Below the pieces are notes generated by a model, which saw only the letters and a program-made list of their open reading frames with translations, searched no databases and was not told the DNA's origin. The translations under genes were made by a program, and so were the position numbers. From Methyloceanibacter sp. (GTDB lineage: Bacteria > Pseudomonadota > Alphaproteobacteria > Rhizobiales > Methyloligellaceae): a stretch of DNA of 64,000 bases. Shown here in pieces: positions 1 to 64,000 of the stretch. The stretch's first letter is position 1. Every line of letters begins with the position of its first letter. The stretch spans positions 22,063 to 86,062 of the forward strand of contig DATAFR010000160.1 of assembly GCA_036257375.1 (NCBI GenBank), written 5' to 3'.

Positions 1-1087
1 TCAATGCGTGGTTGAGCACTTTCCGCATGAGCGAAGGCAGGGGCGCGCCGGCAAGTTGGCGCGGCTTGAGCCAGCGGCAGCGCTCCGGATGGGCCGCACG
101 CTTCGGCACGGCGTCGTGCTCGACCTCGGCGCGATAGACTGAAAGCTCGAGATGGAAATGCGTGAAGGTGTGCCTGACGAGCCCCGGCAGCTTGCGCCAA
201 TCGGCCTTCACCGGGGCATGGTCGCGCACAGACGTCCCGTTGGGTTCGCCCTCCTGCCATGGCGATGACGGAGTCTCGAGCATCCCTCCAAGCAGACCGT
301 TTAGCGGCCGCTCGCGCAACAGCAAGGCGCCATCGGGGCGGATCGCGACGAACGTCACGCCGCGTCTGACCGGCCGCTCACCTCTCTCCTCGCGATACGG
401 GAGCGCTTCGGCGATGCCCTCGGCATCTCCGCGGCAATCGGCCCGCATCGGACAGAGCCCGCAAGCCGGGCGGCGCGGCGTGCAGATGGTGGCGCCGAGA
501 TCCATCAGGCCTTGCGCGAAGTCGCCGGGCCGATCAGTCGGGGTCAGCATCTCCGCGAGCGCCCTGATCTCGGACTTCGCCTCGGGCAGTGGCGTGGTGA
601 CGGCGAAGAGGCGCGCCACGACGCGCTCGATATTGCCGTCGACTGGGGTTGCTCGTTTGCCGAAGGCGATGGCGGCAATGGCCGCGGCGGTATAGTCGCC
701 GATGCCGGGAAGGCTGCGCAATTCGGCTTCGTTTTCGGGGAATTTGCCGCCAAGCTGCTCGGCCACGGCGCGCGCGCAAGCATGCAGATTCCGCGCGCGG
801 GCGTAATAGCCGAGGCCGGCCCAGGCGGCGAGAACCTCGCCAAGCTCTGCCCGCGCCAGCGCATCGACACTCGGCCAACGGCGCAGGAAGAGCTCATAGC
901 GCGGCAACACCGCCTTGACCGTCGTCTGCTGCAGCATGATCTCGCTGAGCCAGACACGATAAGCGTCTTGGGTCTCGCAGGGCTCTGCGCGCCATGGCAA
1001 CCGGCGGCGCTCGCGGTCGTACCAGGCAAGCACGGCATCGGCGATGCTGGCTCTCTCGCGATCTGGCCGCGCCGCGCGCTTCTGCAT
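1..1087 (-). CDS. mutY: A/G-specific adenine DNA glycosylase (3' end runs off the window)
   Basis: Hand translation from ATG 1087: MQKRAARPDRERASIADAVLAWYDRERRRLPWR...YRVWLSEIMLQQ...LGYYARARNL...LPGIGDYTA...CTPRRPACGLC (HhH and 4Fe-4S motifs). No stop before position 1, so it is missing from the ORF track. Confidence 0.95.
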   Translation of the reverse strand, partial: MQKRAARPDRERASIADAVLAWYDRERRRLPWRAEPCETQDAYRVWLSEIMLQQTTVKAVLPRYELFLRRWPSVDALARAELGEVLAAWAGLGYYARARNLHACARAVAEQLGGKFPENEAELRSLPGIGDYTAAAIAAIAFGKRATPVDGNIERVVARLFAVTTPLPEAKSEIRALAEMLTPTDRPGDFAQGLMDLGATICTPRRPACGLCPMRADCRGDAEGIAEALPYREERGERPVRRGVTFVAIRPDGALLLRERPLNGLLGGMLETPSSPWQEGEPNGTSVRDHAPVKADWRKLPGLVRHTFTHFHLELSVYRAEVEHDAVPKRAAHPERCRWLKPRQLAGAPLPSLMRKVLNHAL

Positions 1088-1185
1088 AAAGCCAACTCCT
1101 GCCGCGCTTCTCCCCTTGCCATGCTGTAAGCTCGGCCGAGGCGAAGCAAGCGGGGGGTTCGATCCCTCCACCGTTACGCGGGACC

Positions 1186-1719
1186 ATGGACGATAAGCAA
1201 AGGAGAGATTTGGCGCGCGCGGCGGCCACGGCGCGGCCGATCGGCGCATATGCGGCCGGCGCGCTCGATCCCGCCGCACGCGCCCGCGGCTTCGCCACCA
1301 CATCGCTCCTCAGCGAATGGCCGGCGATCGTCGGCGCCGAGCTTGCGCAATTCACCATGCCCGACCGCGTGGTTTGGCCGCGGCGTCGCGACGATGCCGA
1401 CGATCAGGCCCCGCCGAAGGGTTGGCGCGACGACGGCGCCACGCTTGTGCTCCGCGTCGAAGGCCCGCGCGCCATCGAGGTGCAGCATCGCTCGGCCCAG
1501 ATTCTGGAGCGGGTGAATTCCTATTTCGGCTATCGCGCCATCGCCGACATGCGCATCTTGCAGGCTCCGGTCGCGCGCAAATCAGCGCGTCCGCCGGCCT
1601 CAGAGCCTCCGCTCGACCCCGGCGCGCTCCCCGCGTCCGCAAGCATCGAGGATAGCGGCTTGCGGGGCGCCCTGCTGCGGCTTGGCTCGGCCGCACGCGC
1701 CAAGCTCACAAGGGGTTGA
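1186..1719 (+). CDS. DUF721 / DciA-family protein
   Basis: W..IVG..LA motif, LVLRVEGPRAIEVQH and ERVNSYFGYRAI. Position between mutY and dsbA-smc is usual in this group. Confidence 0.85.
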   Translation: MDDKQRRDLARAAATARPIGAYAAGALDPAARARGFATTSLLSEWPAIVGAELAQFTMPDRVVWPRRRDDADDQAPPKGWRDDGATLVLRVEGPRAIEVQHRSAQILERVNSYFGYRAIADMRILQAPVARKSARPPASEPPLDPGALPASASIEDSGLRGALLRLGSAARAKLTRG

Positions 1720-1805
1720 GGGGCTCTTCTCGCTCTTGCCAGGATGGCGGTGTTTAATGAATGTAGGCCCGGGCCCAAGCGGGCCTCGGGAATCCATTCG
1801 GTGGA

Positions 1806-2639
1806 GTGAAAAGCGTGGCAAAAGGCGAAAAAAAGGCGGCTGCCCAAGCCGGTTCAGGAAAACCGGCAAGCGGCAGCCCGGCCGGCAAGGAAGGGGTGCA
1901 GAGCAAAACCGGTACGCTCATCCTCGGCGCCGTGGCGGCGGCCGTGCTGATCGGCGGCGTCATTTATTGGGCCAGCTCGAACAGCGGCACGAGCGCAACC
2001 GGCGAGAAAAAGGACTCCGATCTTTCCGAGTTGCTGGCGCCCGGTCCCCTGCCCGACATGGCGCTCGGCAATGCCGACGCCCCGAACATTATCGTCGAAT
2101 ACGCCTCGATGACCTGCCCGCATTGCGCGCAGTTCGAAAAGGACGTCTTCCCGGAGCTCAAGACGAAATATGTCGACACCGGCAAGGTCCGCTTCATCTT
2201 CCGCGAGTTCCCGCTCGACGGCCTGGCGGCGCGCGCGTCCATGCTCGCCCGCTGCGCCGGTCCTGACCGCTACTTCCCGATCATCGATGGCCTGTTCCAG
2301 ACGCAACAGTCCTGGGTCGTGCAGGAAGAAGGCATGGAGAAGCTGCTGCAATTCGCCCGCCAGGCCGGTTTCTCCAAGGAGAGCTTCGACAAATGCATGA
2401 ACGACAAGGATCTGTTCAACAAGATCGTCGAGGTGCGTTCGATCGGGCATGAGAAATTCGGCGTCGACTCGACGCCTTCCTTCTTCATCAATGGCAAGCG
2501 GCTGAAGGGCGAGCACGCGCTCAAGGATTTCGAGGCCATGCTCGCGGGCATCGACAAGCCGGCAGCGACGCCTGACGGCGGCGCGACACCGGCGCCCGAG
2601 GGAAGCACGAGCCAGCCCGAGGGAACGCCGGGCCAGTAG
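1806..2639 (+). CDS. DsbA-family thiol-disulfide oxidoreductase, membrane anchored
   Basis: EYASMTCPHC active site, STPSFFING cis-Pro loop, N-terminal hydrophobic segment. Confidence 0.9.
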   Translation: MKSVAKGEKKAAAQAGSGKPASGSPAGKEGVQSKTGTLILGAVAAAVLIGGVIYWASSNSGTSATGEKKDSDLSELLAPGPLPDMALGNADAPNIIVEYASMTCPHCAQFEKDVFPELKTKYVDTGKVRFIFREFPLDGLAARASMLARCAGPDRYFPIIDGLFQTQQSWVVQEEGMEKLLQFARQAGFSKESFDKCMNDKDLFNKIVEVRSIGHEKFGVDSTPSFFINGKRLKGEHALKDFEAMLAGIDKPAATPDGGATPAPEGSTSQPEGTPGQ

Positions 2640-2647
2640 GTACCAGG

Positions 2648-3316
2648 GTGATGTCGCTGCGAGGGCTAAGAGCGTCGCTTCCGATTGCAGTCGCGCTCGC
2701 CCTTTCGGGATGCGGCGGGGGCGCCATGGGACCGGCGCCGCCGATCGACAAGGCGACCTATGTGCCCCCGCAAGCCGAGCTGATGGCGCCGGGACCGCTT
2801 GGCGACGTTTCGATCGGCAAGGCGAATGCGCCGGTCACCGTCATCGAATATGTCTCGCTCACCTGCCCGCACTGCGCCAACTTCCAGAAGCACCTGTTCC
2901 CGCGCGTGAAGAAGGAATATATCGACACCGGCAAGGTGAGGTTCATCGTCCGCGAATTCCCCATCGGACACACCTCGGGCCACGCGGCCATCGCCAATCG
3001 CTGCGCGGGCGAGGACAAATATTTCTTCCTGCTGAACCAGTTCCTGACCCGGCAGCCCGAATGGGTCAGCCAGGAGGTCCGTCCCGACGCCATCTATTCG
3101 GTCGCCAAAGCCAGCGGAATGAGCCGCGAGACGTTTGACAAATGCCTATCGAATCAAACCATTATCGACGGCTTGACGGAGGTGAAGCAGCGGGGGCGGC
3201 AATTCGGCGTGATCGGCACGCCGACCTTCTTCATCAATGGCCGCAAGGCGCAAGGAGAGGTCACCTTCGAAGAGATCAAGGCCATGATCGAGCAGGCGCC
3301 GGCGTCCTCGTCATGA
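2648..3316 (+). CDS. DsbA-family oxidoreductase, predicted lipoprotein
   Basis: EYVSLTCPHC, GTPTFFING, lipobox LSGC. Confidence 0.9.
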   Translation: MMSLRGLRASLPIAVALALSGCGGGAMGPAPPIDKATYVPPQAELMAPGPLGDVSIGKANAPVTVIEYVSLTCPHCANFQKHLFPRVKKEYIDTGKVRFIVREFPIGHTSGHAAIANRCAGEDKYFFLLNQFLTRQPEWVSQEVRPDAIYSVAKASGMSRETFDKCLSNQTIIDGLTEVKQRGRQFGVIGTPTFFINGRKAQGEVTFEEIKAMIEQAPASSS

Positions 3317-3385
3317 CCTTTCGCGGCGCCGCCGCGTGGCCTAAATGCTGCGCGTAAAGTCTTCCACTAAAGAGGCAGAACCAGC

Positions 3386-6300
3386 GTGAAGATCACTCGT
3401 CTTCGCCTTCTCGGATTCAAATCCTTCGTCGAGCCCACCGAGCTCCTGATCGAGCAGGGTCTCACCGGCGTGGTCGGCCCCAACGGCTGCGGCAAGTCGA
3501 ACCTGCTCGAGGCGCTGCGCTGGGCCATGGGCGAGACCTCGTATAAGAGCATGCGCGGCGCGGCCATGGACGACGTGATCTTCGCCGGATCGGAGGCTCG
3601 CCCGGCCCGCAACAGCGCCGAGGTCACGCTGTTCATCGACAATAGGGCGCGCACCGCGCCGGCCGAGTTCAACGACAGCGACGCGCTGGAAGTGACGCGG
3701 CGCATCGAGCGCGAAGCCGGCTCCGCCTACAGGGTCAACGGCAAGGATGCCCGCGCGCGCGACGTGCGGCTCCTGTTCGAGGACGCAGCCACCGGCGCGC
3801 GTTCGCCGGCGCTGGTGCGGCAGGGGCGCATCGGCGAAATCGTCAACGCAGCGCCGCAGGAGCGCCGCCGCGTGCTGGAGGATGCGGCCGGCATCGCAGG
3901 GCTGCATAGCCGCAGGCACGAGGCCGAGCTCCGGCTCAAAGCGACCGAAGCCAATCTCGCCCGCCTCTCCGATCTGATCGGCCAGATCGCATCGCAATTG
4001 CAGTCGATGCGGCGGCAAGCGCGTCAGGCGCAGCGTTATCGCGAAATTTCCGGCAAGATCCGCGAGACCGAGGCGCTGTTGCATCATCTCAATTGGACCG
4101 GCGCTTGCGCCCATGTCGAGCAGGAGGAAGCCTCCTTCCAAGAGGCGCTTGCCCAGGTGGCGCAGGAGACCAAGGCCGAAGGCGAGGCCTTGCGCCAGCA
4201 GGCGGAGGCCGCCGAGAAGCTACAGCCTTTGCGCGACGAGGAGGCCTCGCGCGCGGCGGTGCTGCATCGCCTGAGCGTCGAGCGCGACGCGCTCGAGCGC
4301 GAAGAGGCTCGCGCCAAAGCGCGCCAAGCCGAGCTTGAGACGCGGCTGGCACAGGCCTCGCGCGATCTTGCCCGCGAGGAGGAGCATATCGCGGAGGCCG
4401 AAGGCATCTTGCGCGGGCTTGGCGAAGAGGGCCGGCGCCTTGCCTTGGCAAGCGCGCGCGATCGCGAGGAGCCGCAATTGCGTGAAACCGCGGCACGTGC
4501 CGCGGCCGCTCTTGCCGCCGCGGAAACGGCGCTGAACGAGGCGACGAGCACGCTCGCCAAGGCCAGGGCCGAACGTGAGCGGCTCGTAGCTGAGCAGGCC
4601 GACCTGAGAGCGCGGCTTGTCCGGCTTGACGCGCAAGCAGGCGAGATCGGCGTTGAGCTCGGGCACCGCGAGGCCGAAAGCGAAACCGATAGCGGGCTGA
4701 CCGAGCTGAACGCCGAATTGGCGCGGCTCTCGGCCATAGTGGAAGGGATCGAAGCCGAGCTTACGGCTGCCGAAGCCGAAGAGGAGGAGGCGCGGTTCCA
4801 CGAAGCAAAGGCCCGCGCCCTCGCCGCTTCAGCCAAACTCGTAAGCCAGGAGGTCGAGACCGAGCTTGCAACGCTCATCAAGCTGCTCGCCCCGGCCGGC
4901 GGGGACTGGCCTCCCGTCCTCGATGAGATCACGGTCAATGCAGGCTATGAACTGGCGCTTGCCGCGGCGCTCGGCGACGATCTTGACGCTGCGAGCGACG
5001 AGGCCGCGCCTGCCCATTGGCGGCTCGCGGCGCAGGCTGCATCGGATCCCAGCCTTCCCGAGGGCGCGGTTATCCTCAGCAAATTCGTCAAAGGTCCCAA
5101 GGTTCTTACGCGTCGGCTCGCGCAGATCGGCGTGGTCGATGTTGCGCTGGGCCGCGACTTGCAGTCAGCGCTCGCGCCCGGCCAGAGACTCGTGTCGAAG
5201 GAAGGCGATCTCTGGCGATGGGATGGCTACAGCGTCAAGGCGGGGAGCGCCAGCGCTGCAGGGGCACGCCTGACCGAGAGAAGTCGGCTCGATGCTCTCA
5301 AGGTCGAGAGGTCTACAGCGGAGGCCCACGCCAAGACCGCCGAGGCCGATCTCGCCGAGGCCGTCAGCAGTTTGGAGACTGCCGTACAGAGGACCAAAGC
5401 TCTTCGCCAAAAGGCGAAGGACGCACACGCCGAGCTTGACAGGACGCGCGATGCGATCGCCGCGGCCGAACATGCGGCGCAGGTCTACTCAAAGCAGCTC
5501 GGCGCTCTCGCCGAAGCCCGTTCCAGAACGCAGTCAGCGCAGGACGAGGCGCGCGAGCACGCGGCGAGGATCGAGACGGCCCTGCATGCGCTTGCTCCAC
5601 TTGCGGCGCTCGAAGCAACACTTGAAGCCGCGCAAGCCGAGGCTGGCGCCAGCCGCCAGGCCGCGGCGCGCGCGGAGGCCGCGCTCGAAGGTTTCGAGCG
5701 CGAGCTCCGCTTGCGTCAAGAGCGGATGCAGGCGATCGGCGCCGAGGAAGAACGCTGGCGGAAGCGCATCGCCAATGCGCGCGAGCAGATCCTCACCCTC
5801 CGAGCGCGCGAGGAAGAGACGAGCGCCGACCTCGCCGCACTGGAAAACCTCCCTGCCGAGATCGAGCAGCGTCGTTCCAAGCTGCTCGACGCCATCGCCG
5901 CTGCCGAGCGCCAAAGGGGCAACGCCGCCGACGAGCTCGCTCTGGCCGAGACGGCGTTGAAGGGGCGCGAGAAGGCGTTGCGCGAGGTGCAGGAGCGGCT
6001 GGCGGCTGCACGCGAAGCACGCGCGCGCAACGAAGCGCGGCTCGAAGCGGCGCGCGAGCGCCGCAGCGAGACGGCGCGCGCCATCCGCGATCAACTCGAT
6101 TGCATGCCGGAAGATTGCCTTGTGCTAGCCGGGCTCAAGCCTGGCGCCGCCACTCCGCCGCTCGCGGATGTCGAAGCGCGGCTCTTGAAGCTGAGGGCCG
6201 ATCGCGAGCGGCTCGGCGGCGTCAATCTCCGGGCCGAGGAGGAAGAGGCCGACCTTTCGGCCAAGCTCGAAGAGATGGAGCGCGAGAAGGCCGATGTCGA

Positions 6301-6838
6301 GGAGGCCATCCTCAGGCTGCGGCAAGGTATCACCAATCTCAATCGCGAGGGGCGTAAGCGCCTGCTCGAGGCCTTCGATACCGTAAACGGGCATTTCGGA
6401 CGGTTGTTCAAGACACTGTTCGGCGGCGGCTCTGCCGAGCTGAAGCTGGTCGATTCAGACGATCCGCTCGAATCTGGACTCGAGATCTTCGCTTGCCCGC
6501 CGGGCAAGCGCCTCCAGGCGTTGACGCTGCTCTCGGGCGGCGAGAAGGCGCTGACCGCACTCGCCCTGATCTTCGCCGTGTTCCTGACCAACCCCTCGCC
6601 CATCTGCGTGCTGGACGAGGTGGACGCGCCGCTAGACGACGCCAATGTCGAGCGCTTCTGCCGGTTGATGGAGGAGATGGCGAAGGAGACCGACACGCGC
6701 TTCCTTATTATCACCCACCATCCGCTCACCATGGCGCGCATGAGCCGGCTGTTCGGCGTGACCATGGCCGAGCGCGGCGTCAGCCAGCTCGTCTCGGTCG
6801 ATCTGGAACAGGCCGAGCGCCTGCGCGACGCGAGCTAG
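3386..6838 (+). CDS. smc: Chromosome segregation protein SMC
   Basis: Walker A GPNGCGKSN, long coiled coils, hinge, LSGGEK signature, LDEVDAPLD. Confidence 0.98.
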   Translation: MKITRLRLLGFKSFVEPTELLIEQGLTGVVGPNGCGKSNLLEALRWAMGETSYKSMRGAAMDDVIFAGSEARPARNSAEVTLFIDNRARTAPAEFNDSDALEVTRRIEREAGSAYRVNGKDARARDVRLLFEDAATGARSPALVRQGRIGEIVNAAPQERRRVLEDAAGIAGLHSRRHEAELRLKATEANLARLSDLIGQIASQLQSMRRQARQAQRYREISGKIRETEALLHHLNWTGACAHVEQEEASFQEALAQVAQETKAEGEALRQQAEAAEKLQPLRDEEASRAAVLHRLSVERDALEREEARAKARQAELETRLAQASRDLAREEEHIAEAEGILRGLGEEGRRLALASARDREEPQLRETAARAAAALAAAETALNEATSTLAKARAERERLVAEQADLRARLVRLDAQAGEIGVELGHREAESETDSGLTELNAELARLSAIVEGIEAELTAAEAEEEEARFHEAKARALAASAKLVSQEVETELATLIKLLAPAGGDWPPVLDEITVNAGYELALAAALGDDLDAASDEAAPAHWRLAAQAASDPSLPEGAVILSKFVKGPKVLTRRLAQIGVVDVALGRDLQSALAPGQRLVSKEGDLWRWDGYSVKAGSASAAGARLTERSRLDALKVERSTAEAHAKTAEADLAEAVSSLETAVQRTKALRQKAKDAHAELDRTRDAIAAAEHAAQVYSKQLGALAEARSRTQSAQDEAREHAARIETALHALAPLAALEATLEAAQAEAGASRQAAARAEAALEGFERELRLRQERMQAIGAEEERWRKRIANAREQILTLRAREEETSADLAALENLPAEIEQRRSKLLDAIAAAERQRGNAADELALAETALKGREKALREVQERLAAAREARARNEARLEAARERRSETARAIRDQLDCMPEDCLVLAGLKPGAATPPLADVEARLLKLRADRERLGGVNLRAEEEEADLSAKLEEMEREKADVEEAILRLRQGITNLNREGRKRLLEAFDTVNGHFGRLFKTLFGGGSAELKLVDSDDPLESGLEIFACPPGKRLQALTLLSGGEKALTALALIFAVFLTNPSPICVLDEVDAPLDDANVERFCRLMEEMAKETDTRFLIITHHPLTMARMSRLFGVTMAERGVSQLVSVDLEQAERLRDAS

Positions 6839-6871
6839 CAGAATCCGAGTTTTTTGCCCCTTCCGACTTCC

Positions 6872-6899
6872 TTGACAGGGCGGAATCCCTCACTAAAGT
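6872..6899 (+). promoter_or_regulatory. Putative sigma70 promoter of the atp F0 operon
   Basis: TTGACA (6872-6877), 16-nt spacer, TAAAGT, about 60 nt upstream of atpI. Confidence 0.55.
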
Positions 6900-6959
6900 G
6901 CCGGCCAAGCTTAAGGACCAGCCGGTCCCGAGGGCTCTCCCGGAAATTGAGCGACGCCA

Positions 6960-7346
6960 ATGGCCGGAGCCGAAAATCAGTCCGGCCGCAAGGAGAGCGG
7001 CCGTGACGCCGATAGTATTCGTCGGCGGCTCGATCATCTTGGCGAGCAGCTTGCGGAGGCTCGAGGCCGGCATGACAAGGCGCCAGGCCGAGAGCCGCAC
7101 GGCCAAGGCGCCGCACTCGGTCAGGCGCTCCGGCTTGGCATAGAGCTGGTTGCCGGGGTGGCGGTCGGTGGGTTCATCGGCTGGGCGCTCGACCGTTGGC
7201 TGGGCACCGCGCCCTTCCTGATGGTCGTATTTCTCGGGCTTGGCGCGGCGGCCGGGATCATGAATGTGGTGCGTACTGCCAAGCGCATGCAGGCGGAGGC
7301 ATCGTCGGTGAAGGATCTGCCTAGCGTGCCGGATGACGACGACTAG
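6960..7346 (+). CDS. atpI: ATP synthase protein I (AtpZ/AtpI family)
   Basis: GIELVAGVAVGGFIGWALDRWLGTAP...GAAAG..NV motif, first gene of the F0 operon. Confidence 0.9.
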   Translation: MAGAENQSGRKESGRDADSIRRRLDHLGEQLAEARGRHDKAPGREPHGQGAALGQALRLGIELVAGVAVGGFIGWALDRWLGTAPFLMVVFLGLGAAAGIMNVVRTAKRMQAEASSVKDLPSVPDDDD

Positions 7347-7365
7347 GGATTAGGGGCGTTTCGAA

Positions 7366-8166
7366 GTGATCGAGGCAGCATACGCGGCAGAAGAAGCAGC
7401 AGGACACGCGGCCGAGCATGGCGGCGGCGCCGGCGGCCTGCCCAATCCCATGCATCAGTTCGAGATCAAGCGGATCATCCCGCTCGAGCTGTTCGGCTTC
7501 GACGCCTCCTTCACCAATTCCGCGCTGTTCATGGTGATCGCCGCCTGCGTCATCACCCTCTTCACCGTCTATGCCATGCGCAACCGCGCGCTGGTGCCGT
7601 CGCGGCTGCAATCCGTCGCCGAGCTCTCTTACCAGTTCGTGGCGAATATGGTGCGCGACAATGTCGGCACCGACGGGATGAAATATTTCCCCTTCGTTTT
7701 CACGCTCTTCATGTTCGTGCTCACGCTGAACATGCTGGGTATGCTCCCTTATTCCTTCACCGTGACGAGCCACATCATCGTGACCTTCGCGCTCGCCGCC
7801 TTCATCTTTCTCGGCGTCACGCTGATCGGTTTTTGGAAGCACGGCGCGAAGTTCCTCAAATTCTTCGTGCCCGAGGGCGTGCCCATCGTCATGCTGCCGC
7901 TGCTCGTGGTGATCGAGGTGATCTCTTATCTCACGCGGCCGATCTCGCTCTCGGTCCGGCTGTTCGCCAATATGATGGCCGGCCACACCATGCTGAAAGT
8001 GTTCGGCGCTTTCGTCGTGGCGCTCGGTTTTCTCGGCGGCTGGGCCCCGCTCGCCTTCATGGTGGCTTTCACCGGCCTCGAGATCCTGGTCGCTTTCCTG
8101 CAGGCCTATGTGTTCGCCATCCTCACCTGCATCTATCTCAACGACGCTTTGCATATGCATCATTAG
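7366..8166 (+). CDS. atpB: F0F1 ATP synthase subunit a
   Basis: [33 protein letters not shown]. Confidence 0.97.
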
Positions 8167-8191
8167 TCAACCGCATCAAAGGGAGAGTGAA

Positions 8192-8419
8192 ATGGATCCA
8201 TCAGCAGCAAAATTGATCGGCGCGGGGTTGGCCTCGATCGCGCTTGTCGGCGCCGGCGTCGGCATCGGCACGATTTTCGGCAACTATCTGCAAGGGGCTT
8301 TGCGCAACCCGTCGGCGGCGCCGACGCAGTTCGCCAATCTCCTGCTCGGCTTCGCGCTGGCGGAAGCCACCGGTCTGTTCGGCCTGGTGGTGGCGCTGAT
8401 CATCCTGTTCGTGTTCTAG
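8192..8419 (+). CDS. atpE: F0F1 ATP synthase subunit c (75 aa)
   Basis: ATG 8192 after [21 protein letters not shown]...ALRNP...[10 protein letters not shown]. Confidence 0.97.
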
Positions 8420-8454
8420 ACAGCCAGAACTTTTCCGGCTCGCGGGAAGCGATC

Positions 8455-8940
8455 ATGCCGCAGCTCAATCCGCTCGACTGGGGACCGCAGCTCGTCTGGC
8501 TCCTCATCACGTTCGGCGTCCTCTATTTCCTGATGCTGAAAGTGGCGCTGCCGCGCATCGGCTCGGTGATCGACGCGCGCGCGGCCCGTATCGCCAAGGA
8601 TCTGGCCGACGCGGACAAGCTGAGGCGCAAGACCGAGGAGGCGATCGCGGCTTACGAGCAGGCGCTGGCCGAAGCTAAGCAGAAGGCGCATGCCATCGTC
8701 GATGAGGGCCGCGCCAAGCTGAAGGAAGAGACTGCGGCCGAGCGGGCCCGTCTCGACGCCGAACTTGCCAAGCGCGGAGCCGAAGCCGAAGAGCGCATCA
8801 GGGCGGCCAAGGAATCGGCCATGCGCGATGTGAATGTAGTGGCGGCAGACGTCGCCGCCGACATCGTGCGCCAGTTGATCGGCATCGCGCCCGCCAAGGC
8901 CGAAGTGGAGAAGGCGGTCGCGGCCGCGCGGAAAGACTAG
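8455..8940 (+). CDS. F0F1 ATP synthase subunit b'
   Basis: MPQLNPLDWGPQLVWL start, TM helix plus coiled coil, operon position. Confidence 0.92.
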   Translation: MPQLNPLDWGPQLVWLLITFGVLYFLMLKVALPRIGSVIDARAARIAKDLADADKLRRKTEEAIAAYEQALAEAKQKAHAIVDEGRAKLKEETAAERARLDAELAKRGAEAEERIRAAKESAMRDVNVVAADVAADIVRQLIGIAPAKAEVEKAVAAARKD

Positions 8941-8944
8941 AGCC

Positions 8945-9436
8945 ATGGAATTCATCTTCGAGCCGGAATTCTGGGTCGCGGTATCCTTCTTCCTCTTCGT
9001 GGGCGTCGTGGTCTATCTCGGCGTGCACAAGAAGATCGCCTCTGCCCTCGACGCGAGGGCGGCTGCGATCGCCAGAGAACTCGAAGACGCCAAGCGCTTG
9101 CGGGAGGAGGCCGAGAAAGTCCTCGCCGACTATCGCCGCAAGCAGGGCGACGTGGTCAAGGAAACCAAAGACATCATCGATCTCGCCTCGAAGGAGGCCG
9201 AGATCCTGGCCGCCGAGACACACCGATCGATGAAAGAGCAATTCGACCGGCGCATGAAGCTCGCCGAAGACAAGATCTCACGCGCGGAAGCGGAAGCCTT
9301 ACGCGAGGTGCGAGCCGCTGCCGCGGAAGCCGCCGTGACCGCGGCGCAGACGGTCATCGCGCAGAAGCTCACGCCTGAGACCGCCGACAAGCTCGTCAAG
9401 CAAGGCATCGATGCGCTGAAGGGCAAGCTGAACTAG
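8945..9436 (+). CDS. atpF: F0F1 ATP synthase subunit b
   Basis: EFWVAVSF..F TM helix, LDARAAAIARELEDA coiled coil. Confidence 0.92.
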   Translation: MEFIFEPEFWVAVSFFLFVGVVVYLGVHKKIASALDARAAAIARELEDAKRLREEAEKVLADYRRKQGDVVKETKDIIDLASKEAEILAAETHRSMKEQFDRRMKLAEDKISRAEAEALREVRAAAAEAAVTAAQTVIAQKLTPETADKLVKQGIDALKGKLN

Positions 9437-10683
9437 CCCGGGGTCAGCCAGCGCCCGACTCTGCCCCAGAACGATTCCGAGTCCGCCTCGGGTTCCGCTT
9501 CGGCCGGGGCCGCGCGTTTTTTCCGGTAGTGCGGCTTGGGCTCTCCGGCGAGAAGGCCGCTGTAGATCCAGCCCTTCTTGCCGGTCGAAGGGTCAGTCAC
9601 TTGGACCCATCCCCGCTTGCGGTCGAGGACTGGAAGCTTGGCGCCCTTGGCGACCACGCCGAGCACGGCGGCGGAGGAGGAAGGCCTTTCCCGCAGATTG
9701 ACGAACACCGAGGGCTCGACCGTGCCAAGCCCACTCTCACTATCGTCGGCTTGCCCCAGCGTGTTGGGTTGGACGCCACCCGGCGGGGTGGTCGCGTCTT
9801 GTGTCGTCTGTTCGACACTCTCAAGTTGAGTGTCACTGGCCGGCTCAGGTTTTGCTTCCAGCTCCACGCCCTCACCGCCTGCCGCCTCGGGGCTGACCGC
9901 CCCCGCCGGTGCATCGGTCGTTTCCGGAAGGGCTGCCGTTGCCGCCGGTTCGCTGACCTCGGGCGACGCAACGGCGCCAGCCACGGTGGCGGCCGGCTGG
10001 GGCGCGACTGGTGCGGGCGCTACCGCTAGCAACGTCTCAGCCTCGGAGATGACCTTATCGTCCGGGGCGATCAGCGCGAGGCCGAGCTTGAACTCGCCGC
10101 TCGCGCCGGCCGGCAGAACGAGGTGCAGATCGCCGATCTGATCCGGCTTCAGCATCCATTCGTTCTCGCCAAGGGGGCGGCCTTCGGAAAAATTGCTGGC
10201 TTGCGGCAGCCCCTTTATGGCGATGACGCTGCGAGACGGGACGCCGTCAGTGCCGTCGATGGCGATGGGGAAGCTGACCGTTTCGCCCGCTTTGGCTTCG
10301 ATCTTGGCAGAGGCCGTGAGCACGGCCGATGGAGCTTCGCTCTGCAGCTCAGGAGCTTGCGCTGCCGGCGCCCCGCCCGGCGAGCCGAGCCAAAGGGCGC
10401 CGAGGGCAAGGCTTGGAACCAGCACGGCCAGAACGAGTCCGAAAATCAGCAAGCGCCGCCGGACCGCCGATCGACCTCTCGAAGGGGCCACTTCGCGCGC
10501 GTCAGCGCTCAGAGCAGCCGGCCGAGACGTTTGCGGCAGATCGGCCACGCGCAAAGTTGCTTCCCGCAGATCCGCCGCATGCGCGAAGCGCTGCGCGATC
10601 GGCGCGGGGTTTTCCAAGACGCCGGCGGGATATCTCCCGCTCAACGTCATGACGTCGGCACTGAGCTTTTTGGGTTGCCCCAT
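9433..10683 (-). CDS. Membrane-anchored protein with C-terminal bacterial SH3 domain
   Basis: One TM helix, beta-rich middle domain, Ala/Pro/Glu linker, C-terminal VNLRERPSSSAAVLGVV...GWVQV...GWIYSGLL (SH3b pattern). Confidence 0.75.
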   Translation of the reverse strand: MGQPKKLSADVMTLSGRYPAGVLENPAPIAQRFAHAADLREATLRVADLPQTSRPAALSADAREVAPSRGRSAVRRRLLIFGLVLAVLVPSLALGALWLGSPGGAPAAQAPELQSEAPSAVLTASAKIEAKAGETVSFPIAIDGTDGVPSRSVIAIKGLPQASNFSEGRPLGENEWMLKPDQIGDLHLVLPAGASGEFKLGLALIAPDDKVISEAETLLAVAPAPVAPQPAATVAGAVASPEVSEPAATAALPETTDAPAGAVSPEAAGGEGVELEAKPEPASDTQLESVEQTTQDATTPPGGVQPNTLGQADDSESGLGTVEPSVFVNLRERPSSSAAVLGVVAKGAKLPVLDRKRGWVQVTDPSTGKKGWIYSGLLAGEPKPHYRKKRAAPAEAEPEADSESFWGRVGRWLTPG

Positions 10684-10886
10684 GAAAACACGCTGAACTG
10701 TTAGATTTCCCCCTTCGCCAGCCTAGGGTCTAACAGCCGGGCGGACCGATTTCTGGGCATTAAAGTGGAAACAGCGGGGCACCGATTGCTGCGTCCGGTC
10801 CCCTAAACCCTTGGTTTTATTGCGCCTTGGCGCCAGCCGACGGAGCTCGAACTCTCGCCGCGGAGTCTGCAAGCCCTGAGGACCGC

Positions 10887-12841
10887 TCAGGCCACGAGCG
10901 CGCCGCGTAGTGCCGGAAAGTTCGTGACGATTGTCTCTGCCGGTACGTCTTTAGGCATGAACTCCAGAAGCAATACCGCATCACCATTGGTTTCGAGAAT
11001 GGTGCCTGCCTGCGTGTTCACAACGTAGAAATGCGTCGCATCACGCTCCTCAAGCGCAAACCAAGAGACATTCTGACTCCAGCGCGTGCCCGGCTGCGCC
11101 CGCGTCTCGAGTTGTTCGAGTGCTTGCCGTAGCGCGTCTCGCTGGTAGCGCGCCAACAGCACGAGAAGGTGCTCGCGTGGAATCCAGCCGCTATATTGAT
11201 ACACGTTCGCCTGGCGTTTCATCTCGCCGAACGTGGCGACCAACTCGGTCGCCTGTTGCTGAGTGAGACCGGTCACCACATCATAATCGTAGTAGAGCTC
11301 AAGCACGTTGTCGGGTTTCTCGACAACGTTGGTGACGCCGAAATTTGCCGGGTGTTTCGCAATCGGTGCGTTGTGCTCGAAGGAGAACGTACCGGTTCCT
11401 TCGGAGTGAATAATGTCAGCATGGTCGATGAGAAATTGCGCCGTCTCCAGGGCTTCCTCGCGCGTCTCGGTCGGAAATCCGAAGAAATTGAAAGTATGGT
11501 TCCAAATCCCGGCAGAATGGGCATCGCGCAGGTTCGACAGCATGACACGTTGGGTATTGTTCTTCTTCATGTGGCGCTGCATGCGCTCGTTCGCGGACTC
11601 AAGACCGATATAGAGCGAGCGGAAGCCTATGCCGTGCATGCCGGCGTAGTGCTCCAGCTTGAAATATTTCTCGAACTTGTAAAGGCTGGTAAAAAAGAAT
11701 TTTCCCTTGGGAAATATTTCAGGGAGCTTCTCGAACAGCTTGGGCGGGATCGCTTCATCGTTGAGGGCGAAGTGAGTGACGCCATGGCGACGGTGCAGGT
11801 CTCGACGTCATCGAGCAGCGCCTCCGGACGCCGCATGCGATAGCGATCGCCGTAGATCATGCCGTGGTAGCAGAATGCGCATTTGTCCCAGTAGCACCCC
11901 CGCGTGGATAGAATCGGCAAGACCACCTCGGGCGTGTAGTACTTATCAAGCGAAAGGTCGGAAAAGTCGGGCGTAGGAATCTCGTCCATCGATAGCTGCA
12001 ATCCAGGCCCGGTCGACATGACGCGCTCGCCTTCGACGTAAGTGATGCCGGATATCGACGGATCGAAAGGATTGTCGGCCGCGAGCACTTGTTCAAGCGG
12101 CCGCTCTCCCTCGTATCGCACGATCAAATCGAAATAGCGGCCGAACAGGCGCCGGATGCTGTCCGTGCGGTCGACCAACCGCGAAAACACACTGCCGCCG
12201 ATGAGAATTGGGACGGCGGGGAAGCGCTGCTTGAGAACCGCCCCCAGCGTGAGGCTGGAGAGAATCTGCTCAGTGCCGATGACTGAAATGCCGAAATAGC
12301 GAGGGACCTCCGTAATGGAAGCGACTTTGTCCCGGTAGAACTGGAGAAACGGATTGTCTTCCTCGTTAAGGCAAAACGCGTCGATGGAGGCGAACGAGGC
12401 CAGTACGTTGCTCGTCGACAGCGATGACGTTCCGACGTCGACTATCGGCTCGGCCACCGAGAAGGCGTGAAGCAGGCGCTTGAACGCGGTGACGCTCTTG
12501 TAGAAGTCCTCGACATCGTCGAGGCACTCCCGCCGGAGCAGACGCTTTGCGAGGCGCTCCTTCTCGTCGAAGTCCTTCAGAATTCCCAACGAAACAAGTG
12601 CGTGATTTCGGTAGTCATCGAACTCGCTCGACAGGTTCCGCACGTAAAGTTGGAGCCTCGAGATCGCCCTTGGCAACCTGCGCCGGCTAATAAAGAAGTC
12701 GTAGAACTCGACGTTCCAATCGGACTGGCGGACCGAGTAACCGTTGCCTTGCAGATAGGCCTTCAAAGACGGCGTGCTCAGGAAGGGTTGGAACGGGGAC
12801 CATTGGGGCGGGAAGATGAGATGTATATCAAGCGCGCTCAT
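10887..12841 (-). pseudogene. Cobalamin(B12)-binding-domain radical SAM enzyme with C-terminal RRE-like domain, interrupted by a 1-nt frameshift near 11798
   Basis: AAGGAGG RBS then ATG 12841. B12-domain pattern FGISVIGTEQ...ILIGGS, RYEGE, PTPDF, RGCYWDKCAFC (CxxxCxxC). The rSAM core continues in the other frame: LHRRHGVTHFALNDEAIPP...YIGLES...FFGFPTET. One extra C at GAGAC^CTG joins both frames into about 650 aa. Confidence 0.9.
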
Positions 12842-12908
12842 ATGCACGCCTCCTTGTGCCCTCCACGGCCCGGGCGTGGGACGCTTTCAGGCAATGGCTG
12901 GCAAAAAG

Positions 12909-13292
12909 CTAAGCAGGCTTGCCGCTGCGCCGCGCCGGAGTTTGCGTCGTGCCTTGGTTTTGGTTCTGGTTGTCCATGACCCCCCTCCTCGCCCGGAGCG
13001 AGCAGAACCTTCGGATGTTTTCCAAGGCCGCAGGCTTCATATTCATCAAGTCTTCGAGCTTGCCCTGGTTTTGGTTCTGATTGTCGTCTGCGCCCTCCTC
13101 TGCGCGTGCAAAACCAATTCCCAAGTTGCGGAGAATCTCCGGCTTCATGGCCGCCATCTCTTCAAGCCCGCCTTGGTTCTGGTTTTGATTGTCGGCCAGA
13201 GCGAACTCTCCCGGAAGCGCGCTTTAGAGTTGGCGCACTAGCTCCGGCTGGATCTGGTCTTTCAACAGCTTGAGGAGGGAATTCTTATCCAT
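12909..13292 (-). CDS. Putative multi-core RiPP precursor peptide (three DNQNQNQG cores) with in-frame TAA at codon 23
   Basis: GGAGG then ATG 13292: MDKNSLLKLLKDQIQPELVRQL*SALPGEFALADNQNQNQGGLEEMAAMKPEILRNLGIGFARAEEGADDNQNQNQGKLEDLMNMKPAALENIRRFCSLRARRGVMDNQNQNQGTTQTPARRSGKPA*. Co-oriented, ending 68 nt upstream of the rSAM start. The ORF track shows only the last 82 aa (12909-13157). Confidence 0.75.
12951..13193 (-). repeat. Three 24-nt imperfect direct repeats encoding DNQNQNQG, period 108/111 nt
   Basis: Copies at 13170-13193, 13062-13085 and 12951-12974: GACAATCAAAACCAGAACCAAGGC / GACAATCAGAACCAAAACCAGGGC / GACAACCAGAACCAAAACCAAGGC. Confidence 0.95.
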
Positions 13293-13376
13293 GACGCGTA
13301 CCTCCAGCGTTCCGCGAGAGCGGCGCGACTGCACAACAATGGATCTCGGGAATTCCCAGATAATCCTGTACCTACC

Positions 13377-13403
13377 ACATCTTTGGTTGTACAAACAAGA
13401 TGT
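13377..13403. promoter_or_regulatory. Imperfect AT-rich palindrome upstream of the precursor gene, possible operator
   Basis: ACATCTTTGGTTGTACAAACAAGATGT, centred on GTAC with ACATCTT/AAGATGT arms. Confidence 0.35.
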
Positions 13404-13427
13404 TCAATCACCGCGTGGGGTTCGAGG

Positions 13428-14060
13428 CTAACCCGCATTGGGGACGTTGCGATCGAAAGCGACGAAGACCTTGTAGTCCTCGGGTCTTGTGCCGACCACG
13501 ATAGGAAAGGCGATTTCCCGCACCATGGAGAAATAGCCGGCGGGGCCGCCGGCGGGGACGGTCGTGGTGATCTTCATCTTGTCGGTGGCGAGTGTATTTC
13601 GCTGGGCCCCATCGACGCGGATATTCACGCCGAGCGTTACCGTGCCCGGTCCACCTTTAGGCCCGAGCAGAATGCGCCCAGCGAAGCCATATTTGACGAC
13701 GACGCGATCCGAATAGAGTTGGCATTCGCGTGCCATCTTGGTGATCTCGCCGCGATGCACGATCGAGTTTGATTCCCCGACATGGCCAGGCTCGTAGACG
13801 GTGAGCAGCCGGTCGCGCGGCCAGGCCACGACTTGCGGGCAATGCGTGCTCGCGCCGGAGGGGAGATCAGTCCCAGTATCGGCCTTGGCCGTCTCGAGCA
13901 GCCTGTCCTCGTTGACGGCCGAGGCGGATTTGTCCTCGTCGCCCGATTTGAAAGGATTCGAGATCCTGGAGACGGCGCAGCCCGAGGCAAACACAGCGAT
14001 GGCGATGAGCCCGGCGAAGGCGCATGGAGCTAGCCACCAAAGATCGCCGGCACGCTTCAC
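13428..14060 (-). CDS. Conserved hypothetical lipoprotein
   Basis: Lipobox FASGC, CPQV...EITKMARECQ Cys pair, divergent from ispH. Confidence 0.7.
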   Translation of the reverse strand: MKRAGDLWWLAPCAFAGLIAIAVFASGCAVSRISNPFKSGDEDKSASAVNEDRLLETAKADTGTDLPSGASTHCPQVVAWPRDRLLTVYEPGHVGESNSIVHRGEITKMARECQLYSDRVVVKYGFAGRILLGPKGGPGTVTLGVNIRVDGAQRNTLATDKMKITTTVPAGGPAGYFSMVREIAFPIVVGTRPEDYKVFVAFDRNVPNAG

Positions 14061-14078
14061 CTGATCCCCGTCCTCGGC

Positions 14079-14107
14079 TTGACATGCCAGGCATCCCCGC
14101 CTGATAT
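14079..14107 (+). promoter_or_regulatory. Putative sigma70 promoter for ispH-thrB-rnhA
   Basis: TTGACA (14079-14084), 17 nt, TGATAT (14102-14107). Confidence 0.6.
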
Positions 14108-14245
14108 GCCGGCTCGATGTAAGAATTGCTTTGTAATGCCGTGAGTTGCCGGCTTTTTTCTGTTGCGGGCCAAACTATCCGTACTCGTCGGGCGCGACAA
14201 GACTAGACTGCTGGCGGCTGGAATAACTTTTTCTCCGGGACCACG

Positions 14246-15238
14246 ATGACCGGCTCGATCAAGCCCAATGGGAGCCAGGCGGACCGCCCTCCGCTCACCA
14301 TCTATCTGGCGGCCCCGCGCGGCTTCTGCGCCGGCGTCGACCGGGCCATCCAGATCGTCGAGCTTGCGCTCGCCAAATATGGCGCGCCCGTCTATGTGCG
14401 CCATGAAATCGTCCATAACCGTTACGTGGTGGAGAGCCTCAAGGCCAAGGGCGCCATCTTCGTGGAGGAATTGGACGAAATCCCGGACACCGACGCGCCA
14501 ATCGTATTTTCGGCCCATGGCGTACCTAAAGCCGTGCCGGAAGCCGCCAGGCGGCGGCGGATGTTCGTGCTCGATGCCACCTGCCCGCTCGTCTCCAAGG
14601 TGCATGTCGAAGCCGAGCGCCAGCACGCCGAGGGCCGCGAGATCCTCTTGATCGGACATGCAGGCCATCCCGAGGTGATCGGCACCACCGGGCAATTGCC
14701 GGAAGGCGCGGTGCATCTGATCGAGACCGCCCAAGACGCGCGGGCGTTCACCCCGCGCGATCCGGACAGGCTCGCGGTGATCACCCAGACCACCCTTTCG
14801 GTCGACGACACCAAGGAGATCGTGAACGTGCTGAAAGCGCGCTTCCCACGCATGATCACGCCGCGCAAGGACGATATCTGCTACGCCACCACCAACCGTC
14901 AAGAGGCGGTGAAGCACATCGCGCCCGCTTGCGACCGCATGATCGTGGTCGGCTCGCCCAACAGCTCCAATTCGCTCCGCCTGGTCGAGGTCGCCGAACG
15001 TGCCGGCTGCGCCTACGCGGTCTTGATCCAGCGCGCGGCGGAGATCGACTGGGACGCCTTTACCGGCATCAGCCGGCTCGGCATCACCGCCGGCGCGTCT
15101 GCGCCCGAAGTCTTGGTCGACGAGATCATCGATGCCTTCAAGACACGATACGCTGCGACGGTGGAGACCATCACCACAGCGGAAGAAAGCATCGCTTTCA
15201 AGCTGCCGCGCGAGCTCAGAGAGATGCCGGCGCTCTAG
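14246..15238 (+). CDS. ispH: 4-hydroxy-3-methylbut-2-enyl diphosphate reductase
   Basis: [39 protein letters not shown]. Confidence 0.98.
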
Positions 15239-16204
15239 ATGGCTGTCTACACCGACGTCTCTGACGAGGAGCTCGAAGCCTTCATCGAAAGCTATGCGGT
15301 CGGCGCGCTGACCTCGTTCAAGGGCATCGCCGAGGGCGTCGAGAACTCGAACTATCTCGTCCACACCGAAAGCGGGCGCTATATCCTCACGCTCTACGAG
15401 AAGCGGGTGAAGCGCGAGGACCTGCCCTATTTCCTCGCGCTGATGGAGCATCTCGCCTCGCGCCGCATCTCTTGCCCGCTCCCGGTCAAGGATCGCCAAG
15501 GCCGCACGCTGAAGGAGCTTGCCGGGCGTCCTGCAGCGCTGATCACCTTCCTCGAAGGCTTGTGGGTGCGACGGCCGAACATCGAGCATTGCGCTGGGCT
15601 CGGCGATGCGCTCGCGCATTTCCACCTCGCCGGCGCCGATTTCAACATGTTTCGGGCAAACAGCCTGTCCCTGCCCGGCTGGCGCGCGCTGTTCGCCTCC
15701 ATCGGCGCGGGCGCCGACAAGGTCAAGACGGGGCTTTCAGGCGTGATGGAGAAGGAGCTGCGTCATCTGGAAGAGACTTGGCCCGAGGATTTGCCGCAAG
15801 GCGTAATCCATGCCGATCTCTTCCCCGATAATGTGTTCTTCCTCGGCGACAAAGTGTCGGGGCTGATCGACTTCTATTTCGCCTGCAACGACATGCTGGC
15901 TTACGACGTCGCGGTCTGCCTCAATGCCTGGTGCTTCGAGACGGACGGAAGCTTCAACATCACCAAGGCGCGGGCGTTGCTCCAGGCCTACGAGGGCGTG
16001 CGTGCTTTGACCAAGCCCGAGCTCGACTGGCTTCCCACGCTCGCGCGCGGCGCGGCACTCCGCTTCCTGTTGACCCGCACCTACGATCTCATCAACACGG
16101 ACGCGAACGCGCTGGTAAAGACCAAGGACCCCAACGAATATCTGCGCAAGCTTCGATTCCACCAGCGGGTCAAGTCCTATCGCGACTACGGTCTTGGGAC
16201 GTGA
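15239..16204 (+). CDS. thrB: Homoserine kinase type II
   Basis: [35 protein letters not shown]. Confidence 0.96.
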
Positions 16205-16206
16205 GC

Positions 16207-16668
16207 ATGGCTGAGCGGCCGAAAGTCGTGATCCATACCGACGGCGCCTGTTCCGGCAATCCGGGACCGGGGGGCTGGGGCGTGATCCTCGAATCGGGAC
16301 CGCATCGCAAGGAGCTCTCGGGCGGTGAGCCTATGACCACGAATAATCGCATGGAGCTAACCGCCGCCATCGAGGCGCTCGAGGCGCTGAAAGCCCCCTC
16401 CGAGGTCGATCTCTACACCGACTCCAATTATCTGCGCGGCGGCATTACGAGTTGGATCAAGGGCTGGAAGAAGAATGGCTGGCGCACGGCCGACAAGAAA
16501 CCGGTGAAGAACGCCGAATTGTGGGAGCGGCTCGAACGAGCGGCAGCGCGGCATGTCGTGCGCTGGCACTGGATTAAGGGCCATGTCGGCCATGACGACA
16601 ACGAGCGCGCCGACGAGCTTGCCCGCGAGGGCATGGGCCCGTTCCTCACCTCTCGCCGCAAAGGCTAG
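16207..16668 (+). CDS. rnhA: Ribonuclease HI
   Basis: ATG 16207. [40 protein letters not shown]. Confidence 0.97.
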
Positions 16669-16673
16669 GCGAA

Positions 16674-17159
16674 TCACAGCCGATCGAGAAGCTTCGCCGC
16701 TGTGCTTTCCACGGCGACGCCGGGAGAGTCCTCGACGTTGAGCGCTTTCACCACGCCGTCTTCGACAAGCGCCGAGTAGCGCTTGGAGCGCGTGCCGAGC
16801 CCGACGCCGCTCCCGTCGAAATCCATGCCGATCTTCTTGGTGAACTCGGCATTGCCGTCAGACAGGAACAACACCTTGCCCTTGCCGCCCGAGGCTTCCG
16901 CCCAGGCGCCGAGCACGAAAGGATCGTTCACCGCAACGCATGCAACGGTGTCGATGCCGAGCTGCTTGAACTCATCGGCACTCTCGATGAAGCCCGGCAA
17001 ATGCTTCAGGTGACAGGTGGGCGTGAAGGCGCCTGGCACGGCGAACAGAACGACCTTCTTGCGGGCGAATACGTCGCTCGTGCTCAGCGTCTTGATCCCG
17101 TCAGGGTCCGCGACCTTGAAGGTTGCGTCCGGCAAGCGGTCTCCGATTGCGATCGTCAT
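16674..17159 (-). CDS. Peroxiredoxin (Prx5 type)
   Basis: VPGAFTPTCHLKHLPGF, NDPFV..AW, RSKRY. Confidence 0.93.
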   Translation of the reverse strand: MTIAIGDRLPDATFKVADPDGIKTLSTSDVFARKKVVLFAVPGAFTPTCHLKHLPGFIESADEFKQLGIDTVACVAVNDPFVLGAWAEASGGKGKVLFLSDGNAEFTKKIGMDFDGSGVGLGTRSKRYSALVEDGVVKALNVEDSPGVAVESTAAKLLDRL

Positions 17160-17230
17160 TCTGCGCGCTCCCTGAACTTACGCGCGGGCACCATAGCGGC
17201 TTCGACACCGGTGGCCAAGCCACGGGGTCA

Positions 17231-18103
17231 CTACTCGGCCGTCCACATGGTCTCGGTCGAGCCTTGATCCGAGACGAGCGTCAAGGCCAAGGTTTTGCCC
17301 TTGATGGCCGCGACCTCCGCCGGCGTGACAAGAGTTATGGCGAAGCGCTGCTTGCCGCCGTCGAACGGTGTGAGCGGCTTCGCTGCCGGAATGAAAATGT
17401 CTCCGGCATAGATGAAGAGATCCGTGCCGGTGGCACCTGGAGGAAAATTGGCATCGATGAGAAGCTCAGGCGGCGTTTCGTCGAGCTTCGCTTCCACCTG
17501 GTTCACCTGCGGCAAGAGGCCATCCGCGGCGGGCTTCGGCACGCGAGCAAGAAACTCTCCGATCAACGTGGCGTCGCCTTTGCCGAGATCCGGCGGCAGA
17601 ACGAGACCGAGACTCACGTCGTTCGGAACACACAGATCCTTGCAGAGGCCGTAAGAGAACGCGAGCTTGAGCTCGATCGGCTCCCCTTCCCGCTCGGGCG
17701 TGAGCTTGACCGGAAACACCACCTCGTCGTCATAGCCGATCGCGGTCCCGCCGGCTTCGGCGAAGCTATGCGGCGCCGGATAGAGCAGCTCGGCCTGTTT
17801 CAGATTCTTCGAGCCGGTCCAGTCGAAGGCGGGCGGCACGCCGGAGTCGCCGGGGTTCTTCCAATAGGTCTTCCAGCCGGAATTCATGCGAAGCTGCACG
17901 CCGGCGATGAGCGTCGGCTTGCCGCCGAGGTCCACGGTGCCGGAAACGAGGCGCGCCTTGGAGCTGGTTGAGGTGACCCAGGGAGAAGAGCTTGCCACGG
18001 CGCCGAGAGCGGCGTCGGCGGCGGCAATGCCCAAGATTGCGCCAGTAATGAAAATGAATGCAGCGGACGCGCCGCGCCATTGAAACAAGCCAAATCGCAT
18101 CAT
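17231..18103 (-). CDS. Protein-disulfide reductase DsbD N-terminal-domain protein
   Basis: Signal peptide, GWKTYWKNPGDSGVPP, YGLCKDLCVP. Confidence 0.85.
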   Translation of the reverse strand: MMRFGLFQWRGASAAFIFITGAILGIAAADAALGAVASSSPWVTSTSSKARLVSGTVDLGGKPTLIAGVQLRMNSGWKTYWKNPGDSGVPPAFDWTGSKNLKQAELLYPAPHSFAEAGGTAIGYDDEVVFPVKLTPEREGEPIELKLAFSYGLCKDLCVPNDVSLGLVLPPDLGKGDATLIGEFLARVPKPAADGLLPQVNQVEAKLDETPPELLIDANFPPGATGTDLFIYAGDIFIPAAKPLTPFDGGKQRFAITLVTPAEVAAIKGKTLALTLVSDQGSTETMWTAE

Positions 18104-18279
18104 CTAATCCAAGACGTTCGCTTCGCGGCCGCAACTTTAGCGGTAAGGTTCCGCTCAGGCGACTAAAGGAAAGGATAACAGTCTCACTCTTTCGTGAGGC
18201 AAAAGCGACGAAAATGCGCGGCGCGCGCCAATGGCGCAATAGTACTTCCAAAGCCGCATAAAGGCTGTACTCTCTAGCG

Positions 18280-18894
18280 ATGACAGCTCGTAGTACACCT
18301 CCCAAGGAACGGCGCGACGGCTATCTCGACGGACAACTGCTTATCGCCATGCCGGCGATGGGCGATCCGCGCTTCTCCCGTTCCGTCATCTATATGTGCG
18401 CGCATTCGGCGGACGGCGCGATGGGGATCATCATCAATCAGCGCGCTCCGAATATCAGCTTCACGGAGCTCTTGGAGCAGCTCAACATCGTGCCGCCTGA
18501 AGATCGCATCAGGTTGCCCGAGGGTCTCGGCGCCATGGCGGTGCATCTCGGCGGCCCGGTCGAGACCGGGCGCGGCTTTGTGTTGCACAGTGCGGACTAC
18601 TTCAAGGCGGAGAGCACGCTGCCGATCGACGAAAGCGTTTGTCTCACCGCGACCATCGACATCTTGCGCGACATCGCCAAGGGCACCGGCCCCGACAAGG
18701 CGCTGCTCGCGCTCGGCTATGCCGGTTGGGCGCCGGGCCAGCTCGAGAACGAGATCCACGCCAATGGCTGGTTGAATTGTCCCGCCGACCCCGAGTTGAT
18801 CTTCGATCCCGAGGTCGACCGCAAATATTCGCGCGCCTTGCACCGGCTCGGCATCGACCCGATCCGCCTCGTCAACGATTCAGGCCACGCTTGA
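18280..18894 (+). CDS. YqgE/AlgH family protein
   Basis: [42 protein letters not shown]...N.W. Confidence 0.93.
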
Positions 18895-18970
18895 TCAGGT
18901 GTCGATCGTCAGACGCCGATCAGCGATCTGATTCATGCGGAGCTTGGCGAGCCCCGTTCGAGAATTTCGT

Positions 18971-19064
18971 GAACCGGTTGCTAACGGCTCAGGCGGAAGT
19001 CCCCAGTCCGGCGTGAGCAGGTATGGCCTGAACCCACGATTCACGGCATACGGGCAACCGGTCC
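18971..19064 (-). ncRNA. Candidate structured small RNA (three-way junction)
   Basis: 11-bp end-to-end stem GGACCGGTTGC/GCAACCGGTTC enclosing two hairpins. CTATAAAT -10-like element just upstream on the minus strand. No family recognised. Confidence 0.35.
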
Positions 19065-19107
19065 TGGTATTTATAGATGGGGCGCTTTGGTCCTAGAACG
19101 ATGGTGC

Positions 19108-22100
19108 TTATTGCACTGTGCCGGGACCAGGGAGGGCTGGAATTGGCGGCGCGCCGCCGACCTGAACCTCGAGGCCCTTGGGTGCTTGCGCCTCGACCGG
19201 CGCACGCGCCCGTTCGCGCTCGCGGCGCTTGCGGTGGCTGGCAAGAGCGGCGAGCAGGCTCGCCACGTCCTTGGGCGCCATCGGTTCTCCGTAATAATAG
19301 CCCTGGCCGTATTCGCAGCCGATCGAGCGCAGATAGGCTGCGTCTGCCTGCGTCTCGACGCCCTCGGCGACGACCTCCTTGCCGAGCTCATGCGCCAGCG
19401 CGATCACCGAGCGGAGGATCAGCGGAGTCGAGCCGTTGAGGCCACTATCGCGCACGAGCGAGCGATCGACCTTGATGGTGTCGCAAGGGAAGCGGTGCAG
19501 ATAGCTCAGCGAGCTATAGCCGGTGCCGAAATCGTCGAGCGCCAGGCTCGCGCCGAAGGTCTTGAGCCAGGTGAGGATCTCCACCGCGCGTTCCGGGTTC
19601 TCCATCACCAAAGACTCGGTGATCTCGAGCTTGAGCGTGCCACGCGGGACAGCCTCGCGCGCCAGCATCAGCCTGATTTCCTGCACCATGTCCTGACGGA
19701 AGAGCTGACGGCTCGACACGTTGACGCTGACGAAGAGCGGGTCGCGGTCGCGCGGCAAGACCTTGTGCCAGCGGCTCGCTTCCTCGAGCGCCTGGCCGAG
19801 CACGTAGCTGCCAAGCTCGACGATCAGCCCCGATTCCTCGGCGAGCGGGATGAAATCCTCGGCGCCGAGCCGGCCGCGCGTCGGATGATCCCAGCGGAGC
19901 AGCGCCTCGAAGCCGGCAAGCTGATTTGAGGCAAGCCGCGTGATGGGCTGGTAAAGCACGGCGATCTGCTGCCGCTCCAGCGCCTTGCGCAGATCGCTTT
20001 CGAGCGGAAGCTTGCTTTCGTCCTCGCCGCGCATGGCAGGATTGAAGATCTCGATACGATCGGCGCCGGCGCGCTTGGCTCGCAGCATGGCAAGCTCGCC
20101 TTCGCGCAGCATGTCTTGCGCCGTCTCCTGGCCGTCATGCACCACGATGCCGATCGAGGCGGTGAGGATGATCTCCTTGGCGCTGATCTTCATCGGCGTG
20201 CGTAGCGCCCGTCTCACCCGCTCGGCCAGCGTGGCCACGTGATGCGGGTCGCTCTCGGAGATCAAGAGGATAGCGAATTGATCGCCGCCGAGACGGGCGA
20301 GCGTGTCTTGCGGATTGAGGTGGCGGCCGAGCCTGCGGCCGAGCGTCAGCAGCATCGAGTCGCCGATGACGAGACCAAAGCTCTTGTTCACGTTCTTGAA
20401 GCGATCGATGTCGATGAAGAGGACGGTGGGACGGTTGGCCTGACCTTCGCGGGCGCGGGTGATGGCGCCTTGCAGTCGGTCCATGAACAGCTCGCGGTTG
20501 GGAAGCCCGGTCAGGCTGTCATGCACCGCGTCGTGGATCAAACGCTCATGGGAGCGCTTGAGATTGGTCACGTCGCGCATCAGCCCGGTGCAGCGCAACA
20601 GCCGCGCGTTCTCGCTCGGCGCCGCATGCGCGCGGAGATCGTACCAAAGATAGGTACCGTCATGACGCCGCAAACGGAAATCGAGCTGGAGATCGCCGCC
20701 ATTCTTCTCCTGGAGCGACCACAGCATCAGCCTGAAGCGCTCGCGGTCGGAGGCGTGCATATGCTGGAGGAAATCCTCAACCGCGACGTTGAGCGCGCCG
20801 GGCTCGAGCCCAAGCTCCTGCTCGACCTCGTTGGCGATCGAAATCTGGTCCCGGCTTGCGTTCCACTGGAAGACGTAGGCGCCGGAGCCATCGACGGCGA
20901 GCGACTTCATCTGCACGAGACTCGGCGGGCCGAGGCTCAACGGCGAGGAGCCGGAGCGGAAGGCGAATTGCGTCACGGTGAAGCCGAGCAGAACCAGGAT
21001 CAACACCAGCCCGGCGACCAGGCCCGATACGACGAGATCGCCGGAAAGCTTGCCGAGCACGATCATGGCGGCACCGAACAGCCACACGATGAACAGCATC
21101 CAGCTGGGGATGAGCGAGAGCGCGCGATCCTGGCCGCGCAGCGCGAAATAGGCGATCAGTCCGGTGCCGACGGCGGCGACGCCGACGAGCGAGCCGCGGG
21201 CCAACCCCGAGGCGACGGTCGGATCGACGATGGCGAGCAAGATCAGCGAGAACTGCGCGGCGATCCACGCCCAGAAGATGGTCTTGATCCAGACATGCCA
21301 AAGCCCGATGCGGAGGAAGGTGTAGAGGAACAGAACAAGGCTCGCGGCGAGCCCGGCTTCGGCGGCAGCGCGATAGAGCGCGGTGCGGTCGGGCCCCACT
21401 GGGAAGAGCTTGTTCCAGAAGCCGAAATCGACGCAGAAATAGGCGAGCGCCGCCCAAGCGACCAGCGCCGTGGCTGGGAAGATGGCGCGGTGATTGGCGG
21501 CGAAGATGGCGGTCAAGAAGATGGCGAGCAGGCCGGTGATGCCGAGCAGCACGCCGTTGAACAACATGCGATCCTGCTGCTTCGCCTGATAGGCGTTGGG
21601 GTCCCATAGCGTGAGCCGCGGCACTTGCGGCGAGCTCATCTCCGCGGCGAAGGTGATGGTCTGCCCCGGCTCGAGACTGAGCCGGTACATGTCGGCGCGG
21701 TCGCTTTTCAGCGGCTCGGGCCGGAAGCCGAGCGACGGCGTGACGGCGGCAATGCGCCCCGCATCGAGCTCCGGCCAGAACACGCGGCTATTGGCGAGCG
21801 TGTATCTCGACGCGACCAGCCAACGCACGATACGCTCCGAGGTCGGATTGGAAAGCGCGAAGACGAGCCATCCGGGATTGGTACCCGGCGTGGAGGCCGC
21901 CACCGCCATACGTCCAACAAAGCCATCAGGGCCGGGTGCGGTCTCGATCTGAAGGCGGTCGCCGCGGCCCTCGTAGAGCTCGCCCTTGGCGGTGATATCG
22001 ATCTTTTCCTGATTGGGCTCGACCGAGATCGCCTCGATGGCGTGAGCGAGCCCAGCCGGGAGGATGAACGAGCAAGCGAGGAGGGCAAAGACGAGCAGCG

Positions 22101-22167
22101 GCATGAGCCCGCTCCTCCGCCAGGAAGGCGCCGCTTCACCTCGCATTGAGGCGCTCAACTCCGCCAT
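19108..22167 (-). CDS. Membrane sensor with PAS, degenerate GGDEF (GGDQF) and EAL domains; probable c-di-GMP phosphodiesterase
   Basis: Periplasmic domain, multiple TM helices, PAS-like region, HDSLTGLPNR, RLGGDQF, GFEALLRW, LDDFGTGYSSL, VAEGVET. Start placed at 22167 because longer starts overlap the rimJ-like gene. Confidence 0.9.
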   Translation of the reverse strand: MAELSASMRGEAAPSWRRSGLMPLLVFALLACSFILPAGLAHAIEAISVEPNQEKIDITAKGELYEGRGDRLQIETAPGPDGFVGRMAVAASTPGTNPGWLVFALSNPTSERIVRWLVASRYTLANSRVFWPELDAGRIAAVTPSLGFRPEPLKSDRADMYRLSLEPGQTITFAAEMSSPQVPRLTLWDPNAYQAKQQDRMLFNGVLLGITGLLAIFLTAIFAANHRAIFPATALVAWAALAYFCVDFGFWNKLFPVGPDRTALYRAAAEAGLAASLVLFLYTFLRIGLWHVWIKTIFWAWIAAQFSLILLAIVDPTVASGLARGSLVGVAAVGTGLIAYFALRGQDRALSLIPSWMLFIVWLFGAAMIVLGKLSGDLVVSGLVAGLVLILVLLGFTVTQFAFRSGSSPLSLGPPSLVQMKSLAVDGSGAYVFQWNASRDQISIANEVEQELGLEPGALNVAVEDFLQHMHASDRERFRLMLWSLQEKNGGDLQLDFRLRRHDGTYLWYDLRAHAAPSENARLLRCTGLMRDVTNLKRSHERLIHDAVHDSLTGLPNRELFMDRLQGAITRAREGQANRPTVLFIDIDRFKNVNKSFGLVIGDSMLLTLGRRLGRHLNPQDTLARLGGDQFAILLISESDPHHVATLAERVRRALRTPMKISAKEIILTASIGIVVHDGQETAQDMLREGELAMLRAKRAGADRIEIFNPAMRGEDESKLPLESDLRKALERQQIAVLYQPITRLASNQLAGFEALLRWDHPTRGRLGAEDFIPLAEESGLIVELGSYVLGQALEEASRWHKVLPRDRDPLFVSVNVSSRQLFRQDMVQEIRLMLAREAVPRGTLKLEITESLVMENPERAVEILTWLKTFGASLALDDFGTGYSSLSYLHRFPCDTIKVDRSLVRDSGLNGSTPLILRSVIALAHELGKEVVAEGVETQADAAYLRSIGCEYGQGYYYGEPMAPKDVASLLAALASHRKRRERERARAPVEAQAPKGLEVQVGGAPPIPALPGPGTVQ

Positions 22168-22202
22168 TCCTCCCCCCGTCTTCATGCTGGCTCGCGACAC
22201 GC

Positions 22203-22790
22203 TTAAGGGCGCATGTCGGTATCGAGCAGCGCGTAAAGCAGGTGGTCTTGCCAGACGCCATTGATCCGCAAATAGCGACGCGCGAGGCCCTCGCGCTTGA
22301 AACCCGTCTTCTCCAAAAGCCTGATCGAGGCCTGGTTGGTCGGCAGGCAAGCCGCTTCCAGCCGGTGCAACTCAAGCGAATCGAACACGAACGGAACTAC
22401 GGCGCGCACGGCCGCCGTCATATAGCCTTGCTGGGCATATTTGGCGCCAACCCAATAGCCGAGCGTGCAGGACTGGGTGACGCCGCGTCGCACATTGCAA
22501 AGCGTCAATCCCCCGACCAGATGTCCGGTCGAGGCGGCGAAGATGAACAGGGCATAGCCCACATCCTCGCGGAGATCGCGGAGGTAGTGGCGCACCCGCC
22601 TGCGGAACGAGGCGCGGGACAACTCGTCGCTCGCCCAAAGCGGTTCCCATGGCGTGAGGAAATCGCGGCTTTGCGCCCTGAGCTCGGCCCAAGCCGGGTA
22701 GTCTGACATCTGCGGCGTACGCAACATCACAAGGTCTGACTCGATGACCGGCCCTAGGTCGCTCGGTGAGGCGGCTCGCAATAAGGCCAT
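22203..22790 (-). CDS. rimJ: RimJ-like GNAT acetyltransferase
   Basis: FLTPWEP.W, RRGVTQSCTLGYW, LHRLEAACLPTN.ASIRLLEK.GF, YLRING.WQDH. Confidence 0.85.
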   Translation of the reverse strand: MALLRAASPSDLGPVIESDLVMLRTPQMSDYPAWAELRAQSRDFLTPWEPLWASDELSRASFRRRVRHYLRDLREDVGYALFIFAASTGHLVGGLTLCNVRRGVTQSCTLGYWVGAKYAQQGYMTAAVRAVVPFVFDSLELHRLEAACLPTNQASIRLLEKTGFKREGLARRYLRINGVWQDHLLYALLDTDMRP

Positions 22791-22806
22791 GGCTCAAACA
22801 CCCCTC

Positions 22807-24087
22807 TCAAGCGGCCCGGCTGGACGGGACGGTGAATCTTTCCGCCACCCTATCGAATCTTGCAACATGAAGAATGGGCCCGACCGTGGCAAGGCTTAAC
22901 GGGGAGGCGAGCATGCGCGAAACCAAGGCTTGCAGGTCTTCCGCTTGGACCTGTTCGACCTTCTCGATCAATTCCTCGGTCGTGAGCGGGCGCCCATGAA
23001 TCAGGATCTGCCGGGCCAGCTGTTCGGCGCGGGCGCTTGAGCTTTCCAGCCCCGCGAGCAGGCCCATCTTGATCTGGGCTTTGACGCGGGAAATCTCCTC
23101 CTCGCGGAAGCCCTCGTCGGCGGCCTTCACCAGCTCGTCCCTAATCACCCCGAACAGCTCATGCGCCCGTTCAGGGCCGCCGGCGGCATGGATGCCGAAC
23201 ATGCCGCTGTCGGAGAGGCCGCTGGAAAATGAATAGATCGCGTAGCAGAGCCCGCGCCGCTCGCGCACTTCTTGGAACAGGCGCGAGGACATGCCGCCGC
23301 CGAGCGCGCCGGCGCAGATCTGCGCGGTGAAATAGTCGGGATGACGATAGGCCGGTCCTTGGAAGGCAAGCACGAGATGGGTCTGCTCGAATGGCTTTCC
23401 GGACCGCCTGGCGCCCCCTTGGTAGAGAGCGCCCTCAGGGAGAGGCGCGGCCTTCATGTCGAAGCTGCCGAGCCGCAGCTCGGCCTCGGCGACGAGCGCT
23501 TTGTGATCGACGGCGCCAGCGGCCGCCAGCACCATGCTCGGCCCATGATAGTGCGAGGAGAGATACGAGCCAAGATGGGCGCGCTTGAAGCGCCTCACGC
23601 TCTTGGCCGTGCCGAGGATCGGACGGCCGACCGGCTGGTCCGGAAAGGCCGCCTCCTGCACCAGATCGAAAGCGATGTCCTCCGGCGAGTCCTGGGCTGC
23701 CGCAATCTCTTGCAGGATGACGTCGCGCTCGCGCGCCAGCTCGCTAGGCTCGAAGCTTGGAGCGACGATGATATCGCTCAAGATGTCGAGCGCGAGCGGC
23801 ATGTCCTTGCGCAGCACGCGCGCGTAGTAAGCGGTGGAGTCGACCCCGGTCGCGGCGTTGAGCTCGCCGCCCACCGCCTCGATCTCCTCGGCGATGTCCT
23901 TGGCACTTCGCCGCGCGGTGCCCTTGAAGGCCATGTGCTCCAGGAAATGGGCGATGCCGTGCTCGCCAATCGCCTCGCTGCGGCTGCCGGCGCCGACCCA
24001 GATGCCGAGCGACACGGTCTCGACCTCGGCCATGGCGTGGCTGACCACGGTCAGCCCGTTGGCAAGCCGTGAGCGCTCGACACTCAC
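22807..24087 (-). CDS. M16 family zinc peptidase (mitochondrial-processing-peptidase-like)
   Basis: GIAHFLEHMAFKGT (HXXEH), GGMSSRLFQEVRE.RGLCY. Confidence 0.93.
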   Translation of the reverse strand: MSVERSRLANGLTVVSHAMAEVETVSLGIWVGAGSRSEAIGEHGIAHFLEHMAFKGTARRSAKDIAEEIEAVGGELNAATGVDSTAYYARVLRKDMPLALDILSDIIVAPSFEPSELARERDVILQEIAAAQDSPEDIAFDLVQEAAFPDQPVGRPILGTAKSVRRFKRAHLGSYLSSHYHGPSMVLAAAGAVDHKALVAEAELRLGSFDMKAAPLPEGALYQGGARRSGKPFEQTHLVLAFQGPAYRHPDYFTAQICAGALGGGMSSRLFQEVRERRGLCYAIYSFSSGLSDSGMFGIHAAGGPERAHELFGVIRDELVKAADEGFREEEISRVKAQIKMGLLAGLESSSARAEQLARQILIHGRPLTTEELIEKVEQVQAEDLQALVSRMLASPLSLATVGPILHVARFDRVAERFTVPSSRAA

Positions 24088-25526
24088 ACGCGCACCTTGG
24101 CGCGGCGACCGCCGCTCGATCCGGTTATTCTGCCGGCGCGCGCGTTCTTCTCGATGAAGCTAGCGACCGCCGCATAGTCGTTCGGCAGCATGGCGCAGTG
24201 CTCGTGCTGGCCTAGTCTCAGCCGCAAACGCTCAGGCTGCTCGGGTACGCGGCCCGAAGCCCGCTCGACGGCCTCGGGAAACTTGGCGGGATGAGCCGTG
24301 GAGAGCACGACCATCGGTGTCCTCCCAAGTCCGCTCTCCGCGCGCGACGCGGCGACCGCAACGGCGGTATGCGGGTCGGCAAGCACGCCGGTCTCCTCGT
24401 AGAGGCCGCGAATGGTCATCTCCGTCTCATGTTCGCCGATCGAATGCGCGCCGAACAGTTCGCGCAAACCTGAAAGCTCGGCCTCGTTCAGGCGGAAAGC
24501 CCCCGTCTTGCGCAATTCCGCCATCAGGGACCTCACCCGCGCGGGATCGCGGGCGGCAAGCTCGAACATAAGGCGCTCGAAATTGCTCGCAAGCTGGATG
24601 TCCATGCTCGGGCTTGAGGTGGCGATCACGTTCTTAGGCTCGTAGATACCGGAGCCTAGCGCCCGGGGGAGACTGTCGTTGAGGTTCGTGGCAATAACGA
24701 GGCGCGCGACCGGCAAGCCCATCGCGCGGGCCGCGTAACCCGCGAAAATATCACCGAAATTTCCGGTGGGCACGGTGAAGGCGACCTCGCGATGGGGCGC
24801 GCCGAGGCTGATGCCGGCGGTGAAGTAATAGGGAATCTGCGCGAGGATGCGGGCGAAGTTGATCGAGTTGATGCCCGTCAGCGCGAGCCGGTCCCGCAGC
24901 GCGAGATCGCTGAACAGACCTTTCACGATGGTCTGGCAGTCGTCGAAGGTGCCTTCCACGGCAATGTTGTGAACGTTCTCTTCGGTGGCGGTCGTCATCT
25001 GGCGGCGCTGCACGTCGCTGATGCGGCCCTTCGGATGCAGGATAAAGATGTCGATCGCCTCGAGTCCGCGGAAGGCCTCGATGGCCGCGGCGCCAGTGTC
25101 CCCGGAGGTCGCCCCGATCACCATCGCATGCGCACCTTTGCGCAACAGGGCGCGGTTCATCAGCCGCGCCACCACCTGCATGGCGAGGTCCTTGAAGGCG
25201 AGCGTCGGCCCATGGAACAGCTCGAGGATGAAAGTATTGGGCGCGATCTGGCGCAATGGTGCCACCGCAGGGTGGTGGAAGCTGCCATAAGCCTCCTCCA
25301 GCACGCTCTCCAGATCGGGAAGGCAAGCATCGCCTTCCAGGAAAGGCCGCATGACGCGATTGGCGGCGTCGGCATAGTCGAGGCCTGCGAGACCCGAGAT
25401 CGCCTTCGGCTCGAGTTTCGGCCAGGCTTTAGGCATGAAGAGGCCGCCGTCGCGGGCAAGCGCGGCAAGGAGCGCGCCTTCAAAGGAAAGCGCCGGCGCT
25501 TCGCCACGCGTTGAGACAAATTTCAC
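24084..25526 (-). CDS. thrC: Threonine synthase
   Basis: GTG 25526 giving MKFVSTRG. LELFHGPTLAFKD, GATSGDTG, NSINFARI, VPTGNFGD, TAHPAKF. Confidence 0.96.
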   Translation of the reverse strand: MKFVSTRGEAPALSFEGALLAALARDGGLFMPKAWPKLEPKAISGLAGLDYADAANRVMRPFLEGDACLPDLESVLEEAYGSFHHPAVAPLRQIAPNTFILELFHGPTLAFKDLAMQVVARLMNRALLRKGAHAMVIGATSGDTGAAAIEAFRGLEAIDIFILHPKGRISDVQRRQMTTATEENVHNIAVEGTFDDCQTIVKGLFSDLALRDRLALTGINSINFARILAQIPYYFTAGISLGAPHREVAFTVPTGNFGDIFAGYAARAMGLPVARLVIATNLNDSLPRALGSGIYEPKNVIATSSPSMDIQLASNFERLMFELAARDPARVRSLMAELRKTGAFRLNEAELSGLRELFGAHSIGEHETEMTIRGLYEETGVLADPHTAVAVAASRAESGLGRTPMVVLSTAHPAKFPEAVERASGRVPEQPERLRLRLGQHEHCAMLPNDYAAVASFIEKNARAGRITGSSGGRRAKVRV

Positions 25527-25609
25527 GGCACGCCTCGTCCCGGAGGAAATTGGGGGGTCTCGGCGCGAACCTAGCCTTCGCCGCGCTGCCCCGCAACTGG
25601 ACGAGGACA

Positions 25610-26329
25610 CTATCCTAAAGGAGTTCTCGGCCGGAATGCCGAGCGCAGAAAGATCGCATAGACGAGGAGGAGAGCCGCGGCGAGGAGGAACCAGGTGATG
25701 GCGTATTGCAGGTGGTTGTTGGGAAGCTCGAGCCTCGTCTGACCACCCTCGGGCCACCCGCCGGGGATCTCGCTCTTCTCCGCGTCGAGAAAGAAGGGCG
25801 CCACCTCGGTGCCCGCCGCACGCGCCATGGCATGAAGGTCGCGCCAGAACCAACGATTGGCCCCGACCTCGCTGTCGGGCGTGAACGCGCCTTGAGCCTC
25901 AGGCACATGCACGATGCCGGTCACGGTAACGACACCGCCCAATTCTCCTTTGGGACGCGAAGCGGGATCTCTCAGCGCCTCCGGCACGAAGCCGCGGTCG
26001 ACGAGCACGACCGCGCCGTCCTCCGTCTTGAGCGGGGTGATGACATGCCAGCCCGCCCTCCCCTCCGACACGGCGTAGAGATAGAGCTCCTTGGCGTGAT
26101 CGAATCTGCCGGCGACAGTCACCCGGTAGTAGCTCGGGTCGCGCCCGCCCTTGGCGATCGCAACCGCCTCGGCAAGAGTGATGGGCGCCGCCTTGGTGCG
26201 CGCCTCGATGTCGGCGATCAGTCCTTCCTTCCAGTGCAGGCGCTGGACTTGCCACACGCCAAGCCCGATCAGTACGGCGAGGGCGGCAAGCGTCAGCGCC
26301 GTGAGCGCAAGCAGGCTCTTCGTCTGCAT
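25610..26329 (-). CDS. SURF1/Shy1 cytochrome oxidase assembly protein
   Basis: LGVWQVQRLHWKE, LVDRGFVP, NNHLQYAITWF. Confidence 0.93.
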   Translation of the reverse strand: MQTKSLLALTALTLAALAVLIGLGVWQVQRLHWKEGLIADIEARTKAAPITLAEAVAIAKGGRDPSYYRVTVAGRFDHAKELYLYAVSEGRAGWHVITPLKTEDGAVVLVDRGFVPEALRDPASRPKGELGGVVTVTGIVHVPEAQGAFTPDSEVGANRWFWRDLHAMARAAGTEVAPFFLDAEKSEIPGGWPEGGQTRLELPNNHLQYAITWFLLAAALLLVYAIFLRSAFRPRTPLG

Positions 26330-26338
26330 TGACCGGCC

Positions 26339-26731
26339 TTATTCCGACATGAGCTTGCCCTCTTCCGCCCGGTGCCGGAACTGAAGCCCAATCAGCGCGC
26401 CCTTGAACGAGCGAAGTAGAACCAGCGGCAGGAGGATGGCGAGGGAGCCCCAGAGGACCGCGTGCAGCCAATAAGGCGGCGTATAAAGGATCTCGGCCGC
26501 CAGCGCGAGGCCGACCACCACGAAGCCCGTCACGAGAATGACGAAGACGGCGGGCCCATCCCCGGAATCGGCGAAGCCATAATCGAGCCCGCATACATCG
26601 CATTTGGGAGCGAGCGTGAGATAGCCGGAATAGAGCTTACCGCGGTGGCAGGACGGGCAGCGCCCGGCGATCCCGGCCCAAAGCGTCGAGCCGAGGGACG
26701 GAACATCGTGGCTATGCGCTCTCTCGCCCAT
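26339..26731 (-). CDS. DUF983 family protein
   Basis: GRCPSCHRGKLY...C.VCGLDY, DSGDGPA, QFRH.A.EG. Confidence 0.88.
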   Translation of the reverse strand: MGERAHSHDVPSLGSTLWAGIAGRCPSCHRGKLYSGYLTLAPKCDVCGLDYGFADSGDGPAVFVILVTGFVVVGLALAAEILYTPPYWLHAVLWGSLAILLPLVLLRSFKGALIGLQFRHRAEEGKLMSE

Positions 26732-26753
26732 CTCGTTTCCTCAAAACGCAAAT

Positions 26754-26777
26754 GGGGCGGCCGCAAGCGACCGCCCC
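26754..26777 (-). terminator. Possible terminator hairpin after ctaE
   Basis: Minus strand GGGGCGGTCG-CTTG-CGGCCGCCCC, followed by ATTTGCGTTTT. Confidence 0.45.
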
Positions 26778-26802
26778 CCGCAATGTGCGCGGCATCCCGT
26801 CG

Positions 26803-27690
26803 CTAGTGTCCCGGAGCGCTGCCGGCTCCCCACACATAGATGCAGGTGAACAGGAACAGCCACACCACGTCGACGAAGTGCCAATACCAGGCGGCGGCCT
26901 CGAAGCCGAAATGTTGCTTCGGCGTGAAGTCGCCGCGCATCGCCCGGATCAGGCAAACGGTGAGAAAGATGGTGCCGACAATCACATGGAAGCCGTGGAA
27001 GCCGGTCGCCATGAAGAAGGTCGAGCCATAGATGTGGTTGGCGAAGCCGAAGCCGGCATGCATGTACTCATAGGCTTGGCAGGCGGTGAACAAGACGCCG
27101 AGCACGATGGTGCAGGCGAGCCCCCACACCAGCCCCTTGCGATTGTTCTCGAGCAGCGAATGATGCGCCCAGGTCACGGTCGTGCCTGATGTGAGCAGGA
27201 TCAGCGTGTTGACGAAGGGCAGGCCCCAGGGATCGAAGGTATGCTTGAAGCTGCCAAGACCGGGAATGTCGGTCTCGGCGCTCGGAACCGGTGGCCACTG
27301 GCCGCCGAGCACTTGCGTGCGGGCATAAGTGATGGCGTCGTCGGGATAGAGTGCTGCGTCGAAATAGGCCCAGAACCACGCGACGAAGAACATCACCTCA
27401 GAGGCGATGAACAGGATCATGCCGTAGCGCAAATGCAGCTGCACCACCGGCGTCTCGTAGCCCTCATGCGCCTCTTTGATCACGTCGCGCCACCAGCCGA
27501 ACATGGTGAAGATGACGATCAGAAGGCCGGGGAGCACGTACCAGAGATTAGGATCGCCGGCTTTCCTCGAGATGAAGTAGAGGATGGCGCCAATGGCAAG
27601 CGTCAGCCCGCCGATTGCCCCCACGATCGGCCACGGGCTCGGATCGACGAGATGATAATCGTGTTGTGGTTTGGCGTGCGCTTCAGCCAT
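26803..27690 (-). CDS. ctaE: Cytochrome c oxidase subunit III
   Basis: HDYHLVDPSPWP, LFIASEVMFF, TGFHGFHV, AAWYWHFVDVVWLFL. Confidence 0.97.
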   Translation of the reverse strand: MAEAHAKPQHDYHLVDPSPWPIVGAIGGLTLAIGAILYFISRKAGDPNLWYVLPGLLIVIFTMFGWWRDVIKEAHEGYETPVVQLHLRYGMILFIASEVMFFVAWFWAYFDAALYPDDAITYARTQVLGGQWPPVPSAETDIPGLGSFKHTFDPWGLPFVNTLILLTSGTTVTWAHHSLLENNRKGLVWGLACTIVLGVLFTACQAYEYMHAGFGFANHIYGSTFFMATGFHGFHVIVGTIFLTVCLIRAMRGDFTPKQHFGFEAAAWYWHFVDVVWLFLFTCIYVWGAGSAPGH

Positions 27691-27747
27691 GGTTCGCTCC
27701 GTTTCCTCCCAATCCTGCCGAGGCGGGATGCCGCCTCGTGATTCTCG

Positions 27748-28332
27748 CTATCCCGAATTGCCCGCAGGCTCGGCGGCGTCGCCTTCCGAGCTGGGGTAGA
27801 ACGTATAAGACAAGGTGATCTCGGAGATGTTCTTGGTGTCCTCGTCGTCCACGATCTTCGGATCGACGAAGAACGTCACCGGCATCTCCACGCTCGCTCC
27901 GGCGGCGAGCGTCTGCTCCTTGAAGCAGAAGCACTCGATCTTGGTGAAATAGCGTCCGGCCAGCTCGGGAACCACGTTGAACACGGCGGTGCCGCTGACC
28001 GGTGCTTGCGAATTATTCGAGGCCTTGAAGAAGGCGAGCTCGGTCTCGCCGATCTTGACGTCGACCGTGCGCTTCTCCGGCGCGAAGGTCCAAGGCAGCG
28101 CTCGATCGACATTGGCGTCGAAGCGAACGCGGATGGTGCGGTCGAGAACCGTGTCGGACGCGTGCTCGGCGCGCTGCGGCACGCCGCCATAGCCGGTCAC
28201 TTGGCAAAACATGCGGTAAAGCGGCACGGAAGCGAAGGCGAGCCCGGTCATGCCGGCCACCAGGCCGACAAGCGCAAGCGCAATGGCGCCGTGGCCGCGC
28301 GACGTGTCGTGATGCTGTCCGTTATCGCTCAT
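27748..28332 (-). CDS. ctaG: Cytochrome c oxidase assembly protein CtaG/Cox11
   Basis: VPLYRMFCQVTGYGG, YFTKIECFCF, TLSYTF. Confidence 0.96.
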   Translation of the reverse strand: MSDNGQHHDTSRGHGAIALALVGLVAGMTGLAFASVPLYRMFCQVTGYGGVPQRAEHASDTVLDRTIRVRFDANVDRALPWTFAPEKRTVDVKIGETELAFFKASNNSQAPVSGTAVFNVVPELAGRYFTKIECFCFKEQTLAAGASVEMPVTFFVDPKIVDDEDTKNISEITLSYTFYPSSEGDAAEPAGNSG

Positions 28333-28341
28333 TGCCGGAGC

Positions 28342-28485
28342 TCATAGCGGCCGGTTGGCGACATTGCCGCCGAGCCTGACGATGGTGACGATAAAGAACA
28401 GCACCACGAGCGCCGCCAGGATCCAGGCGATGGCCAGAGATCGCATGCGTTGGCGGCGTTGGCGCTCCTTTTCCGCATCTTGCAT
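28342..28485 (-). CDS. Small single-TM protein (47 aa) of the cox cluster, absent from the ORF track
   Basis: [47 protein letters not shown]. The ATG overlaps the ctaB stop (TGATG coupling). Confidence 0.8.
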   Translation of the reverse strand: MQDAEKERQRRQRMRSLAIAWILAALVVLFFIVTIVRLGGNVANRPL

Positions 28486-29435
28486 CACAACGCCCAGAGT
28501 GACGGCAAAGTGCTGCCGTCGATGCCGAAGCCCTGCTCGACGAGAAGAACCGCGAACAGGAGGAACAGGTAAAGCACGGAATAGGCAAAGAGGTTCTTAG
28601 CGGCGCGATCCGCCGCCTCCCCTTCCCTTTCCCAGTAGCAGTCGAGGGCCATTACCACGAACAGCGAGCCGAGCACCGAGGCCGCGATCATGTAAAGCGT
28701 GCCGCCAAGGCCGAGGATTGCAGGCACCATGCCGAGCGGCGCGAGGATGAGGCTGTAGATCAAGATCTGCAGCCGCGTAGCGTCGGCGCCGGAGACGACC
28801 GGCAGCATCGGCACGCCGGCACGCGCATAGTCGCGGGTTCTGAGCAGAGCCAGCGCCCAGAAGTGCGGCGGGGTCCAGACGAAAATGATGAGGAAGAGCA
28901 CAAGGGAGTCGAGGCTGACGCCCCCTCCGGCCGCGGCCCAGCCGATCATCGGCGGGAAGGCACCGGCGGCGCCGCCAATGACGATGTTCTGCGGCGTCGT
29001 CCGCTTGAGCCACATCGTGTAAATGAAAACATAGAAGCCGATTGTGAGCGCGAGCAGCGCGGCAGCGAGCCAATTGGCCATCAGCCCGAGGCAGAGCACG
29101 GAGCCGAGCGCGAGCACGACGCCGAAGGAGCGCGCTTCTTCCGCGCTCACCCGGCCGCGCGGCACCGGCCGCGCCGCGGTGCGCGTCATGGCCGCATCGA
29201 TATCGGCGTCGTACCACATATTGAGCGCGCCGGAAGCGCCGGCACCTGCGGCGATGCAGAGGAGCGAGGCGATGGCAAGCACGGGATGCATGGAGCCCGG
29301 CGCCGCGATGAGTCCGACCAGAGCCGTGAACACTACGAGGAACATGACCCGTGGCTTCATCAGCGCGAAATAATCGGCGACGTCGCCGCCGGTATCGGCT
29401 TCGACCGCCCTTACTGAATATGCGACGTCGACCAT
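28485..29435 (-). CDS. ctaB: Protoheme IX farnesyltransferase (heme o synthase)
   Basis: [48 protein letters not shown]. Confidence 0.96.
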
Positions 29436-29498
29436 GCCTCACTCATTCAAGATTGCGGTTGAGGCCCGGGACATGCCCGAGCCTCCAAGCGTGTCTGC

Positions 29499-31998
<2,500 letters not shown>

Positions 31999-32484
31999 TC
32001 CTTCGCTCCCTAAAGCCTGCTCCTTGGCCGGTCTCTGAGCTCCGTCGGGGAGTCGGAGGCGGACTGCAACTCAGGGCGCGGGCGAACCGAGCTTCGCCAA
32101 CGCCGCTTGATCGAAGCAAGGGCGGCGCGAGAGATCAACAGCGATAAAGAGCGTCGCCCCCACCGTTCATTGTGCTGCCCAGGCTCTGACTTACGTCTGA
32201 GGCTGGCGGCTCTTTTCGGCTGTTCAAATCATAAAGGAAATAGATTGGCAACACTCATGATTCAGGCCGCCGATGCGGCATATGCACGCTTGGCACGGGA
32301 TGTTTTCCATGTCGGGAAGATTTCACGCCGGCTCACGTCGAAATTTGGCCCCAATACTCGGCGATGGCGGTTTTCTATGTCGCGCATCTCCGCTTCACGG
32401 CGCCTCTCTCACAATCTAGTCTGGTAAGAGGCGATTCGCGCCTTAGTCTGCGCATGCGCCGGTCTCATTAGCCCTAAGGTTGAG

Positions 32485-33042
32485 ATGCCGAGATTTCCGC
32501 TTTTTGTGCCAGGCTTACGGGCGCTCGCCGCGCTCGCGCTGGTATGGGCCATGGCCGGCGAGGCGCTCGCGCAAGCGGCATCGCCTGAGGCAGCTCCCGT
32601 GGCCACCGGCCCTGGCAGCGTGGTGCGCGAGACCCACGGCGCCTGGCAAGTCTCCTGCCGCACCCCGCCCGGAGCCAAGGAGGAAAAATGCGCTCTGGTG
32701 CAGAGCGTCACCGCCGAGGACAGGCCGAATGTCGGGCTGACCGTGGTGTTCTACAAGGCGGTCGGCGAGGACAAGAAGCTCTTGCGCGTGGTCGTGCCGC
32801 TCGGCGTGCTTCTTCCCACCGGGCTTGGCCTGAAAATCGACGGGCAGGATGTCGGCAATGCGCCTTTCCTCAAATGCGGCAAACGCGGCTGCGTGGCGGA
32901 GGTGGTGTTGCAGGATGAGGTCATCGCCAAGATGAAGACAGGCACAACCGCCATGTTCATCATCTTCGATACGCCGGAGGCCGGCATCGGCATCCCCGTG
33001 GCGCTCCAGGGCTTCGGCGACGCCCTGGCCAATATGAAATAG
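32485..33042 (+). CDS. Invasion-associated locus B (IalB) family protein
   Basis: Signal peptide, HGAWQVSC, PLGVLLPTGLGL.IDG, C...GCVAE. Confidence 0.88.
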   Translation: MPRFPLFVPGLRALAALALVWAMAGEALAQAASPEAAPVATGPGSVVRETHGAWQVSCRTPPGAKEEKCALVQSVTAEDRPNVGLTVVFYKAVGEDKKLLRVVVPLGVLLPTGLGLKIDGQDVGNAPFLKCGKRGCVAEVVLQDEVIAKMKTGTTAMFIIFDTPEAGIGIPVALQGFGDALANMK

Positions 33043-33059
33043 CAGCCGCCGATAGCCGC

Positions 33060-33099
33060 AAAAAAAATCGGCGACAGAGAAAGGAGACTCTGTCGCCGA
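33060..33099 (-). terminator. Intrinsic terminator between convergent ialB and Mur-ligase genes
   Basis: Perfect 12-bp stem TCGGCGACAGAG/CTCTGTCGCCGA (33068-33099) with A8 on its left, which is a U8 tail on the minus strand. Confidence 0.8.
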
Positions 33100-33218
33100 C
33101 GATACATCCGTCTTTTGGGGGACGGACTAACGTCCCTCCGTGCAGGGTAGCGGAAGGGACGTGTGACTTGGCCGTTATATGGTTAGCGGAGCGCTTGCGG
33201 TCAAGGCCGGGGCGGCGC

Positions 33219-34640
33219 CTAGAGCGGGGCCCTCGTTTCGACCGCCGCGGGCTCGTGTCCCGCCGTTTCGGCTGCAACGACACCAAAGGGTGGCCTTCTG
33301 GGCGTGCGGTAATGCCGGCAATCGATGCATGGACGCTTGCGCCCGCACCGCTCATGCCAGCACACAACCTCGTCGAGGCATGACAGCATGATGCGTTCGA
33401 GATGCTGGGTGATCGAGGCCTTAACGTAGATCAGTTCGCCGGCCATCTGATCTCCGTTGAGAAACGCGCTCACCTGGTACGTGGTCTCGAAGCCAAACAG
33501 CCTGTCTTTGACGGCGCCCTGCCCGAGCTTGTCGATATGGCCCGCATGGCGGCCGACGACGATCACGCGATCCGCGACCTCCAACGCCGCTCGCGCGATA
33601 CGGCGATAGCGCGGGCTGGCGGCGCCGGGATAGTCGGAGATTGTTCCGAACACGACCGTCTTCCGGGGCGCGCGAACGCCTTTGACGAAGGCCAATCCTT
33701 CCCCGATCGTCCAATAAGGAGCCTTGTGCGAATCGAGCACGTAAGCAGCGCCGTCGGGACGAACGTGAACCGTGTATCTGCCGAACACAGGGTCGACCGT
33801 TCCCACGACCTCGGCGCAAGTCTTGAGGTCGAGACCGCAGGCCAAGCCAATGCCAATTCCGGCGAGAGTGGCTGTAACCCAGTGCTCGCCAAGGAGCTTC
33901 GTCTCGACCAAAACGCTTTCGCCGCGATAGACGGCCTTCAGCGACAACCGACCCGGCCAAACACTGACTACTTCCGACGCCCTTAGATCCGCTTCGGCGG
34001 AACGACCGAACGTCAGCAAACGAGCCTCGGTCCGCTTGGCCATGCCCGCGACGTGCGGATCGTCGATGTTCAGAACGGCGACGCCGCTCGGCGGCAAACT
34101 CTCGACCAGCCGCCCCTTCTCCTGCGCCGTCGCTTCAAGGCTGCGATAATTGCTGTAGTGGTCGCCGCCGATGGTCGTCACGACACCGATTTGCGGTCGC
34201 AACACCGCGACCGATAGCGCGATGGCGCCTGGAAAAGAGCCGTGCGTCTCAACCATGCAAAACTTCGTCGCCGCGTTGGAGCGGAGAACGGCGTCCATCG
34301 CGTTGGTCACGCTCCGACCGGTCACGGTGGTGCATTTCCCCGCCGACGAGAGGATGCCGTCTGCCAGCGCAATGGTCGTGCTCTTGCCGTAGCTGCCCGT
34401 GACGCCAATGAAGGTCGTGCCCGTCAACCGGCGCCGGTTGAGCTTGGCAACGCCGACCAAGGCCGGGCTCGGAGGCCGATCAGGGGGCCTGCGCAACAGC
34501 CGTGCCATCAGACGAAGTGGACGGCCGAGAGCGCTACGGGCGATTTGAAGCAGGCGGGGAGAGCTTCGGGCTGAGAGGCCGAGCCTCGCGCCTTTGCTCA
34601 TCGACCAGTTGGGTCGGCCCCCTATCGGACCAGCGTTCAC
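33219..34640 (-). CDS. Orphan Mur ligase family protein (MurF-like) with Cys-rich C-terminus
   Basis: FIGVTGSYGKSTT P-loop, RPQIGVVTTIGGDH, AVLNIDDP, LLGEHW. Start uncertain. Confidence 0.75.
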   Translation of the reverse strand: MNAGPIGGRPNWSMSKGARLGLSARSSPRLLQIARSALGRPLRLMARLLRRPPDRPPSPALVGVAKLNRRRLTGTTFIGVTGSYGKSTTIALADGILSSAGKCTTVTGRSVTNAMDAVLRSNAATKFCMVETHGSFPGAIALSVAVLRPQIGVVTTIGGDHYSNYRSLEATAQEKGRLVESLPPSGVAVLNIDDPHVAGMAKRTEARLLTFGRSAEADLRASEVVSVWPGRLSLKAVYRGESVLVETKLLGEHWVTATLAGIGIGLACGLDLKTCAEVVGTVDPVFGRYTVHVRPDGAAYVLDSHKAPYWTIGEGLAFVKGVRAPRKTVVFGTISDYPGAASPRYRRIARAALEVADRVIVVGRHAGHIDKLGQGAVKDRLFGFETTYQVSAFLNGDQMAGELIYVKASITQHLERIMLSCLDEVVCWHERCGRKRPCIDCRHYRTPRRPPFGVVAAETAGHEPAAVETRAPL

Positions 34641-34837
34641 GGACCCCCCTCAGTGAACGGAGACGGCCGGGCTCCCGATCGCTTGGACGGCCCACTAGTC
34701 GGCGGCGATATCGGGGTAAAGCGCGTAGTCTCTTGAAGTTTGGGCGTGTTGCAGATCAGCCCAAATCCGGCGTTTCGATCATGAACGCCGCCGAGCACGG
34801 CGGATGTTCACGCGCTGCAAGCCAATAGAAGCGCGGC

Positions 34838-35830
34838 TTAGCCTGAGGCTGAGCGGCCGGCGGAGGAATTCGCCGGCCCGGGTCCGCCGGTCTTGCGCCA
34901 GGTCGACGGCGGCATGCCGAATTCGCGTTTGAAGGCGCGCGTGAAGGAAGCTTCCGAATCGTAACCGCTGCGCTCGGCGACGCGCGCGATTGCGTCCCCG
35001 CCCGAGCGAAGCGCCTGGGCCGCCAGCATGAGCCGCCAGCGCGTCAAATATTGCATGGGCGGCTCGCCGATCAGGGCGGTGAAGCGTTCGGCAAGGGCCG
35101 AGCGCGACAGGGCTACTTCACGCGCGAGTTCGTCGACCGTCCAGGCACGCGTGGGATCGCCATGCAGAAGCGCGAGCGCGCGGCCGACATGAGCATCCCG
35201 CAAGCCGGCAAGCCAACCTTTCAATTCGGGCGGATTGGATTGCACATAGCGGCGCAAGGCTTCGGTGAAGGCAAGTTCGGACAGCTTCGCCAGCAACGAC
35301 TGGGAGCCCGGCCGTTGCGCGCGCGATTCCTCGACCCCAAGGCGAAGCAGATCGGCTAGCCAGCCGCTGAGCGAGACGTCGCCAAGCGGAACGCGCAGTA
35401 TCGGCGGCAACGAGGCGAGCAGCGCGCGCGAGGCACGCCGGTCGCAGGCGATATAGCCGCAAATGAATCTCGTCGCCTCGCCGCCGCCGCCAGCGCGAAA
35501 CTCGAGTAAGCCATTTTCGGGCGGAGCGTTCTTCACCTCGGCAAGGGGAAGCCTGAGGTCGCTGCCAAGGAGATGCAGGTCGTCGTGCGGCAGGAGCAGC
35601 AGGTCGCCGGCCTTGACCTCGATCACCTCGCCGCCGCCGGCGAGGCGTGCGAAGCATGTTCCCTCGGTCAAGAGATGAAAGAAGACGACGTGGTCGCTGT
35701 CCGGCAGCTTCGGCGCCGCCGAGTGGAGCCCGTATTGCGTCGCGACACACCAGGGTGCCGTGAACTCGGCATTGACATAGACCGCGCCGTCGAGCCGGAC
35801 GGCGGACAGCACGTCGGAAAGGGCGTCCAT
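34838..35830 (-). CDS. AraC family transcriptional regulator (cupin plus HTH)
   Basis: MDALSDVL..VRL, W.VDELAREVALSRS.LAERF, GYDSEASFTRAFKR.FG.PP..WR. Confidence 0.93.
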   Translation of the reverse strand: MDALSDVLSAVRLDGAVYVNAEFTAPWCVATQYGLHSAAPKLPDSDHVVFFHLLTEGTCFARLAGGGEVIEVKAGDLLLLPHDDLHLLGSDLRLPLAEVKNAPPENGLLEFRAGGGGEATRFICGYIACDRRASRALLASLPPILRVPLGDVSLSGWLADLLRLGVEESRAQRPGSQSLLAKLSELAFTEALRRYVQSNPPELKGWLAGLRDAHVGRALALLHGDPTRAWTVDELAREVALSRSALAERFTALIGEPPMQYLTRWRLMLAAQALRSGGDAIARVAERSGYDSEASFTRAFKREFGMPPSTWRKTGGPGPANSSAGRSASG

Positions 35831-35908
35831 GGGGCTGTCTCGATTGAATGCGGCAGCATTATAGGCCGGGGCGCAGGATGGAACTAGAACGCCTGGGTCA
35901 ATGGCCGA

Positions 35909-36325
35909 TCAGAACGGGAGGCTGGCCTTGATGCCGCCGGCATGCTGCTCGACGAGGTCGCCGAAACGGCCCTCGTAATAGAGGCGGAACGAGGCGCCTT
36001 CGGTGCCGATCACATCCAGCCCCGCGCCGACAGTGCCCAGCACGTCGTCGGTCTTCGTGGCGATGCGGAAGGGTCCGACGCCGCCTGGCGCGCCTTCGAA
36101 GCTTGCCAGCAGGACGAAATCCGGATCGTCGAAGAAGGTGGCGCCGCCGCGCACATAGGGCCGGAACTGGGGTCCGTTGGGCGCGCCGAATTGCGTGCCG
36201 AGCTCGAGCATCGGCGTGGCGCTGAGCATCGTCTCGTCATTGCCATGCACATTCAGCCCGACGCCACCGGCGCCCGTCTCCTTCACCTGCTCGAGATTGA
36301 TCTCGGTCGCGTCGAGATCGACCTT
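35909..36325 (-). pseudogene. 5'-truncated autotransporter beta-barrel remnant (last ~140 codons)
   Basis: KVDLDATEINLEQVKETGAGGVGL...LELG...RPYVRGG...GAGLDV...RLYYEGRFG...GGIKASLPF*. Similarity starts a few codons after the gshA stop, with no start, signal peptide or passenger domain. Confidence 0.75.
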
Positions 36326-36340
36326 GCAGGGGGAGGGTGA

Positions 36341-37726
36341 TTAAAACGCCTGGGTGTCGAACACCTTGTCGATGTCCCGGCCCCACGGGCCGTTGTAGTC
36401 GGCGAGCAGGCGATCGGCGGCCGAGCGCCCCTCCTCGACAATCTCCACGAGCGGTCGAAGCGCCGTGCGCTCGTCATCTCCGTTGCGGTTGCGCCGCGCA
36501 CGGCGTTGCAGCCCGCCGAGCGCCAAGGTCACGACCTCGCGGCCGACATCGCGCAAGGTCCCTCCCCTGAACGGCGTCTTAAGCCCAAGGCGCGGGACGA
36601 GGTCGCGCAGAGTCGCCCGCTCCTCCATGGTCCAGTCCCGGGTAAGCGCCAGGGCGCCGTCGAGGGCTTTCTTGTCATAAAGCAGCCCGGTCCACAGCGC
36701 CGGCAGGGCCAAGAGCGCGGCGAACGAGCCGGCGTCGGCGCCGCGCATCTCGAGGAAGCGCTTCAGCCTGACGTCGGGGAAGAGCGTGGTGAGGTGATCG
36801 GCCCAGTCGTCCATAGTCGGGCGCACGCCCGGCAGCGCTGCAAGCCTGCCCTTGAGGAAATCCCGGAACGAAGCGCCGGCCACGTCGATATAGCGTCCGT
36901 CGCGATAGACGAAATACATCGGCACATCGAGCGCGCAGTCGACATAGCGCTCGAACCCCATGCCCTGTTCGAAGGCGAAGGGCAGTAGCCCCGTGCGGTC
37001 GGGGTCGGTGTCGCGCCAGGCCTCGGCGCGGTAGGACTGATAACCGTTCGGCTTGCCTTCGGTGAAGGGCGAGTTGGCGAAGAGCGCGGTCGCGACCGGC
37101 TGGAGCGCGAGCCCGACGCGCATCTTGGCGACCATGTCCGCCTCATCGGCGAAGTCCATGTTCACCTGCACCGTCGCGGTGCGGAACATCATGTCGAGCC
37201 CGCGCTTCCCGCGGCTCGGCATGTAACGCATCATGATGCGGTAGCGCTCTTTCGGCATCACCGGCGTTTCGGCGAGGGTCCATTTCGGCGAGAAGCCGAT
37301 CCCGAGAAAGCCGATGCCGAGCTCGCTGCCGACCTCGTCGACCTCGGCGAGATGCTGACGCAGCTCCTCACAGGTCTCATGCACATTCTCGAGCGGCGCG
37401 CCCGACAATTCGAGCTGGCCGCCCGGCTCGAGACTAACCGCTCCGCCTTTGGCGCAATCCTTGCGGCGCAGCGCGATGATGCTGCCCCTCTCGGTGACGA
37501 CTTCATCCCAGCAGAAGCGCTCATGCAGCATTTCCAGCAGCGCCCGGATGCCGCGCTCGCCGGCATACGGCACCGGCGCGTAGTCGTCACGGTAGAAACC
37601 GAACTTCTCGTGCTCGGTGCCGATGCGCCAGTCGGATTTCGGCTTGGAGCCCTCCTCCAGATAGGTGACGAGCTCGTTCCGCGACTCGATGATTGGGCTC
37701 TCTGGCCCGGCCACGCGTGTCGACAT
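36341..37726 (-). CDS. gshA: Glutamate--cysteine ligase
   Basis: WRIGTEHEKF, SLEPGGQLELSG, MPKERY.IM..YM, QVNMDF, HLTTLFPDVRLKRFLEMRGAD. Confidence 0.95.
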   Translation of the reverse strand: MSTRVAGPESPIIESRNELVTYLEEGSKPKSDWRIGTEHEKFGFYRDDYAPVPYAGERGIRALLEMLHERFCWDEVVTERGSIIALRRKDCAKGGAVSLEPGGQLELSGAPLENVHETCEELRQHLAEVDEVGSELGIGFLGIGFSPKWTLAETPVMPKERYRIMMRYMPSRGKRGLDMMFRTATVQVNMDFADEADMVAKMRVGLALQPVATALFANSPFTEGKPNGYQSYRAEAWRDTDPDRTGLLPFAFEQGMGFERYVDCALDVPMYFVYRDGRYIDVAGASFRDFLKGRLAALPGVRPTMDDWADHLTTLFPDVRLKRFLEMRGADAGSFAALLALPALWTGLLYDKKALDGALALTRDWTMEERATLRDLVPRLGLKTPFRGGTLRDVGREVVTLALGGLQRRARRNRNGDDERTALRPLVEIVEEGRSAADRLLADYNGPWGRDIDKVFDTQAF

Positions 37727-37837
37727 TCGGAGAGCTCCGTGGGGGTTGCGCCGCCCCGCCAAGCCGGGCGAGGAGGCAAAGGGCGCCTATATCGCGCTCC
37801 TAGCACGAGACTGACAAGGGATCGTTACAGCCGATCC

Positions 37838-38569
37838 TTACCGCCAGTCGCCTAGCGCCGCATTCACAAGGGCGAGAGCGGCGACGGCGGCGGTATCCGC
37901 CCGCATCAGCCGGGGCCCAAGGGAGATAGGCAGAACGAAGGGCTTTGCAAGCAGGGCCGCACGTTCCTCGCGATCGAAGCCTCCTTCCGGGCCGATCAGC
38001 ACGGCGAGCGGGCTGGCCCCTCGCGTTCTGAGCGCCTCGATGGGAGAGGCGTGCGGCGCGACCTCGTCGGCGAAGATGAGGAGCCTCCGCTCGTCCCAAG
38101 CATCGATGATCTTCGACAGCTTCTCGGGCTCACTCACCTCGGGCACGCGCAAAATGCCGCATTGCTCCGCCGCTTCGATCGCATTGGCGAGCAGGCGGTC
38201 GGTCTTCACCCGCTCGGCCACGGTATGGCGTGTGATCACCGGACGCAGCATGCTCGCGCCGAGTTCGGTCGCCTTCTGCGCCATATAGTCGAGGCGTGCG
38301 CGCTTCAGCGGCGCGAAGAGATAATGCAGGTCGGGGCCATCTTCCTGGTCGCGGGTCTGATGCGTCAGGCGGATTTCAGCGCCCTTCCTGCCGATGGCGG
38401 TGAGCTGGGCACACCATTCCCCGTCCCTGCCGTTGAAAAGAAGAACATTGTCGCCCGGCTTGAGTCGGAGCACGTTTCCGAGGTAATGCGCCTGATCCTT
38501 GCTAAGCGCGATCGCAGCGCGCGCATCGAGCCCAGATTTGACGTAGATGCGCTGGAGCTTGGTGGACAA
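37838..38569 (-). CDS. rsmE: 16S rRNA m3U1498 methyltransferase
   Basis: HYL.NVLRL, QKATELG, EAAEQC, IGPEGGF, LGPRLMRADTA. Confidence 0.96.
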   Translation of the reverse strand: MSTKLQRIYVKSGLDARAAIALSKDQAHYLGNVLRLKPGDNVLLFNGRDGEWCAQLTAIGRKGAEIRLTHQTRDQEDGPDLHYLFAPLKRARLDYMAQKATELGASMLRPVITRHTVAERVKTDRLLANAIEAAEQCGILRVPEVSEPEKLSKIIDAWDERRLLIFADEVAPHASPIEALRTRGASPLAVLIGPEGGFDREERAALLAKPFVLPISLGPRLMRADTAAVAALALVNAALGDWR

Positions 38570-38618
38570 TGGGCGTCTCTGCGGACGAAGTTAGTAGGAC
38601 CCAAGAGGCGGCACACAC

Positions 38619-39572
38619 ATGACACGTCCCCTGCCCCAAGGCAAAGCCGCCGCAGTGTCGGACGCCGGCGCCGGAAATCTGGTCGACCGCTTCGCGCCGG
38701 CGGCGGTCCTGCCTTACCTCCGGCTCGCCCGCTTCGACCGGCCGATCGGATTTTTCCTGCTCGCCTTTCCTTGCTTTTGGTCGGTAGCGCTTGCCGCGCG
38801 CAGCCTCGAAGAGCCCTACCCCGATCCCTGGCTCCTTTTCCTGTTCGCCGTGGGCGCCATCGCCATGCGCGCGGCCGGCTGCACCTATAACGACCTGATC
38901 GATCGCGACATCGACGCGCAGGTCGCGCGCACGCGCTCGCGACCTTTGCCGAGCGGACAGATCAGCCCGCGCGCCGCAATCATCTTCATGCTCGCGCTTT
39001 GCCTGGCCGGTCTCATCGTGTTGCTCAGCTTCAACAGCACCACGATCTTGCTCGGACTTGGCGTCATCCCCATCGTCGCGCTCTATCCTTTCGTCAAGCG
39101 CTTTAGCCATTGGCCGCAGGCCGTGCTCGGGCTTGCCTTCAACTGGGGCGCGCTGATGGGCTGGCCGGCCGTGCTCGGGCGTCTCGACTGGCCGGTGATC
39201 GTGCTCTATGCGGGAGCTGTCGCATGGACCATCGGTTACGATACGATCTATGCGCATCAGGATCGCGAGGACGACGATCTCATCGGGCTGAAGTCGACCG
39301 CGCTCAAATTCGGCCGCGCCACCAAGCCCTGGCTCGCAGTCCTCTACGGCTTCGCCTGGCTCGGCATCACGGCGGCAGGCCTCATGGCCAATGCCGGCAC
39401 TGCCTTTTTAGTAGGCATGATGGCCGCGGCGGCGCAGCTCGCCTGGCAAATCGTCACGCTCGACATCGACGATGCCGAGAACTGCCTGACGCGTTTTCGC
39501 TCCAACCGCGACTTCGCGGCAATCGTGCTCGCCGCCATCCTGATCGATGGAGCGCTTGCGGCAATATTCTGA
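38619..39572 (+). CDS. ubiA: 4-hydroxybenzoate polyprenyltransferase
   Basis: LARFDRPIG..LL, MRAAGCTYND..DRDID..V.RT.SRP, YDTIYAHQD.EDD. Confidence 0.96.
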   Translation: MTRPLPQGKAAAVSDAGAGNLVDRFAPAAVLPYLRLARFDRPIGFFLLAFPCFWSVALAARSLEEPYPDPWLLFLFAVGAIAMRAAGCTYNDLIDRDIDAQVARTRSRPLPSGQISPRAAIIFMLALCLAGLIVLLSFNSTTILLGLGVIPIVALYPFVKRFSHWPQAVLGLAFNWGALMGWPAVLGRLDWPVIVLYAGAVAWTIGYDTIYAHQDREDDDLIGLKSTALKFGRATKPWLAVLYGFAWLGITAAGLMANAGTAFLVGMMAAAAQLAWQIVTLDIDDAENCLTRFRSNRDFAAIVLAAILIDGALAAIF

Positions 39573-39598
39573 GTTGCGTGTGATGCGCTTCCCGCGCG

Positions 39599-39639
39599 AA
39601 AAAGCAACCGGGCCCCAGAGCTTTCGCCCTGAGGCCCGG
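39599..39639 (-). terminator. Intrinsic terminator oriented for a minus-strand transcript
   Basis: Minus strand CCGGGCCTCAGGGC-GAAA-GCTCTGGGGCCCGG: 14-bp stem with two G-U pairs and a GNRA loop, followed by TTGCTTTTT. Confidence 0.75.
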
Positions 39640-39715
39640 ATGACGCCTTGCTGTTAGCTTCCCCCTTGGCGGGCGGCCTTTGCGGCCTTTGATTGCCACG
39701 ATGTTGCCATAGAAG
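39599..39715 (-). ncRNA. Candidate sRNA or 18-codon sORF transcript convergent with ubiA
   Basis: The minus-oriented terminator has no annotated minus-strand gene upstream. The 5' end is a guess. Confidence 0.35.
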
Positions 39716-39777
39716 TTTTCCGAAGCGCTTAATGGACGTGTTTAACGTCTGGTGTGCGCCAACAAGCTGCTTACATG

Positions 39778-39815
39778 GTTTAGAGAACTCTTCCGAAAAG
39801 TTTAGAGAATCTTCC
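39778..39815. repeat. Tandem direct repeat upstream of the IMPase/CysQ gene
   Basis: GTTTAGAGAACTCTTCC (39778-39794) and GTTTAGAGAATCTTCC (39800-39815), 22-nt period. Confidence 0.7.
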
Positions 39816-39822
39816 TGTTGCC

Positions 39823-40650
39823 ATGACTACCGCCGTCGAGCCCGCCAATCGCCCGTTGCCAGCCCCTTCGTTGGAAGAGGATTACGCACTTCTTAAAGTC
39901 GCGGCGCGCGATGCGGGCGAGCTCGCGCTTACTTATTTCAAGCAGCAGATCCTCGTGAACAGGAAACCGGACGGCTCCGAGGTGAGCGAGGCCGACCTCG
40001 CCGTCGACACCGCGCTCAAGCTCGATCTGCGCACCAAGCGGCCCGACTATGGCTGGCTGTCGGAAGAGACCGAGGACGATCCGGAGCGGCTCAAGTGCCG
40101 GCGCGTGTGGATGGTCGATCCGATCGACGGAACCAATGCCTTCCTGCGCCACGTACCCGAATGGACGGTGTCGGCGGCGCTGGTCGAGGACGGCGTACCG
40201 GTGCTCGGTGTGGTGTTCAATCCCGCGACGGGCGAATTCTTCCACGCCATGCGCGGACACGGCGCCTTCCTCAACGACAAACCGATCGCAGCCAGCAAGA
40301 AGAACACGCTCGACGGCGCGCTGCTCATCGCCAGCGGCGGATTGTTCAAAAAGAAGATCTGGAAAGAGCCGTGGCCCGAGGTGAAGTCGCGCTGGGTAAA
40401 TTCGGTCGCCTACCGGCTGGCGCTTGTCGCCTGCGGCGAAGCCGACGCGACCATCTCGCTCTCGGCCAAGAGCGAATGGGACCTGGCGGCGGCCGCGCTG
40501 ATCGTCGAGGAGGCGGGCGGGGTTATCACCGATCACCACGGCGAGACGCACATCTATAATCGCGCCTCGCCGCGTTTCCCCAGCCTGGTCGCGAGCGGCA
40601 AGGCGCTGCATCCCCTCTTGATCGATCGCACAGACCGCGTAGACCTCTAG
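39823..40650 (+). CDS. Inositol monophosphatase / CysQ family phosphatase
   Basis: VSEADLAVD, GWLSEE, WMVDPIDGT, EWDLAAA.LIV.EAGG. Confidence 0.9.
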   Translation: MTTAVEPANRPLPAPSLEEDYALLKVAARDAGELALTYFKQQILVNRKPDGSEVSEADLAVDTALKLDLRTKRPDYGWLSEETEDDPERLKCRRVWMVDPIDGTNAFLRHVPEWTVSAALVEDGVPVLGVVFNPATGEFFHAMRGHGAFLNDKPIAASKKNTLDGALLIASGGLFKKKIWKEPWPEVKSRWVNSVAYRLALVACGEADATISLSAKSEWDLAAAALIVEEAGGVITDHHGETHIYNRASPRFPSLVASGKALHPLLIDRTDRVDL

Positions 40651-40700
40651 CGCGCGATGCGGCAGGAATATCTCTCAGCCTGAAAAGGGAATGACGACAC

Positions 40701-40961
40701 ATGGCCGCAAAGCAGGGCGCCAAGAAAAAGCAATTGCTTCACCTCGTGTTCGGGGGAGAGCTGTCCTCGCTCGACAAAATCGAGTTCAGCGATCTCAAGG
40801 CGCTCGACATCGTCGGCATCTATCCCAATTACGCGCAAGCCTACGACGCCTGGAAGGACGCCGCCCACCGCACCGTGGACGACGCGCATATGCGCTACTT
40901 CATCGTGCATCTGCACCGGCTGCTCGACCCCGACCACGCCCCTGGCGAAGAGGCCCAATAG
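40701..40961 (+). CDS. DUF4170 family protein
   Basis: LLHLVFGGEL, LDIVGIYPNY..AYDAWK, VDDAHMRYFIVHLHRLLDP. Confidence 0.85.
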   Translation: MAAKQGAKKKQLLHLVFGGELSSLDKIEFSDLKALDIVGIYPNYAQAYDAWKDAAHRTVDDAHMRYFIVHLHRLLDPDHAPGEEAQ

Positions 40962-41009
40962 CGGCATAATGCGTTTCGGCTTTTTCGCCTTAGAGCCTCG
41001 CGGCCCCGC

Positions 41010-42938
41010 ATGCTAGAAATGCGGTGGGGCAGGCGAAGCCCCGCCAAATTCCGGGGAAAATCGGGGAGCCGCTTGAAAGATCAGCTTTTTAGGGACTCGA
41101 GCGCCATCACGCGGAGCGCTGATGAGCTTCAGGTCGATTATTCGACCTGGGAGATCGTCAAGCGCATCTGGCGTGAGCACTTGCGGCCGCACTTCGGGCT
41201 CCTGCTGCTCGCTTCCTTCGCCATGCTGCTCACCGCCGCCACGACGGGCGCCATCCCCTTCCTCATCCAAAAGACCGCCGACGACGTCTTCGTCGGCAAG
41301 AGCGCGCAGATGGTCTACTGGATCACCGCCGCGATCGTGGTGGTGACCGTAGTCAAGGCGATCGCCGAGTATGTCGCCGATGTCACGGTGAACTATCTCG
41401 GCAATCGGTTCATCGCCGATCTGCGCATCCAGATGTTCGCCAAGCTCGCCCGCGCCGATCTGAGCTGGATCCAGACGGTGCATTCAGGGCGGCTGCTCGC
41501 AAGCTTCCTCAACGACGCCACCCTGATCAGGGCCACGGCCAGCCGCTCGATGGTCACCCTCGGCGAGAACTATCTCAAGGTCGTCATCCTGATCGGCACC
41601 ATGTTCTACATGGACCCGCGCTTCTCCATGCTGGTCCTCATCTTCATGCCGGTGGCTTGGTTCGTGCTGTCGCGCCAGCGGCGCAAGATGCGGAAATCGA
41701 CGACCAAGTCGCTCCAGGAGACCGGCGACCTTTCCTCTCTCATCACCCAGACCCTGCGCGGCATGCGGATCGTGCGCGCCTACCGGCAAGAGGACCGCGA
41801 GGAAGCGCGCGCGAAAGCGACCGTCAATCGCGCGCTCGAGTTCATCATGCGCGGCACCCGGGCGCGTGCGCTGTCGAGCCCCTCGATCGAGCTTTTGACA
41901 GGTCTCGGCTTCGCGCTCGCCATCTATTTTGCCGGTACCAAGGGCGTGCGCGGCGACCTCACGCTCGGCCATTTCATGGGCTTCATGACCGCGGCGCTTC
42001 TGATCTACACGCCGCTCAAGAGCGCGGCGACCTTGCAGACGCAGCTGCAAGAGGGCGTCGCCGCGGCGAGCCGGGTTTTCGGCGTGATCGACCGCCCCGT
42101 TACGCTGCTCGAGGCGCCCGACGCGAAGCCACTCGAACTGGACAAGGGCGAGATCGAGTTCCGTAACGTCTCCTTCGCCTACGAGCCCGAAAACAGCGTG
42201 CTGAAAAGCGTGAGCCTCACCGTGCCGCCGGGGCGCACGGTGGCGCTGGTCGGGCCGTCAGGATCGGGCAAGAGCACGCTGGTCAATCTCACGCTTCGAT
42301 TCTTCGATCCCGAGCGCGGCCAAGTGCGGATCGACGATCAGGACATCAAGCATGTCACCATCGCGAGCCTCCGCGATGCGATCGCGCTCGTGACGCAGGA
42401 CCCGGTGCTGTTCGACGACACAATCCGCGCCAATATCGCCTACGGCGCGAAACCCGTTGACGAGGCGCAAGTGATCGCGGCCGCCAAGGCCGCCGCCGCG
42501 CATGATTTCATCGTCGGGTTGCCGAAGGGCTACGACACGCGCGTCGGCGAGGCCGGCGGTCTGCTCTCGGGCGGCGAGCGGCAGCGCATCGCCATCGCGC
42601 GGGCCATCTACAAGGATGCGCCGATCCTTTTGCTCGACGAGCCGACCAGCTCGCTCGACTCGGAAGCGGAAGCAAAGGTGCAGACCGCGCTCGAACAATT
42701 GATGCGCGGGCGCACCGTGCTGATGATCGCGCACCGCTTGTCGACGGTGAAGAAGGCCGATCTCATCTGCGTGCTCGATCAGGGTCGCATCGTCGAGACC
42801 GGCAAGCATGACGAGCTCGTCGCCAAGGGCGGCCTTTACACGAGATTGCATCGCACTCAGTTCGGCATTGCCGGAGGCTATGCGGCGGCCTCGCCGGGAG
42901 AGGCGAACCAAGAGGCCATCGCGGTGGCCGGCAAGTAG
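41010..42938 (+). CDS. msbA: MsbA-like lipid ABC exporter
   Basis: TM domain plus GPSGSGKST, LSGGERQR, LLDEPTSSLD, IAHRLST. Precedes waaA-lpxK. Start may be somewhat downstream. Confidence 0.8.
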   Translation: MLEMRWGRRSPAKFRGKSGSRLKDQLFRDSSAITRSADELQVDYSTWEIVKRIWREHLRPHFGLLLLASFAMLLTAATTGAIPFLIQKTADDVFVGKSAQMVYWITAAIVVVTVVKAIAEYVADVTVNYLGNRFIADLRIQMFAKLARADLSWIQTVHSGRLLASFLNDATLIRATASRSMVTLGENYLKVVILIGTMFYMDPRFSMLVLIFMPVAWFVLSRQRRKMRKSTTKSLQETGDLSSLITQTLRGMRIVRAYRQEDREEARAKATVNRALEFIMRGTRARALSSPSIELLTGLGFALAIYFAGTKGVRGDLTLGHFMGFMTAALLIYTPLKSAATLQTQLQEGVAAASRVFGVIDRPVTLLEAPDAKPLELDKGEIEFRNVSFAYEPENSVLKSVSLTVPPGRTVALVGPSGSGKSTLVNLTLRFFDPERGQVRIDDQDIKHVTIASLRDAIALVTQDPVLFDDTIRANIAYGAKPVDEAQVIAAAKAAAAHDFIVGLPKGYDTRVGEAGGLLSGGERQRIAIARAIYKDAPILLLDEPTSSLDSEAEAKVQTALEQLMRGRTVLMIAHRLSTVKKADLICVLDQGRIVETGKHDELVAKGGLYTRLHRTQFGIAGGYAAASPGEANQEAIAVAGK

Positions 42939-42952
42939 CAGCATCAGATCTT

Positions 42953-44962
42953 ATGTTGAAGCGGCTGCTAGCATCGAAGCCCGCCGTGGCCGTGATCGGC
43001 GCGCTCGCCGCCGCCTATATCAAGCTCGTCTACGCCACGAGCCGCATCAAGCGCGAGCCCAGGGATACCGACGCCAAGCTGTTCGACCAGCATCCGCAGA
43101 TCCTCGCCATGTGGCACGGGCAGTTCGTGCTTCTGCCCAAGCTCAAGCCCAAGCGCCCGGCAGATGTGCGCGCGATGGTCTCGCGCCACGGCGACGCCGC
43201 GATAATCGGCGCCGTGCTCGAACGCTTCGGCATGAGCCTGATCAGAGGCGCTGGCGCCGGCAAGCGGAAGCGCAATCGCGGTGGCGCCACGGCCTTGCGC
43301 GAGTCGCTGCGCGCATTGGCGAGCGGCGCTACCGTGGCCATGACCGCCGACGTGCCACCGGGCCCCGCTCGCCGCGCCGGAGAGGGCATCGCCACGCTTG
43401 CCTCTCTCTCGGGGCGCCCCGTGGTGCCGTTCGCCATCGCCACCAGCCGCTTCGTCACCACGCCGACCTGGAGCCGTTTCACCGTCAATCTCCCCTTCTC
43501 CGATCTCGCCATTGTCATCGGCGATCCGGTCTTCGTGCCGCAAACCAATGACGCTGAAGTGATCGAGAAGGGCCGCATCAAGATCGAGAGCGCTCTCGCC
43601 GAAGTCACCGCGCGCGCTTATGCTCTGGCGGGAGCTAGCGATCCTTTGACCAAGCAGGAGGCCACCAAGCCTGGGCTGTCGCTCAAGGCCTATCGGGTGC
43701 TGACGCGCCTTGCGGCGTTGCTTGCGCCCCTGATCCTCGATTGGCGCACGCGGCGCGGCAAGGAGGAGCCGGAGCACAGGCCAGAGCGCTACGGGTTTGC
43801 TAGCGCGCCGCGCCCGCAGGGCTTCCTCGCCTGGTTCCACGCGGCAAGCGTGGGCGAGACCAATGCCGCCCTGCCGGTGATCGAGGCCATTGCCGCCGAG
43901 CGGCCCGAGGTGCGCATGCTGCTCACCACCGCCACCGTGACCTCGGCGCGGCTGGCGCGCGCGCGGCTGCCCAAGGGCGTATTGCACCAATATATCCCGC
44001 TCGACAATCAGGCGTTCATGCAGCGCTTCCTGGACCATTGGCGCCCCGACCTCGCCATACTGGTCGAATCGGAGATCTGGCCCAATCTCGTGCTTGAGAC
44101 CAAGGTGCGAGACATTCCACTCGTGCTGATCAATGGGCGCATGTCGGGCTCATCGTTCAAGCGCTGGCGGAGACGCCCAGGGCTCAGCCGTCCGATCTTC
44201 GCATCCTTCGATCTCGTGCTGGCGCAGAACGACGGGCTGGCCGAGCGCTTCGCACAGCTTGGCGCATCGCGCGCGCTCGATGTCGGCAATCTCAAAGCGG
44301 ACGCGCCGCCGCCGCCCGCCGATCTGCCGGGGCGGCGCAAGCTCGCCGCCGCGCTTGCGGGCCGAACCGTGTGGCTCGCCGCGAGCACCCATCCTGGAGA
44401 GGATGACGTCGTCGCCGCCGCGCACGGCATGATCCGCGCCGCGCGGCCCGACCTGCTCACCATTATCGTGCCGCGCCATCCCGAGCGCGGGCCGCTGATC
44501 GCCGATCAGCTCAGGGGCGCCAATCTCGGCGTGGCGCTCCGCTCGGAAGGCAAGCTGCCCGAGGCCTCGACCGACATCTATGTGGCCGACACGATCGGCG
44601 AGCTCGGCCTGTTCTATGCGCTGTCGCCCGTTGCCTTTGTCGGCGGGTCGCTTGCGGTGCGCGGCGGGCAGAACCCCGTCGAAGCGATCAAGCTCGGCGC
44701 GGCGGTGCTGACCGGTCCGAATTTCCACAATTTCCGCGACTCCTATGGCGAGTTGCTGCGCTCGGGCGGCTGCAAGGAAGTGAGCGACGCCACGAGCCTC
44801 GCGCAAGCCGCGCTGCATTTGCTTGCGGATGTGAATGCGCGCCGGACCATGACCGAGCGGGCGAGCCGCGTGATCGCGGCCATGAGCGGGGCTTTGCCAA
44901 AAACGCTCGCCGAGCTCGAAGCGTACCTCCCGCCAAGGACGACACTGCAACATGCCTCTTGA
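42953..44962 (+). CDS. waaA: Fusion of DUF374 (LpxJ-like acyltransferase) and 3-deoxy-D-manno-octulosonate transferase
   Basis: N-terminal ~230 aa: LAMWHGQF, MVSRHGDA, TADVPPGP. C-terminal: WFHAASVGE, VESEIWPN, LAASTHPGE, VPRHPER, DTIGEL, GGSL...GGQNP.E. Single 669-aa frame. Confidence 0.88.
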   Translation: MLKRLLASKPAVAVIGALAAAYIKLVYATSRIKREPRDTDAKLFDQHPQILAMWHGQFVLLPKLKPKRPADVRAMVSRHGDAAIIGAVLERFGMSLIRGAGAGKRKRNRGGATALRESLRALASGATVAMTADVPPGPARRAGEGIATLASLSGRPVVPFAIATSRFVTTPTWSRFTVNLPFSDLAIVIGDPVFVPQTNDAEVIEKGRIKIESALAEVTARAYALAGASDPLTKQEATKPGLSLKAYRVLTRLAALLAPLILDWRTRRGKEEPEHRPERYGFASAPRPQGFLAWFHAASVGETNAALPVIEAIAAERPEVRMLLTTATVTSARLARARLPKGVLHQYIPLDNQAFMQRFLDHWRPDLAILVESEIWPNLVLETKVRDIPLVLINGRMSGSSFKRWRRRPGLSRPIFASFDLVLAQNDGLAERFAQLGASRALDVGNLKADAPPPPADLPGRRKLAAALAGRTVWLAASTHPGEDDVVAAAHGMIRAARPDLLTIIVPRHPERGPLIADQLRGANLGVALRSEGKLPEASTDIYVADTIGELGLFYALSPVAFVGGSLAVRGGQNPVEAIKLGAAVLTGPNFHNFRDSYGELLRSGGCKEVSDATSLAQAALHLLADVNARRTMTERASRVIAAMSGALPKTLAELEAYLPPRTTLQHAS

Positions 44963-45986
44963 GGCGCCGTTCTGGTGGTATCGCAGGAAGGGAGCGATCG
45001 CTTCCGCGCTCGCGCCCTTGGGCCGGCTTTATGGCCGCATCGCCGAGAAGCGCTTCGCCGAAGGCAAGCCCAACCGCTCTCGGGTTCCGGTCATCTGCGT
45101 CGGCAATTTCACCGCCGGCGGTGGCGGCAAGACGCCGACCGCTATCGCTATCGCTGCGCTGCTCAAGGAGCTGGGCCAACGGCCGGCCTTCCTCACCCGC
45201 GGCTATGGCGGGACAGGCGAGGGACCGGTCTTCGTCAGGAAAGGTCAAAGCTCTGCCGAAGTGGGCGATGAGCCGCTGCTGCTTGCGGAGATCGCACCGA
45301 CTTGCGTCTCGGCGGATCGCGTGGCGGGGGCCAAGGCCATCGAGGGAACGGACGCGAGCGTCATCGTGATGGATGACGGGTTCCAGAACCCAAGCCTTGC
45401 CAAGGACCTGTCTCTGGTCGTCGTGGACGGCGACGCCGGGATCGGCAACGGGCTCATCATCCCGGCAGGGCCGTTGCGTGCCCCGCTCGATGCGCAGATC
45501 GCGCGCACCTCCGCGCTGATCGTGATCGGCGACAGCGAGAAATCGTATCGCGTGATCGAGGCCTGCGAGGCAAAGTCCAAGCCCGTGCTGAAGGCGCGCA
45601 TGGTGCCGCGCCAGGACCGGCGCTGGCTCTCTGTCCTGCCCGTGATCGGCTTCGCCGGGATCGCGCGTCCGTCCAAGTTCTTCGCCACGTTGCGCAACGA
45701 GGGCGCGCGGCTGATCGACACGCGCTCTCATCCCGACCATTACCGCTATAGCGAGCGGCAGGCGCGCAGCCTCTTGAAGGAGGCGAAGGACTACAACGCC
45801 ATGCTTGTCACCACCGAGAAGGATTACGTGCGGCTCGAAGGGGAGCCGGACTCAGCGGTGACGGAGCTTAAGCACCGCGCCCGACCTTTCCTCGTCGCGG
45901 TCGAGTTCGCCGACAAAGATGCTGTGAAGACGCTGCTGGCGGCTGTTATTCAGAGCCCGCGGGATGGGTCTCGCGGAAGCGCTTGA
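44952..45986 (+). CDS. lpxK: Tetraacyldisaccharide 4'-kinase
   Basis: VICVGNFTAGGGGKTP, LTRGYGG, GDEPLLL, MDDGFQN, PAGPLR, TTEKD. Confidence 0.95.
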   Translation: MPLEAPFWWYRRKGAIASALAPLGRLYGRIAEKRFAEGKPNRSRVPVICVGNFTAGGGGKTPTAIAIAALLKELGQRPAFLTRGYGGTGEGPVFVRKGQSSAEVGDEPLLLAEIAPTCVSADRVAGAKAIEGTDASVIVMDDGFQNPSLAKDLSLVVVDGDAGIGNGLIIPAGPLRAPLDAQIARTSALIVIGDSEKSYRVIEACEAKSKPVLKARMVPRQDRRWLSVLPVIGFAGIARPSKFFATLRNEGARLIDTRSHPDHYRYSERQARSLLKEAKDYNAMLVTTEKDYVRLEGEPDSAVTELKHRARPFLVAVEFADKDAVKTLLAAVIQSPRDGSRGSA

Positions 45987-46179
45987 GCGAGGCTGTGGCG
46001 TCGATATAGGCCTCTTGCAGCTCTACGCTCCAATAGCGGAGCTCCTCGAGCGGGATGGTGCGGCCGGTGACCGCGCAGCGCACGAAATCGCCGGGCGACA
46101 ACACCTGCACCTCGCCGTCGAGATATTTGAGCTTGGCTTCGCCTTTGAAAGCGATGCTGCGTTCGAAACGATTCATCAA
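45946..46179 (-). CDS. DUF2093 family protein
   Basis: MNRFE...EA.LKYLDG..QV..PG.FVRCAVTG..IPLEELRYWSV..QEAY. Confidence 0.85.
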   Translation of the reverse strand: MMNRFERSIAFKGEAKLKYLDGEVQVLSPGDFVRCAVTGRTIPLEELRYWSVELQEAYIDATASLKRFRETHPAGSE

Positions 46180-46296
46180 AATTGAGTGGCTCTTTTCACC
46201 GAGTCGTTCGTCACCATAACCTCAAGCCGGCGCTAAGCGCCAGCCCGCTCTCGCTTTTTTCAGCACGATCTTAGCGAAAGCGCGTCAAGTGTGGCG

Positions 46297-47730
46297 CTAG
46301 AGCAAGGAGCCCTGCTTGTCGTCGCCGCGCGGACGCTTCGCTTTCGCGTCAGGCTCGGGCTTCCGCTCGGCGCCATCGGCATGCGCCTCTACATGGCCAT
46401 CGGCGAACTCGATGTCCAGAGCCGCACCCGGCTTGACCTCGCTCGCGCGGCGCAGCATCGCTCCGTCCTCGCCGCGCACGAGGGCGAAGCCGCGCGCAAG
46501 CACATTGTGATAGCCGAGCGTACCGAGCAACTTCGCTTGCCCTTCGAGCTTCGCGCGCGAGCGGTCGAGCAGCGTGGCAAGCGAGCGCGAGCGCGAGCGG
46601 TCGAGCCGGATCAGCCGATCGCGGCTGGCGCCCGCGGCGCGCGCCACAATATGCGGTCTAAGCCGTCCAGACGCACGCTCGAGCCAATTGCGATGCACGC
46701 GCGCATTGGCGATCAGCGCGCGCTTCAGCCGGGCGCTCGCATGATCGAAGCGTTGGCGCGGCAGATCGAGAATATTGGCCTTGCGGGGAAGCCCGCGTGC
46801 AAGCCCGGCGAATCTGTGACGCTCGCTACCGATCCTACGCCGCAGCGATGTCGCGACACGCAAGCCATGCTGCGTCACGGCGATGAGAAGATCGGTGCGC
46901 ACCGGCACGGCGCGCTCGGCAGCGGCAGTCGGCGTCGGCGCGCGAAAATCGGCGACATAGTCGATGATGGTCCAGTCGGTCTCGTGGCCGACGGCGGAGA
47001 TCAGCGGGATCGCGCTCGCGGCGACCGCGCGGGCCACGGCTTCGTCGTTGAAGCCCCACAAATCTTCGAGGCTGCCGCCGCCGCGCGCGACGATGATGAG
47101 GTCTGGCCGCGGAACTGGTCCAGCACCGACAAGCCCGTTGAAGCCTAAGATCGCGGCGGTCACCTCGAGCGCACAGGTCTCGCCCTGCACGCGCACGGGC
47201 CAGACCAGCACATGGCAGGGAAAGCGGTCGTAGAGTCGATGCAGAATGTCGCGAATGACCGCCCCGGTGGGCGAGGTGATCACCCCGATGATGCGCGGCA
47301 GGAAGGGCAGCGCCTTCTTGCGCGCTTCCTCGAACAGGCCTTCGGCGGCGAGCCGCTTCTTGCGTTCTTCAAGCTGCGCGAGCAGTGCGCCGACGCCTGC
47401 GGGCTCGAGGTCGTCGATGACGATCTGATATTTGGAGCGGTCGGGATAGGTGGTGACGCGGCCCTTCGCCACGACCTCGAGCCCCTCGTCGGGCTTGAAT
47501 TTGAGCCGATTGAAGGTGCTGCGCCAGATGACCGCCTCGATGCAGGCGCCCTCGTCCTTCAGCGTAAAATAGCAATGGCCGGAAGAGTGCCGCCCTCTGA
47601 AGCCGGAAATCTCCCCACGCAGCTTCACCAGCCCGTAAGCATCCTCCACCGTCCGCTTGAGCGCGAAGGCGAGCTCCGAGACGGTATATTCGACGAGATT
47701 CGTCGGTTGTGAGGCAGTGCGATCAGCCAT
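46297..47730 (-). CDS. xseA: Exodeoxyribonuclease VII large subunit
   Basis: EYTVSEL, GEIS...[52 protein letters not shown]. Confidence 0.97.
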
Positions 47731-47795
47731 TGGCGTCCATCGGGCTCATGCAATACAAGCTCGGCATGCGCGCCACAAGCCGGGGCTTCTGCTAG

Positions 47796-49076
47796 ATGAA
47801 CGTGCTTTTGATCGGGGGCGGAGGCCGCGAGCACGCGCTCGCCTGGAAGCTCAAGCAAAGCCCCCTGCTCGATCGGCTTTATTGCGCGCCTGGCAATGCC
47901 GGGATCGCGGAGATCGCCGACTGCGTTGCGCTCGACGTTGCGGACCACGCGGCGGTCATCAGCTTCTGCAAGGACAATGACATCGCTCTCGTGGTGATCG
48001 GCCCCGAAGCGCCGCTCGTCGCGGGGCTCGCCGACGATCTTGCGGCAGCCGGCATCAAAGCGTTCGGACCGTCGCGTGACGCCGCCCAGCTTGAGGGCTC
48101 AAAAGGCTTCACCAAGGACCTTGCCGCCGAATACGGGATTCCCACCGCAGCCTATCGCCGCTTCGCCGATGCTGACGCTGCCAAGGCTTACGTCGCCGCC
48201 CAGCGTCTGCCCCTTGTCGTCAAGGCCGACGGGCTCGCCGCCGGCAAGGGCGTGGTGATTGCCGAGACGCGCAAGGCGGCGAATGCGGCCATCGAGGATT
48301 GCTTCGGCGGCGCGTTCGGCGCGGCGGGCGCGGAGCTCGTGATCGAGGAATTTCTCGACGGCGAGGAAGCAAGCTTCTTCGCACTGGTCGACGGTGAGAC
48401 CGCGCTCCCGCTCGCCACGGCGCAGGACCACAAGCGCGCCTTCGACGGCGATCGCGGTCCCAACACGGGCGGCATGGGCGCCTATTCGCCGGCGCCGATC
48501 ATGACGCCCGCTTTATGCATGCAGGTGGTGGATAAAATCATCAGGCCGACTGTGCGCGCGATGAATGCGCGCGGCACGCCGTTCAAAGGCGTGCTCTATG
48601 CCGGGCTGATGATCAAGAACGGTGGGGCGAAGCTGATCGAATACAATGTCCGCTTCGGCGATCCTGAGGCGCAAGTGCTGATGCTGCGACTCGAGTCGGA
48701 TCTCCTGCCTGCCCTTCTCGCCGTCGCCGAGGGGCGGCTCGAAGGCGTCACGCCCGATTGGCATGACGATGCCGCTCTCTGCGTGGTGATGGCATCGAAG
48801 GGTTATCCCGGGTCCTACGCGAAGGGTTCCGAGATCAAAGGCCTCCATGCCGCGGGGACCGATCCGAATGTGCAGGTCTTCCATGCCGGCACCAAGCGCG
48901 ACGGCGCGCGCATCCTCGCCGACGGCGGCCGTGTGCTCGGCGTCACCGCGCGCGGCCGCGACATCGGCGAAGCGCGAAGACGCGCTTATGCGGCGGTCGA
49001 CAGGATCGATTGGGCTGGCGGCTTCTGCCGCCGCGATATCGGCTGGCGTGCCGTGCCTCATGACGTGGGGCACTAA
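47796..49076 (+). CDS. purD: Phosphoribosylamine--glycine ligase
   Basis: [61 protein letters not shown]. Confidence 0.98.
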
Positions 49077-49207
49077 GGCGGAATTTACTTAAAATGTTGT
49101 CTGCGCCTAATCGACCTGTAAGTATTATCTTTCTCTCTTCTTTTATATTACTTGGTATTTATTGATATTCTCAATTCTTTGGTAGTCCGAGGCATCGGAG
49201 ATTCGCA

Positions 49208-49429
49208 ATGAGAGTTTTGTTGCTTAGTCTGCGCGTGCTTTTTCTCTCGACTCAGTTTTCTTTTGCCGGCCAAAGCGCCGGGCAACGTTGGGAGCAAGCT
49301 CTCCTCACTGCCAAGAGAAACGGCACGTTGCCCGGGCCGCGCCCCGGGCAGAAATGCCTGTGGTCCAAGCCTTTGGGCGCCTGTCTTTGGTACACGCCGT
49401 CCAAGTGGAATTTGATGCTGACCGAGTAG
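49208..49429 (+). CDS. Small hypothetical secreted protein (73 aa)
   Basis: GGAG RBS. Signal-like MRVLLLSLRVLFLSTQFSFA, mature part with C-x8-C (CLWSKPLGAC). AT-rich upstream region. Confidence 0.45.
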   Translation: MRVLLLSLRVLFLSTQFSFAGQSAGQRWEQALLTAKRNGTLPGPRPGQKCLWSKPLGACLWYTPSKWNLMLTE

Positions 49430-49908
49430 CGCCAAAGCCGGAGCGGCATTTCGGCCAAGCAACCATCTGCACCATTCCGGCGTAAGCCGGTATGCATAAC
49501 TTTTCGCGTGACCGCCGCAACGCACTCCATTCCTCCCCCGCAGGGCAAGAAGTCGTCCTCGTTCAATCCCCGCTCGCCGAGCGCCGAGAGGCGCCCGCGT
49601 GCCGCAAGGCACGAGCCATAGGTTTTGCGCTTTTCGGCGCGCCATCCCCTCGTGATCCGGGCGGAAATGCGCGTCGCGGCAGGGAGCTCGCATGTCTACA
49701 ACCCGAGTGAGGCAGCCGTGTCACATAACGGAATGTCCATGCGCCCCCCCTTCCCCCCGCCGCAAACGCGCCAATATTCAAGGACAGCGTGTCGCAAGTC
49801 GGCAACCAACAAGCAGGAGTAAGGGTTGTTGGCACGCTCCCTGCTTCGCCCTACCCGGCGATTTCGGCCAATTCGGCCGTTTTCACCCTCTGACCCGAGG
49901 AGTTCATA

Positions 49909-51240
49909 TTGGTTCGGAAATTCCGGTACGCGCTTCTGGGGCTCCTCGTACTTGGCACGTTGGGCGTGGGCGCAACGATGGTCGTGCTCGCCGAGAGCGC
50001 GCCGTCAGAGGGCAATGCTCAGCTTTACAAAGACCTCAATCTGTTCGGCGCGGTGCTCGCGCGCGTGCGCTCCGAATATGTGGAGAAGCCCGACGACAAC
50101 AAGCTGATCGAAGATGCCATCAACGGCATGCTGATGGCGCTCGATCCGCATTCGACCTACATGAACGCCAAGGAATTCCGCGAGATGCAAGTGCAGACGC
50201 GCGGAGAATTCGGCGGGCTCGGCATCGAGGTGACGATGGAGAACGGCGCGATCAAGGTGGTCGCTCCGATCGAGGATACGCCCGCGGCAAAAGCGGGATT
50301 GCTGTCCGGCGATCTCATCGTCGCGCTGGACAAAGAGCCGATCGAGGGGCTCACGCTCGATCAGGCGGTCGAGAAGATGCGCGGACCGATCAACGCGCCG
50401 ATCACGCTGACCATTCAGCGCAAGGGCGTCGACAACGCGTTCGACGTGACCATGACGCGCGACGTGATCCGCATCAAGCCGGTGAAGTTCGAGGCCGACG
50501 GCGACGTCGGCTATGTGCACATCACGAGCTTCAACGAGCAAACCACATCTGAGCTGGAAAGGGCCATTGCCGAGCTGAAGCGGACCATCGGCCCCAAGCT
50601 CAAGGGCTACGTCATCGACTTGCGCAACGATCCCGGCGGCTTGCTCGATCAAGCCATCTCGGTGTCCGACGCTTTTCTCGATAAGGGCGCCATCGTGCTC
50701 ACCAAGGGACGCAACCCGGAAGAGACGCAGCGCGCCAATGCGAGACCCGGCGACATCACCGACGGCAAGCCGATCGTGGTCCTGATCAACGGCGGCTCGG
50801 CTTCGGCGTCGGAGATCGTGGCCGGCGCGCTGCAAGATCACCATAGAGCGACGCTGGTGGGCACCCGCTCTTTCGGCAAGGGCTCGGTGCAAACCATCAT
50901 CCCGCTCGGCGGCGGTGGTGCGCTGAGGCTCACCACAGCGCGCTATTACACCCCGTCGGGGAAGTCGATCCAAGCCCTAGGCATCACGCCCGAGGTCAAG
51001 GTCGAGGAAGAGCTGCCCAAAGACGCCAACAAATCGATCGGCAGCTCGGTCGGCGAAGCGAGCCTGCGCGGTCATCTCAAGAATGAGGGCGAGTCGAGTG
51101 ACGATTCCGAAGAAGCCGGAAGCTCCTCCTACGTTCCCGACGACAAGGCCAAGGACACGCAGCTGAACTATGCGCTCGAGCTGCTTCGCGGCACGAAGAC
51201 GCTCGCCAAGAGCCTGGATAAGAAGGCTGAGACCAACTAG
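49909..51240 (+). CDS. S41 family carboxyl-terminal processing protease (CtpA-like)
   Basis: LDPHSTY, GEFGGLGIEV, PDZ domain, DLRNDPGGLL, GSASASEIV.GALQD, FGKGSVQ, TTARYYTPSG. Confidence 0.95.
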   Translation: MVRKFRYALLGLLVLGTLGVGATMVVLAESAPSEGNAQLYKDLNLFGAVLARVRSEYVEKPDDNKLIEDAINGMLMALDPHSTYMNAKEFREMQVQTRGEFGGLGIEVTMENGAIKVVAPIEDTPAAKAGLLSGDLIVALDKEPIEGLTLDQAVEKMRGPINAPITLTIQRKGVDNAFDVTMTRDVIRIKPVKFEADGDVGYVHITSFNEQTTSELERAIAELKRTIGPKLKGYVIDLRNDPGGLLDQAISVSDAFLDKGAIVLTKGRNPEETQRANARPGDITDGKPIVVLINGGSASASEIVAGALQDHHRATLVGTRSFGKGSVQTIIPLGGGGALRLTTARYYTPSGKSIQALGITPEVKVEEELPKDANKSIGSSVGEASLRGHLKNEGESSDDSEEAGSSSYVPDDKAKDTQLNYALELLRGTKTLAKSLDKKAETN

Positions 51241-51255
51241 GAACGGGGGATTCGG

Positions 51256-51624
51256 ATGCCGCCTGCCAAGAGTCTCGTCGCGATGCTCCCAGCAATGGGA
51301 GCGGCGGCGTTCGGGTTGTTTCTCATCGCGGAGATCGAGCCGGCGCACGCCGTGCCAGGCTTTCCGATGAGCTCCGCGGTAGATCAAGCCTCTCACGTCA
51401 CGCAAGTGCGCATCTACCGGCGCGGCCGCACGCCCATCTATCCTTACTATTACAATCCCGGACGGCCCGGCGGTTACAGCTTCTATTTCGGCTTCGTCCC
51501 GTACGCCCCTGGCAATGTCGAGAACCAGGCGATTCAGAGGGGACAATATCCACAGGATATCCAATGGCCCCCGGGTCTCTATGGCGGGCCGCGTCCGGGC
51601 TGGGGACCCAAATACTGGGATTGA
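51256..51624 (+). CDS. Hypothetical secreted Tyr/Pro/Gly-rich protein
   Basis: Signal-like N-terminus ending PAHA. Low-complexity mature part. Starts 15 nt after the ctpA stop, preceded by GGGGGA. Confidence 0.6.
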   Translation: MPPAKSLVAMLPAMGAAAFGLFLIAEIEPAHAVPGFPMSSAVDQASHVTQVRIYRRGRTPIYPYYYNPGRPGGYSFYFGFVPYAPGNVENQAIQRGQYPQDIQWPPGLYGGPRPGWGPKYWD

Positions 51625-51641
51625 TGCGAGGCGCGCGTGTC

Positions 51642-52124
51642 TCAGCGCCGCGCCGCGAAGAAGTCCTTGAGCAGGCTGGCAGCTTTGCCCTCTCCTACTC
51701 CGCCCACAACCTCCGGCCCATGATGGCAGGTTGGCTGCGTGAAGAAGCGCGGGCCATGCTCCACTCCCCCGCCCTTGGGATCGGGCGCGCCGAAATATAG
51801 ACGGCGAATGCGGGCAAAAGAGATGGCCGCCGCGCACATGGCGCATGGCTCGAGCGTCACATAGAGGTCGCAGCCGGTTAGCCGCTCGCTGCCGAGCTTG
51901 GCGCAAGCGGCGCGGATGGCAAGAAGCTCTGCGTGGGCGGTCGGATCGCGAAGGCTCAGCGTGCGGTTGCCGGCGCTGGCGAGGACCTCGCCGTCGCTGC
52001 TCACAACCACGGCGCCGATCGGCACCTCGCCGAGATCGCGCGCCCGGTGGGCCTCGGCGAGCGCCAAATCCATGGGCCGCGCGGCCTTGCCACTCTTCGC
52101 GTCATCTGCAAGCTTGCGCTCCAT
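51642..52124 (-). CDS. tadA: tRNA adenosine deaminase TadA / nucleoside deaminase family
   Basis: GEVPIGAVVV, DPTAHAE, TLEPCAMC, GAPDPKGG. Start at 52124 or 52073. Confidence 0.88.
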   Translation of the reverse strand: MERKLADDAKSGKAARPMDLALAEAHRARDLGEVPIGAVVVSSDGEVLASAGNRTLSLRDPTAHAELLAIRAACAKLGSERLTGCDLYVTLEPCAMCAAAISFARIRRLYFGAPDPKGGGVEHGPRFFTQPTCHHGPEVVGGVGEGKAASLLKDFFAARR

Positions 52125-52977
52125 GGGCGGCAAAGTGGGGGTCAGAACGAGCCAGGGTCAAGCCCCGCGCAAGGCTAAGCCTCAGCCGCAAGCGGCGGGC
52201 CCTTCGGTCCCCATGCGCATCGCCAAGGCGATCGCCCACGCCGGACTCTGCTCGCGGCGCGACGCTGAAGCCTGGATCGCGGCGGGCCGGGTCGCGGTGA
52301 ACGGCAAGGTGCTCGGGACCCCGGCCTATGTGGTCACGCCGAGCGACAAGATCACGGTCGACGGCCAGCCCCTGCCGCAAGCGGAAGCTGCGCGGCTGTG
52401 GCGCTATCACAAGCGGCGCGGCCTCGTTACCAGCCACAAGGACCCGCAAGGGCGCAGGACCGTATTCGAAGCTCTGCCGAAAGACCTGCCGCGCGTCGTT
52501 TCGGTGGGACGGCTCGACATCAACACCGAGGGTTTGCTGCTGCTCACGACCGACGGGGAACTCGCGCGTCATCTCGAACTGCCGAGCACGGGCTGGCTCC
52601 GACGCTACCGCGTGCGGGCGCATGGCCGCGTCAGCCAGGAGGCGCTCGATCGCTTGCGCCAAGGCGTGACCCTCGACGGCGTGCATTACGGCCCGGTCGA
52701 AGCGCGCATCGATCGCGAGCAGGGCTCGAATCTTTGGCTAACCATCGCGCTGCGCGAGGGCAAGAACCGTGAGGTGAAGCGCCTCGCCGAGCATCTCGGG
52801 CTCACCGTCAATCGTCTGATCCGCGTGTCGTTCGGGCCGTTCGCGCTTGGAGATCTCGCCGAAGGCGCCGCCGAAGAGGTGAAGCGGCGCGTGCTTGCCG
52901 ATCAGCTCGGACCCAAGCTCGCCGAGCAGTTCGGTCTGTTCGACGCCGCGAAACAGCGCCGGGGGCGGCGCCGGTGA
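52123..52977 (+). CDS. RsuA/RluB-family pseudouridine synthase with S4 domain
   Basis: RIAKAIAHAGLCSRRDAE, GRLDINTEGLLLLT.DG, EGKNREV. Start uncertain (52123 or 52213). Confidence 0.92.
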   Translation: MGGKVGVRTSQGQAPRKAKPQPQAAGPSVPMRIAKAIAHAGLCSRRDAEAWIAAGRVAVNGKVLGTPAYVVTPSDKITVDGQPLPQAEAARLWRYHKRRGLVTSHKDPQGRRTVFEALPKDLPRVVSVGRLDINTEGLLLLTTDGELARHLELPSTGWLRRYRVRAHGRVSQEALDRLRQGVTLDGVHYGPVEARIDREQGSNLWLTIALREGKNREVKRLAEHLGLTVNRLIRVSFGPFALGDLAEGAAEEVKRRVLADQLGPKLAEQFGLFDAAKQRRGRRR

Positions 52978-52981
52978 ACGC

Positions 52982-53560
52982 ATGCGCATCGTAGCCGGCA
53001 AATTCAGGGGCGCTCACATCGAGGCGCCAAAAGGCCTCGCCACGCGGCCGACATCCGATCGCGTGCGCCAGGCCCTGTTTAACGTGCTCGCGCATGGCAC
53101 GCCCCGCTTCGACTTCGACGGCGCGCGGGTGCTCGACCTCTTCGCCGGCTCCGGCGCGCTTGGACTCGAGGCGTTGTCTCGCGGCGCACGCTTCTGTCTG
53201 TTCGTCGAGGAAACTGTTGCAGCGCGGGCGGCGATCCGCCTCAATGTCGAGGCGCTGGGCTTGACCGGCGTGACCAAGATCTGGCGACGCGATGCGACTA
53301 AGCTCGGCGAGGCGGGAACGCTGGCGCCATTCCAGCTTGTCTTTTGCGACCCGCCTTACGGCAAGGGTTTTGGAGAACGCGCGCTTGCCGAGGCGCTCAA
53401 TGGGGGCTGGATCGAGGATGGGGCCATTGCCGTGTTGGAGGAACGCGCCGATGCCGAGATCGCATGGCCTGCCAGCTTCGAAGAGGTTGACCGGCGGCGC
53501 TACGGCGACACCCAAATCGCCATCGCCAGAGCCGCACATTGTAGGGTTACTGGTCCTTAA
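52982..53560 (+). CDS. rsmD: 16S rRNA m2G966 methyltransferase
   Basis: [46 protein letters not shown]. Confidence 0.95.
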   Translation: MRIVAGKFRGAHIEAPKGLATRPTSDRVRQALFNVLAHGTPRFDFDGARVLDLFAGSGALGLEALSRGARFCLFVEETVAARAAIRLNVEALGLTGVTKIWRRDATKLGEAGTLAPFQLVFCDPPYGKGFGERALAEALNGGWIEDGAIAVLEERADAEIAWPASFEEVDRRRYGDTQIAIARAAHCRVTGP

Positions 53561-53617
53561 CCCAAGCGCGGGCAGGGCTGTGCTTTAATGCGTCGGATTC
53601 GCGGCCGGGGCCCTTCC

Positions 53618-54118
53618 ATGACTTTGACAGCGTCGCTCGTCGTGCCACTCATCGTGGCGGCGCTATTGGCATTCAGCATCGAAAGCCCGAGCAGTTTTGT
53701 CTCAGGAGTTTGGAAGGGCGAGGCCAATTACGACTCGGACGGCAACTTTTCCGATTGCACCATGACCGCACAGGCCGGGAGCGGCGTCCTGCTCGGCTTC
53801 GTCATCAGCAAAGATTACGATTGGGGGCTGGTGCTCGCCGACGAGACGCGCAGCTTCGAGGTGGGGACGACCGAAGCGGTCGTGCTGCTTATCGACGATC
53901 GCGATCCCATACCCGCCATCGCGAAAGTCGTGGATGTGCACGGCATCGTCATTCCGCTCGAAAGCACCGATCCCGTGCTCGATGCTTTGCGCCAGGGCAA
54001 GGTGCTCACCATCGTTGCGGAAGGCGCAAAGATCAGCTTCAAGCTGACCGGAACCAAGGACGCAATCGCGGCGCTCGCGGCTTGCGTCACCGATCACATC
54101 GGCACCGAAAAAGTTTAG
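53618..54118 (+). CDS. Hypothetical exported protein
   Basis: Hydrophobic N-terminus, WKGEANYD..GNFSDC, C-terminal ALAAC. Clean coding pattern. Confidence 0.6.
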   Translation: MTLTASLVVPLIVAALLAFSIESPSSFVSGVWKGEANYDSDGNFSDCTMTAQAGSGVLLGFVISKDYDWGLVLADETRSFEVGTTEAVVLLIDDRDPIPAIAKVVDVHGIVIPLESTDPVLDALRQGKVLTIVAEGAKISFKLTGTKDAIAALAACVTDHIGTEKV

Positions 54119-54124
54119 CGGCGG

Positions 54125-55930
54125 CTAGCGGCGCGAGAACAGCTTCTCGATATCGGCGAGCTTGAGCTCGATATAAGTTGGCCGGCCGTGATTGCATTGG
54201 CCGGTGAACGGTGTCTGCTCCATGTCGCGCAGAAGCGCGTTCATCTCCTCGGGGTTCAGTCTGCGCCCAGCCCGCACGCTGCCATGACAGGCCATGGTGG
54301 AAAGGACATGATCGAGACGCGCGGCAAGGAGGCGTGCCTCCTCGCTGTGCTCGGTTTCCGTCAGCTCGGCGGCGAGGTCCGCCAGCAGGCCCTTGATGTT
54401 GCAGGTGCCGAGCAGAGACGGAACTTCGCGTACGAGCACGGCAGCCTCGCCAAAAGGCTCGATTACGAGGCCAAGGCGTTCAAGCTCCGTAGCCGCAGCG
54501 CAAAGATTGGCCGCGGCTTCAGCATCGAACTCGACCACTTCCGGGATGAGCAGCAATTGTCGTCCGATCCCCCCATTGGCGAAGGAGCGTTTCAGCCGCT
54601 CATAGACGAGACGCTCATGCGCGGCATGCTGATCGACGATGACGAGCGCGTCCTCGGTCTCGGCGATGATGAAGGTGTCGTTGATCTGCGCGCGGGCCGC
54701 GCCAAGCGGATAAAACGCGTCGGACTCGTCGTCCGGTAGCGTGCCGGCGCGCGTGTCGGCGCTCGGCTCGGCAAAGGGCGCGAGCGGAGCTTGTGCCTCT
54801 TCGGCGAAACCAAACGCCCCTGGTGGCCTTGGCCCCGCTAGGAACGGCCGAAAGTTCCGCGGCGCCGGCTGGTTCTCAGGCGTCGCCATGCGCTGGAGCG
54901 CGGCTTGCGACAAGGAGGACGTCGCGCGATGGCCTGCGGCGCCGAGAGCGTCCCTGAGTGCGCCGATGATGAGCGAGCGTATGCCGTTGGGATCGCGGAA
55001 TCTGAGCTCGGTCTTGGCGGGATGCACGTTCACGTCCACCTCTTCCGGCGGCAAAGTCAGGAACAGCGCCAGCATCGGATAGCGGCTTTGCGGCACGAGA
55101 TCGCCATAGGCTGCGCGCACCGTGCCGGCGAGAAGCTTGTCGCGCACGGGACGCCCATTGACGATGAGATAAAGCTGGAGGCCGTTCGGCCGGTGCAGCG
55201 TCGGCAAGCCGGCGAATCCCTCGAGCGAGACGCTGCCACGCTGAGCGCGTACCGGCAGCGCGTCCTTGACGAAATCGGGCCCGAGAATGCGGCCGAGCCG
55301 CGCCAGCCCATGGTCGATCAGCCCGGGCGGACAGGCTTCGAGACGAAAGGCGACCCGATCCTCGCTGGTGAGGCTGAAGGCGATCTCCGGTCGCGCCAGT
55401 GCAAGTCGCTTCACCATGTCGGCGATTGCCGCAGATTCCACGCGCTCGGATTTCATGAATTTGAGGCGCGCCGGCGTGGCGTAGAAAAGGTCGCGCACCT
55501 CGACCCGCGTTCCGCTCGCGAGCGCAGCCGGTTTGAGCTTCCCCTTGCGGCCGGCATCGACGGCGATCTCGTGGGCCTCATTATCGCCTTGGGCACGACT
55601 CTGGATCGAGAGCCTGGCGACCGCGCCGATCGAGGGCAGAGCTTCGCCGCGGAACCCAAGCGTCAAAATGGAAGACAGGTCGTCGTCGGCGAGCTTGGAG
55701 GTGGCATGCCGCTCGATCGCGAACGGAAGATCGGCGGGGCCCATGCCCGAGCCGGCATCGACGACGCGGATCAGGCGCAAGCCGCCGCCGGAGGTGGCGA
55801 CATCGACGCGGCGCGCACCGGCGTCGATGGCGTTCTCGACCAGTTCCTTGACGACGCTCGCGGGCCGCTCGACGACCTCACCCGCGGCGATGCGATTGAC
55901 GAGGTTCGGCGGCAGCTGACGTATGGGCAT
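54125..55930 (-). CDS. mutL: DNA mismatch repair endonuclease MutL
   Basis: IAAGEVVERPASVVKELVENAIDA, GFRGEAL, DVNVHPAK, DQHAAHER, ACHGSVRAG, CNHGRPT. Confidence 0.98.
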   Translation of the reverse strand: MPIRQLPPNLVNRIAAGEVVERPASVVKELVENAIDAGARRVDVATSGGGLRLIRVVDAGSGMGPADLPFAIERHATSKLADDDLSSILTLGFRGEALPSIGAVARLSIQSRAQGDNEAHEIAVDAGRKGKLKPAALASGTRVEVRDLFYATPARLKFMKSERVESAAIADMVKRLALARPEIAFSLTSEDRVAFRLEACPPGLIDHGLARLGRILGPDFVKDALPVRAQRGSVSLEGFAGLPTLHRPNGLQLYLIVNGRPVRDKLLAGTVRAAYGDLVPQSRYPMLALFLTLPPEEVDVNVHPAKTELRFRDPNGIRSLIIGALRDALGAAGHRATSSLSQAALQRMATPENQPAPRNFRPFLAGPRPPGAFGFAEEAQAPLAPFAEPSADTRAGTLPDDESDAFYPLGAARAQINDTFIIAETEDALVIVDQHAAHERLVYERLKRSFANGGIGRQLLLIPEVVEFDAEAAANLCAAATELERLGLVIEPFGEAAVLVREVPSLLGTCNIKGLLADLAAELTETEHSEEARLLAARLDHVLSTMACHGSVRAGRRLNPEEMNALLRDMEQTPFTGQCNHGRPTYIELKLADIEKLFSRR

Positions 55931-57269
55931 GAGACGCCTCGGCCTGCTCGCCGGCGAGATACCGGCGGGTCAGGATTTTACCCGATTCTACCGCCGGCTG
56001 GTCGAATGGGTCGACGCCGAGTAGGTGCGCCGCGAGGATGGTTTCCACCATAAAATGCATCATCAGGGCGCCGAGAGCCCGCTCGTCCAGCCTGTCCAGG
56101 TCGATGGTGCGGACCGGCCTTCCGGCTTCTATCAGCGCCTCTGGGATTGCGCGTTGCTGTGCTGCGACGAGGTCGCCCGCCGCGTGGCCGGCGAGATAGT
56201 CGGCCTGCGCGGCCTTGGCGAGATCGGGCGCGATACGGGGGCCCGTGCCTTCGCATTTTTCACGGATGATGGTGATGAAATGCTGCGGGGCACCGTCGAG
56301 ATAAAGCTGGAGCTGGCTGTGTTGATCGACGGGGCCAAGCGCGGCGACCGGCGTCGTCCCCTGCCCACGCTTGCCGAGGCTCTCGCCCCAGAGCTGTACA
56401 TACCAGGCGGCGAAGCGCGAGAGACGATCGCTATAGGGAAGCAGGACATTGGCGCGCACGCCGCGCTCCTTGGCGAGCCCGATGCTGACGGCCGCTCCGA
56501 TCGCGGGCGCATAGTCGGATGCACGTTTGGACTTCAGCATGCTTTCGATCACCGAGCTTGCGCCCTCGCGCAGAGCCACGACATCGAGGCCGCGCGCGAG
56601 CGCCGGCAAGAGACCGACATTGGTGAGTCCGGAGAAGCGTCCGCCGATATTTGGATCGTGGTCGAGCGTGGGAACGCCGAAGGTCTCGCAAAGCGCGCGA
56701 AGGCCGTTCTTAGCGGTCGAGGTCTTAGGTTCGGTGACAGCAAGGAACAGCTCGGGGACGCGCGCTTCCAGTCCCGCCTTCCGCACGGCGTCGATGGCCG
56801 AAGTGACCTGCACCAGTGTCTCAGGCGTTCCGCCAGATTTGGAGATCACCACGAAGCGTGTGGTCTTGAGATCGAGTCCCGCAAGGCTGAGCTCAAGCGT
56901 GCGGGCATCGAGATTGTCGTAGAAACGCGTACGCGGGCGTGCCTCGCTGCCATGTTTGTCGTCGCCGGGAATGCCCCAACCGCCGAGCTGGGCCAGCGTC
57001 TGGCCGCCAAGGCTCGATCCGCCGGTGCCGAAGAAGACGAGAGTGCGCGCGCCGTGCGTCAGTTTCCGGAGAGCATCGCTGGCGGCGGCAATGTCGTTGC
57101 GCCATTCGGCAACGCGCAGCAAAGGGAGCGTGGATTTGGCATAGGCCTCGCGCAAAGAGGCAAGGCGCGGCTCGAGCTTGGCGAGATTGGCATCGAGCGA
57201 GGATTGTGGCAGGCCGCGACCGCCGATGGTCGCTTCGAGACAGCCCTCGACCGATTGGGACAGCGTCAT
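55878..57269 (-). CDS. pgi: Glucose-6-phosphate isomerase (short type)
   Basis: GTGGSSLG, SKSGGTPET, GGRFS, QLWGESLGK, GPVDQHSQLQ, DPFDQPAVESGK. Confidence 0.9.
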   Translation of the reverse strand: MTLSQSVEGCLEATIGGRGLPQSSLDANLAKLEPRLASLREAYAKSTLPLLRVAEWRNDIAAASDALRKLTHGARTLVFFGTGGSSLGGQTLAQLGGWGIPGDDKHGSEARPRTRFYDNLDARTLELSLAGLDLKTTRFVVISKSGGTPETLVQVTSAIDAVRKAGLEARVPELFLAVTEPKTSTAKNGLRALCETFGVPTLDHDPNIGGRFSGLTNVGLLPALARGLDVVALREGASSVIESMLKSKRASDYAPAIGAAVSIGLAKERGVRANVLLPYSDRLSRFAAWYVQLWGESLGKRGQGTTPVAALGPVDQHSQLQLYLDGAPQHFITIIREKCEGTGPRIAPDLAKAAQADYLAGHAAGDLVAAQQRAIPEALIEAGRPVRTIDLDRLDERALGALMMHFMVETILAAHLLGVDPFDQPAVESGKILTRRYLAGEQAEASHAHTSAAAEPRQSHRRG

Positions 57270-57270
57270 G

Positions 57271-58620
57271 CTAGCCCGGAGCCGCTTTCGATTTCGGCGC
57301 GGCCGGCTTGCCGACGATGGTCGTGATCAGACGGTCGGCCTCGAATAGGCGCTTGGCCACGCGCTTGATGTCGTCGAGGGTCACGGCTTCGATCAAGTCA
57401 TTGCGCTTGTTGACATAATCGATGCCGAGATCCTCGATTTGAATCCACAGCAGCTGGTTGGCGATGCTGGAGGAGGACTCAAACCTCAACGAATAGGCGC
57501 CGGTGAGATAGCTCTTGGCGCTTGCCAACTCCTCGAAGGTGGGGCCGTTCTCGGCGAGGCGGCGCAGCTCGCTCTCGATCACTTCGAGCGACTGTCCGAC
57601 CGCCTCGTTCTTGGTCGCAACGTTGCCGACGAACACAGCCCCGTGCTGGAACGGAAACAGGTTGGAATGCACCGAATAAGCGAGGCCGCGCTTCTCGCGC
57701 ACCTCTTCCATGAGCCGCGAGGAGAAGCCGCCGCCGCCGATGATGTAGTTGAGCACATAGGCCGGAATGAAATCGTCGTCTTTGCGCGCGATGCCGCGAT
57801 GGCCGAACTGGGCCACCGATTGCGGCACCTCCATCTCGATGATCTCCTGGGTCGGGCCGAGCGGCGGATCGGCGTCGGCCACTGGCGAGAGCGTGGCGTT
57901 CTTGGGAAGGTCGCCGAAAATATGGTCCAGCGCCTCAGCAAGCGTCTCGGGATCGATGTCGCCAACCACCGAGATCACCAGCTTGTCACGGGCGAAGACG
58001 CGGTTGACGTAGTTCCTGAGATCGGCGGGCGTGATCGAGGCGATGGAGACCATGGTGCCCTTGATCGGCCGGCCGTACGGGTGGCTGGGAAATGCAAGCT
58101 TGTCCCAGGCGAGTGAGGCCACGGTCTCTGGATCGTGCTCGTCGAATTTCAGTCCTGCCAGAATTTGCGCGCGCACGCGCTCGACCGCGTCCTGATCGAA
58201 GCGCGGCTTGGTGAGCGCGAGACGCACGAGATCGAACACCTCGTCCTTGTTGGCGGTCAGCGTCTGCACATTGCCGAGCATGACGTCGCGGCTCGCATCG
58301 AAATCCATGCGCATGGCGAGAGCCTGCTCGCGCTCCTGGAAAGCGATGGCGTCGAGATCACCGGCCCCTTCGTCCATCATGGCCGAGATGAAATAGGCAA
58401 GCCCTTCCTTACCCGTATCGTCTTGGGAGGAGCCGCCGCGAAAGGCGAAGCGCATGGCGATGAGAGGATTGGCGTGGCTCTCGACGAGCCAGGCCTCGAT
58501 CCCGCCGGGGCTCGTCACGCGCTCGATATTCATGCTGCTAACCTCGGCCGCTTGCGCAGGCGCGACGATGAGCGAGGCGGCCGCGAAGAAAAGGAGCGGA
58601 AGCCGGACTCTTCCCGCCAT
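57271..58620 (-). CDS. M16B peptidase, non-catalytic subunit
   Basis: M16 fold pattern, but the HXXEH site is replaced (GLAYFISAMMDEG). GGGGFSSRLMEEVREKRGLAY. Signal peptide. Confidence 0.9.
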   Translation of the reverse strand: MAGRVRLPLLFFAAASLIVAPAQAAEVSSMNIERVTSPGGIEAWLVESHANPLIAMRFAFRGGSSQDDTGKEGLAYFISAMMDEGAGDLDAIAFQEREQALAMRMDFDASRDVMLGNVQTLTANKDEVFDLVRLALTKPRFDQDAVERVRAQILAGLKFDEHDPETVASLAWDKLAFPSHPYGRPIKGTMVSIASITPADLRNYVNRVFARDKLVISVVGDIDPETLAEALDHIFGDLPKNATLSPVADADPPLGPTQEIIEMEVPQSVAQFGHRGIARKDDDFIPAYVLNYIIGGGGFSSRLMEEVREKRGLAYSVHSNLFPFQHGAVFVGNVATKNEAVGQSLEVIESELRRLAENGPTFEELASAKSYLTGAYSLRFESSSSIANQLLWIQIEDLGIDYVNKRNDLIEAVTLDDIKRVAKRLFEADRLITTIVGKPAAPKSKAAPG

Positions 58621-58625
58621 GAGGG

Positions 58626-60089
58626 CTACGACTTGCCTTTACGAGGCGCATGGGCCGGCGTTTTGCTGATGCTGCTGGTGTATTCAGGAGCGGGCAGCAG
58701 ATAGCCGGTGACGGAATTCTTGTCGACAAGATATTTGCGCGCCGCATCGCGTATGTCGGCGACGGTCACCTGCTTGAGCCGGTCGGGCCAGGCTTCGACA
58801 TCCGCGACGCTCATGCCGGTGGCGAGCCGCCAGCCGTAATGACGCGCCATGCGCGACTGGCTGTCGGAGGTGTAGACGAACTCGGCGATATAAGAGTCGC
58901 GGGCGTGATCCAGCTCGTCCTGCGTTACGCCGTTCTGCTTGAGATCCTCGACCACGCCCGAGATCGCCTTGTCGAGATCCTCGGCGGTGACGTTCTCGGC
59001 GGCAATGGCGTAGAAGCCGAGCCTGCCGGAATCGAGACCCGAATCGGAGTACCAGCCGCCGGCATTGGCCGCCTTCTTGTCCTCGACCACCAGACGCTTA
59101 TAGACCCTGCCGACCGAGCCGGTGGCGGCGATGCGCATCAGGAGATCGAGCGCCTCCGCCTCGCCGGGCGCCGCCGAGGCATAGCTCGGGGCGAGATAAT
59201 AGCGCTGCACGGTGGTGCGGCCCGCGCGCGGATCTTCGAGCGTGACCTTCACCGGCGCGAAATGGGGCGGCTCTTTCGGACGATGTCGGCCGTTCAGCGC
59301 GGCATTCGGCTCGAGCTTGCCGTAAGTCTCCTCGGCGAGCTTCCGCACCTCTTCGGGCTCGACGTCGCCCGCGATCACGAGGATCGCGTTATTCGGCGCA
59401 TAGAAGCGCCGATAGTAGGAGAGCGCATCGTCGCGATTGAGCGCGGCGATCTCGTGCTCCCAGCCGATGATGGGGATGCCGTAAGGGTGATTGGCATAGA
59501 GCGCCGCCATCATCTGCTCTTGCAGGATCGAGCCGGGGTCGTTGTCGACGCGACTGCGGCGTTCCTCGAGAATGACATCGCGCTCGGTCTTAACGTCCTC
59601 CTCGGTGAGGCGCAGATTCTCCATGCGGTCGGCTTCCATGCGCATGACGAGCGGCAGCCGGTCCTTGGCGACGCGCTGGAAATAGGCGGTGACGTCGTGA
59701 TTGGTGAAGGCGTTGTCCTCGCCGCCATTCTTGGCGACGATCTTGGAGAACTGGCCGGTCGGGATCTCCTCGGTGCCCTTGAACATCAGGTGTTCGAGGA
59801 AATGCGCGATGCCGGAAGAGCCCGGCGGCTCGTCGGCGGCGCCGACCTTGTACCAGATCATCTGCGTCACGACCGGCGCGCGATGATCGGGAATGACGAG
59901 CACCTGTAGGCCGTTGCCAAGCGTGAACTCACTCACGCGCGGTGCGGCCTGAGCGCCGTTCGTCGCGACGGCCACGGCGAGCGTCGCAAGGCTGAGCGAG
60001 GCAAGTACGAGCCCAGGACTAGGGCTCAGCACGGCGAGAAGCTGATCGATCATCCACATTGTCATAGAGCGGGACCTGGCGTGCGGCAT
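58626..60089 (-). CDS. M16B peptidase, catalytic subunit
   Basis: WYKVGAADE, GIAHFLEHLMFKG, NAFT..D.T.Y, VILEERR. Start uncertain. Confidence 0.92.
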   Translation of the reverse strand: MPHARSRSMTMWMIDQLLAVLSPSPGLVLASLSLATLAVAVATNGAQAAPRVSEFTLGNGLQVLVIPDHRAPVVTQMIWYKVGAADEPPGSSGIAHFLEHLMFKGTEEIPTGQFSKIVAKNGGEDNAFTNHDVTAYFQRVAKDRLPLVMRMEADRMENLRLTEEDVKTERDVILEERRSRVDNDPGSILQEQMMAALYANHPYGIPIIGWEHEIAALNRDDALSYYRRFYAPNNAILVIAGDVEPEEVRKLAEETYGKLEPNAALNGRHRPKEPPHFAPVKVTLEDPRAGRTTVQRYYLAPSYASAAPGEAEALDLLMRIAATGSVGRVYKRLVVEDKKAANAGGWYSDSGLDSGRLGFYAIAAENVTAEDLDKAISGVVEDLKQNGVTQDELDHARDSYIAEFVYTSDSQSRMARHYGWRLATGMSVADVEAWPDRLKQVTVADIRDAARKYLVDKNSVTGYLLPAPEYTSSISKTPAHAPRKGKS

Positions 60090-60216
60090 GTCGTAAGACC
60101 CAGCAAAGTTCGTGCCGATCGGTACGCCGGGCCTCACGCCTCTCATTTCAAGCCTTGGGCCGGCATTTTCAAGCCAAATTGCGCGAGGGAGAGCCCCACC
60201 TCACGCCCGGAGCCGC

Positions 60217-60810
60217 TCAATAGAGCGCTTCAGGGTTCTTGTAGCTATCCGGCGCAGCCGGATGGAACGGGTCAGGGCCAGGGGCCGGAAGCTCTTGCGG
60301 CTGGTGTGGCGTGAGGGGCTTCGGATTGCCCTTCGCCGCAGTTTGCTGCTGCTCATCGGACTGTTTGTCGTTGGGATCGGGCTCCGGCGTATCGTCGACC
60401 TGCTCGACCTTCTTCTTCTTGCGGAGCAATTTGTCCAATAACGTCGGCTTGCCCGCGTAGGGATTGATTGGATCTTGCTCAGCCGCCTCTTTCTGCTTCT
60501 CAGCCTGCTGCGCGTCGATCGTCTCCTGCCGCACGATCTCGGGATTTTTCGGCCAATCCTGGCGTGCGGTCGCGACGGCCACGCCACTCCCCGGCTGCGG
60601 AAGCGCTTTGGTATCGGGCGGAAGCACAAGCGGCGGCCGCTCGGCCATCTTCACGTCGGGCTCCTGCCGGTCGCCCGACAGGCCCACATAGTCGAAAACC
60701 TTGCCCTGGAACTCGACACCACCGCAGCCTGCGAGCGCCAGCGCGGCACCCAGCGCCAACGCCGGAAGCGCGGCCCTGCAGGGGCGAGAGATGGCTGTGT
60801 TATGCCCCAA
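60217..60810 (-). CDS. Conserved hypothetical lipoprotein
   Basis: TTG 60810 after GAGGGGA. Lipobox LAGC, ERPPLVLPPD...LP.P, DWP.NPE. Confidence 0.7.
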   Translation of the reverse strand: MGHNTAISRPCRAALPALALGAALALAGCGGVEFQGKVFDYVGLSGDRQEPDVKMAERPPLVLPPDTKALPQPGSGVAVATARQDWPKNPEIVRQETIDAQQAEKQKEAAEQDPINPYAGKPTLLDKLLRKKKKVEQVDDTPEPDPNDKQSDEQQQTAAKGNPKPLTPHQPQELPAPGPDPFHPAAPDSYKNPEALY

Positions 60811-60844
60811 GGTTCCCCTCGAAACCCGGCGAATCCGGGCTTTT

Positions 60845-61366
60845 TTACATTCTAGAAGGGTTTCCGACCTTTTTGTGACCCCTGAATAGGGAGTCATATA
60901 GAAGTCCCACGACACCGGCAACTATGGCGGTATCGGCGATATTGAACACGTACCATTGCAAGCCCAAAGCGTGGAGCGAGAAGAAATCGGCCACCGCCCC
61001 ATAGACGATGCGGTCGATGGCATTGCCGATCGCCCCGCCGATGATGAGACCGATCGAAGCGGCGGCAAGCCGAGAGTCGAGGCGGGCGAGCCAGACCGCA
61101 AGAGCAAGGCTCGCGCCGAAAGCGAAGAGGATGAGCCCCAGACGGCCGAGCGCGCTTTCCTGCGGTAAGAGCCCGTAGCTGATGCCCTGGTTCCAGACCA
61201 GCACCAAATCGAAAAATGGTGTGAGGACAACGGTGCCTTTGGCGCCAATATCGTAGACGTAAAGCATCCAGGCTTTGTGCGCCTGATCGATCAGCACGGT
61301 CAGCGCAGCGATGCCGAGGCCAAGCGGAGACAAGGAACCCCACAGCCAAGTTCTTACCCTCTCCAT
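60845..61366 (-). CDS. lspA: Lipoprotein signal peptidase II
   Basis: DQAHK, WNQGISYG, GGAIGNAIDR...GAV.DF, FNIAD.AI. Confidence 0.96.
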   Translation of the reverse strand: MERVRTWLWGSLSPLGLGIAALTVLIDQAHKAWMLYVYDIGAKGTVVLTPFFDLVLVWNQGISYGLLPQESALGRLGLILFAFGASLALAVWLARLDSRLAAASIGLIIGGAIGNAIDRIVYGAVADFFSLHALGLQWYVFNIADTAIVAGVVGLLYDSLFRGHKKVGNPSRM

Positions 61367-61372
61367 GGCTTC

Positions 61373-64000
61373 CTACTCCGCGGCGATCTTGCGGGCATCG
61401 AACTGGCGCACGGCCTCGGCATCGCGCGGACTGAGCTCGGGGAACTCGGAGTCCGAGCCGACCTCGGGCAGAATCTTCCACGAACGCGCACATTTTCTGC
61501 CTTGCGCGCGCTCGAACACGACGGCGACGCCCTTCACGTCATCGAGGCGGAAGGCGTTCTCGGGTCCCTCCCCGAGCATCAATCGTGCACCGCTGGTGAT
61601 GGCGATCTCGGCGAGATCGACACCATGCAAGGCGGCGCGAAGCTCCTTGTCGGCCACATAGACCTTGGGCGCGGCTTCGAGGCTAGAGCCGATGCGCCCT
61701 TCCTTGCGCTCGATCTCCAGCGCGCCCGTCACCACGCGGCGGACGGCACGCACCTTGCGCCATTTCTCGGCGAGGGCGCCGTTGCGCCATTCCGTCGGAA
61801 TCTCGGGGAACTGCCTGAGATGCACCGAGCCCTGCTCGTTCGGGAAGCGGTTGAGCCAAGCCTCCTCCATGGTGAAGCAGAGCATCGGGGCAAGCCAGGC
61901 CGTGAGCGCTGAGAACAATTCGTCGAGGACGGTGAGAGCCGCGCGCCGCGTCACACTGTCGCAAGGGTCGCAGTAAAGCGCGTCCTTGCGGATGTCGAAA
62001 TAAAACGCCGAAAGATCGTTGACGGCAAAATTGAGCAGCGCATGGAAGGCGCGCTTGAAATCGTAGGCCCAATAGCCCTCGCGCACGACGTCGCCAATCT
62101 CGGCGAGGCGTGAGAGCATATAGCGCTCGAGCTCCGGCATCTCGGCATAGGGCACGGCCAGGTTCTCTTGGTAATGTGCGAGATTGCCGAGCAGGTAACG
62201 CAGCGTGTTCCTGAGCTTGCGATAGGACTCGATATTGGCCTTGATGATCTCCGGGCCGATGCGCAAATCCTCGGCGTAGTCGGAGCTCATGGCCCAGAGC
62301 CGCAAGATCTCGGCACCAGACTGGCGGATCACGTCCTGCGGCGCCACGACATTGCCGAGCGACTTCGACATCTTGCGCCCATCCTCATCGACAACGAAGC
62401 CGTGCGTTACCACCGCCTCGTAGGGCGCGCTGCCGCGCGTGCCGCAAGATTCGAGCAGTGAGGATTGAAACCAGCCGCGATGCTGGTCGGAACCTTCGAG
62501 ATAAAGGTCGGCGGGCCATTTCAGATCCGGCCGCTGCTCCAGAACGAAGGCATGCGTCGAGCCCGAGTCGAACCAGACGTCGAGAATGTCGTTGACCTGT
62601 TCCCAATCGCTTGGCTTGTCGACCAAGCCTTGCAGGAACCGCTCCTTCGCACCTTGCTTGAACCAAGCGTCGGCGCCCTCCGTCTCGAAGGCGTTGACGA
62701 TCCGGTCGATCAATTCGAAGGAGCGTGCGAAGCCCGCGCGCGGAATCACCTCGCTCGTCTCCTTGTTGACGAATACGGTAATCGGCACACCCCAGGCACG
62801 CTGGCGCGACACGACCCAATCGGGCCGCGTCTCGATCATGCCGGTGATGCGGTTCTCGCCTTGCGGCGGGACCCAGCCCGTGTCGGAGATCGCCTTCAGC
62901 GCACGCTTGCGCAGCGTGGTCCGCTCCTCGCCGATCGCTTTGTCCATGGCGATGAACCATTGCGGGGTGGCGCGGAAGATCACGGGCTTTTTCGAGCGCC
63001 AGGAGTGCGGGTAATCGTGCTTGTGGCGCGCCCGCGCGATCAGAGCGCCGGCATCGGTCAGGCCCGCGATCACGGCGAAATTGGCATCGCCGAACTTGCC
63101 CTTGTCGTCGATGACGCGCTTTCCTTCGAAGCCGGGAGCCTCCTTGGTGAAAAATCCGGCCTCATCGACGGTGAACGGGATCTGCGTATCGATGCCGCGC
63201 GCTTCGAGTGCGGCGCGGTTGGCCTCCCAGATTTCGTAGTCCTCGGTGCCGTGGCCCGGCGCGGTGTGGACGAAGCCCGTACCGGTATCCTCGGTGACAT
63301 GCTCGCCCGCGAGCAGCGGAACGTCGAAATCGTAATCCCGCCCGCGCAAAGGATGGGCCAGGGTCAGAGTTTCGAGTGCAGATGCAGGCATATGACCGAA
63401 GCGGCGCCAGTCCGTCACGCGCGCGGCCTTGAACACGTCCTCGGCGAGCTTGTCGGCGATGATCAGCCGGTCGCCCGTCTTGGCCCAGTTATCTTCGGGG
63501 GCCTGCGTCACCTCGTAGACGCCGTAGTCGATATCCTTGGAGAAGGAGACGGCACGATTGCCCGGAATGGTCCAAGGCGTCGTCGTCCAGATGACAATCG
63601 CGGCTTTCTCGATCTCGTGCGGGATCAGGAACTCGTCATCGTCAGGTCCGATATCGATTTGCTCTCCCGTATAGCTCGCAACTGGAAACTTTACGTAGAT
63701 CGCCGGGCTTTCGACCTCCTCATATTCCACTTCGGCCTCGGCGAGAGCGGTGCGCTCCACCACCGACCACATCACGGGCTTGGACCCGCGATAGAGCAGC
63801 CCATTCATGGCGAACTTCAACAGCTCCGCGGCAATGGTCGCCTCGGCGTCGAAACTCATCGTCGTGTAAGGGTTATCCCAGTCGCCGACGCCACCGAGCC
63901 GCTTGAATTCCTCGCGTTGCACATTGAGCCAATGCTCGGCATAGGCGCGGCATTCGGCGCGGAAGGCGATCATCGCGGCAGAGTCGGACAGATCGGGCTT
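61373..64000 (-). CDS. ileS: Isoleucine--tRNA ligase (5' part outside the window)
   Basis: [49 protein letters not shown]. The frame is open to the right edge. Confidence 0.97.

Follow-up and report, generated by a model that had tools for sequence, protein, structure and literature searches.

A horizontally acquired, inactivated cassette in Methyloceanibacter pairs a cobalamin-type radical SAM enzyme with a putative triple-core Asn/Gln precursor peptide

The 64,000-nucleotide stretch of a Methyloceanibacter sp. contig that we analyzed (the window) carries two adjacent minus-strand pseudogenes, one for a radical SAM enzyme and one for a small protein with three copies of the motif DNQNQNQG. 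We consider it likely that they are a horizontally acquired, recently inactivated two-gene cassette for peptide modification, in which the intact enzyme would methylate the Asn/Gln runs of the precursor.

An inserted island with two co-oriented genes

The closest same-genus genome (L112, G012) aligns with the window at 9002-10787 and 13428-14210 and has ~82 bp in place of the 2.64 kb between these flanks, in keeping with the initial annotation, which had taken the cassette for an insertion. The GC content is 0.53-0.60 in the island versus 0.63-0.68 in the flanks. Because the site is empty in this genome, the GC content is low, a close enzyme homologue is absent from 24 same-genus genomes, and the core motif pattern occurs in 0 of 400 sampled same-class genomes, the island is, on this comparison, horizontally acquired. 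A scan of the island ends for terminal direct or inverted repeats (signatures of mobile elements) found none that were convincing, and a scan for promoters and terminators gave no signal above shuffled expectation. The gene content of the window agrees with the earlier statement that no protease, transporter, or immunity gene adjoins the cassette. The features of the locus are as follows.

10788..13427, no strand assigned: inserted island with the cassette (flank alignment to L112, G012; GC)
12909..13292, minus strand: precursor pseudogene, 127 codons arranged as three helix-linker-core units (recognition helix, then linker, then DNQNQNQG)
13170..13193, minus strand: core 1, DNQNQNQG (translation)
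13062..13085, minus strand: core 2, DNQNQNQG (translation)
12951..12974, minus strand: core 3, DNQNQNQG (translation)
10887..12841, minus strand: radical SAM enzyme pseudogene, made up of a putative cobalamin-type Rossmann domain at the N-terminus (carrying a large helical insertion), the radical SAM core, and a β3α3 domain at the C-terminus
11870..11896, minus strand: cluster motif Cx4Cx2C, CYWDKCAFC within RGCYWDKCAFC (read in the sequence)
11427..11911, minus strand: radical SAM core domain, split by a frameshift (PF04055, residues 313-474 of the read-through protein, E = 9e-16)
10890..11093, minus strand: C-terminal 68-aa domain of β1-β2-β3-α1-α2-α3 topology, RRE-like (AF2 model of the tail alone, pLDDT 92.8)

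All three cores lie in a single reading frame that starts at ATG 13292, confirming that a small minus-strand ORF with three DNQNQNQG motifs is present. The ATG-initiated ORF 12909-13157 spans only two of the cores; the remaining one lies upstream of it, past an in-frame TAA at 13224-13226. The window precursor is homologous to intact precursors of 122-135 aa located directly upstream of the enzyme at L014, L015, L017, L018, L020, L027, and L116. In the intact relatives, the precursor has ~125 aa and three units, each with an amphipathic recognition helix, '(L/M)KPxxLRx(L/I)' or, in its N-terminal version, 'LxPE(L/V)xxQ(L/I)', and a helix-core linker of ~18-22 residues. In almost all precursor subtypes, a P-x-x-(L/V/I) motif stands 18-22 residues ahead of the N/Q run. 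Searches of the precursor against Pfam and NCBIfam gave no match and no NHLP or Nif11 leader. Neither gene has a second copy in its own genome. The DNQNQNQG pattern is not a chance occurrence, because it is found nowhere else in this genome or in the 400 same-class genomes and is conserved across 69 precursor clusters elsewhere; in the family alignment, the N/Q positions of core 2 are invariant. At 7 loci, DNQNQNQG is exact in 19 of 21 cores and the DNA differences are nearly all synonymous, a pattern that indicates purifying selection on the cores.

The enzyme gene (~650 aa) lies directly downstream of the precursor, and its probable start is ATG 12841, with AAGGAGG ahead of it. Two ORFs on this strand, 11627-12847 (406 aa) and 10887-11639 (250 aa), are the halves of one gene, so that the ~650-aa minus-strand enzyme with RGCYWDKCAFC described at the outset is indeed encoded here. 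Intact homologues have 650 aa and share 73-36% identity. The motif is spaced Cx4Cx2C versus the canonical Cx3Cx2C, and its three cysteines are the only invariant ones among 40 homologues. The SPASM/twitch trait of extra conserved cysteines for auxiliary Fe-S clusters was not found in this set; with only three invariant cysteines, SPASM-type auxiliary clusters are unlikely.

What kind of radical SAM enzyme was this? The protein scores 58.9 bits against PF04055 (Radical_SAM; cutoff, 29.5), which places it in the radical SAM superfamily. A fold search with the AF2 model of a 72%-identical homologue (pLDDT 92) returned as best Foldseek matches MgmA (9ccb, E = 6.5e-16), OxsB (9.5e-16), TsrM, and TokK; AprD4, a related non-methylating fold, was also among the matches. 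A profile search of PDB sequences returned OxsB, MgmA (9ccb), CysS, and TokK. The best curated NCBIfam matches were TIGR03975 ('RiPP maturation radical SAM C-methyltransferase') and then ApyD, with further matches to HpnJ, PhpK, and BchE at E ~1e-14; the curated cutoff was reached for none of the named families. These best matches point to a class-B-type (cobalamin-type) radical SAM fold, and the enzyme would accordingly be predicted to use cobalamin. The cobalamin-binding domain proposed initially finds support at the level of fold, where the best matches are cobalamin radical SAM enzymes, but not at the level of Pfam, since the B12-binding model PF02310 gave 19.5 bits on the window protein, under its cutoff of 32.1. 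The same model is annotated (precomputed) on several enzyme homologues.

The proposal of an RRE-like C-terminal tail fared similarly. Its β3α3 topology agrees with such a domain, but the top Foldseek matches of the tail, the RRE-containing proteins CteB and TbiB1, were not significant (E = 0.23-0.8, TM 0.34-0.42), and none of 10 enzyme tails gave a PqqD Pfam match at E ≤ 10.

Pairing of the enzyme with an Asn/Gln-run ORF

We read 25 homologous loci inside the N/Q-associated enzyme clade (at least 36% identity to the window enzyme). At all 25 loci, a small co-oriented ORF with an Asn/Gln run lies directly upstream of the enzyme. The initial annotation had named close homologues that consistently lack a nearby NQ-repeat ORF as the observation that would speak against it; the opposite was found, and its claim of a compact RiPP-like pair, made up of a cobalamin-type radical SAM enzyme and a repeated Asn/Gln core, is strongly supported. 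The upstream ORFs carry triple or double DNQNQNQG, poly-Q, or poly-N; every close homologue has an NQ repeat, and those farther away have poly-Q, poly-N, or mixed N/Q cores. The loci are grouped as follows.

L014, L015, L017, L018, L020, L027, L116, L117: 8 triple- or double-core loci
L021-L026, L118: 7 loci with signal-peptide poly-Q or poly-N ORFs
L028-L034, L036, L037: 9 single-core loci
L019: duplicate Afifella locus

Each of the 25 loci has, beside the enzyme, a short precursor gene with a recognition region and a distinct conserved core, as is characteristic of a RiPP system. Among ~60 more distant homologues from Nitrospinota and Dehalococcoidia, an N/Q-run ORF was found only at one Dehalococcoidia locus, L035. 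The N/Q-associated enzymes form one clade in the enzyme tree (support, 100/100), in which the sister Nitrospinota/Dehalococcoidales clade was sampled with 7 rows, L035 being the only one with an N/Q ORF. Precursor type is tracked by this tree, and in at least six phyla, with unrelated genes around them, the enzyme and precursor are the only unit that is conserved. The window and the alphaproteobacterial cassettes contain no leader protease or exporter; only certain subtypes (L037, L118, and Myxococcus) have a neighboring ABC or MacB-type transporter. These comparative data support the view that the enzyme and the small ORF are a probable enzyme-substrate pair.

Lesions in the window copy

In this genome, the system proposed in the initial annotation is broken. 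A nonsense codon and a frameshifted spacer interrupt the precursor, and a frameshift interrupts the enzyme; to judge from these lesions, neither gene would give a full product, and the cassette is a nonfunctional, recently inactivated pseudogene pair. The lesions, and a segment missing from related contigs, are listed here.

13224..13226, minus strand: in-frame TAA that severs the first unit from the rest (relatives have a sense codon for Ser, Glu, or His)
12982..13009, minus strand: out-of-frame stretch in spacer 3 between two compensating indels (window 'RRFCSLRARRG' versus family 'SVLLAPGEE')
11797..11800, minus strand: 1-base loss splitting the enzyme gene (frame analysis and comparison with L101)
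12630..12724, minus strand: ~96-bp in-frame segment missing from near-identical contigs of three other samples (contig comparison)

In spacer 3, compared with the window, contig L099 has an additional base at 13009 and lacks four G at 12982-12985, and the alternative frame of the window spacer reads 'VLLAPGEE', like the relatives. In the enzyme gene, the frame switches near 11799, where 'LLDDVE' goes on in the -1 frame as 'DLHRRHGVTHFALNDEA'; L101 (84% DNA identity) has one additional base at 11799 and reads an uninterrupted 'DVESLHSRHGV'. The loss of 12630-12724 would take ~32 residues of the helical insertion. The enzyme gene has a dN/dS of 0.057 at a dS of 0.91, and we conclude that it was constrained until recently.

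Could the lesions be assembly or sequencing errors, hiding a cassette that works in the organism itself? The genome is a draft of 165 contigs, one lesion lies in the G-run at 12982-12985, and one other contig has this spacer in intact form. However, the 1-base loss in the enzyme gene is also present in L098, L099, and L100, contigs from three other samples that are independent assemblies from two pipelines. The TAA recurs in L098 and L099, the two of these contigs that extend over its position. We take the lesions as real because the enzyme frameshift and the TAA recur in independent assemblies. The same contigs carry the ~96-bp deletion, with an additional ~174-bp deletion in one of them, the frameshift site is not a homopolymer, and a diverged relative at the same locus (84% DNA identity) has its own, different frameshift. 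Errors are thus a very unlikely explanation, and we regard the cassette as truly decayed.

Three other ideas about the lesions were considered and rejected. A programmed -1 frameshift or stop read-through is contradicted by the absence of a slippery heptamer, the continuous ORF in relatives, the coexisting lesions and deletions, and the different lesion in a related population. The GAGGAGG that precedes cores 2 and 3, read in different frames, might be taken for a fossil ribosome-binding site, but the ancestral frame (L099) encodes the conserved 'GEE' ahead of the core. Cobalamin shortage as the cause of decay is unsupported, because cobS and a B12 domain of the MetH type are present in the host genome.

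Predicted chemistry and comparison with known systems

How might the intact pair work? The C-terminal domain may dock the recognition helix of each unit, and the fixed linker length would put the Asn/Gln run into the active site. A 5'-deoxyadenosyl radical would then take a hydrogen from an sp3 carbon of Asn or Gln, methylcobalamin would supply the methyl group, and the cycle would repeat along the run and across the three units. Iterative C-methylation of Asn/Gln is our best guess, made by analogy with characterized enzymes. PoyB and PoyC C-methylate peptide residues, PoyC with an unusual Cx7Cx2C motif; MgmA/QCMT, a cobalamin radical SAM enzyme, adds a methyl group to a Gln carbon in a polypeptide (methyl-coenzyme M reductase); and ApyD, an RRE-bearing B12 radical SAM enzyme of the aminopyruvatide pathway of Burkholderia thailandensis, β-methylates a peptide Tyr to (2S,3R)-β-methyl-Tyr. 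Gly and Asp, put forward earlier as alternative targets, are unlikely because conservation of these two residues does not extend to the poly-Q and poly-N variants.

The same pairing could also serve a reaction other than methylation, such as a cross-link (C-C or C-N), a rearrangement, or an oxidation on the carboxamide run, with or without cobalamin. The ApyD paper lists ring contraction by OxsB, cyclization by BchE, and C-P and C-S bond formation among the reactions of cobalamin-type radical SAM enzymes, and the best fold matches of our enzyme include OxsB and AprD4, the latter of which does not methylate. Our enzyme also falls far under the TIGR03975 cutoff (89.8 versus 281.85 bits) and is set apart by its unusual Cx4Cx2C motif and large helical insertion. 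Against this stands the record of the fold class itself, whose characterized peptide-modifying members (PoyB/C, ApyD, MgmA/QCMT, and Mmp10) are all C-methyltransferases; moreover, the poly-Q and poly-N cores offer no evident partner for a specific cross-link, and auxiliary-cluster cysteines are not conserved. A non-methylating reaction therefore seems to us unlikely, although it deserves to be taken seriously. A more radical departure would be that the small ORF is not the substrate at all but encodes a partner or a regulator, or is a low-complexity ORF with no relation to the enzyme, and that the enzyme acts on a small molecule or lipid as its HpnJ, BchE, and PhpK relatives do. The NCBIfam matches to these three families fit such an activity, as do the missing protease and exporter and the size of the ORF, which at ~125 aa is large for a RiPP precursor. 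It is difficult to reconcile with a two-gene unit that alone is conserved in unrelated contexts, with an enzyme tree that follows precursor type, and with an N/Q run whose spacing from the helix motif is constant, the feature kept across subtypes. In addition, the enzyme clade without the N/Q ORF also has no homology to the C-terminal tail, its matches stopping near residue 573. We consider a non-substrate role extremely improbable and retain methylation of the Asn/Gln runs as the preferred reading.

To our knowledge, few enzymes that modify peptides target Asn and Gln alone. We found no published description of an N/Q-core radical SAM peptide family, and we lean, with some reserve, toward an undescribed, phylum-spanning class of ribosomal peptides with pure Asn/Gln cores (DNQNQNQG, poly-Q, or poly-N), in which a distinct Cx4Cx2C cobalamin-type radical SAM enzyme would install a new modification of carboxamide residues and the multi-core form has a helix per core at a fixed 'ruler' distance. 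If this is true, the N/Q-only cores would extend radical SAM peptide chemistry to a new kind of substrate logic and, probably, of product; poly-carboxamide peptides with C-methyl groups or polar-zipper segments with modifications are possible products. The repeated helix-linker-core units would be a natural test of a recognition domain that gauges the distance to the active site. The system is minimal (one enzyme and one substrate) and testable in intact copies from culturable bacteria, with carriers including Afifella marina DSM 2698, Ruegeria arenilitoris, Phaeobacter sp. SH40, and Myxococcus spp. Myxococcus has the signal-peptide subtype, and single-core pairs are present in Kitasatospora and Devosia. 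The window copy shows how quickly such a cassette can decay after horizontal acquisition, with independent lesions in related populations despite strong recent purifying selection.

The best-scoring curated family for the enzyme is that of PoyB/PoyC (TIGR03975), from the polytheonamide pathway. As we picture for our enzyme, these class B radical SAM enzymes modify peptides and work repeatedly on a single precursor, many of whose residues they alter; the PoyC motif is also non-canonical. However, the score of 89.8 bits lies far under the family cutoff, with an alignment confined to the central part of the model (positions 139-464 of 606); our enzyme has the cluster motif Cx4Cx2C, the cores are Asn/Gln only, and the cassette has no epimerase, N-methyltransferase, or protease. 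The precursor, without a Pfam or NCBIfam match, also lacks the NHLP/Nif11 leader of proteusins. ApyD (NF050148) is the second-best curated match, at 77.4 bits versus a cutoff of 750; it methylates a single Tyr within a five-enzyme cluster, whereas here one enzyme has a carboxamide run as its predicted target. MgmA/QCMT is the top structural match (9ccb) with only 16% identity, and the enzyme scores 43.4 bits against TIGR04014 (MCR glutamine C-methyltransferase), under the cutoff of 360. MgmA, at 417 aa, lacks a β3α3 domain at its C-terminus, and its target in methanogens is one Gln residue within a folded enzyme subunit.

Multi-core RiPP precursors, such as those of cyanobactins and microviridins, contain several identical cores with conserved spacers between them, and the precursor described here is built in the same way. 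It differs from them in that no processing protease is encoded nearby and in that each core appears with its own recognition helix at a fixed distance.

A broken two-gene cassette

Two co-oriented minus-strand genes lie between an SH3-domain gene and a lipoprotein gene:

9433-10683, SH3-domain gene, one flank of the cassette
11627-12847 and 10887-11639, minus strand, enzyme gene, split in two ORFs
13292-12909, minus strand, precursor frame
13428-14060, lipoprotein gene, the other flank

Translation of both enzyme frames revealed that 'LLDDVE' runs on in the -1 frame as 'DLHRRHGVTHFALNDEAIPP...', and thus the gene is one base short near 11799. The read-through enzyme is ∼650 aa, and its start is likely the ATG at 12841, seven bases after AAGGAGG. 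The precursor frame translates as MDKNSLLKLLKDQIQPELVRQL*SALPGEFALADNQNQNQGGLEEMAAMKPEILRNLGIGFARAEEGADDNQNQNQGKLEDLMNMKPAALENIRRFCSLRARRGVMDNQNQNQGTTQTPARRSGKPA; therefore, the three DNQNQNQG copies that the initial annotation had placed in a small ORF are real and in the same frame, one interrupted by an in-frame TAA at 13224-13226. A 522-aa ORF (14057-15625, minus strand) that runs antisense to ispH (14246-15238) seems to be one of the spurious reading frames often found in GC-rich DNA.

Relatives carry a sense codon at the position of the TAA. The third spacer in the window reads 'RRFCSLRARRG', which is the family's 'SVLLAPGEE' in a shifted frame between two compensating indels. Near-identical contigs from three other samples and two assembly pipelines all share the enzyme frameshift, and both of those covering 13224-13226 have the TAA. 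The pseudogene also varies structurally at the population level: all three contigs have an extra in-frame deletion of ∼96 bp (window 12630-12724), and one of them, L099, has an additional ∼174-bp deletion (window 10892-11064) and an intact third spacer. A relative 84% identical in DNA occupies the same locus, with an SH3 homologue downstream; it is intact at 11799, but 5 other bases are missing close to its 3' end. The values of dS (0.91) and dN/dS (0.057) for the enzyme (273 clean codons) indicate that the gene has spent most of its history under constraint and that its inactivations are recent and independent. The window instance is a relic. The decay is not accounted for by a lost cobalamin metabolism, since cobS and a MetH-type B12 domain are present in this genome.

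The lipoprotein and SH3 genes adjoin each other in the closest same-genus genome, where ∼82 bp stand in for window 10788-13427. GC is 0.53 to 0.60 within this island versus 0.63 to 0.68 around it. Close enzyme homologues were found in 0 of 24 same-genus genomes and the core DNA pattern in 0 of 400 sampled same-class genomes; a second cassette copy was not found in this genome.

Pairing of precursor and enzyme in relatives

Is the small ORF the substrate of the enzyme? Intact homologues of ∼650 aa are numerous, the enzyme's motif is shared by at least 589 genomic loci, and upstream DNA was read at homologous loci. The proposed association with an NQ-repeat ORF was borne out among close homologues: all those at 63 to 73% identity (Afifella, Ruegeria, Phaeobacter, an uncultured alphaproteobacterium, and metagenome contigs) have a 122- to 135-aa triple-DNQNQNQG ORF, with spacers matching those of the window. 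Enzymes at 50 to 54% identity accompany triple- or double-core precursors at two loci (L116 and L117) and signal-peptide precursors at others, poly-Q at six Myxococcaceae loci or poly-N at L118. At 36 to 40% identity (Actinomycetota, Acidobacteriota, and other Pseudomonadota), precursors have a single core, and a common leader, 'N(L/F)(K/R)IAELVK..P.DL..IL....SLL', precedes Q9, N-rich, or mixed N/Q runs. No N/Q ORF was found at ∼60 Nitrospinota/Dehalococcoidales homologues (31 to 34% identity), except at locus L035, and similarity of these enzymes stops near residue 573, before the C-terminal tail. Genomes of this large sister clade (L038 to L097) often carry two enzyme copies, e.g., OZ253496.1 and OZ252246.1. 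The N/Q-associated enzymes group together as a single clade (support 100/100) in a maximum-likelihood tree, and precursor type tracks the enzyme tree.

Searching from the precursor side yielded 69 clusters, mostly of 123 to 136 aa, several of which share contigs with enzyme matches; in the family alignment, core 2 shows no variation at its N/Q positions. DNQNQNQG is found in 19 of 21 cores from 7 loci, and the DNA of these cores differs almost only at synonymous third positions, which shows that the peptide is translated and under strong selection. In nearly every precursor subtype, the run is preceded at a distance of 18 to 22 residues by a P-x-x-(L/V/I) helix motif, which recurs ahead of each core in triple-core precursors. 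Apart from the two cassette genes, the neighborhoods of homologous loci are unrelated. It is very likely that the small ORF encodes the enzyme's substrate.

Variants were observed at several loci. In Myxococcus spp. and Myxococcaceae (L021 to L026, ∼3460-3830 in each locus), 52%-identity enzymes are paired with 90- to 110-aa precursors that have a signal peptide with a twin-arginine-like stretch ('SRRTIRAL'), a Q9 to Q11 run, and a C-terminal 'KPVMLQSLVADLG' helix. An FtsX/MacB-type permease (817 to 876 aa) adjoins the enzyme on the opposite strand, which together with the signal peptide suggests an exported subtype. At L118 (JGI 3300053216 contig, 137-10107), the precursor has a signal peptide and a run of seven Asn, with MFP, ABC ATPase, and MacB/FtsX genes upstream and an Amidase gene and an FmdA/AmdA formamidase-like gene downstream; amidases beside a poly-carboxamide peptide may be meaningful. 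In a Burkholderiales MAG (L037, 2088-2240), a 37%-identity enzyme accompanies a short core, VDINTNNRM, behind a double-glycine-type leader, '...LSDEALDQVAGG', with an ABC-transporter fragment alongside; the arrangement resembles a bacteriocin-style export form of the same family. In Afifella sp. H1R (L014, 11585-13584), cobT (DBI_PRT) and cobS lie ∼3.5 kb downstream of an intact cassette, a proximity that may be coincidence.

Enzyme fold and C-terminal tail

The window enzyme matched Pfam Radical_SAM (58.9 bits) and, below threshold, B12-binding (19.5 bits versus a cutoff of 32.1). The top NCBIfam model was TIGR03975, 'RiPP maturation radical SAM C-methyltransferase' (89.8 bits versus a cutoff of 281.85), followed by the ApyD model (77.4 bits versus 750) and generic B12 radical SAM families; none of these curated cutoffs was reached. 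Among 40 homologues, the only invariant cysteines are those of the cluster motif CYWDKCAFC, which argues against SPASM-type auxiliary clusters.

A confident AlphaFold2 model of P0003, an intact homologue 72% identical to the window enzyme, has a Rossmann-like N-domain with a helical insertion of ∼130 residues, a radical SAM barrel, and a C-terminal β1-β2-β3-α1-α2-α3 module (pLDDT 92, pTM 0.91). Foldseek against the PDB ranked MgmA (the MCR glutamine methylase; 6.5e-16), OxsB (9.5e-16), TsrM, TokK, and then AprD4 and MiaB; profile search of PDB sequences found OxsB, MgmA, CysS, and TokK. These matches place the predicted fold in the class of cobalamin-dependent radical SAM enzymes, with cobalamin as a putative cofactor. 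The window's last 68 residues, folded together with 30 homologous tails, gave a confident model of β3α3 topology (pLDDT 92.8). Its top PDB matches were RRE-containing CteB and TbiB1 (whose structure includes its leader peptide), but these were not statistically significant (E = 0.23 to 0.8, TM 0.34 to 0.42), and Pfam PqqD matched none of the 10 enzyme tails searched. The tail is a plausible candidate RRE (RiPP recognition element).

Proposed modification and known systems

The enzyme scored below every curated family cutoff, the leader of the precursor matches no known type, and no publication describing such Asn/Gln cores was found; the cassette is classified as a radical SAM RiPP-type system. 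In the best-supported model, every recognition helix would dock on the enzyme's C-terminal domain, and the Asn/Gln run would then be C-methylated iteratively. For methylation specifically we put the chances at just under even, and other radical chemistry may take its place. The characterized peptide-modifying enzymes of the cobalamin radical SAM fold class (PoyB, PoyC, ApyD, and MgmA/QCMT) are C-methyltransferases. ApyD bears an RRE and its product is β-methyl-Tyr, and MgmA/QCMT acts on MCR, where it methylates a carbon of Gln. PoyB and PoyC perform iterative C-methylation (PMC11285071); the cluster motif of PoyC is Cx7Cx2C (PMC11285071), whereas that of the window enzyme is Cx4Cx2C.
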